A DNA stretch of 64,000 nucleotides, taken from Gemmatimonadales bacterium (lineage in GTDB: Bacteria > Gemmatimonadota > Gemmatimonadetes > Gemmatimonadales > GWC2-71-9). This document shows positions 1 to 64,000 of the stretch, piece by piece. The notes beneath the pieces are model-generated. The model saw only the letters and a list, made by a program, of their open reading frames with translations, did not search any database and had not been told where the DNA came from. The translations under genes were made by a program, and so were the position numbers. How positions within the stretch are numbered: position 1 is the first letter of the stretch; every line of letters begins with the position of its first letter. The DNA is taken from NCBI GenBank assembly GCA_035702425.1, contig DASSQQ010000042.1, positions 4,605 to 68,604 of the forward strand, read 5' to 3'.

Positions 1-167
1 TCGAGCTCTCCCGAGAGCGCCCGGCGGTTCAGGGACTCGATGTCGGCGAGCTCGTGCACGTAGCGGCGGTCCCCGGTGTCCACGAGCCCCTGCGCCAGGG
101 CCCAGAACATGAAGGCGTCGTCGGCGTCGGGGCTGTGGGCGAGGTGGATGGTGCGGGGCGCGGTCAT
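1..167 (-). CDS. MqnA/MqnD-family menaquinone (futalosine-pathway) biosynthesis protein. N-terminal fragment; the gene continues past the window start
   Basis: Reverse-complement translation from the ATG at 167-165 gives MTAPRTIHLAHSPDADDAFMFWALAQGLVDTGDRRYVHELADIESLN. The SP-x-x-D-x-F-x-F-x-AL and DIE-x-LN motifs are typical of the MqnA/MqnD fold. It is absent from the ORF track because no stop falls inside the window. Confidence 0.45.
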   Translation of the reverse strand, partial: MTAPRTIHLAHSPDADDAFMFWALAQGLVDTGDRRYVHELADIESLNRRALSGEL

Positions 168-247
168 GGGTCGGGGAATCTAACTGGCAGGATCGGCTCC
201 CCGCGCGTAGCGTTCACGGCGATGGAACACCTCCGGAGGGAAGGCGG

Positions 248-517
248 GTGAGCGCGAGCTTCCCGGGTCAGGAGCGCGCCAAGCAGATGGGCGAGCTCCA
301 GCGCGGCGACCAGCGCTGGCAGGTCTACCTCGAAGCCAAGCCCGACGCCGAGCTGGGCGCCGGGGCGGTGCGCGGCCGGGTGCACTTCCTGTCCGGCGAC
401 CAGCATCGGGTGACGGGCTGGATCTTCCTCGAATGGCAGGAGAAGGACATCCGGGACCGCTTCGCCGAATTCTCGGCGGTGGAGCTGTGGCACTTCGTGG
501 AGGCGCTGGAGGGGTAG
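248..517 (+). CDS. hypothetical small protein (89 aa)
   Basis: Complete ORF with strong GC3 bias typical of real genes in this genome. No recognisable family. Confidence 0.4.
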   Translation: MSASFPGQERAKQMGELQRGDQRWQVYLEAKPDAELGAGAVRGRVHFLSGDQHRVTGWIFLEWQEKDIRDRFAEFSAVELWHFVEALEG

Positions 518-796
518 CGGCACCGACGCGGTAGTGTCGCGCCGGATCTGCAGTCGGTGCAGGTTTTCCACATCACTTTTGCAAAATCTGTAGGTCGCAG
601 CGGGGTTCGACGGTCAAATTCGTGCAAATCGTGCACGAAATCATTGACACCAAACTTGCAGGCCATTACCTTCCGCTATGCCTGCCACGATTTCGATTCC
701 GCGAGAGTCCGGCGCCACCAGAGCCCAGCCCGGACTCTCGCTGTTTTTTGGACCGTTCGATCCCACTCCGGCCCCGACCCGAGGAGACGCACGCCA

Positions 797-2263
797 ATGA
801 CCGCCACGCTCGAACCCACCAAAACCACTGCGAGAGCCGCCGCCGGCCCCTCTCCCGCCGACGTGATCCGTCGCGCCAAGGAAGCGGGCGTCCAGGTAGT
901 GGACGTGAAGTTCACCGATCTGCCGGGGACCTGGCAGCACTTTTCGCTCCCGCTGTCGGAGCTGACCGAAGACACGTTCAGCGACGGGCTCGGATTCGAC
1001 GGCTCGTCGATCCGCGGCTTTCAGGCGATCAACGAGAGCGACATGCTGCTGATGCCGGATCCGGCGAGCGCGTTCGTGGATCCCTGTCTCCAGGTGCCCA
1101 CGCTCTCGCTCACCTGCGACATCGTGGATCCCACGACCCTCGAGCCCTACAGCCGCGATCCGCGCTACGTGGCGCGGAAGGCGGAGGAGTTCCTGGTGCG
1201 GAGCGGCGTGGCGACGACGGCGTACTACGGGCCGGAAGCGGAGTTCTACATCTTCAACTCGGTGCGCTTCGACCAGAACGCGCACGAGGGCTACTACCAC
1301 ATCGATTCCGAAGAGGGGATCTGGAACTCGGGGACCAACGGCACGCCGAACCTGGGCCACCGTCCGCGCCACAAGGAGGGCTATTTCCCGGTGCCGCCGG
1401 TAGACCGGCTCCAGGACCTGCGCTCCAAGATCATGCTGGCGCTGATCGCGGCCGGGATCAACGTGGAAGTGCATCACCACGAAGTCGGCACCGCGGGGCA
1501 GACCGAAATCGACATGCGCTTCGGCACCCTGACCCGCATGGCCGACCAGCTGATGATGTACAAGTACATCGTCAAGAACGTCTGCGCCCAGCACGGGTAC
1601 ACGGCGACCTTCATGCCCAAGCCGATGTACGGGGACAACGGTTCCGGCATGCACGTCCACATGAGCCTGTGGAACGGCGACAAGAACCTGTTCTTCGATC
1701 CCAACGGGTACGCGCTGATTTCGGACACGGCGCGCTGGTACATCGGCGGGCTGATCAAGCACGCGGCGGCGGTGCTGGCGTTCGCGGCGCCGACCACCAA
1801 CAGCTACCGCCGGCTGGTGCCGGGCTACGAGGCGCCGATCAACCTCATCTACTCCCAGCGGAACCGCTCGGCGATCTGCCGGATTCCGATGTACTCCAAG
1901 TCCGCGAAGGCGAAGCGGATCGAGTTCCGGGCTCCGGATCCCTCGAGCAACCCGTACCTCACGTTCGCGGCGCTGTTGATGGCGGGCCTGGACGGCGTGA
2001 AGAACCGGATCGAGCCGCCGAAGCCGATGGACGTGGATCTCTACGATCTGGAGCCGGCGGAGCGCAAGCACGTGAAGAACACGCCGGGAAGCCTCCCCGA
2101 GGCGCTGGCGGCGCTCGAGGCGGACCACGCGTTCCTGCTCGAGGGCGGGGTGTTCACGCAGGACCTGATCGACACCTGGCTCGCCTACAAGCGGGCCAAG
2201 GAAGTGGATCCGGTGGCCCTGCGTCCCCATCCGTACGAGTTCTTCCTGTACTATGATGTCTGA
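797..2263 (+). CDS. glnA: glutamine synthetase type I-beta (GlnA), adenylylatable form
   Basis: The internal ATG at 797 of ORF 557..2263 gives a ~488-aa GS. It has the catalytic motifs (GPEAEFYIF, MPKPMYGDNGSGMHVHMSLW, NSYRRLVPGYEAP) and the adenylylation-site motif KPMDVDLYDLEP. The region upstream of 797 has low coding quality. Confidence 0.9.
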   Translation: MTATLEPTKTTARAAAGPSPADVIRRAKEAGVQVVDVKFTDLPGTWQHFSLPLSELTEDTFSDGLGFDGSSIRGFQAINESDMLLMPDPASAFVDPCLQVPTLSLTCDIVDPTTLEPYSRDPRYVARKAEEFLVRSGVATTAYYGPEAEFYIFNSVRFDQNAHEGYYHIDSEEGIWNSGTNGTPNLGHRPRHKEGYFPVPPVDRLQDLRSKIMLALIAAGINVEVHHHEVGTAGQTEIDMRFGTLTRMADQLMMYKYIVKNVCAQHGYTATFMPKPMYGDNGSGMHVHMSLWNGDKNLFFDPNGYALISDTARWYIGGLIKHAAAVLAFAAPTTNSYRRLVPGYEAPINLIYSQRNRSAICRIPMYSKSAKAKRIEFRAPDPSSNPYLTFAALLMAGLDGVKNRIEPPKPMDVDLYDLEPAERKHVKNTPGSLPEALAALEADHAFLLEGGVFTQDLIDTWLAYKRAKEVDPVALRPHPYEFFLYYDV

Positions 2264-2277
2264 GTAAGGCACGGAAC

Positions 2278-2317
2278 GACGGAAGGACGGAAGGCCAACC
2301 CCTTCCGTCTTTCCGTC
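2278..2317. terminator. 17-bp-stem hairpin between the two GS genes (GACGGAAGGACGGAAGG / CCTTCCGTCTTTCCGTC). Candidate terminator or attenuator
   Basis: Near-perfect inverted repeat read directly from the sequence, with one mismatch and a 6-nt loop. No U-run follows. Confidence 0.4.
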
Positions 2318-2356
2318 TTCCGGTCCGTCCTCCAACCGTCACGCCAGACACCTCTT

Positions 2357-3697
2357 ATGCCGACAACCTCCGGCGCCTCCAAGCGCGACCTCCTCGACCT
2401 CGCCAAGAAGCAGGGCGTGGCCTTCCTGCGCCTCCAGTTCACCGACATCCTGGGCGTCAACAAGAACGTCGAGGTGCCCGAGAGCCAGTTCGAGAAGGCG
2501 CTCGAGGGGGACATCATGTTCGACGGGAGCTCGATCGAAGGGTTCGTGCGGATCGAGGAGTCGGACATGGTGCTGAAGCCCGACCTCGCCACCTTCCGGA
2601 TCCTGCCCCACGACGACGAAGGGGGCCGGGTGGCGCGCATCATCTGCGACATCTACAACCCCGACGGCTCAACCTTCGCGGGGTGCACCCGGCAGGCCCT
2701 GAAGCGGCAGATCGCGCAGGCCGAAGCGGCCGGGTTCGAGATGATGGCGGGCGCGGAGGCGGAGTTCTTCATCTTCCAGCTCGACGCCTCGGGCGATCCC
2801 ACCACGGAGACCCACGATCACGGCGGCTACTTCGATCAGACGCCGGTGGACAAGGCCGAGGAGATCCGGCGGCTGATCATCAAGGACCTGGTCTCGATGG
2901 GGTTCGAGGTCGAGGCGGGACATCACGAAGTGGCGCCGGGCCAGCACGAGATCGACTTCCGGTACGCCGCGGCGCTCGAGACCGCGGACAACCTCGCCAC
3001 CTTCCGGTTCATCGTGCGCAACGAGGCGTACCGCCACGGATTCCTCGCCACCTTCATGCCCAAGCCGATCTTCGGGCAGAACGGGTCGGGGATGCACACC
3101 CATCAGTCGCTGTTCAAGAAGGGGGTGAACGCGTTCCACGATCCCAAGGGGCAGTGGGAGCTGTCGGGCGTCGCCCTCTCCTACATCGCGGGACTGCTGG
3201 AGCACGCGCGCGGGTTCTGCGCCGTCACCAATCCCCTGGTGAACAGCTACAAACGGCTGGTGCCGGGGTACGAAGCGCCGGTGAACGTGGCGTGGTCCAT
3301 GCGCAACCGCTCGCCGCTGGTGCGGATTCCCGACCGCCGCGGCTCGGGGACCCGCTGCGAGCTCCGGATGCCGGACCCGTCGGCCAATCCGTACCTCGCG
3401 CTCGCGGTCCAGCTCGCGGCGGGAATGGACGGGGTGGCGAAGAAGCTCGCGCCCCCCGATCCGGTCAACAAGAACATCTTCGAGATGAGCTTCCGGGAGC
3501 GGCGGAAGTACCGCATCGACGAGCTGCCGCGGGACCTGCACGAGGCGCTGGACTGCCTCGAGAAGGACGAAGTCATCCGCGCGGCGCTGGGGGAGCACAT
3601 CTACGAGCGCTTCCTCGAGGCCAAGCGCGGGGAGTGGCAGGAGTACATCGGGAGGGTGAGTGAGTGGGAGCTGGAGCGATACCTGGGACAGTACTGA
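2357..3697 (+). CDS. glutamine synthetase type I-alpha (446 aa, Gram-positive/archaeal type)
   Basis: Full-length GS: DGSSIEGF, GAEAEFFIF, MPKPIFGQNGSGMHTHQSLF, NSYKRLVPGYEAP. It has no adenylylation motif and the length is typical of GSI-alpha. Confidence 0.9.
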   Translation: MPTTSGASKRDLLDLAKKQGVAFLRLQFTDILGVNKNVEVPESQFEKALEGDIMFDGSSIEGFVRIEESDMVLKPDLATFRILPHDDEGGRVARIICDIYNPDGSTFAGCTRQALKRQIAQAEAAGFEMMAGAEAEFFIFQLDASGDPTTETHDHGGYFDQTPVDKAEEIRRLIIKDLVSMGFEVEAGHHEVAPGQHEIDFRYAAALETADNLATFRFIVRNEAYRHGFLATFMPKPIFGQNGSGMHTHQSLFKKGVNAFHDPKGQWELSGVALSYIAGLLEHARGFCAVTNPLVNSYKRLVPGYEAPVNVAWSMRNRSPLVRIPDRRGSGTRCELRMPDPSANPYLALAVQLAAGMDGVAKKLAPPDPVNKNIFEMSFRERRKYRIDELPRDLHEALDCLEKDEVIRAALGEHIYERFLEAKRGEWQEYIGRVSEWELERYLGQY

Positions 3698-3729
3698 GAG
3701 CGTCGAGCGGCGATGCGTCGAGAGGCCAA

Positions 3730-4287
3730 GTGCCGCGACCTCCCCGGCGACCGCGTCTCGGGACGCTTCGCGTCTGGACCTTCGGTCTCCTGACGTTCTG
3801 CCTCGCGTCGACGGCGTGTGACCTGTTGCCCCGTCCCGGCGACACCCGCGGGGTTCAGCAGCAGGCGATCTGGGTGAAGCAGGGACGGCTCACGGTGGAC
3901 ACCGACCGGAAGGTCACCCTGGTGCGCCTGCGCGCCGACTCCACCACCGGCGACCACGACGTGCTCCTCACCCGGTTCGACTTCGCGCCCTCCGGCGCCG
4001 AAGGCGCGGAGTACGCGCTCCGCCTGGGCCTCGACCTGGGACACGCGCGGGAGCTGTCGATCGGCCACGCGTACCGGCTGGGCTCGGAAATTCCCGCCTT
4101 CGGCACCGTGACCTGCTTTTGCCGCCCGCTCCGGCCCGACTCGGTGCGGGGGACGTACGTCCTGCAGCAGCGCGGCGTGGCCCAGCTCACCGGCCGGGTC
4201 GACGCCACGCTCTACTTCACGGCGTGGGATTCCTCCGCCGATCACGTCACCTACCGGCTCCGGCAGTCCATCTTTGGCGTCCGGTAA
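3730..4287 (+). CDS. hypothetical secreted protein
   Basis: High-GC3 ORF. A likely GTG start at 3730 gives the signal peptide VPRPPRRPRLGTLRVWTFGLLTFCLASTA|C. Codon bias is poor upstream of 3730. The start is uncertain. Confidence 0.4.
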   Translation: MPRPPRRPRLGTLRVWTFGLLTFCLASTACDLLPRPGDTRGVQQQAIWVKQGRLTVDTDRKVTLVRLRADSTTGDHDVLLTRFDFAPSGAEGAEYALRLGLDLGHARELSIGHAYRLGSEIPAFGTVTCFCRPLRPDSVRGTYVLQQRGVAQLTGRVDATLYFTAWDSSADHVTYRLRQSIFGVR

Positions 4288-5833
4288 CGCTCGCGCCGGT
4301 CTCCTCGCGCTGGCGCTGGCCGCCGGCGCGGCTTCCCTGCCCGCGCAGACCATCGACACCATCGTGGTCGAGCCTCACAACGTGTTCGACGACACCGGAT
4401 CGGCGCCCGGCTTCCTCGCCCACCTCGGGAACGCGCTGCACGTCACCACCCGTCCCTGGGTGATCCGCCAGACCATCTTCTTCAACCAGGGCGATCCCTA
4501 CGACTCGGCGCGAGCGGTGGAGAGCGAGCGGGCCCTGCGCGAGCTTTTCGTCTTTCGCTCGGTGCGGCTCGACACCACCCGGGTGGACGGGCGGCTGGCC
4601 CTCCGCGCCGTGACCTCGGACGGCTGGAGCACCAAACCCCAGCTGGGGTTCGGGGCGGCGGGAGGGTCGACCCACTGGGAGCTGGGACTGAACGAGGACA
4701 ACTTCCTCGGCACCGCGACCACCATCGGCGCGGTCTACCTCGTCACCCCCGACCGCCGCGAGGTGGACCTGGGCTACCAGCGGCCTTCGTTCCTCTTCCG
4801 GCGCGCCACCATCTCCGCCACCTACCGCGACAAGTCGGACGGGACCGCGGGGCTCTGGTCCTACGGCGTCCCGTTCTACCAGACCTCGGCCCCCTTCTCG
4901 CTCATCACCGACGGCGAAGCGGCGAAGGAGCGGGTGCTGATCTTCCGCGACGGCGTGCAGGTGGCGACTCCCCAGCGCCGCGCGCTCCGCTTCACGGCGA
5001 CGGGGGGCGTCGCCCTGCACGCCTCCACGCGGGGGTACAGCCGGCTCTGGCTTTCGGGAACGTGGCGCCGCGAGGATTTCGACTCCGCCGCCGCGTCACC
5101 CTTCCCGCGATCCACGTTCGGCACCATCGGCGCGGGATTGAACCTCGGGCACTCGCGGTTCCGGATCGTGGAGCACCTGAACTCATTCGCGCGGCGGGAG
5201 GACGCGGATCTCTCGGAGACGGTGGGCATCGGGGTGTGGGCCGCGCCCCGCGCGTTCGGGTACGCCAACGGACGGGACGGCGTCGGTCTCGCGGGGCAGG
5301 CGCAGGGGAGCGCGGTGTGGAAGGGCGGGTTCGCGGTGCTGCGGGCGGCGGGGGACGGGGTGTTCGGCGGGAGCGGCCTCGACTCGGGGCGGGTCACCGG
5401 GTCGTTCACGGCGGCGCACTTCGGACTTCCGCGCCAGACCTGGATCGTCCACGTCGAAGCCGGCTCGCTCCGCGGCGAGAAGCCGGGGGACGAATTCGAC
5501 CTGTGGACCAGCCAGAACGGCCCGCGGCTTTTCGGCGCGCACCAGTTCATCGGCTCCCGGATGCTCTGGGCCGCGCTCGAGAACCGGGTGGTGGTGAGCG
5601 ACGACTTCTCGGGACTCCTGGGCGTGGGGCTCGCGCCGTTCCTCGATTACGGCGGCGCCTGGTACGGTGACGAGCGGCCGCGCGAAGGGGGGGACGTGGG
5701 GCTCACCCTCCGGCTCGGTCCCACTCAGGCGATCAAGGGCGACGTGGCCGAGATCGCGGTGGGGTACCGGTTCGGCCAGGGATTCACCGGGAGCCGCTGG
5801 GCGGTCGCGGTGCGGCGGGGAATTCGCTACTAG
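4274..5833 (+). CDS. Omp85/TpsB-superfamily outer-membrane beta-barrel protein (POTRA-like N-terminal region)
   Basis: It has a signal peptide (MASGNARAGLLALALAAGAASLPAQT), a long beta-rich sequence with alternating Gly/aromatic residues, and a C-terminal aromatic residue (…GIRY). Confidence 0.5.
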   Translation: MASGNARAGLLALALAAGAASLPAQTIDTIVVEPHNVFDDTGSAPGFLAHLGNALHVTTRPWVIRQTIFFNQGDPYDSARAVESERALRELFVFRSVRLDTTRVDGRLALRAVTSDGWSTKPQLGFGAAGGSTHWELGLNEDNFLGTATTIGAVYLVTPDRREVDLGYQRPSFLFRRATISATYRDKSDGTAGLWSYGVPFYQTSAPFSLITDGEAAKERVLIFRDGVQVATPQRRALRFTATGGVALHASTRGYSRLWLSGTWRREDFDSAAASPFPRSTFGTIGAGLNLGHSRFRIVEHLNSFARREDADLSETVGIGVWAAPRAFGYANGRDGVGLAGQAQGSAVWKGGFAVLRAAGDGVFGGSGLDSGRVTGSFTAAHFGLPRQTWIVHVEAGSLRGEKPGDEFDLWTSQNGPRLFGAHQFIGSRMLWAALENRVVVSDDFSGLLGVGLAPFLDYGGAWYGDERPREGGDVGLTLRLGPTQAIKGDVAEIAVGYRFGQGFTGSRWAVAVRRGIRY

Positions 5834-5865
5834 GGCGGCCGCGCGTCCTGCGGGCCCGGCGACGG

Positions 5866-7830
5866 CTAGTCGTTCCCGTGTTCGATCACGATGTACTTCA
5901 CGTCGTCCTTGGCGAGGGCGGCGAGCCAGTCGATCAGCGCGCCGATCTTGGACGGCGGCTCGGTACCCTTCCTGCCTTCGATGCGCCGTACCACCCGGAG
6001 CACGCGCCCATCCTGGGCGTAGGTCGCCGTGTAACTGCCGAAATCGCTCGCGCTCGACACGTCGGACGGCAGGCGCGCCCGCCACCCGGCCGGCAGCGTG
6101 AGTCGCAGATCATAAGACTCGAGGCCCGGGCCCGTCACCGCGGCGACGTCGATGGGGAACTTGCGCGGCCCCCGGGAGCGCAGGTCGGAGACGAGTCCCG
6201 GCGACGCGTAGTCGTGAATGGGAAGGGTCAGGATTTCCTGTCCGCCGGCGCTCGAGGTGGCGTGCCCGCCGGAGACGAAGGCCGAGACTTTCGGCTCGGC
6301 GCTCCAGTCGCGCCCGTCGAAGATCTGGAGACTGTCGGCGCTCCCCGACGCGCCCTCGAACACGGAGTTGGCGATGGCGCGGGCCAGGCGGTCGCGGCCG
6401 GTCGAATCGTAGGGCGTGGTGAAGGCGCCGCGGAGACTGTACTGCTTGGTGCCGGTGGTGGTCTCGGTGATGCGGCCGGTGAAGGAACCGTCGGGCGCGA
6501 GGTTTCCGGCGATCAGGGTCTCGTCGCGGTTGGCGCCCACCGAGTCCTCGGGGAAGGTAATGGTCTCGCCGGTTCCGTCGGAGTGCACCACCAGGCCGAA
6601 CTCGCCCTGCTCGTCGGGCGGCAGGTCGCCCGAGGGCGTGAGCTCGGAGGTGAGGTCGAAATAGCGGTAGCCCTTCGCTCCGGGCCATTTCACCGCGGCG
6701 ATCATGTGATCGAACTGGGAGGGCGTGGGGATGGTCGAGTCCACGCCCCCCGAGGCCGCGAGGAGGACGGGGTAGGCGGTGAGGCCGAAGCGGCGCATCG
6801 CGGTGATGAACAGGGTCGCCTTGTCCTTGCAGTCCCCGTACTTGGTGGTGAAGACGTCTCCCGGGAGCCGGGGGCGGTATCCGCCGATGCCCAGGGAGAG
6901 CGAGACGTACCGGAAATCCTGCGCCACCCAGCGGTGGACGGCGCGCACCGAGTCCTCGAGCGTCTTGGCGGAGGCGACGACGCCCGAGAGCTCGCGCTCC
7001 AGGTCCGGTGTGAGCTGATACCGGTCGGCGGAGAGCCGGGCGTACCACCGGGCGATGTCGCCCCAGGAAATGGGCGCCGAGACGTTGATGGTGACGCTCA
7101 CGGTGTTGGGGGAGGCGGCGTACAGCTCGGGCTCGACCCGCGCCACTTCCTGCGTCGCCCAGGTGTAGACGCGGCGGCCGCGGGATTCGGTGGTCAGGCG
7201 CGGGAAGTGGAGGTTCTCTTCCTTGATGCGCGGCGTGACCGAGGCGGGGAGGTCCACCACCAGGCGGGAGCGGCGGGTGTAGCGGCCGGTGATGACGCTC
7301 CACGAGGTGTGGTAGTCGCCGGGCATCACCGGCTTCCTGGTTTCGACGGTGTAGCTGTAGTCCACGAGGGTGTTGGGCGCGACGCCGCCCAGGGAGACCC
7401 GGTGCTCGATCAGGTCGGAGTACACCGGCGCGTCCTCGGCGACCTCGGAGATGGACTCCTGCTCGTGGGACGGCTGGCTCGAGATCACGGTGCCGTCGGG
7501 CCGGAGGACGCGGATCCAGTTGACGGTGAGCTTCTCCCGGCTCGAGTCGTAGGAGAAGGTCTGCTCTCCCCACTGCTCGGCGGCCTCGCGGGTGAAGACC
7601 TGCACGATCTGGCGATAGGTGCGGGTGCCGCGGCCGTCGGCCTCGAAGCGGACCACGCCGTCGTCGAGCAGGTACACGAAGGGCTGGTCGGGGTAGTCGG
7701 CGGGCTTCACCGCGAGCCGGTAGATGGTGTCGCTCTTCACCGAGGGGTCGCCGGCGGGGGTGATCACCGGGGCCTGGGCCGCGAGGGGGAGCGGCAGGGC
7801 GAGGAGGAGGAGCAGCGGCGCGCGGCGCAT
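5866..7830 (-). CDS. transglutaminase-like cysteine-protease superfamily protein (DUF3857/DUF3858 architecture), secreted
   Basis: Signal peptide MRRAPLLLLLALPLPLAAQA and a transglutaminase core around YGDCKDKATLF. 654 aa. Confidence 0.65.
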   Translation of the reverse strand: MRRAPLLLLLALPLPLAAQAPVITPAGDPSVKSDTIYRLAVKPADYPDQPFVYLLDDGVVRFEADGRGTRTYRQIVQVFTREAAEQWGEQTFSYDSSREKLTVNWIRVLRPDGTVISSQPSHEQESISEVAEDAPVYSDLIEHRVSLGGVAPNTLVDYSYTVETRKPVMPGDYHTSWSVITGRYTRRSRLVVDLPASVTPRIKEENLHFPRLTTESRGRRVYTWATQEVARVEPELYAASPNTVSVTINVSAPISWGDIARWYARLSADRYQLTPDLERELSGVVASAKTLEDSVRAVHRWVAQDFRYVSLSLGIGGYRPRLPGDVFTTKYGDCKDKATLFITAMRRFGLTAYPVLLAASGGVDSTIPTPSQFDHMIAAVKWPGAKGYRYFDLTSELTPSGDLPPDEQGEFGLVVHSDGTGETITFPEDSVGANRDETLIAGNLAPDGSFTGRITETTTGTKQYSLRGAFTTPYDSTGRDRLARAIANSVFEGASGSADSLQIFDGRDWSAEPKVSAFVSGGHATSSAGGQEILTLPIHDYASPGLVSDLRSRGPRKFPIDVAAVTGPGLESYDLRLTLPAGWRARLPSDVSSASDFGSYTATYAQDGRVLRVVRRIEGRKGTEPPSKIGALIDWLAALAKDDVKYIVIEHGND

Positions 7831-7877
7831 CGAGTATCCTTGAACCGTAGCGGGAAGCGAATTATACCCCGAATCGC

Positions 7878-7914
7878 GGGGGGGCGGGGGGGGCGGGGGG
7901 GGCGGGGGCGAGGG
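7878..7914. repeat. G-tract simple repeat (G7-C-G8-C-G8-C-G5-C-G…) in a divergent promoter region
   Basis: Read directly from the sequence. It lies between the minus-strand gene starting at 7830 and the plus-strand gene starting at 7979. Confidence 0.8.
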
Positions 7915-7978
7915 TCTTGCGGGGTCTCCGGCGGGTCCGCAATTTACTTAGCACAGCTAACTATCTCGGAGGACTGCG

Positions 7979-8653
7979 ATGGCGGCCCAGGCGGCGGACC
8001 CGAAGGTCGAGATCTTCGACGCGATCCGGGCGGGCGACAAGGACCGGGTGCAGGCGCTGCTCCGGGCGGACCCCGGCGTCGTCAACGCGCGCAGCGACCG
8101 GGGCTACTCGCCGGTGCTGATCGCGCAGTATCACCAGCAGAAGGCGCTGGTCGAGATCCTCCTCGCCGCGGGCCCGGTCCTGGACATCTGGGACGCCGCG
8201 TCGGTGGGAGACTCGAAGCGCGTCGGCGAGCTGCTCGACCGGGACCCGTCGCTCCTCAACGCGTACGCGCCGGACGGCTTCTTTCCGCTCGCGCTCGCGG
8301 CCTTCTTCGGATATCCGGAGACGGTGAAACTGCTGCTGGCGCGAGGCGCTGACCCCGCGCAGGCGGCGAAGAACCCGATGAAGATCACGGCGCTCCACTC
8401 CGCGGTGACCAACAGCCTGGAGTCGGTGAAGGCGCTGGTCGGCGCCGGGGCGCCGGTGAACGCGAAGCAGGACAAGGGGTGGGCGCCGCTGCACGAGGCC
8501 GTGAACCGCGGCGATCTGGAGATGACGCGTTATCTCCTGGAACACGGCGCCGATCCCCGGCAGCAGAACGACGCCGGGACCAGCGCCATCGGGCTCGCGG
8601 CGGAGAAGAATGCGCCCGAGATTCTCAAACTCCTGAAGGGGGCGAAGCGTTGA
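7979..8653 (+). CDS. ankyrin-repeat protein
   Basis: Repeated ankyrin motifs, including G-SPVLIAQYHQQKALVEILLAAG, G-FPLALAAFFGYPETVKLLLARGADP, TALHSAVTNSLESVKALVGAGAPVN and G-WAPLHEAVNRGDLEMTRYLLEHGADP. Confidence 0.85.
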   Translation: MAAQAADPKVEIFDAIRAGDKDRVQALLRADPGVVNARSDRGYSPVLIAQYHQQKALVEILLAAGPVLDIWDAASVGDSKRVGELLDRDPSLLNAYAPDGFFPLALAAFFGYPETVKLLLARGADPAQAAKNPMKITALHSAVTNSLESVKALVGAGAPVNAKQDKGWAPLHEAVNRGDLEMTRYLLEHGADPRQQNDAGTSAIGLAAEKNAPEILKLLKGAKR

Positions 8654-9837
8654 GCAAGAAAGGCACCATCGGGATTCTCACCGGCGGCGGCGACGTCCCC
8701 GGATTGAATCCCGCCATCCGCGCCATCACCATCCGCGCGCTCCGCGACGGCTACCAGGTGGTGGGGATCCGCCGGGGCTGGGGCGGCCTCGTGGACTACG
8801 TCCCGGACGACCAGGCCGACAACTCGGATCACGTCCAGCCGCTTTCGGAGGCGATCGTGAACCGCGCCGGGCGCACCGGCGGCACCTTCCTCCATACCTC
8901 GCGGGTGCGGCCCTCGCACCTGCCCCTGGCGCGGGTGCCGGCGCACTTGCAGCGCTACGACGCGCCCACCAACGACATCACGAAGGAAGTGCTCAAGAAC
9001 CTCGAGCACCTGGGCGTGGACGTGCTGATCCCCATCGGCGGGGACGACACGCTGAGCTACGCCAAGCGCCTCCACGACGAGGGCGTGCACGTGGTGGCGA
9101 TTCCCAAGACCATGGACAACGACGTCCACGGGACCGATTACTGCATCGGGTTCTCGACCTGCGTCACCCGCACCATCGAGCTGGCCCATCGGCTCCGCAC
9201 CTCGGCCGGCTCCCACGAGCGCTTTCTCGTGATCGAGGTCTTCGGCCGCTATGCCGGGTTCACGGCGCTGCTGCCCACCATGGCGGGCGCCGCGGACCGC
9301 TGCGTGATCCCCGAGCATCCGGTGGACGTGGAGCGGCTGGCGGAGCTGCTCACCATGGACCGCAACAAGAACCCCAGCCGCTACGCGGTGGTGCTGGTGT
9401 CGGAAGGCGCGCGGCTCACCAGCCACGACGGGATGAGCTTCGAGGGCGAAGAGACCGACATGTTCGGGCACCGCAAGCTGGGCGGGATCGGCGACTCGGT
9501 GGGCACGGCACTCAAGGAGTCGTCCGCGAAGTACAACCACGGCCGGACCATCGACGTGGTGAATCAGCGCCTCGGCTACCTGGTGCGCTCCGGCGATCCC
9601 GACGCGCTCGATTCCATCGTGCCGATGGCGTTCGGCAACCTGGCGCTCGATCTCGTGAAGCGGAAGGAATACGGGCGCCTGGTGAGCATCCACCGCGGTT
9701 TCTACGACAGCGTGCCCATCACCGCGGTGACGTCGGAGAAGAAGGTGGTGGAGGTGCCGAAGTACTACAACACCGACCGGCTGCGCCCCATCTACGATTT
9801 CGACGGGGCGCCGCTGTTCATCATGACCAGCGATTGA
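8650..9837 (+). CDS. pfp: 6-phosphofructokinase with the PPi-dependent signature
   Basis: A TTG start at 8650 overlaps the ankyrin stop and gives MSKKGTIGILTGGGDVPGLN. GGDDT (Asp at the ATP-PFK Gly104 position) and PKTMDND (Lys at the Gly124 position) are the classical determinants of PPi-dependent PFK. Confidence 0.75.
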   Translation: MSKKGTIGILTGGGDVPGLNPAIRAITIRALRDGYQVVGIRRGWGGLVDYVPDDQADNSDHVQPLSEAIVNRAGRTGGTFLHTSRVRPSHLPLARVPAHLQRYDAPTNDITKEVLKNLEHLGVDVLIPIGGDDTLSYAKRLHDEGVHVVAIPKTMDNDVHGTDYCIGFSTCVTRTIELAHRLRTSAGSHERFLVIEVFGRYAGFTALLPTMAGAADRCVIPEHPVDVERLAELLTMDRNKNPSRYAVVLVSEGARLTSHDGMSFEGEETDMFGHRKLGGIGDSVGTALKESSAKYNHGRTIDVVNQRLGYLVRSGDPDALDSIVPMAFGNLALDLVKRKEYGRLVSIHRGFYDSVPITAVTSEKKVVEVPKYYNTDRLRPIYDFDGAPLFIMTSD

Positions 9838-9921
9838 GGGGCTGAGGGCAGCGCCCCGCCCGCGCGCTCGTTCGTGGGGTGGGTTGAGAAAGGGGTGCGG
9901 TCCAGGCAGTTTGGTAGTCCC

Positions 9922-9993
<72 letters not shown>

Positions 9994-10001
9994 CTCTTCC
10001 G

Positions 10002-10265
10002 GTGGCGACTATTCCCGTGATCCAATTCGACGACGACCCTCCCGACGACGAGTTTCCCCTGGGCGACGGCACCGCCGAGACCGCCGCGCACGTGGCCTGC
10101 CCCTACTGCGGCGCCGAGAACGACATCGCGATCGACCCCGGGAACGGGGAGAGCCAGGAATACGTCGAGGACTGCGCCGTCTGCTGCCGCCCGTGGCTCC
10201 TGCGGGTCCACTACGGCCACGACGGTCTGGCGCAGGTCGAAGTGGAGCGAGCGGACGAGGACTGA
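10002..10265 (+). CDS. small cysteine-rich CPxCG zinc-ribbon protein
   Basis: CPYCG…CAVCC motifs. The track ORF 9936..10265 starts inside the tRNA, so an in-frame GTG at 10002, just after the tRNA, is the more likely start. Confidence 0.45.
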   Translation: MATIPVIQFDDDPPDDEFPLGDGTAETAAHVACPYCGAENDIAIDPGNGESQEYVEDCAVCCRPWLLRVHYGHDGLAQVEVERADED

Positions 10266-10335
10266 ATAAGGCCCGAGCGTCCGGCCGCGTCCCGGGCGTG
10301 AGGTGCGGGCCGGAAGGCGTTATCTTGGGCCCGCC

Positions 10336-12084
10336 ATGCTCGTTCCCAAGCTCTACACCACACTTCGCGGTTACACCCGCGAACAACTCCTCGCCGACCT
10401 CACCGCCGGCGTCATCGTCGGCATCGTCGCCCTCCCGCTCGCCATCGCCTTCGCGATCGCCTCCGGCGTCTCTCCGGAGGCGGGGCTCTACACCGCGATC
10501 ATCGCCGGCTTCCTGATCTCCGCCCTCGGCGGCTCCCGGGTGCAGATCGGCGGTCCGACCGGCGCCTTCGTGGTGATCGTGTACGGGATCGTCCAGCGCT
10601 ACGGCGTGGAAGGGCTCACCGTCGCCACCCTGATGGCCGGCGTCATTCTCATCGTGATGGGGCTCGCCCGCTTCGGCGGCGCCATCAAGTTCATCCCCTA
10701 TCCCGTCACCATCGGATTCACGAGCGGCATCGCCCTGATCATCTTCTCGGGCGAGGTGAAGGACTTCCTGGGCCTCCGGATGGGACCCGTCCCCGCCGAC
10801 TTCATCTCCAAGTGGCGCTCCTTCGCGGCCCACTTCCCGTCCGCCAACCCCTGGGCGATCGGCATCGCGGTGGCCACGGTGCTGGTGGTGTTCCTCTGGC
10901 CCCTGGTGTCGCGCCGGGTGCCGGGCGCGTTCGTCGCGCTGATCGCCACCACCCTCGCGGTGACGCTGTTCCATCTGCCGGTCGAGACCATCGGCACCCG
11001 CTTCGGGCACATCAACGCCGGGCTCCCGCGTCCGTCGCTGCCGGACATGAGTCTCCCGCTCCTGAAGACCCTGATCGGCCCCGCCTTCACCATCGCGATG
11101 CTGGGCGCGATCGAGTCTCTGCTCTCGGCGGTGGTGTCGGACGGGATGATCGGGGGCCGCCACCGCTCCAACATGGAGCTGGTGGCGCAGGGGGTCGCGA
11201 ACCTCGCCTCGCCGCTCTTCGGCGGAATTCCCGCGACCGGCGCCATCGCGCGCACCGCCACCAACGTCAAGAACGGCGGCCGCACGCCGGTGGCGGGGAT
11301 GACCCACTCCGTGGTGCTGCTTCTCATCACGCTCTTCTTCGGCCGCTGGGCGGGGCTGGTCCCGCTCGCGACCCTCGCCGGGATTCTGGTGGTGGTCGCC
11401 TACCACATGAGCGAATGGCACTCGTTCGTGGCCGAGCTCGCGGGGGCGCCGAAGAGCGACGCGCTGGTGCTGCTGGTGACGTTCCTGCTGACGGTGCTGG
11501 TGGACCTCACGGTCGCCATCGAGGTGGGGATCGTGCTCGCCGCGTTCCTGTTCATGAAGCGGATGGCGGAGGTGACGAACGTCAGCGTGCTGACCCACGA
11601 GTTCAAGGACCCCGCGGAAGACTTCGAATCGGATCCCAACGCGGTGATGCGGCGGAGCGTGCCGGCGGGCGTCGAGGTCTACGAGATCAGCGGGCCCTTC
11701 TTCTTCGGCGCGGCGGAGACCTTCAAGGAGCGGGTGGGCCAGGTGGCGAGCCGGCCCAAGGTGCTGATTCTCCGGATGCGGCACGTGCCCGCCATCGACT
11801 CCACCGGGCTCCACGCCCTGCGGGAGCTGGTGCGGCGGAGCGCGCACGGCGGCTCCCTGGTGCTGCTCTCCGACGTGCACGCCCAGCCGGTGGTCGCCTT
11901 GGAACGCTCGGGGTTGCTCTACGACCTCGGCGAGGAGAACATCCTGGGGAACATCGACGACGCCTTGAACCGCGCCCGCGCGCATCTGGGGCTTCCCCCG
12001 GTGCCGCGGCCCGCGTTCGCCACACCCACCGTCGCGCGCGAGACGCCCTCTCCCGGCACCCTCCGCGCCATCCCGGAGCCCTGA
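10336..12084 (+). CDS. SulP-family inorganic anion (sulfate/bicarbonate) transporter with C-terminal STAS domain
   Basis: Multi-TM N-terminal region with SulP signatures and a C-terminal STAS-like region ([16 protein letters not shown]…[16 protein letters not shown]). Start taken at the internal ATG ([10 protein letters not shown]…). Confidence 0.8.
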
Positions 12085-12085
12085 C

Positions 12086-13480
12086 GTGGCCGACCAACCG
12101 ACTCTGCAGTTCCTGGGCGCCGCCGGCACGGTCACGGGCTCGATGCACCTCGTCACCGCGGGCGGGAGCCGGGTGCTGCTCGACTGCGGGCTCTATCAGG
12201 GCCTGAAGGACCTGCGCCAGCGGAACTGGGGCACGCGGCTGGTGGATCCCGGTACGGTCCGCGCCATCGTGATGAGTCACGCCCACATCGACCACTCGGG
12301 ATACCTGCCGCTGGTGGTGCAGCAGGGCTTCCGGGGGCCCATCTACTGCACCGCCGCGACGGCGGACATCCTGGGCGTGGTGCTCCCGGACGCGGCGCAC
12401 CTGCAGGAAGAAGACGCGGAGCGCGCCAATCGCCACGGGTACACCAGGCACCGCCCGGCCCTCCCGCTCTACACCTCGGCGGACGCGGCCGCGGCGCTGA
12501 AGCTGCTCCAGACCCGGCGCTACGAGACCGCGTTTCCGGTGGCGCCGGGGATCACGGCGCTGTATCGCCGGGCCGGGCACATCATGGGCTCGGCCACGAT
12601 CGAGCTGTCGCTCGCCGGCCCTCCGCCGAGCACCCTGGTGTTCACGGGGGACCTGGGACGGTACGACCGTCCCATTCTTCTCGATCCGGAACCGGTCCCG
12701 GCCGCGGACGTGCTGCTCCTCGAGTCCACCTACGGCGACCGCGCCCATCCCGCGGGCGACGACCAGGAGCTGGCGCGGATCGTGAACGACACCGCGAAGC
12801 GCGGCGGGGCGCTCCTCATTCCGGCGTTCGCGGTGGACCGCACCCAGGAACTGCTGTGGATGCTGCGCCGGCTGGAAGACCAGAAAAAGATTCCGGTGCT
12901 CCCGGTCTACGTGGACAGCCCGATGGCGAACGCGGTCACCGGGATCTACGAAAAGCATCCCGAGGAGTTCGACGCCGACATGCGGGCCGAGGCGCGCACC
13001 GGGGATCCGCTCGAGACCCGGCGCTGCACCATGGTGAGCTCCACCGAGGAGTCGAAGAAGCTGAACGGCGTCCGCGGGCCGGTGATCATCATCTCCTCCT
13101 CGGGAATGGCGTCGGGCGGGCGCATCCTCCATCACCTGGCGCTCCGTCTCCCCGATCCCCGGACCACGGTGCTGCTCGTGGGCTACCAGGCGGCGGGGAC
13201 GAGGGGACGCACCCTGCAGGACGGCGGCAAGACGGTGCGCATTTTCGGGCAGGAAGTGACCATCGCGGCGCGGGTGGAATCCCTCCACGGCCTCTCCGGC
13301 CACGCCGACCGCGACGAGATCGTCCGCTGGCTCGGCGGCTTCACCAGACCGCCGAAGGTGACCTACCTGGTTCACGGCGAAGGCGAGAGCGCGAAGAGTC
13401 TCGCCGCCTACCTCACCCAGAAGCTCCGCTGGACCGTCAAGGTCGCCGCGGACGGGGAGACGGTGCCGCTCCGAGTCTGA
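12086..13480 (+). CDS. MBL-fold beta-CASP family metallo-hydrolase (RNA-processing-nuclease-like)
   Basis: HAHIDHSGY metal-binding motif and C-terminal beta-CASP motifs (GHADRDEI). GTG start 2 nt after the SulP stop. Confidence 0.7.
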   Translation: MADQPTLQFLGAAGTVTGSMHLVTAGGSRVLLDCGLYQGLKDLRQRNWGTRLVDPGTVRAIVMSHAHIDHSGYLPLVVQQGFRGPIYCTAATADILGVVLPDAAHLQEEDAERANRHGYTRHRPALPLYTSADAAAALKLLQTRRYETAFPVAPGITALYRRAGHIMGSATIELSLAGPPPSTLVFTGDLGRYDRPILLDPEPVPAADVLLLESTYGDRAHPAGDDQELARIVNDTAKRGGALLIPAFAVDRTQELLWMLRRLEDQKKIPVLPVYVDSPMANAVTGIYEKHPEEFDADMRAEARTGDPLETRRCTMVSSTEESKKLNGVRGPVIIISSSGMASGGRILHHLALRLPDPRTTVLLVGYQAAGTRGRTLQDGGKTVRIFGQEVTIAARVESLHGLSGHADRDEIVRWLGGFTRPPKVTYLVHGEGESAKSLAAYLTQKLRWTVKVAADGETVPLRV

Positions 13481-13614
13481 AGAAGTCTTCCGGTCGCCTT
13501 CACCTTCATTCCCGCTTCAGCTTCGTACACTCCGCCTCGAATTCCTGATGGTCACCCGCGAGGGCCGGCTCACGTCCGTCGGCCTCGCTCGTCACCAAGC
13601 CCCGGAGGTTCGCG

Positions 13615-14034
13615 GTGGTCCGTTCGCCCCTCGTCGCAGCCGTTCTGGTCCTCGCCGTCGCCGCCTGCGGACCGAGCCAGCCCCGGCCGCCCAAGATGCC
13701 GGCGCTTCCGGGGATGGCGGCGAGTCCGCCGCCCACCATCACCGGCAACGACCCGCGGGCCTACCTCTTCATCGAGAAGGGGTGCCCCACCTGCCACTCG
13801 ATCTCGGCCCTGGGCGTGAAGTCCGGCACCGAAGTCGGGCCCGACCTCGCCAAGGCTTACGAGGACGTGCAGAGCCGGTTCGGCGAGCCGCTGGAGCAGT
13901 TCCTGCCCAACCCCACCGGCACGATGCAGATGGTGCTCTCCCAGCTGATTCACCTGACGCCGGCGGAGCGCGACTCCGTCATCCACATCCTGAAGCGCCT
14001 GCACGACGAACCGCAGGCGGGACACGAGCCATGA
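13615..14034 (+). CDS. mono-haem c-type cytochrome lipoprotein (the cy-c gene of clade II nos clusters)
   Basis: GTG start with GGAGG 6 nt upstream. Signal peptide with lipobox LAVAAC. Single CPTCH haem-binding motif. Confidence 0.7.
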   Translation: MVRSPLVAAVLVLAVAACGPSQPRPPKMPALPGMAASPPPTITGNDPRAYLFIEKGCPTCHSISALGVKSGTEVGPDLAKAYEDVQSRFGEPLEQFLPNPTGTMQMVLSQLIHLTPAERDSVIHILKRLHDEPQAGHEP

Positions 14035-14057
14035 CCTCGAGCAGGGGAGAAACGCAT

Positions 14058-15953
14058 ATGACCGTTCGACACTGGATCGCCCTCGCGAGCGCCGCGCTGG
14101 TCGGCGCGTGCACGCCGTCGCGCGCGCCGTCCTCCGGGCAGAACAGCCAGCTCGCCGACGTCCGCGACGCCGCGATGCGGACCTACGTGGCGCCCGGCAA
14201 GCTCGACGACTACTACCTGTTCTACTCCGGCGGGCACTCCGGCAACGTCTACGTCGCCGGGATTCCGTCGATGCGGCACATCATCACCATCCCGGTCTTC
14301 ACGCCCTATCCCGCCACCGGCTACGGGTTCGACGAGGACTCGAAGGCGATGCTGGGCGGCTACACCTGGGGCGACGTGCATCACCCCGCGCTCTCCAAGA
14401 CCAAGGGTGATTACGACGGCCGCTGGCTCTTCGTGAACGACAACGCGAACAATCGCCTGGCGCGGATCGATCTCCGGGACTTCAAGACCAAGCAGATTCT
14501 GGGTCCGATTCCGAACTCGAGCGGCAACCACGGCTCGGCGTTCCTCACCGAGAACTCGGAGTACGCGCTGGTGGCGAGCCGGTTCTCGATTCCGCTGCCG
14601 CGCGGCACCTACGCCCCGCTCTCCGACTACGCCACCAAGTACCACGGCGTGGTGAGCGGGATCAGGATCGACAGCGCCACCGGCACCATGTCGGTCGGCT
14701 GGCAGATCGTCACTCCACCCTTCGACTGGGACCTCGCGTCCACCGGGCGGGACAGCTCGCGGGACTGGGTGGTCTGGACGTCGTACAACACCGAGCGCGC
14801 CACCGGCCGGCTCGAGGTCGCGGCCAGCCAGCGGGAGCGCGACTACATGATCTTCGTCAACTGGCGTAACGCGACCGCGGCCGCCGCGGCGGGCAAGGGC
14901 CGGATGCTGGACGGGGTGCGGGTGCTCGATCCCCGGGACCTGGCGGGCTCGATTTTCCTCGTGCCCTGCGCCAAGAGCCCGCACGGCGCCGACTTCTCGC
15001 CCGACGGGCGCTACGTGATGTGCAACGGCAAGCTCGCGCCCTACGTGACCGTCTTCGACTTCCAGAAATTCCTCTCCGCGGCCCAGACGCACGACACCGT
15101 GGGCAACGAGGACGGGATTCCGGTGCTGCGCTACGAGTCGGTGCGGGTGGCCGAGGTCCCGGTGGGCCTGGGGCCGCTGCACACCCAGTTCGACGATCAG
15201 GGCTACGCCTACACCTCGCTCTTCGTCGAGTCCGCGGTGGCGAAGTGGAAGGTCGGCCCCTTCGACGGGCACGACTCGTCGCTGGTGGTGGCCAAGATTC
15301 CGGTGCACTACTCGGTGGGCCACCTCGTGGTGGCGGGGGGCGACACCCGGCATCCCTACGGCAAGTACCTGGTCTCGATGAACAAGCTCTCCAAGGGCCA
15401 GCACCTGGACATCGGACCGTCGCAGCCCGAGTCCTCGGAGCTGATCGACATCACCGGCACCGGGATGACGGAGCTGTACGAGGCGTTCACCGAGCCGGAA
15501 CCACACTTCGCGCAGATCGCGGCCGCCTCGCTGCTGCATCCGATCGAGGTCTATCCCAAGGAAGAGAACAAGGACCCCAACGCGATCTGGGCGGCGAGCG
15601 ACGCCAAGGTCACGCGGCGCGGGAACGTGGTGGAAGTGAAGCTCTACGCCATCCGCTCCTACTTCGCGCCCAACGCCATCGAGGTGAATCAGGGCGACTC
15701 GGTGATCATCCACGTCACCAACGCCGAGCAGGAGCGGGACATGCTGCACGGCTTCGGAATCGCGAGCTACAACATCAACCTGGTGCTCGATCCCGGCGAG
15801 ACCAAGACGGTGGCGTTCCGCGCCGGCAAGACGGGCGTCTACCCGTTCTACTGCACCAACTTCTGCTCCGCGATGCACCAGGAAATGCAGGGTTATCTCC
15901 TGGTGAAGCCGCGCGGCGGCGCGGGGGCCGCGGCATCGGGTGGGGGCCGCTGA
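14058..15953 (+). CDS. nosZ: nitrous-oxide reductase NosZ, clade II (Sec/lipoprotein-type signal, no twin-arginine)
   Basis: Beta-propeller CuZ domain plus C-terminal CuA motif YPFYCTNFCSAMHQEMQGY. N-terminus MTVRHWIALASAALVGAC has no RR motif and a lipobox. SD GGGGAGA precedes the ATG at 14058. An in-frame ATG at 14031 is an alternative start. Confidence 0.9.
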   Translation: MTVRHWIALASAALVGACTPSRAPSSGQNSQLADVRDAAMRTYVAPGKLDDYYLFYSGGHSGNVYVAGIPSMRHIITIPVFTPYPATGYGFDEDSKAMLGGYTWGDVHHPALSKTKGDYDGRWLFVNDNANNRLARIDLRDFKTKQILGPIPNSSGNHGSAFLTENSEYALVASRFSIPLPRGTYAPLSDYATKYHGVVSGIRIDSATGTMSVGWQIVTPPFDWDLASTGRDSSRDWVVWTSYNTERATGRLEVAASQRERDYMIFVNWRNATAAAAAGKGRMLDGVRVLDPRDLAGSIFLVPCAKSPHGADFSPDGRYVMCNGKLAPYVTVFDFQKFLSAAQTHDTVGNEDGIPVLRYESVRVAEVPVGLGPLHTQFDDQGYAYTSLFVESAVAKWKVGPFDGHDSSLVVAKIPVHYSVGHLVVAGGDTRHPYGKYLVSMNKLSKGQHLDIGPSQPESSELIDITGTGMTELYEAFTEPEPHFAQIAAASLLHPIEVYPKEENKDPNAIWAASDAKVTRRGNVVEVKLYAIRSYFAPNAIEVNQGDSVIIHVTNAEQERDMLHGFGIASYNINLVLDPGETKTVAFRAGKTGVYPFYCTNFCSAMHQEMQGYLLVKPRGGAGAAASGGGR

Positions 15954-16567
15954 TGCCGGTCACCCGCTGGCTGGAACAGGTGCTCTCTCCCCGGGCGCGG
16001 CTCGCCGTGCTCGGGGCGGGGGCCTGCCTCCTGGTCGCCATCCTGTTCCCGCTCTGGCACATCACCATGTTCGCGAACCAGTTCCCCGAAGGGATCCGGC
16101 TCTCCATCTACAGCTACAAGCTGGTGGGCGGGAAGGACGGCGCGGACCTGCAGGCGATCAACATCCTCAACCACTACATCGGGATGCACGACATCGCCGC
16201 GGCGGATTTCGTGGAGATGCGGTTCATCCCCTTCGCCCTGGGCGCGTTCTTCCTGCTCGCGCTCCGGACCACGGTGTTCGCGCGGGTGCGGGACCTGGTG
16301 GACCTCGCGGTGCTGGTGAGCTACTTCGCCGCGTTTTCCTTCGGCGTCTTCTGGTTCCGGATGTACACCTACGGCCACCACCTGGACCCGGAAGCGCCGA
16401 TCAAGGTGGCGCCGTTCACGCCGCCGCTCCTCGGCCACCAGCACATCGCGAACTTCGACGTCTACTCGACGCCGGGCGCGGGGAGCCTGCTCCTCGGCGT
16501 CGTGGTGCTGATCTTCGCCGCGGTGCTGGCGCTCGAAGCCCGGAAGCACGGCGTGAAGACGCCCTGA
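15953..16567 (+). CDS. nosB: NosB-like polytopic membrane protein (accessory protein specific to clade II nos clusters)
   Basis: 204-aa multi-TM protein. The start overlaps the nosZ stop (TGATG). Confidence 0.6.
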   Translation: MPVTRWLEQVLSPRARLAVLGAGACLLVAILFPLWHITMFANQFPEGIRLSIYSYKLVGGKDGADLQAINILNHYIGMHDIAAADFVEMRFIPFALGAFFLLALRTTVFARVRDLVDLAVLVSYFAAFSFGVFWFRMYTYGHHLDPEAPIKVAPFTPPLLGHQHIANFDVYSTPGAGSLLLGVVVLIFAAVLALEARKHGVKTP

Positions 16568-17844
16568 TGCTGGGGCTCTTCCTCGCTCTCGTCGCCCAGG
16601 ACACGCTCCGGCTCCCGCCCGGCGTCACCCGCGGGCCCCTGGTGCTCGACCGGCCCACGGTGGTGCTGGGCGCGCCCGGTGCCGTGCTCCGGGGCGAGGG
16701 GCGGGGGAGCGTGATCGTGGTCAACGCCCCGCACTGCGTGGTGCGCGGCCTGCGGATCGAAGGGAGCGGCCGCGACCTCGACCAGGACGACGCGGGGGTG
16801 ATGATCCGCGCCGACTCGGTCACCCTCGAGGATCTCGTGATTCGCGACGTGCTCTTCGGGGTCTACCTGTACCAGGTGCGGGGCGCGCGCCTCGCCCGGC
16901 TGGACATCGCGGGCGCGGCGGCGGCGCGGGAGAGCTCGCAGGGGAACGGCATCGAGTTCTACTACTCGCGCGACGTGCGGGTGGACAGCGCGACCATCAC
17001 GGGGGTGCGGGACGGGATGTACTTCGCCTACTCGGACAGCGTCACCGTGTCCGGGAGCGCGGTCCGGGGCGTGCGGTTCGGCCTGCATTTCATGTTCAGC
17101 CACGACGACCGGTTCGCGCGGAACACCTTCACCGACAACGCGGCGGGCGCGGTGCTGATGAACTCGACCGGGGTCCGGGTCGAGGACAACGTGTTCGCGT
17201 GGAACGGGGGCAGCCGCTCCTACGGCCTGGTGCTCCAGACCGCCACGGCGCCCGTCGTCACCGGAAATCTCCTGGTCGGCAACGGCGTGGGCGTGCTGTT
17301 CGACAACGTGATCCGGGGCGCCTTCCGGGGGAACCTGGTCGCGGCGAACTGGCTGGGTCTCGAGCTCTTCAATTCGAGCGAAGGGACGGCGATCACCGGG
17401 AACGCGCTCGCCGGGAACACCTTCGACGCCACCGGGGGCGGTCTCGCGGGCGCCTACACCCTCTGCGAGGGCGGGCGCGGGAACTACTGGGCGCGCGCGG
17501 CGTCCGAGGGCTACGACCTGGACGGCGACGGGGTGCTGGACGCGCCGCACCCCGCGGGCTCGCCCTTCGCGGCGCTGGCCGTGGCGCGGCCGGGACTCCG
17601 GCTCTTTCTCGAGAGTCCCGCGGCGCGCACCCTCGACTGGGCGGAGCGGAGCTTCCCGGTTTTCGATGCCGGGGGAGTGACCGACGGCTGTCCGCTCGCG
17701 CGCCCGCCGGCGACGCCGGCGCTCGATCGCCTGCCGCCGGCGCCCCGGGGCTCGGAGGGTGGCGCCGGCGGTCAGCGCGCGGCGGGAGGGATCGCTCTCG
17801 CACTGGGCGCCGTGGCACTGGCCTTCGCGAGGCGGCGCGGGTGA
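16566..17844 (+). CDS. nosD: NosD, periplasmic right-handed beta-helix copper-processing protein
   Basis: Parallel beta-helix repeats (…GNGIEFYYSRDVRVDSATITGVRDGMYFAYSDSVTVSGSAVRG…). ATGA overlap with nosB. Confidence 0.8.
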
Positions 17845-18599
17845 TCATTTTCGAGCGCGCTGCGCGACGCTACGGCTCCCGCCTGGCGCTCGAGGCGCTC
17901 ACGCTCCGCGTGGCGCCGGGCGAAGTGGTGGCGCTGGTCGGTCCCAACGGGGCCGGGAAGTCCACCACGCTCCGCATCGCGGCCGGCCTGGTGCGCCCGA
18001 CGGAGGGCCGCGCCACCATCGCCGGCTTCGACGTGCAGCGCGATCCCGCCCAGGCCCGCCGGCGGATGGGCTATCTCCCCCAGAAGCTCGGCGTCCCGCT
18101 CTCGACCGGTCTCGCCGATCTGGCGCGCCTCGTGGCGTCGGCGCGCGGGCTTCGGCCCGCGGCGGGGAGCGCGGCGCTCGCCGCCGCCGGCCTGGCGGAC
18201 CGCGCCGATGCGTCGCTCGCCGAACTGTCCGGCGGCCAGCGCCAGCGCGCGATGCTCGCGCTCGCCACCCTGGGCGACGTCGCGGCCCTGCTCCTGGACG
18301 AGCCCACCATCAGTCTCGACTCGGACGGCGCGGAGGAAGTGCGCGCCGCGATCGCCCTCGCGAGCGGGCGCGGGGCGGCCGTGCTCTTCGCCTCGCACCA
18401 TCTGCACGACGTGGCGGTCCTCGCCGACCGCGTGGTGGTGATGGTGGAGGGGCGCGTCGCCGCGGCGGGCACCCTGCCCGAGCTCGCGGCCTCGGTGGGC
18501 GTGTCCTGGACCGCCGACGCGGAGGACCCGCCGATCGAGCGGGTGTATCGGCGTCTGGTGCGCGGCCGGGTCGCGCTGGTGCGGGGAGACGCCGCGTGA
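17841..18599 (+). CDS. nosF: NosF, ABC ATPase
   Basis: Walker A GPNGAGKST, signature LSGGQRQR and Walker B LLLDEPT. The GTG start overlaps the nosD stop. Confidence 0.8.
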   Translation: MIIFERAARRYGSRLALEALTLRVAPGEVVALVGPNGAGKSTTLRIAAGLVRPTEGRATIAGFDVQRDPAQARRRMGYLPQKLGVPLSTGLADLARLVASARGLRPAAGSAALAAAGLADRADASLAELSGGQRQRAMLALATLGDVAALLLDEPTISLDSDGAEEVRAAIALASGRGAAVLFASHHLHDVAVLADRVVVMVEGRVAAAGTLPELAASVGVSWTADAEDPPIERVYRRLVRGRVALVRGDAA

Positions 18600-19408
18600 G
18601 CGCCCCCGCGCTCTGGCGCTTCGAGACCGCCGGGCTCGCGCGGGCGCGGTCGGGACTGCTCTTCGCGCTGGTGTTCGCGACGGCGAGCGTGGCGGTGGCG
18701 CTGGTGGGCCTTTCCGCGGGCGGGGCCGTGGCGGTGCAGGGGTTCGCGCGGACCTCCGTCAGCCTGCTGCAGCTGGTGCTGTGGCTGGTGCCGCTCTTCG
18801 CGCTGATCGCGGGCGCGGTGGCCGGCGCCGACTGTCACGATCTCGAGTTCATCGCCGCGCTCCCCGTCTTCCGCCGCCACATCGTGCTGGCGCGCTGGGC
18901 CGCGTGGGCGGTGGCGCTGGGCGCGGCGCTCGCGGCCGGTCTCGGCGCGGCCGGCGTCGCGATCGGCCTCCTCGCGGGCGCGGCGGACGGCGTGCGCTAC
19001 CTCGCGCTGGTGGGCGTGTCGGAATTGCTCCTCTGCGCCCTGCTCGCCACCGGGATCGCCGCGGGAATCGCCGCGCGGACCCGGGCCCGCGCGCTGGGCG
19101 CCGCCGTCGCGCTCTGGCTCTTCTTCGTGGTGGGCGTGGATCTGATCGCGATGGGGCTCCTCGCCGTGCTGCCCGCCGCGGGCGGGCGGTGGGGCCTCTC
19201 GCTCCTGCTGCTCGCCGATCCCGTGGACTGCGCCCGCGCGCTCGGCCTCGGTCTCTTCCAGGCCGACGTGGTCGCGGGGCCTCTGGGCGCCGCCCTGCAC
19301 CAGGTGCTCGGCGGGTGGGGCGCGGCGCTGCTGGCCGGCGGCCTCGTCCTCTGGACGGTCCTCCCGCTCGCGCTCGCGGCGCGCTGGTTCGCGCGCCGGG
19401 ATCTTTAG
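18596..19408 (+). CDS. nosY: NosY, ABC-2-type permease
   Basis: Six-TM hydrophobic protein. The GTG start overlaps the nosF stop. Confidence 0.75.
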   Translation: MSAPALWRFETAGLARARSGLLFALVFATASVAVALVGLSAGGAVAVQGFARTSVSLLQLVLWLVPLFALIAGAVAGADCHDLEFIAALPVFRRHIVLARWAAWAVALGAALAAGLGAAGVAIGLLAGAADGVRYLALVGVSELLLCALLATGIAAGIAARTRARALGAAVALWLFFVVGVDLIAMGLLAVLPAAGGRWGLSLLLLADPVDCARALGLGLFQADVVAGPLGAALHQVLGGWGAALLAGGLVLWTVLPLALAARWFARRDL

Positions 19409-19430
19409 CCCGAGTTTCCGGGCTCTTTCA
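19407..19430 (+). terminator. candidate intrinsic terminator after nosY (AGCCCG-agtttc-CGGGCT + CTTTCA)
   Basis: Hairpin immediately after the nosY stop, followed by a short U-rich stretch. A second GC hairpin (GCGGCCC-gctg-GGGCCGC) sits at ~19466-19482. Confidence 0.35.
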
Positions 19431-19506
19431 AGCAACCTTCACCCTCGGGTGTGGATGTTTCCCTCGCGGCCCGCTGGGCCGCGACACTGCTTCTTGAGGG
19501 GGACAT

Positions 19507-20427
19507 ATGACTGCCAAACCCGTGATCGCCGGAGTGGACGGCTCGCCCGAATCGGTGCGCGCCGCCGCGCTCGCCTGCCGCCTCGCCGAAGCGCGGGGGG
19601 TGAAGTGCCTGCTGGTCCACGTGGTTCCGGACGTCTGGAGCGCCGCCAGTCTCACCGCGGTGCCCGCGTTCACGCCGGAGTTCGCCGAGGAGATGATCGA
19701 GGCCGCGCGCGCGCGGGTGGTGGGCGCGTTGCGCCGCGCGGTGCCCGCCGGCGCGGTGGAGGACCTGCGGATCCTCACCGGCCGTCCCGCGGCGCAGCTC
19801 GCCGAGTTCGCGCTGGAGCACGGGGCGCAGCTGATCGTGATCGGCGGGAAGCATCACGGGCTCGTCGCCCGGGGCCTGGGGCGAAGCACGGCGCACCACC
19901 TGGTGCGGCGGCTCGACGTCCCGGTGCTGGTGGTGGGCGACCACGCCGGCCCGATCCGCCGGGTGCTGGTGCCGGTGGACCTCTCGCCCGCCGCGGCGCC
20001 CACGCTCGCGGCGGCGGACCGTCTGGCCCGCGAGAACGAAGCGGTGCTTCGCGTCCTCCACGTGGTGGAGCCGATCCCCTTCTTCGACGGGATTCCCATC
20101 ACGGTGGATCAGCAGGACCTGTTCACCTTCTCGGCGCGGGATTTCGAGAAGCAGCTGGCCACGCTCGGGAAGGAGCGGCGTTGCGAGCGAGTGGTGCGGC
20201 GCGGGCCCGCGGCGGACGTGATCACCGAGGAGACGATCACCAGCAAGGCGGACGCGGTGGTGATGGGCTCGCACGGGAAGGGCTGGGTGGACCGGCTGCT
20301 GATCGGCAGTGTGACCGAAACCGTGCTCTCCGCGCTGCCGGCGTCGGTGCTGGTGGTGCCCACGTCCTCGGAAGCGCGGCGGCGTGCCGCGGCACCCAAA
20401 GCGAAGAAAGCGAAGGTGGAGGCATGA
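19507..20427 (+). CDS. tandem-domain universal stress protein (UspA x2)
   Basis: Two Usp domains, each ending in the G-x-2-G-x-9-G(S/T)-like ATP-binding motif (GSHGKGWVDRLLIGSVTE). Confidence 0.85.
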   Translation: MTAKPVIAGVDGSPESVRAAALACRLAEARGVKCLLVHVVPDVWSAASLTAVPAFTPEFAEEMIEAARARVVGALRRAVPAGAVEDLRILTGRPAAQLAEFALEHGAQLIVIGGKHHGLVARGLGRSTAHHLVRRLDVPVLVVGDHAGPIRRVLVPVDLSPAAAPTLAAADRLARENEAVLRVLHVVEPIPFFDGIPITVDQQDLFTFSARDFEKQLATLGKERRCERVVRRGPAADVITEETITSKADAVVMGSHGKGWVDRLLIGSVTETVLSALPASVLVVPTSSEARRRAAAPKAKKAKVEA

Positions 20428-20825
20428 AAGTCGCGGACCTGATGCGCACCGAGCTCAAGACCGTGGCGGCGGACGCCACGGTGGCCGACGCGGTGGACAT
20501 TCTCGCGGAGACCCAGCTCAGCGCCCTGCCGGTGCTGGACCGTTTCGGACGGGCGGTGGGGATCGTCTCCACCCGCGAGATTCTCGCGGCCGAGCACAAA
20601 TGCGGCTCGCCGGAAGCCCGGGAGCGGCTCTTCGAGGAGCGGCTGGTACTCGAGATCATGGCGCCCTGGCCGCCGACGATCGGGCCCGAGGCGGAAGCGC
20701 GGGAAGCGGCGCGGGAGATGCTCTACCTCGACACCCAGCGGCTCTTCGTGGAGGACGACGGGGCGCTGGTGGGCGTGATCTCGCAGACCGACATCGTCAC
20801 CGCGGTGGCGACGGCGAAGCTGTAG
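20424..20825 (+). CDS. CBS-domain pair protein
   Basis: Two CBS motifs. ATGA overlap with the upstream usp gene. Confidence 0.75.
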   Translation: MKVADLMRTELKTVAADATVADAVDILAETQLSALPVLDRFGRAVGIVSTREILAAEHKCGSPEARERLFEERLVLEIMAPWPPTIGPEAEAREAAREMLYLDTQRLFVEDDGALVGVISQTDIVTAVATAKL

Positions 20826-20828
20826 GAA

Positions 20829-21587
20829 TTACCGCAGCGGAATCGTCAGCAGCGCGCGGCCCGGCAGCGCGAGGAGCCGGGGCGCGATCCGCGCCGCCAG
20901 CCCGTGGGCGTGGCCGTGATCCTGGCCCAGCACGATGAGGTCGAGTGCATCCTCTTCCGCGGCCACCAGGATCTCGGTCGCCGGGTCGCCTTGGCGAACC
21001 ACGACGTCGCAGGGCGCAACCGCCGTGTTGCCGCCACGGTCGCCGCCCTCCCAGGCGCTCGCGACCGCGGCCGCCACCTGCTCCGCGTCGTGGCGGGTCC
21101 GGCGCCGCGACCAGCTCATCTCCGGCGCGCCGGGCTCGACGTGCAGGGCCACCGCTTCCGCTCCGTACACCCGGCCCACGGCGAACGCGCCCTGCAGCAC
21201 GTCGCTCGCGTCCGGTGACGCGTCCACCGCCGCGGCGACGAGCCGCGGCCGGTGGGTGCCGGGCGTGACCACGAGGCAGGGCACCCGCGCGCGGCGCAGG
21301 GTGCCGTCGATGGCGGGGCGCAGCGGCCCCGCGTCGTGCCCCAGCACGATGAGGTCGGCGTGCTCCATCTCCGCCCAGCGCGCGATTTCGACCGAGGGCA
21401 CGCCGAACCGGACCGCGTGGCGGTGGCCGGCGAGGGCCTTGGGTTCGGCCTTGTCCCACGGGTCGGAGAGGATGGTGAGCGCGGTGAACCCGCCGCCCGA
21501 GGCGGCCGCGAGCTCGGCACCGGCCTCGAGCGCCGCGAGTCCCCCCGGCGTGTCCCGCACCGCCGCGACGATTTTTTGCAGGCGCAT
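20829..21587 (-). CDS. tandem-domain universal stress protein (UspA x2)
   Basis: Start taken at MRLQKIVAAV. Two Usp domains (…LIVLGHDAGP…, …LIVLGQDHGHAHG…). Confidence 0.8.
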   Translation of the reverse strand: MRLQKIVAAVRDTPGGLAALEAGAELAAASGGGFTALTILSDPWDKAEPKALAGHRHAVRFGVPSVEIARWAEMEHADLIVLGHDAGPLRPAIDGTLRRARVPCLVVTPGTHRPRLVAAAVDASPDASDVLQGAFAVGRVYGAEAVALHVEPGAPEMSWSRRRTRHDAEQVAAAVASAWEGGDRGGNTAVAPCDVVVRQGDPATEILVAAEEDALDLIVLGQDHGHAHGLAARIAPRLLALPGRALLTIPLR

Positions 21588-21695
21588 ATCATCCCCCTTT
21601 TCTGCGCCGGAATGTGCGGGCGGTCTCCTAAAGCGACCTTGAAACCCGGGTGAGAGTAGCCCCTCCCGGGGGCCCGCCATAGCTTCCCACCACCC

Positions 21696-22982
21696 ATGGA
21701 CCCGTCGCGCCCGTCACCCGATCCCCGGCCCGGGAAGGGGTCCGAACCCGCCGAAACGTCACGGGTCCGAGGCCGGTTCGAGCGTCTGGTGCAGGCGGGG
21801 GTGGAGATCTTCTCCCGGGTCTCGCTCACCGAGGTCTTGCAGACGGTGGTGGACACGGCGCGCGAAGTGGTGGGCGCCCGCTACGCCGCGCTGGGCGTGC
21901 TCGACGAGCGGGGCGAGTCGCTCGACGCCTTCGTCACCTCGGGGATGTCGCCGGAGGAGCACGACCGGATCGGCGCGCTCCCCCGCGGCCACGGCCTCCT
22001 GGGACTCGTGATCCGGGAGCAGCGCGCGATCCGCACCCCGGACATCATGAGCCATCCCTCGCGCTCCGGGTTTCCGGCCCACCATCCGCCGATGCACTCC
22101 TTCCTGGGCGTGCCGATCGTCGCCCGCGGGAAAGTCTTCGGGAATCTCTATCTGACCGAGAAGATCGGCGCCGACGCCTTCGACGCCGAGGACGAGGCGA
22201 TCGCGGAGCTGCTCGCCGGACACGCGGCGGTGGCGGTCGAGAACGCGCGGCTCCACGACGCGAGCGGGCGGCTCCTGGAGCAGGTGCAGGGGATGCAGCG
22301 CCAGCGCGATCTCTTCTTCGCGATGATGAACCACGAGCTGCGCAACGCGCTCACCGGCGTGTACGGCTGGGCGGAGCGGCTGGTGCGCGGGAAGTCGCAG
22401 ACGCCGGAGGCGCTGACCCGCGCGGGACGGGAGGTGTTCGAAGCCGCGGAGCGCACCATCACCCTCCTCAACAACTTCCTGGACCTGAGCCGTCTGGACG
22501 CGGGGAAAGTACGGCCGGTGTGGCGCGACGTGGACGTGCGCGCGGTCGCCGAGCGCGCGCTCGCCGGGATGCGTCCCGCCGCGGAGGCGCGCCGGGTCGC
22601 GATCGACGAGCATTACCCGGACCCGCTCCCCGCCCTGAGGACCGATCCGGTCCGCCTGGAGCAGATCCTCGTCAACCTGCTCTCCAACGCGATCCGCCAC
22701 ACCGCGGAGGGGACCAGCGTGATCCTCCGGATCGACCGTGCGGCGTCCGGCATCGCGTTCCGGGTGCGCGATCACGGCCCGGGGGTTCCGCCCGAGCTGC
22801 GCACCCGGGTGTTCGAGCCCTTCGAACGTTTCGATCCGCATTCCGGGATCGGCACCGGGCTGGGGCTCCCGGTGTCGGGGCGTCTGGCCGACGTGCTGGG
22901 GGGCAGTCTGGCCGTGGAGGACGTCGCGGGACCCGGCGCCACCTTCCTCTTGATCCTGCCGGCCGCGCCCACCGAGAAATGA
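21696..22982 (+). CDS. GAF-domain sensor histidine kinase
   Basis: N-terminal GAF domain, then an H-box (MNHELRNALTG), an N-box (LLSNAIRHT) and G-boxes (DHGPGVP, GTGLGL). Confidence 0.8.
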   Translation: MDPSRPSPDPRPGKGSEPAETSRVRGRFERLVQAGVEIFSRVSLTEVLQTVVDTAREVVGARYAALGVLDERGESLDAFVTSGMSPEEHDRIGALPRGHGLLGLVIREQRAIRTPDIMSHPSRSGFPAHHPPMHSFLGVPIVARGKVFGNLYLTEKIGADAFDAEDEAIAELLAGHAAVAVENARLHDASGRLLEQVQGMQRQRDLFFAMMNHELRNALTGVYGWAERLVRGKSQTPEALTRAGREVFEAAERTITLLNNFLDLSRLDAGKVRPVWRDVDVRAVAERALAGMRPAAEARRVAIDEHYPDPLPALRTDPVRLEQILVNLLSNAIRHTAEGTSVILRIDRAASGIAFRVRDHGPGVPPELRTRVFEPFERFDPHSGIGTGLGLPVSGRLADVLGGSLAVEDVAGPGATFLLILPAAPTEK

Positions 22983-23039
22983 AGCATTCTTCATACGGCC
23001 TTTAGAATGCGTTCAGCGCGTGGTTTCTAGTCTATCCCC

Positions 23040-23732
<693 letters not shown>

Positions 23733-24755
23733 GCCGGGCGCTGCACCGCACGCTCGCGGTGCGCTTCGCGCTCACCATGGGTGTGGGACTGAGCGGCGCG
23801 GCCATCGCGCTCTCGATCGACAACGTGCTGCTGCGCCCCTTCCTGCTGGGCTTCATCGTCGTCATCGGGACGTTCGCGACCTTCGTGGGCGCGTGGCGCC
23901 TGGCCCGCTCCGCGGTGCGGCCGGTGGAGGAGATCACGGCCCAGGCGACGCGGATCGAAGCGGGGACCCTGGACCAGCGTCTGGTGGCCGAGTCCGAGAC
24001 CGACGAGTACCGCGGCCTGGTGGCGGTCCTGAACCGGATGCTGGAGCGGATCGACAGCGCTTTTCGCGCGCAGCGGCGCCTCACCGCCTCGGTGAGCCAC
24101 GAATTCCGCACGCCGCTCACCGCGATGCAGGGAGAGATGGAGGTCGCGCTGCGGGCGGAGCGGACCCCGCGCGAGTATCAGCGCGTCCTGCGCAGCGTGC
24201 TCGAGGAAACCGAGCGGCTCTCGCACATGTGCGAGGACCTGCTCTGGCTCACCCGCGCCGAGTCCCGGCTGATCACGGCGCGGCCCGCGCTCACCGACCT
24301 GAACGTGCTGGTGCGGGACCTGGTGGAGCGGTACCACCCGCGGTTCGCGGCCAAGGGCTTCGAGGTCCGCGCCCAGGTCGCCGCCCCGCGCCTCCAGGTG
24401 GACGCCGCCCTGGTCACCAAGCTCCTCGAGGAGCTGCTGGACAACGCTCTCGAACACACGCCGCCCGGCGGCTCCATCGAGGTGGGCGCCGCCGAGGAAC
24501 CGTTCGGCGTGCGGATGTGGGTGGAAGATTCGGGATCGGGGATCGCCCCGGTGGACCTGCCGCACATCTTCGAGCCCTTCTACCGCGCGGACCCCGCGCG
24601 GAGCCGGGGCTCGGGCGCGGGGCTCGGCCTCTCGGTGGCGCTGGCGATCGCCCGGATGCACGGCGGCGGCATCCTGGCGGGGAACGGCGCCGAGGGCGGC
24701 GCCCGGTTCGAAGTCGAGCTGCCCCGTCAGTCCCCGATGCCGGAGGTCGCTCGGC

Positions 24756-26654
<1,899 letters not shown>

Positions 26655-26684
26655 CCTTCCGGTTGGACCCCGGAGGAGGCCATC

Positions 26685-27197
26685 ATGACGCCGACGACGC
26701 TGGTGGTGGGGCTGGGCGATCCGGCCCGGGCCGACGACGCGCTGGGCCCGCTCGCGCTCGCCGCGCTCTCCCGCGCGGGACGGACCAACGCCGGAGTCGC
26801 CTGGCTCGACACGCCGGCGCTCACCGCGCGCGACCTCCCGGTGCTGGGCGCGGTGCGCCGGGTCCTGGTGCTCACCACCGTGCACGTCGGCGGCCGGCCG
26901 GGAGCGGTGCACCGGCTTACGTGGCAGGGCGAGGGGCCGGGGCTCGCGCCGCGGCTCCCGCTGCTCCGCGCTCACGGCGTCGAGCTGCTGCGGACCCTTC
27001 ATTATTGGGTGGACCCGCCGCCCGAGCTCGTCCTCCTGGGCGTCGAGACCGGCTCGCCGGCGGAGGATGGACCGCCGCATCCGGCAGTGGGGCGGGCGCT
27101 CCCCGCGCTCGTCGCCGCGGCGATGCATCAGCTGCGCGAGTGGGGACACGAGCTGGCGCTCCATCCCCGCCCTTCGATCCGCTCCACTCTCCCCTGA
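26685..27197 (+). CDS. hydrogenase-maturation-protease-like protein (HycI/HybD peptidase A31 family), orphan
   Basis: LVVGLGDPARADDALGP, a conserved Asp, VLVLTTVHVGGRPGAVHRL and HGVELLRTL match the layout of the HycI/HyaD family. Confidence 0.5.
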   Translation: MTPTTLVVGLGDPARADDALGPLALAALSRAGRTNAGVAWLDTPALTARDLPVLGAVRRVLVLTTVHVGGRPGAVHRLTWQGEGPGLAPRLPLLRAHGVELLRTLHYWVDPPPELVLLGVETGSPAEDGPPHPAVGRALPALVAAAMHQLREWGHELALHPRPSIRSTLP

Positions 27198-27253
27198 AGA
27201 CCGTCTCACCGCGTTTTCAACGCGGCCTCGCGGGGCTCGAATCGCGCTGCGCG

Positions 27254-27616
27254 TCAGAGCCGGCGGGCGAGATAGGCCTTGAGCAGAAGCGCGTGGTTGC
27301 GTTTCACGTCCCGCGAACCGAAGAGCAACGTCACCACGCCGCGGCGTGCGGCGGCGAGGAGCGGGCGCCAGCTCTCGGGCCGGGCGTCGAGCTCCGCGCG
27401 GTAGCGCTTCCGGAACTCGGCCCACTTCCCGGTATCCTTGTGGAACCAGACCCGGAGCGCGGTGGAGGGCGCCACGTCCTTCTGCCAGAGATCGAGCTTG
27501 AGCCTGGCGCGGGTGAGCCCGCGGGGCCAGAGCCGGTCCACCAGGATGCGGACGCCGTCAGACCTGGCGGGCGCCTGGTACGCGCGCTTGACGCGAATCC
27601 GGTCCCGGCCCGCCAT
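27254..27616 (-). CDS. DUF488 (YeaO-like) family protein
   Basis: IRVKRAYQAP…GVRILVDRLWPRG…W…D-APS…LR-WFH-D—KW-EFR-RY is the DUF488 signature layout. Confidence 0.75.
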   Translation of the reverse strand: MAGRDRIRVKRAYQAPARSDGVRILVDRLWPRGLTRARLKLDLWQKDVAPSTALRVWFHKDTGKWAEFRKRYRAELDARPESWRPLLAAARRGVVTLLFGSRDVKRNHALLLKAYLARRL

Positions 27617-27628
27617 TCCCGCTCGGCG

Positions 27629-30399
<2,771 letters not shown>

Positions 30400-30403
<4 letters not shown>

Positions 30404-30771
30404 TCCGCCGCTTTCACTTCGGTCACGAAATATTCGGTCTCGCCGAAGCAGGAGGTGGGGACGCCCTTGTGCTGGTGGTAGGTGAGCGCCACCCGTTTGC
30501 CCATCGAGGCGCTGACCAGGGCGGCGGCGGAATCGTCGCGCACCGTGAAGTAGAACGTCTCCGGCATGGCGCCGGGGAGGTTCACCATCGCGAGCTCGCC
30601 TTCCCAGGTCTTGCAGAGGAATCCCTTGCGCGAAAACTTCTGCACGTACCCCACCCGCTGGCCCACTGAATAACTCCAGGTGAGCGCGGACCAGGTGTAG
30701 AGACAGAACGCGAGGACCGGCGCGGCGATGACGCCTGCGATGATGAGCTTGGCTTTGCGGGAGAGGGTCAC
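30400..30771 (-). CDS. small N-terminally anchored membrane protein, translationally coupled to acnA
   Basis: 123 aa with one TM (LIIAGVIAAPVLAFCLY). Its stop overlaps the acnA ATG (ATGA). Confidence 0.5.
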
Positions 30772-30782
30772 GGGGGGAAGCT

Positions 30783-30863
30783 AATTGCGGATTGTTGATT
30801 GCGGAATGCGGATTGTCTACCTCCTGGCAGAATCCGCAATCCCCAAGCCGCCATCCGCAATTC
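30783..30863. repeat. ~80-bp imperfect palindromic element built from GCGGATT / AATCCGC heptamer units (copy A)
   Basis: AATTGCGGATTG…ATTGCGGAATGCGGATTG-(15 nt)-AATCCGCAATCC…CATCCGCAATT. It is intergenic between the GNAT stop and the small membrane protein. It shares 12-mers GAATGCGGATTG and AATCCGCAATCC with copy B at 58552-58627. Confidence 0.75.
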
Positions 30864-31362
30864 ACTCTACGTCATACTCCTCCTTCTTGTACTCGACGAA
30901 CCCCCGCGCCTTGTAGTTGGGGAGCGCGTGGGGATGGTCGAGCGTGCAGGTGTGGAGCCAGACCCGCGACGGCGCGAGGGCCCAGGCGTCCCGCACCGCG
31001 CAGGAGAGCAGGTGCTTGCCCAGCCCCTTGCCGATCGAGCCCGGCGCGAGCCCGAAGTACGCCACTTCCACCGAATCGTCCGAAGAGATCCGCTTCAGCT
31101 CGTACCAGCCCGCGAGCGCGCCGTTCACTTCCGCCACGTAGAGCGTGATCGCGGGGTCGGCCAGGTGGGTGCGGATCTGGTCGTCGGTCCAGTCCCAGCG
31201 GTCCCGCCAGTGGTAGGCTTCGCCCACGGTGCGGTAGAGCCGCCGGTAGAGGGCGGGCCCCGGCTCTTCTACGCGGGCCACGCGGAATCCCGGGACCTCC
31301 CGGAACGCCGGTACGAAACGGCCGGGATCGGCCAGCTCGAGGTAGGTGCGGGTCACGCGCAT
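30862..31362 (-). CDS. GNAT-family N-acetyltransferase
   Basis: 166 aa. Acetyl-CoA-binding region LAPGSIGKGLGKHLL. Confidence 0.7.
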   Translation of the reverse strand: MRVTRTYLELADPGRFVPAFREVPGFRVARVEEPGPALYRRLYRTVGEAYHWRDRWDWTDDQIRTHLADPAITLYVAEVNGALAGWYELKRISSDDSVEVAYFGLAPGSIGKGLGKHLLSCAVRDAWALAPSRVWLHTCTLDHPHALPNYKARGFVEYKKEEYDVE

Positions 31363-31382
31363 GGGCCACTATATTTTAAGCC

Positions 31383-31739
31383 ATGAACACCGACCGCATG
31401 AGCACCGTGCCCCTTCCCCTCGCCCTCCACCTCGCGTCCTACACGGTGGTGGGGCTCTTCTGCGCCTTCGCCGGCGCGCTGAACCTGATCGACCCCGGCC
31501 ACATCCTGCGCCTCGGCCTGCCCCTGCTCCTGGTGGCCGGGTTCAGCTGGGGCTACGTGTTCGGGATTCTGATGGGACGCAAGGAAGTGATCGGGCTCGG
31601 CATTCTGGCCGGCGTGGCCTACACCGCGGCCGGAGTATGGAAGTTCCAGGCCGACTGGCGGCTCGGCGCGCTGCTGCTGTTTCTCGGTCTGTGGGGCCTG
31701 GGCGCGGTGATGGCGTACCGGAAGTGGATCGTCGCGTAG
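31383..31739 (+). CDS. hypothetical 4-TM membrane protein
   Basis: 118-aa hydrophobic protein with good codon bias. Confidence 0.45.
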   Translation: MNTDRMSTVPLPLALHLASYTVVGLFCAFAGALNLIDPGHILRLGLPLLLVAGFSWGYVFGILMGRKEVIGLGILAGVAYTAAGVWKFQADWRLGALLLFLGLWGLGAVMAYRKWIVA

Positions 31740-31777
31740 CTTCGACCGGCCGCGCCCGGCGCTAAGGCGGCGGCGCT

Positions 31778-32206
31778 ATGTACCACCATACCCAGTCCGG
31801 CCCGCGGACCGTCCTCGCCCTCGTCGTGGGCGCCGTCATCATCGCCTTCCTTCCCGCGCCGGTCCCGCTTCCGATCCGCGTCCTCGTCCCGGTGGCGCTC
31901 GCCGGCGCCGCCTACGCGTTCGCCTCCCTCACCACCGAAGTGGACCAGTCGCGGTTCACCTTCTGGTTCGGGCCCGGCGTGTGGCGGCGTTCGTTTCTCC
32001 TGGCCGAGATCCGCTCGGTCCGCCCGGTGCCGAACCCCTGGTGGCAGGGGCGCGGCATCCACTGGACGGGGAGCGGCTGGAATTACAGCGTGGCGGGCCG
32101 GGAGGCGGTGGAGTTCATCTTGACCAACGGGTCGCGCTTCCGGGTGGGAACCGACGAGCCGGAGACTCTCTGCCGCATGATCACCCAGCTCAAGGGGAGC
32201 GGGTAG
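31778..32206 (+). CDS. hypothetical membrane-anchored protein
   Basis: 142 aa with two N-terminal TM segments. Confidence 0.45.
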   Translation: MYHHTQSGPRTVLALVVGAVIIAFLPAPVPLPIRVLVPVALAGAAYAFASLTTEVDQSRFTFWFGPGVWRRSFLLAEIRSVRPVPNPWWQGRGIHWTGSGWNYSVAGREAVEFILTNGSRFRVGTDEPETLCRMITQLKGSG

Positions 32207-32213
32207 CGCGCAC

Positions 32214-34163
32214 TCAGCCGATCGTCTGCTCGCCGCTGACCCGCTCCGGCGCGGCGGGGAGCTCCACCACGAACTTCGCGCCGCCCAGCTCCGAGTCCTC
32301 GAGCCAGATCCGCCCGCCCACCTCCGCCGCCACCCGCTGACAGATCGCGAGCCCCAGGCCCGACCCCTCGTCGGGTCCCTTGGTGGTGAAGAAGGGGTCG
32401 AAGATCCGGTCTCGCACCGCCGCGGGGACGCCCGGCCCCGAGTCCTCCACGGTGAGCCGCACCCAGCCTTCGCGCGCCAGGGTCGAGAGCCGGATGATCG
32501 CGGGGGTGCGGCCCCGGATGGCGTGCTCGGCGTTGGTGACGAGGTTGATCACCACCTGCTGCAGCTCCTGGCCCAGGCCGAGCACCGCCGCCGCGCCCTG
32601 GTCCATGTCGGTCTGGAATTGGACGTTGTCGGTGCGGAGCACGCGCTGCCGGATCTCGGCCACGTCCCGCACCAGCTCGTTCACCTGGACCCGCGTCGGT
32701 TGGGTGTCGGCCCGGCGGGCGAGGCGCAACAGCGAGCGGACGATCCGTGCCGCGCGATCCACCTCGCGCATGATCGCGCTCGCGGCGGCGCCGGTCTCGG
32801 GGTCGGTCGACCCGCGGCCCAGGAGCTCGGCCTCCATCCGGATCGCGGCGAGCGGATTGTTCACTTCGTGCGCCACGCCGCTCGCGATCTCCCCGACCGT
32901 GGCGAGCTTTTCCCGGGCCACAAGCTCCCGCTGGGCGCGCAGCTCGTCGGTGCGGTCGTACAGGGCCACCAGCAGGTCCTCCGAGCCCAGCCCCGCGAGA
33001 TCGGTCACGGTGCAGTCGCAGATCCGGCGGTCGCCGGAGGGCTGAGTGACCAGCACCCGCCCGTGCCAGGGCTCGGCGCCGCGGCGGCGCGACAGCACCG
33101 CCTTGAGCGAGATCTCGCGCGGCGAGAGTCCGAGGGCGTCGAGACTCTTGCCCAGCGCGTCCGAGTCCGCGTCCACGCCGAACACCCGCCGCGCCGCTTC
33201 GTTCACCTGGTGCACGTGGCCCCGGTCGTCCACCAGCGCCATCGGGAGCGGGCTCGCGCCCACCATCGCGCGGGCGCGATTGGCCGCCGCGCGGGTTCCG
33301 GCCACGAGCTGGGCCAGCTCCAATCCTCCCGCGATGTGCGCCGCCACCGCGAGGAAATAGTGCAGGTCGCTGACGGCGAAGGGAGGCGGGTCCGATTCGT
33401 CGCCGGGCTGGCGATAGCGCAGGAGTCCCACGGCGCCGTGGACTCCCGCGGACCCGTGGAGGGGCGCGATCATCGCCGCGCGGACGTCGACCCCCACACC
33501 GGTCGGCGTGACGGCGTCGGGCTCGGCGAGGAGATTGGCGGTGAGGAGCGCTTCCGCGTTGCGCACCACGCGGCCGGTGGTGCTCGCCTCGAGCGGCAGG
33601 ATCACGTCCTTCAGCTCGGCGGCCTGCTCGAGCGCCACCGCGACCCGGAGCGGGCCGCCTTCGGTCTCCCGGAGAGCGGCGTACGCGCCCTGGGCGTCGA
33701 AGAGCTGGAGCACGCTCTGCAGGGTGTAGCGGAGGGTGAGATCGCGCTCCGGCGCGGCGAGGAGCCAGCGCGAGAGCTCCACGATGAACGCGCCGAGGCG
33801 GCGGTCGCGCTCCAGGGCGAGCCGGCGGCCCACCTGCACCGCGAGATCGGCGGCGGCGTCGAGCACGCTCTGCACGTCGAGGAGCGACGCGCCCGGCGGA
33901 ACCGCGGCGAAGGTCGCGTCCACCCGCCGCCCTTCCTTGTCGCTCCACTCGAGGGCCAGCGGATTGGCCCCGGCGGGGGCGCCCTCTCCCGCTTTCGCGG
34001 TGCCCCGCGCGGCCCGCCCGCGATACTTGAGCTCCACCCGCGCCCCTCCCGCCCAGTCGGAGAGCGCGGCGGCCGCGGCGGCCCAGAAGTCGGCGGCGCG
34101 GGCGGCGCCCGCGGACGCGGCGACGAGACGGCGGATGGGTGCGAGAGCGGCGGACGGTTTCAT
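32214..34163 (-). CDS. multi-sensor (GAF/PAS-like) histidine kinase
   Basis: C-terminal HisKA/HATPase motifs VAHEVNNPLAAI, LVTNAEHAI, DSGPGVP and GSGLGLAI, with a long N-terminal sensory region. Confidence 0.8.
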   Translation of the reverse strand: MKPSAALAPIRRLVAASAGAARAADFWAAAAAALSDWAGGARVELKYRGRAARGTAKAGEGAPAGANPLALEWSDKEGRRVDATFAAVPPGASLLDVQSVLDAAADLAVQVGRRLALERDRRLGAFIVELSRWLLAAPERDLTLRYTLQSVLQLFDAQGAYAALRETEGGPLRVAVALEQAAELKDVILPLEASTTGRVVRNAEALLTANLLAEPDAVTPTGVGVDVRAAMIAPLHGSAGVHGAVGLLRYRQPGDESDPPPFAVSDLHYFLAVAAHIAGGLELAQLVAGTRAAANRARAMVGASPLPMALVDDRGHVHQVNEAARRVFGVDADSDALGKSLDALGLSPREISLKAVLSRRRGAEPWHGRVLVTQPSGDRRICDCTVTDLAGLGSEDLLVALYDRTDELRAQRELVAREKLATVGEIASGVAHEVNNPLAAIRMEAELLGRGSTDPETGAAASAIMREVDRAARIVRSLLRLARRADTQPTRVQVNELVRDVAEIRQRVLRTDNVQFQTDMDQGAAAVLGLGQELQQVVINLVTNAEHAIRGRTPAIIRLSTLAREGWVRLTVEDSGPGVPAAVRDRIFDPFFTTKGPDEGSGLGLAICQRVAAEVGGRIWLEDSELGGAKFVVELPAAPERVSGEQTIG

Positions 34164-34225
34164 GAGCCGGAGGCGGGAATATACGCCGTCCGGCGCGGCC
34201 CGCCTTCACGCTTCGCGGGGCGGGA

Positions 34226-35476
34226 CTAGGCGCGAATCGCGCCCGGGAACCGCGCCTGGTCCGGCGCGAACCCGGGGAACACGGCGGGGAGATTCGCGGC
34301 GCCCAGGTGGCGCGCCAGGACTTCGCCGAAGAGGTCGCGAAAATCGGTGGTGACGGCGACGTCCCGTCCCTCGAAACGCTGAGCGGGATCGAGTCCGGGC
34401 CAGCGGCCCAGCACCTTGCCGCCGTTCACCGCGCCACCCAGCACCAGCATCGCGGTGGCGTGCCCGTGATCGGTCCCGCTCGATCCGTTTTCCCTGATGG
34501 TGCGCCCGAACTCGGACATGGTGAGCAGGACCACGTCGCCGCGGCGGTCGCCGAGGTCGCGCATGAACGCGGCCAGGCTCCCCGCGAAGTCGGTGAGACG
34601 CGCGGCCAGCTGGCCCTCGCTCGCGCCCTGGTTCACGTGGGTGTCCCAGCCGGTCACGTCGGCGAAGGCGACGCGGAGCCCGAGGTCCGCCTTGATGAGC
34701 TGGGCGATTTCCTTGAGCGAGCGGCCCAGCTTGCCCGCGGGGTAGGACGCGCCGTTCGCCGGCGTGTAGCTCGCGGGATCGATGCCGGAAAGCATCCGGA
34801 CCGCCTCGAACCCTTCCTGCGACGACGACGCGACGAGCCCGGTGGATCCGCCCTGGTACAGGGCTTCGAAGGCGCGGGTAACCTTGTCGCGGGCGCCCGC
34901 GCCCGCGGCGCGCAGCCCGAAGGCCTGGAGATCGTCGATGGCGAGCGCGGGAGCGCTCCCGGCGAGAATGCGGGGCAGCTCGGGCCCGAAGGCGACGGCG
35001 TGAAACGGGGTGTCGGCGTGCTCGCGGTCGTGCTGGCAGTAGCGGTTGAGCCACCCGTCGGGCGTGGTCTTGCTGCCCGGGGTGCCGGTCTCCATGTAGT
35101 CCTGCGCGTCGAAGTGACTGCGGGAGGAGTCCGGGGAGCCGGCGGCGTGGATCACGGCGAGGGTCTTGTCGTCCCACAGCGGCTTGAGCGGCGCGAGCGA
35201 GGGATGGAGCCCGAAGTAGCCGTCGAGATCGATGACGTCCGTCGCCGGCACCGCGATCCGGGGCCGCTCCTCGTAATAGATCCGGTCGCCGTGGGGGACG
35301 ATCATGTTGAGGCCGTCCACGGCCCCGCGCTGGAAGAGGCAGACCAGAATGGGTCCCGAGGGCGCGTGCCCCGGCGCCGGGGACGCGAACGCCGCGCGGG
35401 CGAGGAACAGGGGGTCGAGCCCGAAGCTCACCAGGGCGAGGCCGCCCGACTTCACGAACACGCGACGCGAGACCAT
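34226..35476 (-). CDS. DUF1501 (sulfatase-fold) family protein with Tat-like signal
   Basis: MVSRRVFVKSGGLALV twin-arginine-like signal. The DUF1501 pattern includes TMSEFGRT and GTDHGHAT. Confidence 0.8.
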   Translation of the reverse strand: MVSRRVFVKSGGLALVSFGLDPLFLARAAFASPAPGHAPSGPILVCLFQRGAVDGLNMIVPHGDRIYYEERPRIAVPATDVIDLDGYFGLHPSLAPLKPLWDDKTLAVIHAAGSPDSSRSHFDAQDYMETGTPGSKTTPDGWLNRYCQHDREHADTPFHAVAFGPELPRILAGSAPALAIDDLQAFGLRAAGAGARDKVTRAFEALYQGGSTGLVASSSQEGFEAVRMLSGIDPASYTPANGASYPAGKLGRSLKEIAQLIKADLGLRVAFADVTGWDTHVNQGASEGQLAARLTDFAGSLAAFMRDLGDRRGDVVLLTMSEFGRTIRENGSSGTDHGHATAMLVLGGAVNGGKVLGRWPGLDPAQRFEGRDVAVTTDFRDLFGEVLARHLGAANLPAVFPGFAPDQARFPGAIRA

Positions 35477-35491
35477 CGGTTCCTCCGTTCG

Positions 35492-37084
35492 CTACTGCTT
35501 CTGGAAATCGGGGCCGCCCAGCGCGAGCCCCACGGCGAAGCTGCGGCGGGCCGCGGGGTCTCGCAGGTCGGCGAGCTCATCCCGGATCACCGAGCGGGTG
35601 TGGGCGGACATCGCGCCGCCGAGCACTCGAGCGTTGATCCGGTCGAGGAGCGTGTCCGGGTCGGGGGCCGGGGGCACCACCGAGTCGAGATCCACCGTGA
35701 CTCCCGGGAGCCGTCCCGCCGCGATCGCGACCGCGGCGTTCATCCGGGCGAGCAGCGCGCCGCTCGTCACCCAGTCGTCCTGGCGCTCCGGGTACCCGTC
35801 GGGCGCCACGTGCTGATAGAGCGGCTCGCCGAGGCGCGCCACCACCTGCGCCAGGCGCGGGGTGGAGTCGGGATCGGCCGAGACGGCCCGCACCGCGCTC
35901 ACCAGGAACTCGAGCGGGGTCTTGACCTTGTTGTTCAGGTTGGCGGGCGCCCAGAAGTCGGGCCCGTGAAAGATGGCGCGAAGAATCTCGCGGATGTCTC
36001 CGTCGGAGCGCTCCCAGGCGGCCACCGCGTCGTCCACGCAGCCGTCGGGCGGATCGTCCGCCACGAACCGCGCGCAGAGCTGCCGGGAGACGTGGTGCAT
36101 GGTGGCGTGCTGGCTCGCGAGCCAGGAGAGGAGCGAGCGGCCTTCGTCCTCGCCGCCTCCGGCGGGATAAGGCACGCCCATCACCACCTTTGCGCCGCGG
36201 TCGTGAGCCCAGTCCCGGTACGCGAAGTCGGCGCCCTGGCGCGGCGGGGTGATGCCCCACCCGGTGAGGACGCGCGCCACGTTGATCACGTCGTCTTGGG
36301 TGTACCCGCCGTCCACGCCCAGGGTGTGGAGCTCGAGGAGCTCGCGGGCGTAGTTCTCGTTGATCCCCTGCGGCCGGGCCTTGCCGCCGGCGCCGCGCCT
36401 CCCGCCACCCCGGGGCGGCTCGGAACCCGGCGCCACGCTCTCCCAGTTGTCGAGATAGAACATCATCGCCGGACTCCGCGCCGTGGCGATGAGCAGGTCC
36501 CGGAATTTGCCGAGGGCATGGGGACGGATCACGTGCTCCACGTAGTCGGGGAGGAGAAACCGGTCGGCGCCCTTGGTGAGCGACACGTTGAAGTGGTTGG
36601 TCCAGAAGTCGACCATCACTTCCTCGAGCTGGCGCTCGGAGAGCGCGGCCCGCACCACCGCGACCTCCTGGAGCTCGCCCGCGAGACGGCGGGCCTGCCG
36701 CACCTCGGGCGTCATCGCGGCGGGGTCCGGGTCCGCCGGGGAGGCGGCGGTCCGGGACATCGAGTCCGCGAGCCGCGCCCGCCGGGCGCGCTGGGCCGCG
36801 GTGTAGGCGTCCGCGAGATCCTGGCGCGACATCCGGAGCAGGGGGAAGGCTCGCTCCTTCGCCGCGAGCACCGGGTCCGGAATCCGGTCCGGCTGGAGCT
36901 GAGCGTCGATCCAGTTGAGGACGCCCATCCCGGCGACGCGCTCCACCTCGCCGGGCCGCGGTCCGTAGGCGAGCCGGTTCAAGGCGTGCAGGGCGGAATC
37001 CCGGGGGGTGAGGGTGGCGGGCCCCTGGGCGGGCGCGGTCCGGGCCACGAGGGCCAGGGCGCCGATCAGCGGGAAGAGCTTCAT
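35492..37084 (-). CDS. DUF1800 family protein, the conserved partner of DUF1501
   Basis: Signal peptide. Conserved DUF1800 regions (FWTNHFNVS, NENYARELLELHTLGV). Confidence 0.8.
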   Translation of the reverse strand: MKLFPLIGALALVARTAPAQGPATLTPRDSALHALNRLAYGPRPGEVERVAGMGVLNWIDAQLQPDRIPDPVLAAKERAFPLLRMSRQDLADAYTAAQRARRARLADSMSRTAASPADPDPAAMTPEVRQARRLAGELQEVAVVRAALSERQLEEVMVDFWTNHFNVSLTKGADRFLLPDYVEHVIRPHALGKFRDLLIATARSPAMMFYLDNWESVAPGSEPPRGGGRRGAGGKARPQGINENYARELLELHTLGVDGGYTQDDVINVARVLTGWGITPPRQGADFAYRDWAHDRGAKVVMGVPYPAGGGEDEGRSLLSWLASQHATMHHVSRQLCARFVADDPPDGCVDDAVAAWERSDGDIREILRAIFHGPDFWAPANLNNKVKTPLEFLVSAVRAVSADPDSTPRLAQVVARLGEPLYQHVAPDGYPERQDDWVTSGALLARMNAAVAIAAGRLPGVTVDLDSVVPPAPDPDTLLDRINARVLGGAMSAHTRSVIRDELADLRDPAARRSFAVGLALGGPDFQKQ

Positions 37085-37136
37085 GTGACTATTCTGACGA
37101 CACGCCCCCCGGTCCGTTAAGGGTGCGGGGCCACCA

Positions 37137-37661
37137 CTACGCCAGGTAACGTTCCTTTATGATGTCCAGATGGTGCCGTTCGTGACCCGCGATGATGTGA
37201 ACCAGCGCCCGCACCGTGACCGGATGACCGCTCGCGATCCCCTGGCGCTCGAAGGCGCCGGCCGGCAGCCCGCGCACCAGCGCGAGGGTCGCCGCGCGCA
37301 CCGCGGCGAGCTCGGCCGCGAGATCGGCGAGAGGCCGCGCGTCGAAGTTGCCCGCGGGCACGTACGCGTTCTCGTCGAACTTGGCGAGCGCCGAGGCGTC
37401 CCCGCGGCCGAAACGCAGCGCCCGGTAGGCGAAGACCCGCTCCGCGTCCGCGACGTGGCCCACCACTTCCTTGATGCTCCACTTGCCCGGCGCGTAGCGG
37501 TGCAAGGCCTTGGCCTCGGGGATGGACGCGAGGAACGCGGGCGTCTCCTTCGCCTGGCGCTCGAGCTGCGCCAGCACGTCGCCCTGGACCTTGGCGATGT
37601 AGCCGGCGTAGTGAGGATTGTATTCGACGGCCTCGGGGCGGGCGATGGTGAGCTTCGGCAT
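37137..37661 (-). CDS. DinB/YfiT-like (DinB_2) metal-dependent hydrolase-fold protein
   Basis: Conserved His triad arrangement (…GHVADAERV…, HIIAGHERHHLDII). Confidence 0.7.
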   Translation of the reverse strand: MPKLTIARPEAVEYNPHYAGYIAKVQGDVLAQLERQAKETPAFLASIPEAKALHRYAPGKWSIKEVVGHVADAERVFAYRALRFGRGDASALAKFDENAYVPAGNFDARPLADLAAELAAVRAATLALVRGLPAGAFERQGIASGHPVTVRALVHIIAGHERHHLDIIKERYLA

Positions 37662-37741
37662 CGGTTGGCTCTCGAGCAGGGTTACGCGGAATATACCCGG
37701 GGCCGCCCCAACGGCGCGGCGCGGGGCTTCGTAGAGGAGAC

Positions 37742-38428
37742 GTGATGTCGCTCTCGGATCACCCGCTCTCGGCCCTCGCCACGCTGTTCGCGGCCGGCGT
37801 GGTCACCAGTCTCACGCCCTGCATCTACCCGATGATCCCCATCACCGCGGGGGTGCTGGCGGGGACCGCCGGCGGCGGGGCGCCGCGCCGCCGGGTGGTG
37901 ACGCTCACCCTGACTTACGTGTCCGGGCTCGCGCTCTTCTACGCCCTGCTCGGCCTCCTCGCGGGACTTTCGGGGACCCTCTTCGGCACCGTCTCCGCGA
38001 ATCCGTGGGCGCGCTTCGCGACCGGCAACCTGCTCCTGCTCTTCGGGCTCGCGATGCTCGACGTCTTTCCGGTGGCGATGCCCCAGCGGCTCCTCGCCTG
38101 GGCCGGCGGATTGGGAGGCGGCTCCTACCCGGCGGTCTTTCTCCTCGGCGCCACCTCGGGGATCGTGGCGGCGCCCTGCGGCGCGCCCGCCTTCGGCGTG
38201 GTGCTCACCTGGGTCGCCACCACCCACAGCGCGGTGTGGGGGTTCATCTATCTGTTCGTCTTCTCGCTCGGCATGATGGTGCTGCTCGTCGGCGTGGGGC
38301 TCTTTTCCGGCGCCGCCGCCCGGCTGCCGCGGCCCGGACCCTGGCTCGCCTGGGTGAAACGGGGGGCGGGGTTGATCATGCTGGCGATGGCGGAGTATTA
38401 CTTCATTCAAATGGGACAGGTGCTGTGA
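37742..38428 (+). CDS. ccdA: cytochrome c-type biogenesis protein CcdA (DsbD transmembrane-domain family)
   Basis: Two conserved Cys in TM regions (SLTPCIYPMIP … AAPCGAPAF). Six TM segments. Confidence 0.8.
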   Translation: MMSLSDHPLSALATLFAAGVVTSLTPCIYPMIPITAGVLAGTAGGGAPRRRVVTLTLTYVSGLALFYALLGLLAGLSGTLFGTVSANPWARFATGNLLLLFGLAMLDVFPVAMPQRLLAWAGGLGGGSYPAVFLLGATSGIVAAPCGAPAFGVVLTWVATTHSAVWGFIYLFVFSLGMMVLLVGVGLFSGAAARLPRPGPWLAWVKRGAGLIMLAMAEYYFIQMGQVL

Positions 38429-38943
38429 AGAGAATGCGTGGTGCGTGGTGCGGGCTTGTGCTCGGCGCGCTGCTGGCCGCGGCGCAACCTCTGAGAGCGC
38501 AGGATGAGGGGGACCTGGGTATCGCGCTCGGGGCGAAGCCGGCGCCGGTCCAGATCCAGGACCTCAACGGAAAGCCGGTGGACCTCGGCGCCTACATCGG
38601 CAAGGGCCCGGTGCTGCTCGAGTTCTGGGCCACCTGGTGTCCGATCTGCCGCGCCCTCGAGCCCCGGCTTCGCGCGGCGTACGCCAGGTACTCCTCCCAG
38701 GTCACCTTCCTGATCGTGGGCGTGGCGGTGAACGAGACTCCGGAAACGATCCGCCGTCACGTCGCCGATCATCCGCTGCCCGGCACCGTCCTCTGGGACG
38801 TGGAGGGCCGGGCGGTGCGCGCCTTCGACGCGCCCCAGACCTCCTACGTCGTGATGCTCGACAAGAATGGCAAAGTGGCATACACCGGGGCGGGGTCCGA
38901 CCAGGATATCGAAGGGGCGGTGGCGAAGATGCTGAGTCGCTGA
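38425..38943 (+). CDS. TlpA/ResA-like periplasmic thiol-disulfide oxidoreductase (thioredoxin fold)
   Basis: Signal peptide and a WCPIC active site. The GTG start overlaps the ccdA stop. Confidence 0.75.
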   Translation: MKRMRGAWCGLVLGALLAAAQPLRAQDEGDLGIALGAKPAPVQIQDLNGKPVDLGAYIGKGPVLLEFWATWCPICRALEPRLRAAYARYSSQVTFLIVGVAVNETPETIRRHVADHPLPGTVLWDVEGRAVRAFDAPQTSYVVMLDKNGKVAYTGAGSDQDIEGAVAKMLSR

Positions 38944-39011
38944 GACGCCAAGTCGGTAAGTCGCGACGTGAAGAGATGGCGACTTACCGACCGGGCGACG
39001 TTTGCGCCTTC

Positions 39012-39584
39012 CTAATGCCTGGTGGTGTCCGGTAGCGTCCTCTCGATCGCGACCCGCAAACTGTCGTACGCCGTCGGATCGATTTCCCGGAACGGCGTCG
39101 CCCGCCAGGCGATCTTCCCGTCCGGTCCCACCACGAAGAGAGTGCGGTTGTCGAGCTTGTACTTGGCGAAGTAGGCGCCGTACGCCTTGCCCACCGCCGA
39201 GCCGGTATCGCTCGCCATCAGGAACGGGAAGTCCGAGTCCCGCATCCAGGACTGCTGGGCCGTATCCACGTCGGCCGAGATTCCGATCAACACCACGTTG
39301 CGTCCACCCTTGAAGACCGGCGCGTACTGATCACGGTACGCGTTCATTTGGATCGTTCACCCACGCGTTCGGGCTTTGAAGTAGAACGCGATCACCACGG
39401 TCTTGCCCCGGAAATCGGAGAGCCGGACCGGGTTCCTGAGGGTGCCGAACCGGGTGGAGCCGGGCAGCGAGAAATCGGGCGCCACCGTTCCGACCGCGAG
39501 CGGCGTCGAGTCGGAGGCCGCCTGCGCGGCGGCCGGACCCGCGGCGAGCGCGAGCGCGGTGGTGAACAACAGAGCTCGGTGCAT
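39012..39584 (-). CDS. Bcp/PrxQ-type peroxiredoxin, secreted, with an in-frame TGA at the peroxidatic-Cys position. Candidate selenoprotein, or alternatively a nonsense pseudogene
   Basis: Track ORFs 39357..39584 and 39012..39347 share one frame and are separated only by the TGA at 39357-39359. The read-through product [37 protein letters not shown] aligns residue-for-residue with E. coli Bcp [35 protein letters not shown], and the TGA sits exactly on Cys45. Confidence 0.6.
39321..39342 (-). ncRNA. SECIS-like mRNA hairpin 14 nt downstream of the in-frame UGA of the peroxiredoxin
   Basis: On the mRNA it reads CGCGUAC-CGUGAUCA-GUACGCG, a perfect 7-bp stem with a GU-containing apical loop. The apex is ~21-25 nt from the UGA, within the bacterial SECIS spacing window. 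Confidence 0.45.
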
Positions 39585-39612
39585 GGACGCTCCTTGAAGG
39601 TCCTTAATAGTA

Positions 39613-40254
39613 CTACTTCTTCACCATCTTGAAGGCGTGGTTCCAGCCCCCGGTGGTGGCGCCGTAGATCACCCACAGGATGCACAGCGGCTCCAGCAGA
39701 CGCGCCCCTTCGATTCCGCCCACGTCGATCGACCCCTGCCAGCCGAACGACTTGAGAATCCCGTTCACCGTTTCCTTGGCTGCCGCGTCGTTTCCGGCGA
39801 TGAACATGTCGGGCGGGCCGCCGGGGAACTGCGGGTGCACCATGTGGGCGTGGCCCACGATGTTGAACGCCTTCACCACCCGGGCGTCGGGGAGCCAGCG
39901 CTGGATCTGCTCGCCGCCGGAATCGGTGTGGCCCAACGCCAGGCGGGGCGGCATGCCGCGGGAGAAATCGAGCGGGTTGGTGGCGTCGATCACCACCTTG
40001 CCCGCGAAATTCGTCGGGTCGGCGAGTTTGATGGCGTTCTCGGTGCCGGTCCAGAGGGTGGCGAGCACCACCAGCTCGCCGAACTTCGCCGCGTCCGCGA
40101 AGGAACCCACCGAGGCCTTGGGCCCCGCCGTCTTCAGCCAGTCGGCGAGCTTCTTCGAGTCCCGCGTCCCCAGCTTCACTTCGTCGCCCCTGCCCGCGAA
40201 TCCCTTGGCGAGCGCCTTCGCCACGTCGCCCGATCCCAGAATCCCGATTTTCAT
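39613..40254 (-). CDS. NADPH-dependent F420 reductase-like / NAD(P)-binding oxidoreductase
   Basis: Start at [19 protein letters not shown] (Rossmann GxGxxA). ~213 aa. The longer track ORF carries a low-quality N-terminal extension. Confidence 0.65.
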
Positions 40255-40313
40255 CGTCTCACCCGCCGCTCTCCGTTGGTTGGCGAACACCGCGCTCCCC
40301 GCGCGGGTTCCCG

Positions 40314-41246
40314 TCAGTCCATCGCGACCTTTTCGATCGCCGAAAGCCGCGAAATGTCCACCGTGGGGACGCCCCGCCCATCGTGCCGGAACATGTCCAG
40401 GAATCGCGCGCCGCACACCACCTCGCCGGCGCGATAGGAGGTGCGGGCGTGCACCGTCTGGGTGAAGGTGTCGTCGGTGCCGGCGAGAAGCACCAGGAAC
40501 TCGCTGTCCGAGCTCCGGAGCCCCTCGGCGGTCGCGTCCTTGAGCGGGCTCTGGTCGTCTATGGGGTGGACGACGGTCCACGAAAGCGGGAAGAACGCCA
40601 CCCGCCGCCGCTCCAGGGTCAGGGCGTGAAATTCACGGGACCCGCCGCCCGCCCGCCGGCGGGTGAGCACCACCTGGGCGTCGAGCTCCACGATCTCGCT
40701 CTTGCGCCCGTTCACGATCCGGAACATGAACGCCTCGCCGCCGCGGTAGGGGGCGATCACCGCGACGTCGGAAAAGAGAATCGCCGCCGTGGGCCGGGAC
40801 ACCCGCGCGAAGGCGAGCCCCGCCGCGAGCGCGAACACCAGCAGGCCGACCAGGGCCTCGAGGGTCACCAGCAGATTCGCCACCAGGCTCCCCGGCGTGA
40901 CGTTGCCGTACCCGATGGTTGCCAGGGTGTGGACGCTGAAGAAGAACGCGCGGCCGAATCCCGAGACCGGGGCGCCGCTCGCGTTCACCAGGGCGCCGGG
41001 CCCCGAGGCGAGGTAGAGCAGGGCGAAGATGGCGTTCAGCGCGAGAAAGGCGCCGCAGACGAGGAGCAGGAAGTGCGGCCAGGAAATGGTGAGGAGATCG
41101 CGGTACAGCGAATGCGAGCGCCAGTAGGGGAGTCCCTCCCGGCGCACGTTGAAGCTGCCGTCCTTGTTGAGGAGCCGGCTCTTCGCTTCCCGGGCTACGA
41201 CGGACCCGAACCCCAGGTCCTCCGGCGGCTCTCGGGTTACGGCCAC
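40314..41246 (-). CDS. inward-rectifier-type prokaryotic K+ channel (KirBac family)
   Basis: Slide helix, two TM segments and the TIGYG selectivity filter (HTLATIGYGNVTP), followed by a Kir-type cytoplasmic beta-rich domain. Confidence 0.75.
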   Translation of the reverse strand: MAVTREPPEDLGFGSVVAREAKSRLLNKDGSFNVRREGLPYWRSHSLYRDLLTISWPHFLLLVCGAFLALNAIFALLYLASGPGALVNASGAPVSGFGRAFFFSVHTLATIGYGNVTPGSLVANLLVTLEALVGLLVFALAAGLAFARVSRPTAAILFSDVAVIAPYRGGEAFMFRIVNGRKSEIVELDAQVVLTRRRAGGGSREFHALTLERRRVAFFPLSWTVVHPIDDQSPLKDATAEGLRSSDSEFLVLLAGTDDTFTQTVHARTSYRAGEVVCGARFLDMFRHDGRGVPTVDISRLSAIEKVAMD

Positions 41247-41250
41247 CCGT

Positions 41251-41424
41251 CTAGAACTCGCGCTTCTTCATCTCGCTGAAGAAGTCGCGCACCTCGGTGT
41301 CCTCTTCCTGGCGAATGCGCAGGGTATCGTCGTAGGTGGGGCGCGCTTTCGCCTTGGGCTTCGCGGCCTGGGCCGAGAGCTTCTTCACGAGCTTCGCCAT
41401 CTTGCGGTCGTCGCTGGCGGACAT
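41251..41424 (-). CDS. hypothetical small basic protein (57 aa)
   Basis: ATG-started ORF (MSASDDRKMAKLVKKLSAQAAKPKAK…) with good codon bias. No known family. Confidence 0.35.
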   Translation of the reverse strand: MSASDDRKMAKLVKKLSAQAAKPKAKARPTYDDTLRIRQEEDTEVRDFFSEMKKREF

Positions 41425-41486
41425 CCGGACCCTCCTCCGGGTGGGAGTGCGTGGGTGAAACCTAATGCGGTCCCCCCCGGGGGGCG

Positions 41487-42176
41487 CTAGGGACGCCGCG
41501 CCTCCGCCGTATCCATCGTAATGTGCACGTTGATGATGGAGTCGTGGCGGTGGGTGAGGGTGATCTTCCAGATCAGCACCTCCGGCCCGTCCGGGGAGCG
41601 CTTGGAGCAATAGTCGCGCGCCTTGTCGTCGAAGGGCGCCTCGGCTTCGGACTTGAAGCTGCACTCGAACCCGTAGCTCCGCAGGGAATCCATCGCCGCC
41701 GCCGGCCGCCCCCCGAGCGGCAGGAGACCCGCGGTGCGCGCCTGAAGATCGAGCGCCGAGTGCGCGCCGTCGGTGAGCGCGTCCGAGAGCACCGGCGGAT
41801 ACCAGACCCGGTAGGTGAGGACGCCGCCCAGGTACAGCGCGGGAATGATGAACAGCAGCGCGTGACCGAGCGTGATCACCTGGGGCAGGGGCTCGGGGAG
41901 CGTCTCGGTGATGTCCTCCCGCTCGGCCCGCAGGGTCTCGACCGTGGTCACGACCTTGTAGATCGCGGCGTACAGGAAGAGCGGAATCACCCATCCCGAG
42001 AGCCGCGCGTTCAGGCGGATGTCCCAGTACGCGAGGAACAGCGCGGCGCACGCCGCCGAGCACGCGGCCTCGGCCGCGACCCGTACGATGTCGCGCCGGC
42101 GGAGCAGCGCGAGGAGGAGCGCTCCGCCCGAAAGCACGAGACCGACCACGAGCTGCGCGCTGGCCCAGCCGGGCAT
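41487..42176 (-). CDS. hypothetical polytopic membrane protein
   Basis: 229 aa with several TM segments. No recognised motif. Confidence 0.45.
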   Translation of the reverse strand: MPGWASAQLVVGLVLSGGALLLALLRRRDIVRVAAEAACSAACAALFLAYWDIRLNARLSGWVIPLFLYAAIYKVVTTVETLRAEREDITETLPEPLPQVITLGHALLFIIPALYLGGVLTYRVWYPPVLSDALTDGAHSALDLQARTAGLLPLGGRPAAAMDSLRSYGFECSFKSEAEAPFDDKARDYCSKRSPDGPEVLIWKITLTHRHDSIINVHITMDTAEARRP

Positions 42177-42256
42177 GCGTCCTCCTTGGCGAACCCGGTC
42201 AACGTACGCCGCTTGGCCGCGGGGCGCGACGGCCGGGCCGCGCTATCTTCTCTCCC

Positions 42257-43165
42257 GTGCCGACACCGGACGCCGGCGCGGGCGCCGCCCGCCTCCGCAT
42301 CGTGGTCGCCGCGGTGCTGTTCTCGACCGGCGGCGCCGCCATCAAGCTCTGCGGGCTCACCGGCTGGCAGGTGGCCGGGTTCCGCGGGCTCGTGGCCGGA
42401 GTCGCGATCCTGGTGATGATCCCCGAGGCGCGGCGCTCCTTCAGCTGGCGGGCGGCCCTGGTCGGCGTCGCCTACGGCGCCACCACCGTGCTCTTCGCGC
42501 TCGCCAACAAGCTCACCACCGCGGCGGCCGCGATCTTCCTCCAATCCACGAGCCCGGTGTTCATTCTGGCGCTGGCGCCGTGGCTCCTGAAGGAGCACGC
42601 CAGCCGCCGCGACCTCGCGCTGATGGGCATCGCCACCGGGGCGATGGCCCTGCTCTTCGTCGGCGCCGGAGGACCCACCGCCACCGCGCGCGATCCGCTG
42701 CTCGGCAACGTGCTCGCCACCGGCAGCGCGCTCACCTGGGCCGTCAATCTCATCGGATATCGCCTGCTGGTGCGGGGGCGGGGGCCGCGCGGCGGCGAGG
42801 GAGCGGTCGCCGCGGCGGCGGCCTCCGGAAATTTCTTCTCGTTCATCGTGGCGCTTCCCTTCGCGTTCCCCGTCGCGCATTCCCACCCGGCGGACTGGGC
42901 GGTCCTGGTCTATCTCGGCGTCTTCCAGCTCGGGCTCGCCTACGCGTTCATGTCCCGCGCGCTCTCCCACGTGAGCGCGCTCGAGGTGTCGCTGATCGTG
43001 ATGATCGAGCCGGTGCTGTCGCCGATCTGGGCCTGGTTGGTGCAGGGCGAGGTGCCGGGGGTCTGGTCGCTCGTGGGCGGCGCCATCATGCTCGCCGCCC
43101 TGGGCGCCAAGGCGCGGCTGGACGCGCGGGGGCCGGCGTCGCCGGTGCCGGTGCTCGCGGATTGA
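42257..43165 (+). CDS. EamA/DMT-superfamily transporter
   Basis: Ten TM segments. Duplicated EamA-type domains. Confidence 0.75.
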   Translation: MPTPDAGAGAARLRIVVAAVLFSTGGAAIKLCGLTGWQVAGFRGLVAGVAILVMIPEARRSFSWRAALVGVAYGATTVLFALANKLTTAAAAIFLQSTSPVFILALAPWLLKEHASRRDLALMGIATGAMALLFVGAGGPTATARDPLLGNVLATGSALTWAVNLIGYRLLVRGRGPRGGEGAVAAAAASGNFFSFIVALPFAFPVAHSHPADWAVLVYLGVFQLGLAYAFMSRALSHVSALEVSLIVMIEPVLSPIWAWLVQGEVPGVWSLVGGAIMLAALGAKARLDARGPASPVPVLAD

Positions 43166-43265
43166 GGGCCCCCCCGTTCCGCCCGCGCGCCGCGCGCTCC
43201 CGCGGCCCCTCGCCGTCTCCCTGCTCCCACCTCATATTTTCTTCCCCCCGCTCGAGGAGGTATGG

Positions 43266-45362
43266 ATGCGAGTTTACAAGACAGGGGAAATCCGCAACGT
43301 GGCCGTCCTCGGCCACGGCGCGAGCGGGAAGACCTCCCTGGTCGATGCCCTCGCGTTCGTGGCCGGATCGAGCAAGCGTCACGGCTCCGTGAAAGACGGC
43401 ACCGCCCTCACCGATTACACTCCCGACGAAATCGAGCGCAAGTACTCCATCAACCTGGCCCTCGCCGTGGCCGAGTGGATGGACACCAAGGTCAATCTGA
43501 TCGACACCCCGGGATACCTCGACTTCACCGGCGACGCGCTGGCGGGCGTCTACGCCGCGGACGGGGCGGTGGTGGTCCTCGCCGCGACGGCGGGCGTCGA
43601 AGTGGGCACCGAGAAGGTGTGGGATTACTGCGAGTCGCGGCAGCTGCCGCGCCTGTTTTTCGTCTCCCTGATGGACAAGGAGCACGCGGACTTCGAGCGG
43701 GTGTACGCGCAGGTGAAGGAGCGTCTCACGCCCAAGGTGATCCCGGTGGAGATCCCGGTCGGGGAAGGACCGGAGTTCCACGGGATCATCAACCTCTTCT
43801 CCAGGAAGTGCCATCTGTACAAGAAGGGCACCAAGGCGGGGGAATACGAGGAAGTCGACATTCCGGCGGAGTACCAGGAGCGCTTCAAGAAATACTCGCA
43901 GGAGCTGATCGAGAGCATCGCCGCGACCGACGATACCCTGCTCGAGCGCTACCTGGGCGGCGAGGAGATCGGCCGCGACGAGGCGATCCGGGCGATGAAG
44001 ACGGGAATGCAGCGGGGCGAGATCTTCCCGCTCTTCTGCGGCGCGGCCGAGCTGACCTACGGCACCCGCGCGCTCCTCTCCAAGATGGTGGAGCTCTTCC
44101 CCTCACCCGCCGAGCGGCCGCCGGTCGAAGCCCAGGTCTGGGGGTCGGCGGAGAAGCTCACCCTGAAGCCGGAAGACAACGGGGCGTTCGTGGCCCAGGT
44201 CTTCAAGACCATCTCCGAGCCCCACGTCGGCGACGTGACCTACTTCCGCCTGGTCTCGGGCGCGGTGAAGAACGGGCAGGAGGTCTGGAACGCGCCGCGC
44301 GAAGCGTCGGAGAAGCTCAACCATCTCTGCGTCGCCATCGGCAAGGACCGCACCGAGATCGCGGAGCTGCATTCGGGAGACCTGGGATGCGTCGCCAAGC
44401 TGCGCGACACCCACACCAACGACACGCTCTCCTCCCGGGAGCGGTCCGTGGTGCTCCCCCGGATTCCGTTCCCCGAGCCGGTGATCACGGTGGCGGTCGA
44501 GGTGAAGCAGCGGGGCGAGGAAGACAAGCTCTCCACCGGTCTCCACAAGCTCCACGAAGAGGACCCCACCTTCCATCACGAGTACCAGGCGGAGCTGGGC
44601 CAGACGCTGATCCGCGGCCTGGGCGAGCGGCATCTCGAGATCGTGGTGGGGCGCTTGGCGCGCAAGTTCGGCGTGCACGCGCTCACCACCAAGCCCAAGG
44701 TTGCCTACCGCGAAACGCTGAAGGGGAAGGCCGAGGGGCAGGGGAAGCACAAGAAGCAGACCGGCGGGCGCGGGCAGTACGGCGACTGCTGGATCCGGGT
44801 GGCGCCGCTGCCCCGCGGCTCGGGGTTCGTCTTCGAGGACCAGATCGTGGGCGGGGTGATTCCGCGCCAGTACATCCCGGCGGTGGAGCGGGGCGTGGTG
44901 GAAGCGGCCCAGCGGGGGCCGGTGGCGGGATATCCGATGGTGGACTTCAAGGTCGAGCTGTACGACGGCTCCTATCACGACGTGGACTCGAACGAAATGT
45001 CGTTCAAGATGGCGGGCATTCTCGCCTTCCGGACCGTGACGCCCAATGCGCGGCCCGCCCTGCTCGAGCCGATCATGGAGGTCGAAGTCTGGACCCCGGA
45101 CGAATACCAGGGCGCGGTGATGGGGGACCTCTCCTCCCGGCGCGGGCACATCGTCGGCACCGAGAAGGACGGCCGGCTCACCAAGGTGAAAGCGCTGGTG
45201 CCTGAAGCCGATCTCGACCGCTACGCCACCACGTTGCATTCTCTCACGCACGGCCGCGGCACCTACCGCCAGAAGTTCCACGTCTATCAGGAAGCGCCGC
45301 CGGACGTTGCGGCCAAGATCGCCGACGCGCGGAAGAAGGAGCTCACCGAGGTGAAGGACTAG
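43266..45362 (+). CDS. elongation factor G paralog (EF-G-like GTPase) with an atypical GTPase centre
   Basis: Five-domain EF-G architecture over 698 aa, with GAGGAGG as the RBS. The P-loop is GHGASGKTS instead of AHIDAGKTT. Switch II is DTPGYLDF instead of DxPGHxDF. Confidence 0.8.
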   Translation: MRVYKTGEIRNVAVLGHGASGKTSLVDALAFVAGSSKRHGSVKDGTALTDYTPDEIERKYSINLALAVAEWMDTKVNLIDTPGYLDFTGDALAGVYAADGAVVVLAATAGVEVGTEKVWDYCESRQLPRLFFVSLMDKEHADFERVYAQVKERLTPKVIPVEIPVGEGPEFHGIINLFSRKCHLYKKGTKAGEYEEVDIPAEYQERFKKYSQELIESIAATDDTLLERYLGGEEIGRDEAIRAMKTGMQRGEIFPLFCGAAELTYGTRALLSKMVELFPSPAERPPVEAQVWGSAEKLTLKPEDNGAFVAQVFKTISEPHVGDVTYFRLVSGAVKNGQEVWNAPREASEKLNHLCVAIGKDRTEIAELHSGDLGCVAKLRDTHTNDTLSSRERSVVLPRIPFPEPVITVAVEVKQRGEEDKLSTGLHKLHEEDPTFHHEYQAELGQTLIRGLGERHLEIVVGRLARKFGVHALTTKPKVAYRETLKGKAEGQGKHKKQTGGRGQYGDCWIRVAPLPRGSGFVFEDQIVGGVIPRQYIPAVERGVVEAAQRGPVAGYPMVDFKVELYDGSYHDVDSNEMSFKMAGILAFRTVTPNARPALLEPIMEVEVWTPDEYQGAVMGDLSSRRGHIVGTEKDGRLTKVKALVPEADLDRYATTLHSLTHGRGTYRQKFHVYQEAPPDVAAKIADARKKELTEVKD

Positions 45363-45425
45363 GCGAGAACACTCCACACCGGAACGGGTACTGGGGAGCG
45401 ACCTGGTTCTGGAGGATGTCGACTC

Positions 45426-46364
45426 ATGAGACTCACGACGCTCGCCGTGGCCGCCGCGCTCCTGGGTGCGGCCTGCAAGCTGCCGGATAAGACTCAGCGC
45501 AGCTCCGACATGCCGCCTGCCCCGCCCGCCCCCGCGGCGGCCACCAAGGTGTTGGCGGTGGACGGGTTCCTCGCGCCCGAGTCCGTGCTCTACGACTCGA
45601 CGCAGGACATCTACTTCGTTTCCAGCATCGCCGGCAGCGGTACCGCCAAGGACGACAACGGCTTCATCAGCCGGCTCCGCCCCGACGGCGCCATCGAGAA
45701 CCTGAAGTTCATCGAGGGCGGGAAGAACGGCGTCACCCTGAACGCGCCCAAGGGTCTGGCCATCGTGGGCGACACCCTGTGGGTGGCGGACATCGACGTG
45801 GCGCGCGCCTTCAACGCCAAGACCGGCGCGCCGGTGGACAGCGTCAGTCTCGCCCCGCTGGGAGCGGTGTTCCTGAACGACATCGCCGCGGCGCCGACCG
45901 GCGCGCTCTATCTCACCGACACCGGAATCCGCTTCGACGACGTCGGCAACCGGCTCCATCCCGGTCCCGACCGCATCTACCGCATCGGCCCCGACCGCCA
46001 GCTGACCGTCGCCGCGCGGGGCGACACCCTGGACCAGCCCAACGGCATCGCGCTCGACGGCCCGGGGAAGCGGTTCATCGTGGTGTCCCTGGGCGGAAAG
46101 TCGGTCTTCGCCTGGAAGCCGGGCGACAAGTCCCCCGCGGTGCTCGCCACCGGCCCCGGCTCCTACGACGGCGTGGTGGTGGCGAAGGGCAGGATTCTGG
46201 TGTCGTCGTGGAAGGACTCGACGGTCTCCGCCTACGAGACCGGCCAGGAAGTCCGGATCATTTCGGGCGTCGGCGCGGCCGACATCGGCTACGACGCCAG
46301 GCGCAACCGCCTGCTGCTGCCCTTCGTCGACGGCACGCGGGTGGAAATCTGGCAGCTCCCCTAG
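45426..46364 (+). CDS. beta-propeller lipoprotein (SMP-30/gluconolactonase/LRE-like), paralog 1
   Basis: Lipobox LLGAAC. Shares ~60% identity with the gene at 47078..47998, including the identical nucleotide run TTCATCGAGGGCGGGAAGAACGGCGTCACCCTGAACGCGCCCAAGGGTCT. Confidence 0.6.
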   Translation: MRLTTLAVAAALLGAACKLPDKTQRSSDMPPAPPAPAAATKVLAVDGFLAPESVLYDSTQDIYFVSSIAGSGTAKDDNGFISRLRPDGAIENLKFIEGGKNGVTLNAPKGLAIVGDTLWVADIDVARAFNAKTGAPVDSVSLAPLGAVFLNDIAAAPTGALYLTDTGIRFDDVGNRLHPGPDRIYRIGPDRQLTVAARGDTLDQPNGIALDGPGKRFIVVSLGGKSVFAWKPGDKSPAVLATGPGSYDGVVVAKGRILVSSWKDSTVSAYETGQEVRIISGVGAADIGYDARRNRLLLPFVDGTRVEIWQLP

Positions 46365-46382
46365 ACGAGCGAGGAGGCCCGC

Positions 46383-47081
46383 ATGGTCGTCCCGGTTCAG
46401 CTCCCGACTGCCCAGCGCGACGTCCAGGTGGGTGGCGTCACCTACCACGTCGAGGGTGAGCTCGTTCCCGTGCTGCACCTCGAGCTGCAGCGGATGCCGG
46501 TGTACTTCGAGCATCACATTCTGCTCTGGAAGAGTCCCGGCGTGGAGGTGGACATCAAGCCGCTCAAGGGCGCGTTCAAGCGGGTGATGGCCGGAATGCC
46601 GGTGTTTCTCACCCAGACCAAGGGCGTGGGGCACATCGCGTTTTCGCGGGACGGCGCGGGACACGTCTTCGGCATCCACCTGAAAGAGGGGCAGGCGATC
46701 GACGTGCGCGAGCATCAGTTTCTCGCGGCCACCGACAACGTCGAGTACTCCTTCGCCCGGGTGAAGGGCGTGGCCAACATGCTCTTCGGGGGGACCGGGT
46801 TCTTCATCGACACCTTCGCCTGCAAGAGCGGGAGCGAAGGCGTGGTCTGGCTCCACGGCTACGGCAACGTGTTCGAAGTAACCCTCAAGCCCGGGGACAT
46901 GATCGACGTCGAACCCGGCGGCTGGGTCTACAAGGACCCCACCGTCAGGATGGAGACCATGACCCAGAAGCTTTCCACCGGACTCTTCGGCAGCGCCGGC
47001 ATGCTGTTCTGGAACAGGTTCCACGGCCCCGGCCGGCTCGCCATTCAGTCCATGTACCTGCACCTGCCAACGGAGGCGTGA
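46383..47081 (+). CDS. AIM24/DUF124 family protein
   Basis: 232 aa with the typical AIM24 beta-rich pattern (…GGTGFFIDTF…GEGVVWLHGYGNVFEVTLKPGDMIDVEPG…). Confidence 0.65.
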   Translation: MVVPVQLPTAQRDVQVGGVTYHVEGELVPVLHLELQRMPVYFEHHILLWKSPGVEVDIKPLKGAFKRVMAGMPVFLTQTKGVGHIAFSRDGAGHVFGIHLKEGQAIDVREHQFLAATDNVEYSFARVKGVANMLFGGTGFFIDTFACKSGSEGVVWLHGYGNVFEVTLKPGDMIDVEPGGWVYKDPTVRMETMTQKLSTGLFGSAGMLFWNRFHGPGRLAIQSMYLHLPTEA

Positions 47082-47998
47082 TTTTCATGAGGCTCGACCG
47101 TCACACCCTCGCGGCGGCGTTCGCCGTCGTCACCGTGAGCGCGTTCGCGCGCCCGGCCCGCGCCCAGGGCGCGACCCGCGTCGCCATCGTGGACTCGCTC
47201 CAGACGCCGGAGTCGGTCAAGTACGACGCCGGGCGCGACATCTACTGGATCTCCAACATCAACGGCACCCCCTCCGCCAAGGACGGGAACGGATTCATCA
47301 GCAAGGTCCGTCCCGACGGCTCCATCGTGGCGCTCAGGTTCATCGAGGGCGGGAAGAACGGCGTCACCCTGAACGCGCCCAAGGGTCTCGCCCTGAAGGG
47401 CGATACGCTTTGGGTGACCGACATCGACGCCGTGCGCGCCTTCAACGCCAACACCGGCGCCCCGGTCGCTTCGGTGGACCTCTCGGCGCTGGGCGCCGTG
47501 TTCCTGAACGACCCCGCGTTCGGCCCCGACGGCGCGCTTTACGTCACCGACACCGGCATTCACATCGACGAGAAGGGGCAGTCCACCCATCCCGGACCCG
47601 ACCGCATCTTCCGGATCGCGCCCGACCGCAAGGTGACGGTCGCCGCCGAGGGTGCCGCGCTCGAGGCGCCGAACGGCATCACCTGGGACACGGCGCACGG
47701 CCGGTTCGTGGAAGCGGGCTTCGGCGGGCCGGACGTCTTCAGCTGGAAGCCGGGGGAAAAGGCGCCCACCGCCATCGCCAAGGGGCCGGGCGGCTTCGAC
47801 GGCGTGGAGATCGTGAAGGGGCGGCTCCTGATCTCGTCGTGGGCCGACTCCACGGTGTCGGCGTACGAGACGGGAACCGAAGTGAAGATCATCACCGGGG
47901 TGCCGAGCCCGGCCGACTTCGGCTACGACGCCAGGCGGAACCGGGTCCTGATTCCCAACATGACGGCGAACCGGATGGAGATCTGGCAGCTGCCGTAA
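47078..47998 (+). CDS. beta-propeller protein (SMP-30/gluconolactonase/LRE-like), paralog 2
   Basis: Signal peptide. Paralog of 45426..46364. Its start overlaps the AIM24 stop (ATGA). Confidence 0.6.
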   Translation: MIFMRLDRHTLAAAFAVVTVSAFARPARAQGATRVAIVDSLQTPESVKYDAGRDIYWISNINGTPSAKDGNGFISKVRPDGSIVALRFIEGGKNGVTLNAPKGLALKGDTLWVTDIDAVRAFNANTGAPVASVDLSALGAVFLNDPAFGPDGALYVTDTGIHIDEKGQSTHPGPDRIFRIAPDRKVTVAAEGAALEAPNGITWDTAHGRFVEAGFGGPDVFSWKPGEKAPTAIAKGPGGFDGVEIVKGRLLISSWADSTVSAYETGTEVKIITGVPSPADFGYDARRNRVLIPNMTANRMEIWQLP

Positions 47999-48053
47999 GC
48001 GAACGGCGTGGTGCGTGGGGCGCGGGCATCCGTCCGCCCCACCCACCACGCCT

Positions 48054-49130
48054 TCACCCGCCTGCTTCAGGTTCTTGCTGCGTCAGGCAGTGGATCGTCC
48101 CCAGCCCCCAAACCAGGTCCACGGCGTGAATCCCCACCACCGGCCGGTCCGGAAAGACTTCGGCCAGAATCCCTAACGCCTCCCGGTCCTTCGGGTCGTT
48201 GAAGGTGGGGACCAGCACCGCCGCGTTCGCGACGTAGAAATTGGCGTAGCTCGCGGGCAACCGCTGGCCGTCGAAGACGAGCGGCGCCGGCATCGGCAGG
48301 TCCACCACTTCGATTTTCGATCCGTCCTCGGTGACGAGCCCCTGCAGTCGCTCGCGGTTCTCCGCGAGTGGCGCGTAGTTCGCGTCCCGGGGGTCCGCCT
48401 CCACGCAGAGGACCACGGTGCTCGGCCCCACGAAGCGGCAGAGGTCGTCCACGTGGCCGTGGGTGTCGTCCCCCGCGATTCCCCGTCCCAGCCAGAGCAC
48501 GTTGGTGGCGCCCAGGTAGTCGCGCAACACGCTCTCCAGGTCGGTGCGCGAAAGCCCGGGGTTCCGGGTCTGCACCACCGGGTCGAGCAGGCACTCCTCG
48601 GTGGTGAGCACCGAGCCCTCGCCGTTGACGTCGATGCTCCCGCCCTCCAGCACCACCCGGCGCCCCCGCAACTCGGCGTCGAAGATCTTCCGGCGGAGCT
48701 TCTTCGCCGCGAACTCGGGGAGCTTCCGGTCCTTCTTCCAGTCCGGATACTTGGCCCAGGCGTTGAAGTGGAACCGGGAGACCGCGATTTCCGGCGCCGG
48801 CTCTCCGCGCCGCACGAAGATCGGCCCCGAATCCCGGGTCCAGCCGCGGTCGGTGGGGAAGCGGAGGAACCGGACCCGCGCGAGACTCGCCCCCGCCTTC
48901 TCGAGCACCCGCCGGGCGGCGCGCTCCTGTGCCGGCGAGCTCACCAGAATCCGCGCCGTCTCGCCTTCCGCGATCCGGCGGGTGATTTCGCCGTACACCC
49001 AGGGGATGACGGCGAGCTTCCCCGGCCAGTCGCTCGCGTTGTGGGGCCAGGCGAGCCAGGTCGCCGCGTGGGGCGCCCACTCGGCCGGCATCCGGAAACC
49101 GAGCGCGGCGGGGGTGGGGAGCACCTTCAT
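48054..49130 (-). CDS. aguA: agmatine deiminase
   Basis: Full-length member of the peptidyl-arginine-deiminase-like family, with the C-terminal catalytic Cys motif GTIHCLTQQ. Confidence 0.85.
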   Translation of the reverse strand: MKVLPTPAALGFRMPAEWAPHAATWLAWPHNASDWPGKLAVIPWVYGEITRRIAEGETARILVSSPAQERAARRVLEKAGASLARVRFLRFPTDRGWTRDSGPIFVRRGEPAPEIAVSRFHFNAWAKYPDWKKDRKLPEFAAKKLRRKIFDAELRGRRVVLEGGSIDVNGEGSVLTTEECLLDPVVQTRNPGLSRTDLESVLRDYLGATNVLWLGRGIAGDDTHGHVDDLCRFVGPSTVVLCVEADPRDANYAPLAENRERLQGLVTEDGSKIEVVDLPMPAPLVFDGQRLPASYANFYVANAAVLVPTFNDPKDREALGILAEVFPDRPVVGIHAVDLVWGLGTIHCLTQQEPEAGG

Positions 49131-49164
49131 CGAGATGAGGAAGAGGAGCGGGACCGACGCCGCA

Positions 49165-50073
49165 CTACCGGGCGTCGCCCGAGTAGCGCGCGTCGATCCC
49201 GCCGTAGGCGTCCACCCGGCGGTCGCGCCAGAAGGGCCAGTTGCGCCGGACCTCCTCCACCCGCGCCAGGTCCACCTCGGCGACCAGAATCGTCTCCTGG
49301 TCCGCCGGGGCTTCGGCCACCACCACCCCGAACGGGTCGGCGAGGAACGACGAGCCCCAGAACTCGATCCCGTCGCCCTTGCCGTCGAGCCGCTCCAGGC
49401 CCACGCGATTGACCGCCGCCACGTAGCACCCGTTGGCGATGGCGTGGCTCCGCTGGATCGTACGCCAGGCGTCCCGCTGCTCGGGACCGTACCGCTGCTT
49501 CTCGGCCGGATGCCAGCCGATCGCCGTGGGATAACAGAGCAGCGTCGCGCCCTGGAGCGCGGTGAGCCGCGCGCCTTCCGGATACCACTGGTCCCAGCAC
49601 ACCAGGGTGCCCACCCGGCCGGCCTTGGTGTCGAAGGCGCGGAACCCCAGGTCGCCGGGCGCGAAGTAGAACTTCTCGTAATACGCCGGGTCGTCCGGGA
49701 TGTGCATCTTCCGGTAAAGACCCAGGACCTTCCCGTCGGCGTCGATGATCGCGGCGGTGTTGTGGTAGATCCCCGCCGCCCGGCGCTCGAAGAGCGACGC
49801 GATCACCACCACCCCCAGTTCCCGGGCGACCTGGCCCAGCGCCTCGGTGGAGGGCCCGGGCACCGGCTCGGCGAGGTTGAAGAACGCGTGATCCTCGCGC
49901 TGCCCGATGTAGAGAGTGCGGAACAGCTCGGGAAGGACGACCAGCGCGGCCCCCCGCTTCGCGGCGTCCCGCACCCGCGCGATGGCCTTCTCGAGATTCT
50001 GGCCGGGGTCCGCCGTCATGCTCATCTGCACCAGCGCGACCTTGTACTTCGCGGGCGTCCGGAGATCGGTCAT
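49165..50073 (-). CDS. aguB: N-carbamoylputrescine amidase (carbon-nitrogen hydrolase family)
   Basis: Nitrilase-superfamily catalytic triad context (VVLPELF…, RKMHIP, LVCWDQWYPE). Start taken at MTDLRTPAKYKVALVQ. Confidence 0.85.
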   Translation of the reverse strand: MTDLRTPAKYKVALVQMSMTADPGQNLEKAIARVRDAAKRGAALVVLPELFRTLYIGQREDHAFFNLAEPVPGPSTEALGQVARELGVVVIASLFERRAAGIYHNTAAIIDADGKVLGLYRKMHIPDDPAYYEKFYFAPGDLGFRAFDTKAGRVGTLVCWDQWYPEGARLTALQGATLLCYPTAIGWHPAEKQRYGPEQRDAWRTIQRSHAIANGCYVAAVNRVGLERLDGKGDGIEFWGSSFLADPFGVVVAEAPADQETILVAEVDLARVEEVRRNWPFWRDRRVDAYGGIDARYSGDAR

Positions 50074-50149
50074 AAGGAGGGAACAGTACAACCGGGAGAC
50101 GGGAGGCGGGAGACGGGCGGCGTCCCCGGCTCGCGTCTCCCGATTCCGG

Positions 50150-51238
50150 TCAGCCGACCAGCACCGCCTCCAGCTCGGTCTGGAGCTGGGGTTGTTTATA
50201 GCGGTAGCGCTTGCCGGCGTAGTTCCTCAAGACCACTTCCTTGTCCGTGATCTTCACCACGTACTCGGGGAGGAGGGGAATCTTCCCGCCGCCGCCCGGC
50301 GCGTCGATCACGAAGTGCGGCACCGCGAGGCCCGAGGTCCAGCCCCGGAGCCCCTTCACGATCTCGAGGCCCTTCTCCACCGTGGTCCGGAAGTGCTCGG
50401 CGCCGGCCACCTGGTCGCACATATAGATGTAGTAAGGGCGGACCCGCGCCGCGAGCAGTTTCTGCATCAACAGCTTCATCACTTCGACGTCGTCGTTCAC
50501 GCCGGCCAGGAGCACGGTCTGGCAGCCGAGGGGAATCCCGGCGTCGGCCAGCATGCCCAGGCCGGCCACCGCGGCGGGCGTGAGCTCGTCGGGGTGGTTG
50601 AAGTGGGTATTGATGTAGAACGGATGATACCGTTTGAGGATCGCGCACAGCTCGGGCGTGATCCGCTCCGGCAGGTGGCAGGGGACCCGGCTGCCGATGC
50701 GGATGATCTCGAGGTGGGGGATCGCCCGCAGGCGCTTCAGGATTTCATCCAGGCGCCGGTCGGAGAGCAGCAGGGGATCGCCGCCCGACATGATGACGTC
50801 GCGGATTTCCTTGTGATCCTCGAGATACTGGAACCCGGACTCGAGCTGGGAGAGCGGGATTTTCTCCGGATCGCCCACCTTGCGGCGGCGGGTGCAGAAC
50901 CGGCAGTACGACGCGCAGACCGGGGACACGAGGAACAGCGCCCGGTCCGGATAGCGGTGGGTGATGTTGGGGACGGGGGAATCCGCGTCCTCGTTCAGCG
51001 AATCCACGATGCCGTCGTGGACCTCGAGCTCCTGCAGGTCCGGCACGTACTGCCGCCAGATCGGGTCGCCGGGGGACTTGATCAGGTCCACCATCGCCGG
51101 CGAGATGCGGAACTCGAAGTTCTCCGCCGCGAGGCGGAGGCGCTCCAGGTCGGGGAAGTGCTCGGGTCCGAACCGGGCCGCGAGCGTCTCCAGCGACGCG
51201 ATGCTTTTCTTACGAAGCAGCTCTTGCCAGGACTCCAT
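50150..51238 (-). CDS. KamA-family radical-SAM aminomutase (lysine 2,3-aminomutase-like, short form)
   Basis: CASYCRFCTRR (CxxxCxxC) followed by a PLP-binding region. 362 aa. Confidence 0.8.
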   Translation of the reverse strand: MESWQELLRKKSIASLETLAARFGPEHFPDLERLRLAAENFEFRISPAMVDLIKSPGDPIWRQYVPDLQELEVHDGIVDSLNEDADSPVPNITHRYPDRALFLVSPVCASYCRFCTRRRKVGDPEKIPLSQLESGFQYLEDHKEIRDVIMSGGDPLLLSDRRLDEILKRLRAIPHLEIIRIGSRVPCHLPERITPELCAILKRYHPFYINTHFNHPDELTPAAVAGLGMLADAGIPLGCQTVLLAGVNDDVEVMKLLMQKLLAARVRPYYIYMCDQVAGAEHFRTTVEKGLEIVKGLRGWTSGLAVPHFVIDAPGGGGKIPLLPEYVVKITDKEVVLRNYAGKRYRYKQPQLQTELEAVLVG

Positions 51239-51710
51239 GCGTCAGGTCCTTGAGATAGATGACCAGGTCGTCACCGGGAGCGTAATAGCCCGGAAGCACC
51301 GCGGCCCTGGTGAAGCCGCGTTTTTCGTAAAACGCCCGCGTCGGCGCGTAATCCGCGCGGGATGACGTCTCGACCACCACCAGCCGGCCCCCGCCGGCCC
51401 GCACCTGCCCCTCCACTTCCCGGAGCAGGTCGCTGCCCACCCCGGTCCCGTGCCGCGCCGGATCCACGGCGATCCAGTACAGGTCCCAGGTCCCGTCGGT
51501 GCCCGGCGTCGGCCCCCAGCAGGCCCACCCCACCAGCTCGTCGGCGGCGTAGGCGCCGACCAGCCGGTAGTCGTCGTCCCCCGCGAGGGCATCGTCCAGG
51601 AGCTCGACCGCGGTCCGGACTTCTTCCTCGCGGAAGACGCCCGTGGCGCGGGTCAGGGCTTCAAGACGTGCGCGTTGCGCGCGGCCGACGGGGCGGAGCG
51701 AGCAGCTCAC
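51210..51710 (-). CDS. GNAT-family acyltransferase
   Basis: 166 aa. Acetyl-CoA motif region HGTGVGSDLL. Overlaps both neighbouring genes, so the exact start is uncertain. Confidence 0.6.
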   Translation of the reverse strand: MSCSLRPVGRAQRARLEALTRATGVFREEEVRTAVELLDDALAGDDDYRLVGAYAADELVGWACWGPTPGTDGTWDLYWIAVDPARHGTGVGSDLLREVEGQVRAGGGRLVVVETSSRADYAPTRAFYEKRGFTRAAVLPGYYAPGDDLVIYLKDLTHGVLARAAS

Positions 51711-52680
51711 GCGCGGCCTTCGCTCCCTGCGCCTCCCGCAGCGCGACTTCGGCGACGCGGCGCACCAGCTCGGCGTAATCCCACCCGGCGGCCTTCGCCA
51801 TCCGGGAGAGGCCCGCCTCGTCCGTCAGGTCGGGGTTGGGATTCACCTCGAGCACCCAGGGCCGGCCGGTGTCGTCCACCCGGAGGTCCACCCGGCCGTA
51901 GCCCTTGCCCTGCATCACCTGCCACGCCCGCTCCGCAGTGCGCACCAGCCGGTCGGCGAGGCGCTGCGAGATGTGGGCCGGCACCACCGGCACGCTCCCC
52001 ACGTCCTCCGCCGACCCGGTGTGCCACTTCGCGGCGTAGGTGAGGATCGGCCAGCTCCCCTCCGGCATTCCGGTGAAATCGATCTCGGCGACGGGCAGCA
52101 CCCTCGAGCCCACGAAGCCGACGTTGAATTCGCGGCCGGGGATGTACTGCTGGACCAGCACCTCGTCGAACTGCTCGGTCATCGCGGCGACCTGCGCTTT
52201 CAGCGCCTTGCGGTCGGTGACCACCGAGGCCTTGTCGAGTCCCGCGCTCGCGTCTTCCGCGGCGGGCTTGATGATGGCGGGCAGCGGGAAGTCGTCGTCG
52301 ATGCGGCCCTGCGCCACCGCCCACGCCGGGATCGGCACGCCGGCGCGGGCCAGGATGGTGTTGGCGATCGGCTTGCGCCGGCACGCCGCCACGGTCCAGG
52401 AGCCGCAGCCGGTGAAGGGGATGCCGGCGAGCTCCAGCACCGCGGCGACGTGGTCCTCCCAGTCCTGCACCCCGTGCACGCCCTCGCAGAGGTTGAAGAC
52501 CAGGTCGGCGCGGCGCGCGGCGGTGAGCCAGCGCATGTCGTGCTTCACCGGAACCTTCTGCGCCTGATGGCCGATGCCGGTGAAGATCTCGGCGATCTCG
52601 TCCACCGCCTGCATCACCCCGGCGATGTCCTCCGGGGTCCAGTCCCCCGCTCCCGGGTCGTACAGAATGACCAGTTTCAC
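51661..52680 (-). CDS. D-alanine--D-alanine ligase-family ATP-grasp enzyme (paralog 2)
   Basis: ATP-grasp fold motifs (…PLPAIIKPAAEDASAG…, …GRVDLRVDDTGRPWVLEVNPNP). The GTG start overlaps the upstream paralog's stop (GTGA). Confidence 0.7.
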   Translation of the reverse strand: MKLVILYDPGAGDWTPEDIAGVMQAVDEIAEIFTGIGHQAQKVPVKHDMRWLTAARRADLVFNLCEGVHGVQDWEDHVAAVLELAGIPFTGCGSWTVAACRRKPIANTILARAGVPIPAWAVAQGRIDDDFPLPAIIKPAAEDASAGLDKASVVTDRKALKAQVAAMTEQFDEVLVQQYIPGREFNVGFVGSRVLPVAEIDFTGMPEGSWPILTYAAKWHTGSAEDVGSVPVVPAHISQRLADRLVRTAERAWQVMQGKGYGRVDLRVDDTGRPWVLEVNPNPDLTDEAGLSRMAKAAGWDYAELVRRVAEVALREAQGAKAARELLAPPRRPRATRTS

Positions 52681-53732
52681 GCGAACGCCTCCCGGGCCAC
52701 TTCCAGCTCCCGTCCGTGGACGCGCCGCCAGGCGAGCCGGACCACTTCCTGGATCAGCTCGTCGTAGGAGAGCCCCGCCACCCGCGCGGCTTTGGGGAAG
52801 CAGGAGTTCATCCGGGGGTCGGGGATGATGCCGGGGAGCGGATTCAGTTCCACCACGTTGGGCACGCCGAAGCGATCCATCCGGATGTCGATGCGGCACC
52901 AGTCGCGGCAGCCGAGGGCGCGGTAGGCGGCGAGCGCGACCCGCTCCACGGCGTCGGCGACGCTCGGGGGCACCCGCGCCGGGCACTGGAAGATGTCGAG
53001 CTGATGCTCGGCCGTGTCCCAGATCCACTTGGCCTCGTAGCCGTAGACCGGCGTCGCGCCCTCGGGGAGGGTGGCGAAGTCGAACGCGACGAGGGGGAGA
53101 CAGCGCGCGCCGGCGCCGTTGCCGAGAATGGCGGCGGTGAACTCCTGGCCGGGGAGGTAGGTCTCGACCAGGACCGGCTGGTCGTATTCTTCTAAGAGGA
53201 AGAGGCCCCGCTCCCGGAGGGCCCGGGGGCCTTCGCATAAGTTGTTGGCAAATATGCCTTTACCGGATCCTTCGCCGACCGGTTTCACGAACAGCGGGAA
53301 GGGGAGTCCGACCCGGTCCAGGTCCCGCGCGGTCTCCACCAGCACGAACGGCGCGGTGGGGATGGCGCGGTGCGCGAGGATTTCCTTGGTGCGCGCCTTG
53401 TGGAGGGTGAGCGCGAGAGTGAGCGGGTCGGAGCCGGTGTAGGGAACGTTCAGGTACTCGCAGATCGCCGGCACGTGGGCTTCGCGATTCAGGCCGTGCA
53501 GTCCCTCGGCCATGTTGAAGACCAGGTCGGGACGGGCGAGCGCGAGTTTTTGGGGGAAGAGCGGATCGGCTTCGAGGCGGATGACGGGACCGAAGAAACT
53601 GAGGGCCTGCTCCACCGCGCTGATGGTGGTGGGCTCGTCCCATTCGACGAACGCGTCGCCGCTACGACTGGGCGGCTCGTCGGCCAGGGTGCCGGGATCG
53701 GGTTTCTCGTTGTATGCGAGACCGATTCGCAT
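52677..53732 (-). CDS. D-alanine--D-alanine ligase-family ATP-grasp enzyme (paralog 1)
   Basis: Motifs …PFPLFVKPVGEGSGKGI…, …CRIDIRMDRFGVPNVVELNPLPG. RBS GGAGGT before the ATG. Confidence 0.75.
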   Translation of the reverse strand: MRIGLAYNEKPDPGTLADEPPSRSGDAFVEWDEPTTISAVEQALSFFGPVIRLEADPLFPQKLALARPDLVFNMAEGLHGLNREAHVPAICEYLNVPYTGSDPLTLALTLHKARTKEILAHRAIPTAPFVLVETARDLDRVGLPFPLFVKPVGEGSGKGIFANNLCEGPRALRERGLFLLEEYDQPVLVETYLPGQEFTAAILGNGAGARCLPLVAFDFATLPEGATPVYGYEAKWIWDTAEHQLDIFQCPARVPPSVADAVERVALAAYRALGCRDWCRIDIRMDRFGVPNVVELNPLPGIIPDPRMNSCFPKAARVAGLSYDELIQEVVRLAWRRVHGRELEVAREAFA

Positions 53733-53754
53733 GTGGTCTCGGGATACCTCCTAC

Positions 53755-53791
53755 AAAAAAGGCCGCACGGTGACGCGGTCTAAAAAACGCC
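53755..53791 (-). terminator. intrinsic terminator for thyX (hairpin GACCGCG-tcacc-GTGCGGCC followed by TTTTTTG on the minus strand)
   Basis: GC hairpin flanked by A6 and T6 runs in an otherwise AT-poor genome, ~100 nt downstream of the thyX stop. Two further GC palindromes (GTCGCGCGAC, GCGACGCGCGTCGC) lie at ~53860-53895. Confidence 0.45.
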
Positions 53792-53894
53792 AACCCATTG
53801 TCCGTTATCAGAATACGAAATGAGCGCGCGATGCGCAATAGGGAAAATGCATTTCGTCGAGTCGCGCGACTGAACGACGCGCGACGCGCGTCGC

Positions 53895-54647
53895 TCAAAC
53901 TTTGTGGTAGGTGACGCGCGCGGCTTCGCGTTTGTCGCCGGCGGTGTAGATCTCGAAGTCGGAGAAGAGCGCGGGCGCTTCGCGCGCGAGCGCGCGCAGA
54001 CACGCCACCGCCATCGCGCGGATCTCGAGCTCCGCGCCCTCGCCGCAGCGCAGCTCGAGCATCGTCCGCCACGCGCGCGCGTTGGCGGAGACCACGATCT
54101 TCACTTCGGTGGCGTTGGGAAGCACGCTGCGCGCGGCTTCGCGCGCCATTTTGCGGCGATGCACCTTGTCGTCGACCCAGCCGTAGCGCTCCATCAACCC
54201 CTCCACCGCGCGCACGTACGCCGCCTGCGCCGCCGCCACCTGGCGCTCCCACTCGGCCTCGAGCGCCGCGTCGCCCACCATCGCCGGCGGCATCACGAAG
54301 GCCGCGTGCGACTCGTCCACGTAGCGCTGGGAGAGCTGGGAGTACCCGAAGCCGGCGCGGTGGCGCACCAGCTCGTGGGAGCAGGAACGGGAAATGCCTT
54401 CGATCAGCAGCACGTACACCGCGTGCTCGATCACCGAGCCGTGTCCCTGCTTCTTGATGTTCTCCAGGTACTCCGCCGTGGTGCGATGCACCGGGTTGTG
54501 CTGGCTCATGTAACAGATCCGGCCCGCGAACTCGGCGAGGCGCTCGCCGTCGGACGCGTCGCCGCGCCATTGCACCGGCAGGTGCGCGGGCTCGAGGAAC
54601 TGCGGGCGGGCGATGAGGGTGACGCGCGGTTCGCGGAAGATTTCCAT
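53895..54647 (-). CDS. thyX: flavin-dependent thymidylate synthase ThyX
   Basis: ThyX signature RHRAGFGYSQLSQRY (RHR-x7-S). 250 aa. Confidence 0.85.
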   Translation of the reverse strand: MEIFREPRVTLIARPQFLEPAHLPVQWRGDASDGERLAEFAGRICYMSQHNPVHRTTAEYLENIKKQGHGSVIEHAVYVLLIEGISRSCSHELVRHRAGFGYSQLSQRYVDESHAAFVMPPAMVGDAALEAEWERQVAAAQAAYVRAVEGLMERYGWVDDKVHRRKMAREAARSVLPNATEVKIVVSANARAWRTMLELRCGEGAELEIRAMAVACLRALAREAPALFSDFEIYTAGDKREAARVTYHKV

Positions 54648-54668
54648 GAGAACGGTGGCTAAGGGGTG

Positions 54669-56231
54669 TTACGACGCCAGGTCGATCTTGGGTGTCGCCC
54701 AGCCGCCGGTCTGCTCCAGCTCCCGGAGGCGCGCTGCGATGTCGTCGGGAATTGGGGCGGCGTCGCGTCCGACCTTCAGGTCGGCGAGAGGCGCCCAATC
54801 GGCCGCGGGAAGTATAACACCCGGATTCAGCATCCCGCGCGGGTCGTAGGCGCGCTTCAGGTCGCGAAAGCACTCCATCCCCTCCGCTCCGAAAAACCGC
54901 TCCAGCAGACCCGCGCGCAGCCGTCCGTCGCCGTGCTCGCCGGAAGGCGTGCCCCCCAGGTCCAGGAGCAGGGTGGTGACGTCGTCCAGGAGGCCGCGGA
55001 GCGCGGACACGAATCCGGGCGCCTCCGTGTCCGGCAGGGCGTTGACGTGCACGTGGCCGTCGCCGGCGTGGCCGAAGACCGCCACCGGGATCCCTCGCGC
55101 CTCCGCCGCCCGCCGCACGCCCAGGACGTATTCGCCCAGGCGCGCCAGCGGGACGCACCCGTCCTCGATGACCTGGAGGGAACGGCGACTCCTGGGGAGC
55201 CGCGCCAGCGCGGGACTCGCGAGCTTGCGGACCGCCCAGAGCCGGGCGAGTCCGTCCCGGTCCACCGCGGTCTCCACGTGGGCGGTGAGGTTGCGCAATC
55301 CGCGCACCGCGTCCCCCACCGAGCCCCGCGCCGCCGCGCTCGTTTCCCGCTCGAACTCCACCAGCAGCAGGCAGGCGAGTCCGTCGGGGAGCTCCGCGCC
55401 CGCCTCCCGCACGAACGACAGGAGGGTGGCGTCCAAGAGCTCGACCGCGGATGGATTGAGTGCCACCAGGAACGGCACCGCCTCGGCCAGGGCGGAAAGA
55501 TCCGCGAAGCCCAGGGCCACGCCCGCCACGTCCGGCGGAATGGGATCCAGGCGCCAGGTGACTTCGGTGACGAACCCCAGGGTGCCCTCGGCGCCGATCA
55601 GGAGATCGAGCTCGTCCCCCGAGGCCAGGAAGGCGTCGAGGGCGTAACCGCTCGAGTTCTTGCGGGTGGCGGGAAACCGCCGCGCGGCGCGCTCCAGCGC
55701 GTCCCGCGCGGGACGCCAGGGGCCGGGCCCGCCGCCGCGCCGAACGCCGCGGGGTTCCCCATCCCCGCCCACCACGGTCACCGCCTCGACCCATCGCCGG
55801 ACACTGCCGTAGCGGACGGTGCGCGGGCCGGCGGCGTTGGTACTGACCATTCCTCCCGAGGTGGCGAAGGCGCCGGAGGAGGGATCGGGCGGGAGCCGGA
55901 GACCGAAGGCCCGCGCCGCCTCCTGCACCGCGGCCCAGGTCGCGGCGGCGCCGGCGGTGGCGAGGCGCGCTTCCCGGTCCACGGTGACGCCCTGGAAAGC
56001 GGAGAGGTCCACGATCGCGCCGCGGCCCACGCTCCCGCCCGGCATTCCGCTTCCCGAACCCCGGGGAATGAGGGGCGTCGCCGCGGAGTGGCTCCACCGC
56101 AGCAGCCCGGCCAGCTCCGCCACGGAGGCCGGGCGGGCCACCGCGCGGGGGAGGATACGATAGATGCCGGCGCCCTCCGCGTAGGCGGCGCGAATGCGCT
56201 CGTCGGTCAGCAGGGATGGAGGGTTCGCCAC
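54669..56231 (-). CDS. FAD-linked oxidase (GlcD / D-lactate dehydrogenase family, FAD_binding_4 + C-terminal domain)
   Basis: 520 aa with FAD-binding PCMH-type domain motifs (…PRGSGSGMPGGSV…). Confidence 0.75.
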   Translation of the reverse strand: MANPPSLLTDERIRAAYAEGAGIYRILPRAVARPASVAELAGLLRWSHSAATPLIPRGSGSGMPGGSVGRGAIVDLSAFQGVTVDREARLATAGAAATWAAVQEAARAFGLRLPPDPSSGAFATSGGMVSTNAAGPRTVRYGSVRRWVEAVTVVGGDGEPRGVRRGGGPGPWRPARDALERAARRFPATRKNSSGYALDAFLASGDELDLLIGAEGTLGFVTEVTWRLDPIPPDVAGVALGFADLSALAEAVPFLVALNPSAVELLDATLLSFVREAGAELPDGLACLLLVEFERETSAAARGSVGDAVRGLRNLTAHVETAVDRDGLARLWAVRKLASPALARLPRSRRSLQVIEDGCVPLARLGEYVLGVRRAAEARGIPVAVFGHAGDGHVHVNALPDTEAPGFVSALRGLLDDVTTLLLDLGGTPSGEHGDGRLRAGLLERFFGAEGMECFRDLKRAYDPRGMLNPGVILPAADWAPLADLKVGRDAAPIPDDIAARLRELEQTGGWATPKIDLAS

Positions 56232-56297
56232 GGAGGGAAGTTATCAAGGCGCGGTCCGCTTGACACCGCCCGGCGCCCGCGTGAAGCTTCCCGCGCC

Positions 56298-57104
56298 ATG
56301 GGCGTCGTCACTGAAACGCCGCGCGCGCAGCTCATCCACATCGAAACCGACCGCCGCCTCGGTCACGAGTGGGACGAGTGGAACGGCAAGCCGCTGCCCG
56401 GAAACGGCGACTTCTCGGCGCCCGCCGGTCTCTTCTTCCGCTACGCGGGCATCTCGCTCGCGGCCGCCGCCGGCCTTGCCGCCCTTCTTCTTTATCTGCT
56501 GGCGCCGCGTCTCGGGGCCCTCTACGCCCCCCTGCCCGCGATCCTTGCGTGGGCCCTGGCCGGGGCCTCCGCGGTGGCGGGCCTGTGGTTGATCCTGCTC
56601 GTCGCCTCCTACTACGGTGGTTACGCGCTGCTTCCGGAGCATCTGCTGGAGCGCGGGCCGTTCCTCCGGGTGATGAACCTGGCGTCGCGGGTGTCCCGGG
56701 GGCTGGGCCGGCGCGACTGGGTGGAGCACGCCGCCATCGACGTCTACAACACGCTCGCCGTGCGCCGGGGCCGGAAAGTGGGGAAGGGTGAGCTCCTGGT
56801 GCTGATCCCGCGCTGTCTCTCCAAGGCGGCGCTCGACGGCGTCCTCGAGATCGCGGGGCGCTACGAGGTGCCGGTGTTCGTCGCCACCCGCGGCCAGCTG
56901 GCGCGGCGGGTGATCCGGGAGCGGCGCCCCCGGGCGGTGGTGGCGGTGGCGTGCGAGCGGGACATGATGACGGGATTGCGCGACGTCGCCGGGAAACTGC
57001 CGGTGCTCGGCCTCACCATGCGTCTCCCCAACGGACCCTGCCGCGACGCGGCGCTCGATCTCGACGAGATGGAGCGCTGGGTGAAGGGCCTGGTCGGCGC
57101 CTAG
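56298..57104 (+). CDS. DUF116-family protein (N-terminal TM region plus C-terminal Rossmann-like domain)
   Basis: The ATG at 56298 is in frame within the long track ORF. Two TM segments, then a conserved C-terminal region (VLIPRCLSKAALDGV…VVAVACERDMMTGL). Confidence 0.6.
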   Translation: MGVVTETPRAQLIHIETDRRLGHEWDEWNGKPLPGNGDFSAPAGLFFRYAGISLAAAAGLAALLLYLLAPRLGALYAPLPAILAWALAGASAVAGLWLILLVASYYGGYALLPEHLLERGPFLRVMNLASRVSRGLGRRDWVEHAAIDVYNTLAVRRGRKVGKGELLVLIPRCLSKAALDGVLEIAGRYEVPVFVATRGQLARRVIRERRPRAVVAVACERDMMTGLRDVAGKLPVLGLTMRLPNGPCRDAALDLDEMERWVKGLVGA

Positions 57105-57622
57105 CGGGTCGTATCGGGCGCGGTCACCACGCCCGCTTCCACCTCAGCCAGCATCGCGCGCGCCATCGCGGCGGAAGGGTGATCCCGCGGCACCGCGCGC
57201 ACCCCGACCGCCGACAGCGGGTCGGCCTGGGCGTTGAGGCCGCTCCCCGTGCCCCCGGTGCGGAACGGCGAGTAGAGCGCGAAGACCGCCACCCGGGACC
57301 CCCGTCCCAGCGAATCCGACGTCACCTTGAACACGAACCATGTGAGCCGCTCCTCCGGCGGGTAGCGATCCGCCACCGAGGGATCGCGCGAGGCCGGGTC
57401 CCAGCCCCCGCTCTCCACCAGCGCCGAGTCCGCCATCAGCCGCGCGGCGAGTCCGTGCCGGGAGATGACGTCGGCGGCGGTGCCGAGCGCGACCTTGATC
57501 GAGGCGCTGACGAGCGCGGTGGCGAGCGCCGGCTGGCCGCGCAGGGTCTCCAGCGTGGTGTCCGGCGGACGGTGATAGCAGGCGAGGGCGGCCAGCAGGA
57601 CGGAAGTCGTGACCCGGCGCAT
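57101..57622 (-). CDS. lipoprotein of unknown function, tandem paralog 1
   Basis: Lipobox LLAALAC. Shares the VPRDHP…A..A…E motif with the next gene. Confidence 0.45.
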   Translation of the reverse strand: MRRVTTSVLLAALACYHRPPDTTLETLRGQPALATALVSASIKVALGTAADVISRHGLAARLMADSALVESGGWDPASRDPSVADRYPPEERLTWFVFKVTSDSLGRGSRVAVFALYSPFRTGGTGSGLNAQADPLSAVGVRAVPRDHPSAAMARAMLAEVEAGVVTAPDTTR

Positions 57623-57637
57623 CGGAGTCCTCGGCGG

Positions 57638-58108
57638 TTACTGGGAAAGGGCGACTTTGGCGATCCGTTCGATCAGCTTCCGCGCGTACGCCGCGCCGGG
57701 ATGGTCGCGGGGGACCAGCCGCTCCCGGCTCCGGCTCTCCATTCCCAGCTGGTAGGGCTGGTAGAAGACGAAGAGGTCCACCAGCGATCCGCGGCCCATG
57801 GTGTCCGCGGTGACGGCGATGCGGAGCCGCACGAAACGCTGCTCGGAGGGATAGCTCTCCGAGTGCGGGTCCACGGTGGCGAGATCGAAGTACTCGCTTT
57901 CCACGACCCCCGCGTCCTCGTCGGCGCGGCGGAGGGTGAGCCCATCGTCGCCCAGCGCGCGGACCGCGGCGCGGATGGTGGGCTGGACCGCCGCGTCCAC
58001 CAGCGCGTTGATGGTGGGGGCGTCGCGACGCGGCGCGGCGGTGTTCGGCCCCGAGGGCTGGCACCCGGCCGCGAGCGCGAGGACCAGCGCGGCGCCCGCG
58101 CCTCTCAC
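57638..58108 (-). CDS. lipoprotein of unknown function, tandem paralog 2
   Basis: GTG start giving VRGAGAALVLALAAGC (lipobox). The GTGA junction overlaps the upstream gene's stop. Confidence 0.45.
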   Translation of the reverse strand: MRGAGAALVLALAAGCQPSGPNTAAPRRDAPTINALVDAAVQPTIRAAVRALGDDGLTLRRADEDAGVVESEYFDLATVDPHSESYPSEQRFVRLRIAVTADTMGRGSLVDLFVFYQPYQLGMESRSRERLVPRDHPGAAYARKLIERIAKVALSQ

Positions 58109-58587
58109 TGGCCTCCGAACTTCTGCGCCAGCTCGGCCAGGAGCCGCTGGGCGATCCGGTACCCGTCGCTGCCGATCGGCACCATCACCTCGAGGTCCCG
58201 CTCCGGGCGGGAGGGGTCGAGCGCCGGGCGGTACACCGGTTCGACGGTGAACCGCGCCTTCCCGGGAACGTCGGGATCGGCCCAGCAGCGGATCTTGACG
58301 GTGCTGGAGAGGTCCGCGCTCTCCGCGTTCCCGGGCGCGGACCGGTGGGTCCGGGTGTCGTACCAGGTGGTTTCGAGGAACCCGTCGGCGGGGTTCACGA
58401 ACGACACCTGCACGCCCTCGCCCGCGAAGAAACCCGTGGCCTCGGCGATGGCGCGCGCCGGCGGGGCGTTCACGATCGCCGTCAGGGCCTCGGGGTACGG
58501 CAGGAACGCGGGCCGGGTGGTGCCGGGGGCGCAGGCGGACAACAGAATGACGATTGCGGGTTGCTGAATGCGGATTGCTCGCCGCAC
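58105..58587 (-). CDS. lipoprotein of unknown function, tandem paralog 3
   Basis: Likely GTG start at 58587 giving (M)RRAIRIQQPAIVILLSAC (lipobox LSAC). The track's ATG at 58632 would make the N-terminus a translation of repeat copy B. Confidence 0.4.
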   Translation of the reverse strand: MRRAIRIQQPAIVILLSACAPGTTRPAFLPYPEALTAIVNAPPARAIAEATGFFAGEGVQVSFVNPADGFLETTWYDTRTHRSAPGNAESADLSSTVKIRCWADPDVPGKARFTVEPVYRPALDPSRPERDLEVMVPIGSDGYRIAQRLLAELAQKFGGQ

Positions 58588-58627
58588 CCGCGTGGCAATC
58601 CGCAATCCGCAATCCGAGATCCGCGAT
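58552..58627. repeat. ~76-bp imperfect palindromic element built from GCGGATT / AATCCGC heptamer units (copy B)
   Basis: GATTGCGGGTTGCTGAATGCGGATTG-(18 nt)-CAATCCGCAATCCGCAATCCGAGATCCGCGAT. It lies immediately downstream of the His-rich membrane-protein gene. Confidence 0.75.
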
Positions 58628-58628
58628 G

Positions 58629-59186
58629 TCATTGGTGCCCGTGCGCCGTGTCCGGTGGCGTTGGCTCGTCGTGGTCGTGGTCCTCGTCGGCTTCGCCCGG
58701 ATGGTGATGGTGGCCGGCTTGGCGGTCCTTGATTTCCGCTTCCATCTTGACCATCGGCACGCCCGCCGCATGGTCGAAGACCATCTCCCCGCCCAGCATG
58801 CCCACCCGCACCAGAATCGCGAGCGCGAAGAGCGAAACCACGCGCAGGATCCACTGTTCCACCCGCGGCAGCTTGCCGCGGCGCACCAGGTGCCAGACCA
58901 GAATGGCGGTGAAGATCCCCATGGTGACGAGCGCCCAGGTCTCGTGCTGGTCCATCAGCTCGTGGATGGCCTCCCCGTGCTCGATCGCGTCTTCGGCCTG
59001 GAGGCCGGCGATGACGGCGGCCCACCCGCCGACGACGCCCGCCCACAGGGTCCAGAGTCCCGCGGAGCGGATGGTTTCCCGCTTGAGGAGCCAGCCCAGC
59101 CACTCGAAGAAGACCGCGACGGTGAGCAGGGCGGCGGGGAAGTCGTTGAGCAGCGCGTGCAGCTTGGCCCAATCGTAGCCGAACAT
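58629..59186 (-). CDS. DUF2231-like 4-TM membrane protein with His-rich C-terminal tail
   Basis: Four TM segments, then …HHHHPGEADEDHDHDEPTPPDTAHGHQ. Confidence 0.55.
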   Translation of the reverse strand: MFGYDWAKLHALLNDFPAALLTVAVFFEWLGWLLKRETIRSAGLWTLWAGVVGGWAAVIAGLQAEDAIEHGEAIHELMDQHETWALVTMGIFTAILVWHLVRRGKLPRVEQWILRVVSLFALAILVRVGMLGGEMVFDHAAGVPMVKMEAEIKDRQAGHHHHPGEADEDHDHDEPTPPDTAHGHQ

Positions 59187-59225
59187 CGGTCCTAGGCTCC
59201 TGTCGGAGGGGCGGGTGAGAGTGGC

Positions 59226-60113
59226 TTAGAGGCCGAGACTGGAGACGGCGGGTGGATTCACGGAGTAGTCGTAGAACCCCTTGCCGCTCTTCTTCCCGTA
59301 CATCCCCGCCAGCACCATCCGCTTGAGGAGGGGCGGGGACGCGTACTTCGCCTCCTTGTACTCCGCGAACATGATTTCGGCGATCTTGTGGGTGGTGTCG
59401 AGCCCGACGAAATCGAGGAGGGTGAGCGGCCCCATCGGGTACCCGCACCCCAGCTGCATCGCCTTGTCGATGTCCGGCACGCTCCCCACGCCACCCTCCA
59501 CCGCGCGGATGGCGTCGAGGAGGTACGGAACGAGCAGCAGGTTCACGATGAACCCGGAGTTGTCCTTCGCGGCGACCGGCTCCTTGCCGAGCGACTTGGC
59601 GAAAGCGTAGGCCCGGGTGAAGGTCTCGTTCGACGTGGTGACGGTGCGCACCACCTCGACCAGCGCCATCAGCGGCACCGGGTTGAAGAAGTGCAGGCCC
59701 ACGAAGCGGTCGGCGCGCCTGGTGGCGGCCGCCATCGCAGCGATGGTGAGACTCGAGGTGTTGGACGCGAAGATGGTGGCGGGACCGCAGAGCTGGTCCA
59801 GGTCCTTCCAGAGAGCGTTCTTGGTGTCGAGGTCCTCGGTCACCGCCTCCACCACCACGTCCACGCCCTTCAGGTCGGCGACCGAGGTGGTGAAGCGGAG
59901 CCGGGCGAGCGTGGCGTCGCGGTCGGGCGGGGCGAGCTTACCCTTCTCCACGAACTTGGCGAGCGACTTCTCGATCCCCGCTTTCGCCTTGTCGAGGAGC
60001 GGCTGGGCGACGTCCCGCGCGATGGTCTCGTAGCCGGCGGCGGCGGCGACCTGGGCGATGCCCGACCCCATCAGCCCGCATCCCAGCACGCCCACCCGTT
60101 TGATCTCGCTCAT
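59226..60113 (-). CDS. hbd: 3-hydroxyacyl-CoA / 3-hydroxybutyryl-CoA dehydrogenase
   Basis: Rossmann VGVLGCGLMGSGIA, catalytic region FFNPVPLMALVEV, C-terminal dimerisation domain. Confidence 0.85.
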   Translation of the reverse strand: MSEIKRVGVLGCGLMGSGIAQVAAAAGYETIARDVAQPLLDKAKAGIEKSLAKFVEKGKLAPPDRDATLARLRFTTSVADLKGVDVVVEAVTEDLDTKNALWKDLDQLCGPATIFASNTSSLTIAAMAAATRRADRFVGLHFFNPVPLMALVEVVRTVTTSNETFTRAYAFAKSLGKEPVAAKDNSGFIVNLLLVPYLLDAIRAVEGGVGSVPDIDKAMQLGCGYPMGPLTLLDFVGLDTTHKIAEIMFAEYKEAKYASPPLLKRMVLAGMYGKKSGKGFYDYSVNPPAVSSLGL

Positions 60114-60135
60114 GTCACTCCTTCAAAGCCCGGGG

Positions 60136-60942
60136 TTATTCAAAGGCCTTTCGCAGCTCGTCCGCGATGCGGACGAACGCCGAGGGCCGCGGTCCGCCGA
60201 TCAGGTGCTCGGGGCGGATCTCGCCCCGCTCCAGGCGGTCGAGCACCTGCTCGAGCGAGACCTGAATCCGCTCGCTATCGCCGCGATGGGTCCGCGCGAT
60301 CGCCACGACAAACGGGGCCAACACGACACCCGGCAGTAGTCCCAGCGCGCCGAACGGCACCATCACGGCAGCGATCGCGAGCGATCCCAGCCCTAAGACC
60401 ACGCCCGCGGCCAGCATACGGCGTGCGCGCCGCCGGCCCACGTCGGCGCTGAGACCGACGAGGCAGAAGCCGGGCTCGAGCGGCGTGACCTGGCCGGCGA
60501 TCTCTTCCGCGTTCGCGAGCGAGTAGCGGCGCCCGCGTTTGCCCAGCGCGCGCTGGATGCTGGCGAGCGCGCCCGCCTTGGGCTCCCACGTCGTGCGGTC
60601 GGGATAGCGCCGCTTCACCAGCAACGACTCTTCGTCGTCCATCCAGTGGCTGAGCGCTCGTTCGACCACCGCGCGATCGCCCGGCACCACGCGCTGCGCG
60701 CTCAGGCGACGCGGCCCGGTGAGCCAGGCGAAGAGTCCGCCCACCGCCGCGTCGGGCGCCCGGGTCTGCTCCTCCAGCATCGCCTGCCGGAGGTAGCGGG
60801 TGGGGATGCCGACGTCGCCTCCCAGCGCGATCACTTCCTGCTCGGTCAGCCCCTCGCCGATGTCGCGCTCGCCGGCCTGCAGCTCGGCGGCGCGCTGGAT
60901 GATGCGCTCGAGCGCCTGCCGGCCGATCAGCTCTCCGGCCAC
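60136..60942 (-). CDS. hypothetical membrane-associated protein (two C-terminal TM segments)
   Basis: 268-aa ORF with good codon bias immediately downstream of the SPFH gene. No recognisable family. Confidence 0.45.
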   Translation of the reverse strand: MAGELIGRQALERIIQRAAELQAGERDIGEGLTEQEVIALGGDVGIPTRYLRQAMLEEQTRAPDAAVGGLFAWLTGPRRLSAQRVVPGDRAVVERALSHWMDDEESLLVKRRYPDRTTWEPKAGALASIQRALGKRGRRYSLANAEEIAGQVTPLEPGFCLVGLSADVGRRRARRMLAAGVVLGLGSLAIAAVMVPFGALGLLPGVVLAPFVVAIARTHRGDSERIQVSLEQVLDRLERGEIRPEHLIGGPRPSAFVRIADELRKAFE

Positions 60943-60943
60943 G

Positions 60944-61780
60944 TCAGGCGCGGGCCTTGCCCGCGGTGGACGGGGCGGGCACCGGTTCGCCGGAGGCGCG
61001 GGCGGGGAGCGCGGGCGTCGGGTCGCCGGCGCGGCGCCCGACCGCGTCGAGGAGGCCCTTGAAGAGGTCGATGGGGATGGGGAAGATCGTGGTCGAACTC
61101 TTCTCGGACGCGATCTCGCTGACGGTCTGCAGGTACCGGAGCTGGATCGCGGCCGGCTCGGAGCCGATGATCCGCGCGGCCTGCGCCAGCTTCTCCGACG
61201 CCTGGAGCTCGCCCTCGGCGTTGATGATCTTGGCCCGCCGTTCCCGCTCCGCTTCCGCCTGGCGCGCCATGGCGCGCTTCATCTCCGGCGGGAGGTCCAC
61301 GTCCTTCACTTCGACCGCCGACACTTCCACGCCCCAGTCTTCGGTGCGCTTGTCGATGATGTTCTTCAGGATCTCGTTGATCTTTTCGCGGTTCATCAGC
61401 AGCTCGTCCATCTCGGTCTCACCCAGCACCGAGCGGAGCGTGGTCTGGGCCAGCTGGCTCGTGGCGTAGAGGTAGTTCTCGACGCCGATCACCGCGCGCA
61501 CCGGGTCGGCCACGCGCATGTAGAGCACCGCGTTCACCTTGATCGAGATGTTGTCCCGCGTGATCACGTCCTGGGGCGGGATGTCCAGCGCGATCACCCG
61601 GAGCGACACCTTCTGCACCTTGGTGAGGAGGGGCGGCAGGAATACCAGGCCCGGGCCCTTGGCGCCCCAGGAACGGCCCAGGAAGAAGACCACGCCGCGC
61701 TCGTACTCGCGGAAGACGTTGAGCGCCGCGAAGGCGTACAGCACGACGACGCCGACCGCGGGGAGCAGGAATTCGTTCAT
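60944..61780 (-). CDS. SPFH/band-7 (stomatin-like) protein
   Basis: N-terminal TM, then the SPFH domain and a coiled-coil region ([30 protein letters not shown]). Confidence 0.85.
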
Positions 61781-61790
61781 GGCGACTCCT

Positions 61791-62996
61791 CTAGGCGGGG
61801 AAGGCTTCGACGATCACCGCGGCGCCCTGACCGCCGCCGATGCACGCCGAGCCCAGCCCGTAGCGCTTCCCCTGCTTCGCGAGCGCGTGCAGGAGATGAA
61901 TGGTGATGCGGGTGCCGGTCGCGGCGAGGGGATGCCCGATGGCGATGGCGCCGCCGTGCACGTTGGTCCGGGCGCGGTCCAGGCCCAGCTCCTTCTCGAC
62001 CGCGAGGTACTGCGGCGCGAACGCCTCGTTCACTTCCACCAGATCCATCTGGTCGAGCTTCAGGCCCGCCTTGGCGAGCGCCTTGCGCGCCGCGGGCGCG
62101 GGCCCGATCCCCATGTACTTGGGCTCCACGCCGACCACCGCCCAGGCGACGAGGCGTCCCAGCGCCTTCGCACCCCGGGCTTTCGCGAACTCCTCGCTCG
62201 CGATCACCGTCGCCGCGCCGCCGTCGCAGATGCCGGACGCGTTGCCCGCGGTGACGAGGCCGTCCTTCTTGAAGTAGGGCTTGAGCGAGAGCAAGACGTC
62301 GAGCGTGGTCTCGGGACGCATGTGCTCGTCGGCACGGAACTCCGCCGTCTGGCCCTTCTTTTTCACCGGCACGCCGATCACTTCGTCCGTGAACACGCAG
62401 TCGTCCCACGCCTTCTTGGCCCGCTGCTGCGACCCGAGGGCCACTTCGTCCACCTCCCGGCGTGCCAGGTGGTATTTCTCCGCCAGGTTCTCGGCGGTCT
62501 CCGCCATCGAGAAGCCGCATTGCGGGTCCTTGAGGGACTCCCAGAGCAGGTCCTCGAACGCCGCCTGGGGCCCGAGCCGGATGCCCCAGCGCGCGCCGCG
62601 CACCACGTGCGGCGCCTGGCTCATGGACTCGGCGCCGCCCGCGAGGACGGCGTCGGCTTCGCCGAGGAGAATGAGCTGAGCGCCCTGGGTGATGGCTTCG
62701 AAGCCGGAGCCGCAGAGGCGGTTCACGGTGACGGCGGGCGTTTCGATGGGGAGGCCGGCCTTGAGCGCCACGTGGCGGGCCAGATAGATCGCGTCGGACG
62801 AGGTCTGAAGCGCGTTGCCGAAGACGGCGTGGCCGAGATCGGCGGGCTTTACGCCGGAGCGCGCGATGGCCTCCTTCGCCGCGGCCGCGCCGAGATCGAT
62901 CGCCGAAATGTCCTTGAGCGAGCCGCCGAAGGTTCCGAAACCGGTTCTGACGCCGGAAAGGAAAACGACGTCTTTATTGGCACCCTGGGTCTTCAC
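61791..62996 (-). CDS. acetyl-CoA C-acetyltransferase (thiolase II)
   Basis: Thiolase motifs VNRLCGSG (active Cys), [17 protein letters not shown] and [12 protein letters not shown]. Confidence 0.9.
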
Positions 62997-63053
62997 GGGG
63001 AGAACTCCGGGAGAAAGTCGTTCAGAAAGCGGAATATACCCGCCACCCCTCCC

Positions 63054-64000
63054 CTAGACGAGAGCCGCGATGGCCTCGGCGACATCTCGGGTTGTCGCCT
63101 TCCCGCCGATGTCGGGCGTGCGCGCGCCCCGGGCGATCGCCTCGCGCACCGCGCGCTCGAGGTCGCGCGCCGGCTCCGGGTGTCCCAGCTGCTCCAGCAT
63201 CAGCGCGCCGGTGAGGACGGTGGCGACGGGGTTCGCCACGCCCTTGCCCTTGAGCGGCGGCGCCGATCCGTGCACCGGCTCGAAGAGGCCGGCGCGCCCG
63301 GGGCGCAGGTTGGCGGACGCGGAGATCCCAAGCCCGCCGATGAGGCCGGCGCCCAGGTCCGACAGAATGTCGCCGTAGAGATTGTTGGTGACGATCACCT
63401 GAAAGCGCTCGGGCTCGCGCACCATCTCCATCGCCAGCGCGTCCACGAAGCGGTGCTCGGCCGCGATGCCGGAGAATTCGGCCGCGATCCGCTTGAATTG
63501 CTCCTGCCACACCCGGTGCGCGGGCACGGCGTTCGACTTGTCGCTCATGGTGACGCGGGTCTTGCCGTGCGCTTGCGCCCACTCGAAGGCGGCGCGGATG
63601 ATGCGCTCCACCCCGCGCTCGGTGTTCACTTCTTCCGCGATGTACTCGCCGTTGCCGATCCGGCCCCGGCCCAGGTAGACGCCCTCCGTATTCTCGCGGA
63701 AGATCACGAAGTCGATCGCGGGGCCGGACGTCGGGGCGCTCCGGCCGGCGACGGTCTTCCCCCGCAGCGGCGTGAGGTCGGGATGCAGCAACGTCACCGG
63801 ACGAAAATTGACGTAGAGATCGAGGCGGAAGCGGAGACCGAGCAGGATGTCCCGCGCGTGCTCGTTGCCGGGGACCCTGGGGTCGCCGATGGCGCCGAGG
63901 AGGATGGCGTCCACGTCGTCCCGCAGATGATTGAAGGCGTGGTCAGGGAGGGTTTCGCCGGTGGCGAGATAATGGTCGGCGGAGTAGGGCAGGCGCTCGA
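63054..64000 (-). CDS. isocitrate/isopropylmalate dehydrogenase-family enzyme (tartrate-dehydrogenase-like). 5' end lies beyond the window
   Basis: NLYGDILSDLGAGLIGGLGISASANL and GSAPPLKGKGVANP are signature regions of the family. The reading frame continues open to position 64000. Confidence 0.8.
   Translation of the reverse strand, partial: ERLPYSADHYLATGETLPDHAFNHLRDDVDAILLGAIGDPRVPGNEHARDILLGLRFRLDLYVNFRPVTLLHPDLTPLRGKTVAGRSAPTSGPAIDFVIFRENTEGVYLGRGRIGNGEYIAEEVNTERGVERIIRAAFEWAQAHGKTRVTMSDKSNAVPAHRVWQEQFKRIAAEFSGIAAEHRFVDALAMEMVREPERFQVIVTNNLYGDILSDLGAGLIGGLGISASANLRPGRAGLFEPVHGSAPPLKGKGVANPVATVLTGALMLEQLGHPEPARDLERAVREAIARGARTPDIGGKATTRDVAEAIAALV

Follow-up and report, generated by a model that had tools for sequence, protein, structure and literature searches.

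What is made by six closely packed genes on the minus strand of one bacterial contig, and do all six belong together? The window, the whole stretch of 64,000 nucleotides analysed here, comes from a soil Gemmatimonadales contig. A sequence-only reading had described overlapping or near-overlapping junctions between the genes and had suggested that all six act as one unit producing an amide-linked small molecule. The six open reading frames and their overlaps were found again at the same coordinates, and an independent gene caller run on the source contig returned the same genes. The first four constitute a compact, self-contained operon, separate from the last two. The reading that we favour, with modest confidence, is that these four genes form beta-lysine and build from it a small N-acetylated pseudo-peptide or amide that stays in the cytoplasm, and that the remaining two are an ordinary and separate pair.

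The module begins with AG1 (52677-53732, 351 aa; this and all features below are on the minus strand), a Ddl-fold ATP-grasp ligase with an AGGAGG about 14 nt 5' of its ATG. A second Ddl-fold ATP-grasp ligase, AG2 (51661-52680, 339 aa, GTG start), is joined to it by a GTGA overlap at 52677-52680. It is followed by a small GNAT N-acyltransferase (51210-51710, 166 aa), overlapping AG2 by 50 nt, and by a short KamA-family radical-SAM/PLP lysine 2,3-aminomutase (50150-51238, 362 aa), overlapping the GNAT by 29 nt. Between thyX and AG1, a terminator scan located a terminator-like hairpin and T-run at 53763-53778 (CCGCGTCACCGTGCGG then CCTTTTTTGT), probably marking the 5' border of the transcription unit of the module. 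Behind KamA lies a spacer (50092-50149, GGGAGACG...CGTCTCCC) holding a G+C-rich hairpin without a clear T-run. The minus-strand scan gave no terminator in this spacer, and its sole Rfam match, to mir-H1 on the plus strand with E = 0.78, is a chance one. The aguB-like N-carbamoylputrescine amidase starts either at a TTG (49165-50091, 308 aa) or at an ATG (49165-50073, 302 aa), the independent caller giving the 302-aa product, and is thus separated from KamA by 58-76 nt; an aguA-like agmatine deiminase (48054-49130, 358 aa) follows after 34 nt. The family assignments are borne out by Pfam and NCBIfam: Dala_Dala_lig_C twice, Acetyltransf_1, Radical_SAM with LAM_C, CN_hydrolase and PAD_porph.

Comparative genomics traced the four-gene module, which occurs with either of two gene orders, to at least ten phyla, in agreement with the earlier expectation that KamA, two ligases and a GNAT recur together. 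The taxa comprise Gemmatimonadota, Rokubacteria, Acidobacteriota, Verrucomicrobiota, Ignavibacteria, Bacteroidota, Desulfuromonadales, Desulfobacteria, Planctomycetota, and Chloroflexota. Of 92 related loci carrying ligase hits and KamA, 84 have all four genes. A search of metagenomic loci with AG2 as the anchor gave 38 that could be evaluated, and in 34 of these AG1 lies upstream and KamA downstream of AG2. Fusion proteins tie the same genes together. KamA is fused to AG1 in five representative clusters (P0128, P0150, P0159, P0185, P0211) and to AG2 in another (P0171), AG2 is fused to the GNAT in a Blastopirellula locus (L062, Planctomycetes), and GNAT-KamA fusions also occur. The number of loci, the many phyla and the fusions place the grouping far beyond chance. 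The GNAT, found in 84/92 loci, is missing from two Rokubacteria loci (L013, L015), L011 and L144; not every version of the module would therefore acetylate its product. A Christensenellaceae locus (L071) carries the AG1 and KamA pair and nothing else of the module. The flanks vary between loci, with border genes often on the opposite strand, and in a census of the 129 ORFs in these flanks no Pfam family was enriched. The combination had been considered outside any established pathway, and a literature search likewise found no paper describing the AG1-AG2-GNAT-KamA module.

The ATP-grasp catalytic set is retained in both ligases but the D-Ala specificity residues are not, and each ligase has conserved specificity motifs of its own. 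AG1 matches Dala_Dala_lig_C with E = 1.5e-28, and its closest solved structures are Ddl enzymes (E = 1e-27), but its best NCBIfam Ddl model gives 162 bits where the cut-off asks for 243. Among 31 orthologues, K97, K144, E187, K215, R255, D257, E270, and N272 (DdlB numbering) are invariant, as are D26, D32, E76, and E84 in the N-domain, whereas Y216 is replaced by W in 22/31. A signature motif, E-x-N-P-L-P-G...N-S-[CD], and a 4-residue loop insertion relative to Ddl complete the picture. AG2 (E = 7e-28 to the same Pfam family; 150 bits against 243) has the catalytic set invariant in 27 orthologues, save E270, which is E in 24 and D in 3. Its substitutions include Y216W (27/27), G276D (24/27), S281A (21/27), and L282G (27/27), and its signature is N-P-N-P-D-[IL]-S-x-D-A-G. 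The two ligases share 33% identity, AG2 being an ancient paralogue of AG1.

KamA passes the TIGR00238 family model with 285 bits (cut-off 199) and stays under the narrower NCBIfam cut-offs, scoring 442 on the AblA equivalog (525), 224 on EpmB (369), and 387 on glutamate 2,3-aminomutase (650). Relative to the Clostridium subterminale lysine 2,3-aminomutase structure 2A5H (E = 3e-110), all lysine-, PLP- and cluster-binding residues are kept, namely C125/C129/C132 of the CxxxCxxC motif, R134, D293, D330, and K337. Cys268 and the C-terminal Zn/oligomerisation region are absent. The glutamate aminomutases recovered by the same search have K/N at positions 293/330. In a rough NJ tree the module-associated KamAs are not monophyletic, and the module may therefore have recruited different aminomutases.

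The GNAT (Acetyltransf_1, E = 1e-12) contains the R-x-x-G-x-G acetyl-CoA loop, and D76, Y78, W79, G92, F127, and Y128, which include an FY motif, are invariant among 52 distant orthologues. It is about 50% identical over 137 residues (E = 1.3e-36) to PDB 2R7H, which is thus a likely orthologue. That structure, which we take to be from a Desulfovibrio species, is named in the PDB a 'putative D-alanine N-acetyltransferase of GNAT family', the word 'putative' being part of the name, and a literature search for '2R7H' returned no paper on its function. The module resembles the abl system in its lysine 2,3-aminomutase translationally coupled to an acetyltransferase, KamA retaining every lysine-binding residue and the GNAT its acetyl-CoA motif. 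It differs in that KamA is about 55 residues shorter, ends before the Zn/oligomerisation C-terminus and falls below the AblA cut-off, and in that it invariably includes two ATP-grasp ligases dedicated to it, in some lineages fused to KamA or the GNAT. A direct comparison found no sequence similarity between the 166-aa GNAT and AblB, upholding the suggestion that the pair departs from the canonical abl arrangement.

Taken together, KamA, with its substrate-binding residues in place, would convert L-lysine into beta-lysine. From there on we infer the chemistry, and the steps of AG1, AG2 and the GNAT are given here in no fixed order. AG1, which is fused to KamA more often than AG2 is, may take beta-lysine directly and form one amide bond by way of an acyl-phosphate, and AG2 would form a second. 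In the AG2 pocket the carboxylate-binding Ser/Leu of Ddl are lost and an Asp is gained, so that AG2 probably accepts a cationic amine; a polyamine is one candidate, an amino group on the beta-lysine moiety another. A free amine that is left over would be acetylated by the GNAT, which Planctomycetes carry as a fusion with AG2. The product that we infer would be a beta-lysine compound with two amide linkages and an N-acetyl group, and a beta-lysine-based amide remains the best reading of the amide-linked molecule first proposed.

The aguB/aguA pair does not share the history of the module. AguB (CN_hydrolase, E = 1e-67; 310 bits on TIGR03381 against 410) has the catalytic-Cys motif CWDQWYPE, and AguA (PAD_porph, E = 4e-113; 261-281 bits on agmatine deiminase models with cut-offs of 382-483) has a C-terminal GTIHCLTQQ. 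They would be an ordinary agmatine-to-putrescine pair, at most feeding an optional putrescine co-substrate. Were all six genes one pathway, with putrescine, agmatine or homospermidine obligatory for one ligase, the product would be a beta-lysyl- or aminoacyl-polyamine conjugate, and elsewhere the polyamine genes would be unlinked. The same-strand position of the pair just downstream of KamA, with no clear terminator between, fits such a pathway, as does the AG2 nucleophile loop, whose conserved Asp residues and lost Ser/Leu would suit a cationic amine without carboxylate. Even so, aguB adjoins the module in 0/23 close relatives, and the six genes are not one conserved unit. Three of these relatives have the order KamA-gltB-aguB-aguA, with aguBA about 5 kb off, which also favours a polyamine link, but the adjacency in the window then suggests that gltB was lost secondarily. 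Across the other modules, from about ten phyla, no AguA, AguB, SpeB or PdaD lies within 8 kb, and no polyamine family is among the 25 most frequent in the flank census. The pair consists of lineage-specific neighbours outside the conserved module. Independent support for a polyamine comes from Thermodesulfobacteriota (L151, L152, L165-L170), where an AG1-AG2 pair sharing these signature motifs stands behind the genes for agmatinase and pyruvoyl arginine decarboxylase, the genes overlapping or nearly so. This operon lacks KamA and GNAT, holds a methyltransferase and, in L167 and L169, has a DHS-family gene ahead of the agmatinase and decarboxylase genes; these polyamine-related genes all score above NCBIfam cut-offs. 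It is a second link to putrescine synthesis, through non-homologous enzymes, and makes a polyamine a possible co-substrate of the ligases. Should KamA be absent from these genomes altogether, a specificity of the ligases for beta-lysine would be in doubt. The polyamine part of the earlier proposal is accordingly partly sustained, by AG1-AG2 in this operon; with only two lineages in its favour, an obligatory six-gene pathway seems unlikely.

The other explanations are weaker still. Antibiotics with beta-lysine as a building block are known, several dipeptide antibiotics are built by ATP-grasp ligases, and a patchy distribution with two gene orders suggests some horizontal transfer, so that a small secondary-metabolite cluster for a beta-lysine peptide, reminiscent of streptothricin beta-lysine chains, can be imagined. 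It is quite improbable: the flank survey showed no exporter, no resistance gene and no regulator to be conserved, and in Gemmatimonadales the module keeps a stable syntenic position beside thyX, with KamA identities of 84-91% in over 100 clusters, a pattern that fits vertically inherited physiology. ATP-grasp enzymes such as RimK modify proteins, and KamA is short like EpmB, lacks the C-terminal domain and would likewise supply beta-lysine for a later ATP-dependent ligation. A deoxyhypusine-synthase-family gene, from an enzyme family modifying eIF5A, in the other AG1-AG2 context adds to the case for transfer of beta-lysine onto a protein, e.g., EF-P. Nevertheless, such a system is very improbable, as KamA lies well below the EpmB cut-off and scores higher on the AblA model, the ligases are Ddl-type small-molecule enzymes and not a LysRS paralogue, and no small ORF that might encode a protein substrate is conserved alongside the module. 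Neither the window nor any of 170 loci contains an efp homologue, whereas epmB is usually found clustered with efp (PMC2821294). Scarcely credible is the view of AG1 and AG2 as ordinary paralogues of the peptidoglycan D-Ala-D-Ala ligase, lying by happenstance beside unrelated genes. Ddl is indeed their top Pfam, NCBIfam and PDB match, and fold and catalytic residues are those of the Ddl/VanA family. Against this, and in line with the sequence-only reading of the ligases, stand scores below all NCBIfam Ddl cut-offs, the exchange of Tyr216 for Trp and the further AG2 substitutions, besides strict co-occurrence with KamA, the fusions, and a context unrelated to murein synthesis, with no murein genes found nearby among the contig genes or in the flank census.

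The N-acetylated beta-lysine amide favoured here resembles, in its logic, both N-epsilon-acetyl-beta-lysine and NAGGN (N-acetylglutaminylglutamine amide), an N-acetyl dipeptide amide. In the Ngg/AsnO route to NAGGN, GNAT and ATP-grasp ligase domains fused in Ngg make an N-acetylated peptide solute. The AG2-GNAT fusion of the Blastopirellula locus recalls Ngg, but the module has no amidotransferase and combines two ligases with a beta-amino-acid-forming radical-SAM enzyme. An osmo- or stress-solute and a polyamine-like cation are candidate roles for the product; many modules come from non-saline habitats, which lends no particular support to an osmolyte. The same survey also recorded canonical ablB-type neighbours (family f18) beside other KamA genes.

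The six genes of the cluster lie on the minus strand of the window, in which the G+C content is about 70%. The open reading frames proposed from the sequence alone are present at their stated coordinates, an independent gene caller recovered the same genes, and their six family assignments were confirmed by Pfam and NCBIfam, all specific NCBIfam equivalog models scoring below their curated cut-offs for the six proteins. The gene of the first ATP-grasp ligase, AG1 (52677-53732), has an AGGAGG motif 5' of its start and overlaps that of the second, AG2 (51661-52680), in the tetranucleotide GTGA. The GNAT gene (51210-51710) overlaps AG2 by 50 nt and the radical-SAM aminomutase gene KamA (50150-51238) by 29 nt. 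The thyX gene lies upstream of AG1, and the intergenic region between them contains a terminator-like hairpin with a T-run. Between KamA and aguB there are 58-76 nt, according to which start codon is assigned to aguB, and between aguB and aguA 34 nt. The spacer between KamA and aguB (50092-50149) carries a G+C-rich inverted repeat, GGGAGACG...CGTCTCCC, a hairpin without a T-run which could be a T-less terminator or attenuator; the sole Rfam match in this spacer is a chance plus-strand hit to mir-H1 (E = 0.78).

Four of these genes, AG1, AG2, GNAT and KamA, constitute an autonomous, anciently assembled unit, a conclusion which follows from their recurrence across phyla, their fusions and their unrelated flanks. 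Related loci (designated by L-numbers) were collected by a genome scan with a KamA profile, using one genome per species, which yielded 80 loci and was followed by tBLASTn with the six window proteins, and by a second scan of metagenomes anchored on AG2. The order AG1-AG2-GNAT-KamA is found in Gemmatimonadota, Rokubacteria (no GNAT), Aminicenantes, Verrucomicrobiota, Ignavibacteria, a Bacteroidetes MAG and Desulfuromonadales, and the order KamA-AG1-AG2-GNAT in Rikenellaceae/Bacteroidales, Blastopirellula, Anaerolineales and a Desulfobacteria MAG; the Christensenellaceae locus L071 has AG1-KamA only. In the AG2-anchored metagenome scan, AG1 stands upstream and KamA downstream of AG2 in 34 of the 38 evaluable loci, and over all loci the GNAT is also present in 84/92, which answers in the affirmative the question whether these genes form a recurrent module. 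At the level of 50%-identity representatives, KamA-AG1 (five clusters), AG2-KamA and GNAT-KamA fusions occur, and in a Blastopirellula marina MAG (L062, about 10879-12357) a single 513-aa protein comprises AG2 and GNAT. The flanks of the module are unrelated between phyla, and genes on the opposite strand often abut it. Among 129 flanking ORFs classified with Pfam no family was enriched, and all-against-all ORF clustering over 81 loci revealed no further conserved partner genes beyond lineage-specific synteny, with thyX and a FAD oxidase in Gemmatimonadota and recG in Ignavibacteria. Rfam searches of the sequence preceding the module, in the window and in 8 other loci, gave no riboswitch or leader.

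AG1 and AG2 are 33% identical to each other and are the only Ddl-like sequences within the window. Their nearest solved relatives are Ddl proteins, and both are predicted to have the Ddl fold. The Ddl subfamily model NF002378 has a cut-off of 243 bits, which neither AG1 (162 bits) nor AG2 (150 bits) reaches, and the scores for the Ddl equivalogs are far lower. In the numbering of E. coli DdlB, for which the first 59 residues of the reference sequence are provisional, the residues for ATP/Mg and acyl-phosphate (K97, K144, E187, K215, R255, D257, E270 and N272) are invariant in 31 AG1 orthologues. The same eight are invariant in 27 AG2 orthologues, except that E270 is E in 24 and D in 3. Tyr216 of DdlB is replaced by Trp in 27/27 AG2 and 22/31 AG1 orthologues, both window ligases among them. 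The D-Ala site of AG2 is further changed by S150A, G276D, S281A and L282G; that of AG1 keeps S150, G276 and S281 and shows L282C/D together with a 4-residue insertion. The AG1 motif, with this insertion, is E-x-N-P-L-P-G...N-S-[CD]. The acidic residues D26, D32, E76 and E84 of the AG1 N-domain are invariant, and the motif of AG2 is N-P-N-P-D-[IL]-S-x-D-A-G. Both proteins are predicted to be active ligases with specificities other than that of Ddl, and the annotation 'D-alanine--D-alanine ligase' should be dropped for both.

The 362-aa KamA product, named 'KamA family radical SAM protein' by NCBI, passes the KamA-family model TIGR00238 (285 bits, cut-off 199). Its bit scores rank from AblA (442) through glutamate aminomutase (387) and arginine aminomutase (321) to EpmB (224, cut-off 369), so that lysine 2,3-aminomutase is the class it most resembles. 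Full identity as an AblA equivalog is ruled out by the score against the AblA/KamA model TIGR03820 (442 < 525) and by a missing C-terminal region: the match stops at model position 364/417, and the protein is devoid of the C-terminal Zn/oligomerisation region, has Asp at the position of Cys268 and ends 44 residues after the PLP lysine. With 2A5H, the solved lysine 2,3-aminomutase of C. subterminale, it aligns at E = 3e-110. C108/C112/C115 match C125/C129/C132 of the CxxxCxxC cluster motif, K319 matches the PLP lysine K337, and D275, D312 and R117 match Asp293, Asp330 and Arg134, of which we take the two aspartates to contact the epsilon-ammonium group and the arginine the carboxylate. Glutamate-type proteins from the same representative search have K/N at 293/330 and are clearly apart from KamA. 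As the lysine, PLP and cluster residues of 2A5H are kept, KamA probably makes beta-lysine. Among the clades between which the sequence-only reading had left the choice, scores and residues place KamA nearest the lysine type, and both EpmB and the glutamate type are disfavored. Monophyly of the module-associated KamAs was unsupported in a rough NJ tree, and the module aminomutase is not to be taken as a sign of lysine fermentation.

A short KamA, about 55% identical, also occurs in Nitrospirota (L031, L034-L040, L072) in another conserved context, without AG or GNAT genes. It is preceded by genes for a 470-535 aa protein without a Pfam match and an ORF of about 100 aa read as glutaredoxin-like, and is followed by five more conserved genes. 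This context may represent another uncharacterised beta-lysine system.

The GNAT, of 166 aa, matches Acetyltransf_1 of Pfam with 48.9 bits (cut-off 20.7). Its CoA loop is intact, with RHGTGVG present and G92 invariant, as are F127 and Y128 of the C-terminal FY motif. Proteins of the AblB type are taken to have about 270-280 aa, and BLASTP against a 278-aa neighbour of another KamA gene, labelled AblB-like from sequence and context and not from a family scan, gave E = 0.12; an AblB identity is ruled out by this lack of similarity. With KamA below the AblA cut-off as well, the two genes are indeed not a canonical abl pair, as had been supposed. The GNAT is about 50% identical to PDB entry 2R7H, deposited as 'putative D-alanine N-acetyltransferase', for the function of which a full-text literature search found no paper. 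A crystal structure is thus on hand for a GNAT orthologue, which adds to the tractability of the system.

The remaining genes, aguB and aguA, encode proteins with Pfam scores of 228 bits (AguB) and 378 bits (AguA), and their translations contain the catalytic Cys motifs CWDQWYPE and GTIHCLTQQ, respectively. The top NCBIfam matches are the N-carbamoylputrescine amidase equivalog for AguB (310 bits, below the cut-off of 410) and agmatine deiminase equivalogs for AguA (261-281 bits, below cut-offs of 382-483). Neither gene was found beside other modules. The idea that all six genes are conserved as one unit was not borne out: of the 23 close Gemmatimonadales relatives whose sequence extends far enough past KamA, none has aguB adjacent to it. 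In three of the close relatives (L099, L103 at 10655-15073, and L115) the same-strand order is KamA-gltB-aguB-aguA, where gltB is a lone gene for a glutamate synthase large subunit (1472 aa), absent at that position in the window. In other relatives KamA runs into an EF-G-like gene, which in the window sits beyond aguA. The KamA-aguB-aguA arrangement of the window is therefore a lineage-specific juxtaposition. An aguB near KamA in L082 (Verrucomicrobiota) was judged coincidental, with chemotaxis and response-regulator genes between them. A trio of genes convergent with aguA in the window (45426-47998) consists of two paralogous SGL-family (SMP-30/gluconolactonase-like) genes with an AIM24-family gene between them; related Gemmatimonadales contigs have all or part of this trio downstream of their modules.

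A second context of the ligases is provided by eight Thermodesulfobacteriota/Syntrophaceae-like contigs (L151, L152, L165-L170), in which KamA and GNAT are absent and both ligases show the signature motifs of their module counterparts. In seven of them an operon runs from agmatinase and pyruvoyl arginine decarboxylase through AG1 and AG2 to a SAM methyltransferase overlapping AG2, a 76-93 aa two-TM protein, two GT4 glycosyltransferases and a second methyltransferase (e.g., L151 5500-9885; L169 4477-13402); the partial contig L152 has AG1-AG2-methyltransferase only. A DHS (deoxyhypusine-synthase)-family gene heads the operon only in L167 and L169. The DHS-family protein, agmatinase and arginine decarboxylase all exceed their NCBIfam cut-offs, and the synteny is kept down to 63% AG2 identity. 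The ligase pair is thus tied to putrescine synthesis twice, by AguAB beside the module in the window and by the non-homologous SpeB/PdaD in Thermodesulfobacteriota; a tie found in two lineages is suggestive, not compelling. The polyamine part of the proposed pathway is hence weakened by the unconserved aguBA adjacency and regains some ground from this operon.

From the conserved residues of each enzyme, the coupling of the genes across phyla and the fusion proteins, a route can be proposed. KamA would convert lysine to beta-lysine, and AG1 would form the first amide bond with it; AG1 is the putative beta-lysine user because it is the commonest fusion partner of KamA and its sole partner in L071. 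AG2 would form a second amide bond, for which the nucleophile would be a cationic amine, and the GNAT would cap a free amine, a position to which the methyltransferase of the polyamine-type operon would correspond. Acetylating or methylating amines is the classic route from basic compounds to compatible solutes, and the logic of the module resembles the abl and NAGGN pathways. The NAGGN system consists of Ngg, a bifunctional GNAT-ATP-grasp protein, and the amidotransferase AsnO; the AG2-GNAT fusion of L062 recalls Ngg, and no amidotransferase was among the 25 most frequent families of the flank census.

Other explanations have to be weighed against this route. The ligase-putrescine linkage speaks for an obligatory polyamine pathway of all six genes, which is nevertheless doubtful, since that linkage is confined to two lineages. 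A wider proposal, and an improbable one, makes the AG1-AG2 cassette the core of a phylum-spanning system, coupled either to beta-lysine (KamA and GNAT) or to agmatine/putrescine/homospermidine synthesis (ArgDC and agmatinase, sometimes a DHS-like protein, and a methyltransferase), and making N-capped cationic pseudo-peptides or polyamine amides of a new class. Its boldest form is a beta-lysyl/polyamine-type modification of a protein such as EF-P in the many phyla with unexplained EF-P modification. An EF-P-type protein modification as the function of the module itself is highly unlikely, because no efp homologue is present in the 170 loci or the window and the EpmB model failed (224 < 369). 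The cluster is very unlikely to direct synthesis of an antibiotic, being without an exporter or resistance gene and inherited vertically and syntenically. That AG1 and AG2 are ordinary Ddl paralogues with canonical D-Ala residues, a concern of the sequence-only reading, is extremely improbable despite their Ddl relatives: the model scores, the changed specificity residues and the fusions are all against it.

All parts of the module come from known enzyme families. No published description of it was found in the full-text literature, the coverage of which did not include the 2009 amidoligase survey (Iyer et al.). A compact operon that couples beta-lysine formation with two dedicated amide ligases in at least ten phyla points to a widespread, so far unrecognised metabolite. 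The operon is found, among others, in abundant soil Gemmatimonadales, in Rikenellaceae of gut and rumen, in Ignavibacteria and Planctomycetes, and in bacteria that reduce sulfate or metals. The system is tractable, with four genes only and accessory factors not obviously needed, and the polyamine operon with which the ligases are linked in one lineage could lead to a new branch of polyamine or cationic-solute metabolism.

Some loci show additional neighbours. In L019 (7903-9651), a 582-aa protein encoded 10 nt after KamA has a histone-deacetylase/acetylpolyamine-amidohydrolase domain and an N-terminus with weak GNAT similarity; this single instance could be a deacetylase for the acetylated product of the module. 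A small DMT_6 (DUF486) membrane-protein gene overlaps the end of GNAT in Rikenellaceae (L054 11371-11739, and L055) and lies near the module in L032, and in these three loci it might encode a transporter of the product. Elsewhere in the window, an 801-aa nosZ-like protein (13548-15953) has nitrous-oxide-reductase propeller and cupredoxin domains, and its gene is followed by one for an ABC ATPase (17199-18599) and one for a tandem universal stress protein (19507-20427). Base composition is at its most extreme at 18001-20000, where the G+C is 0.765 and the AT skew -0.33.
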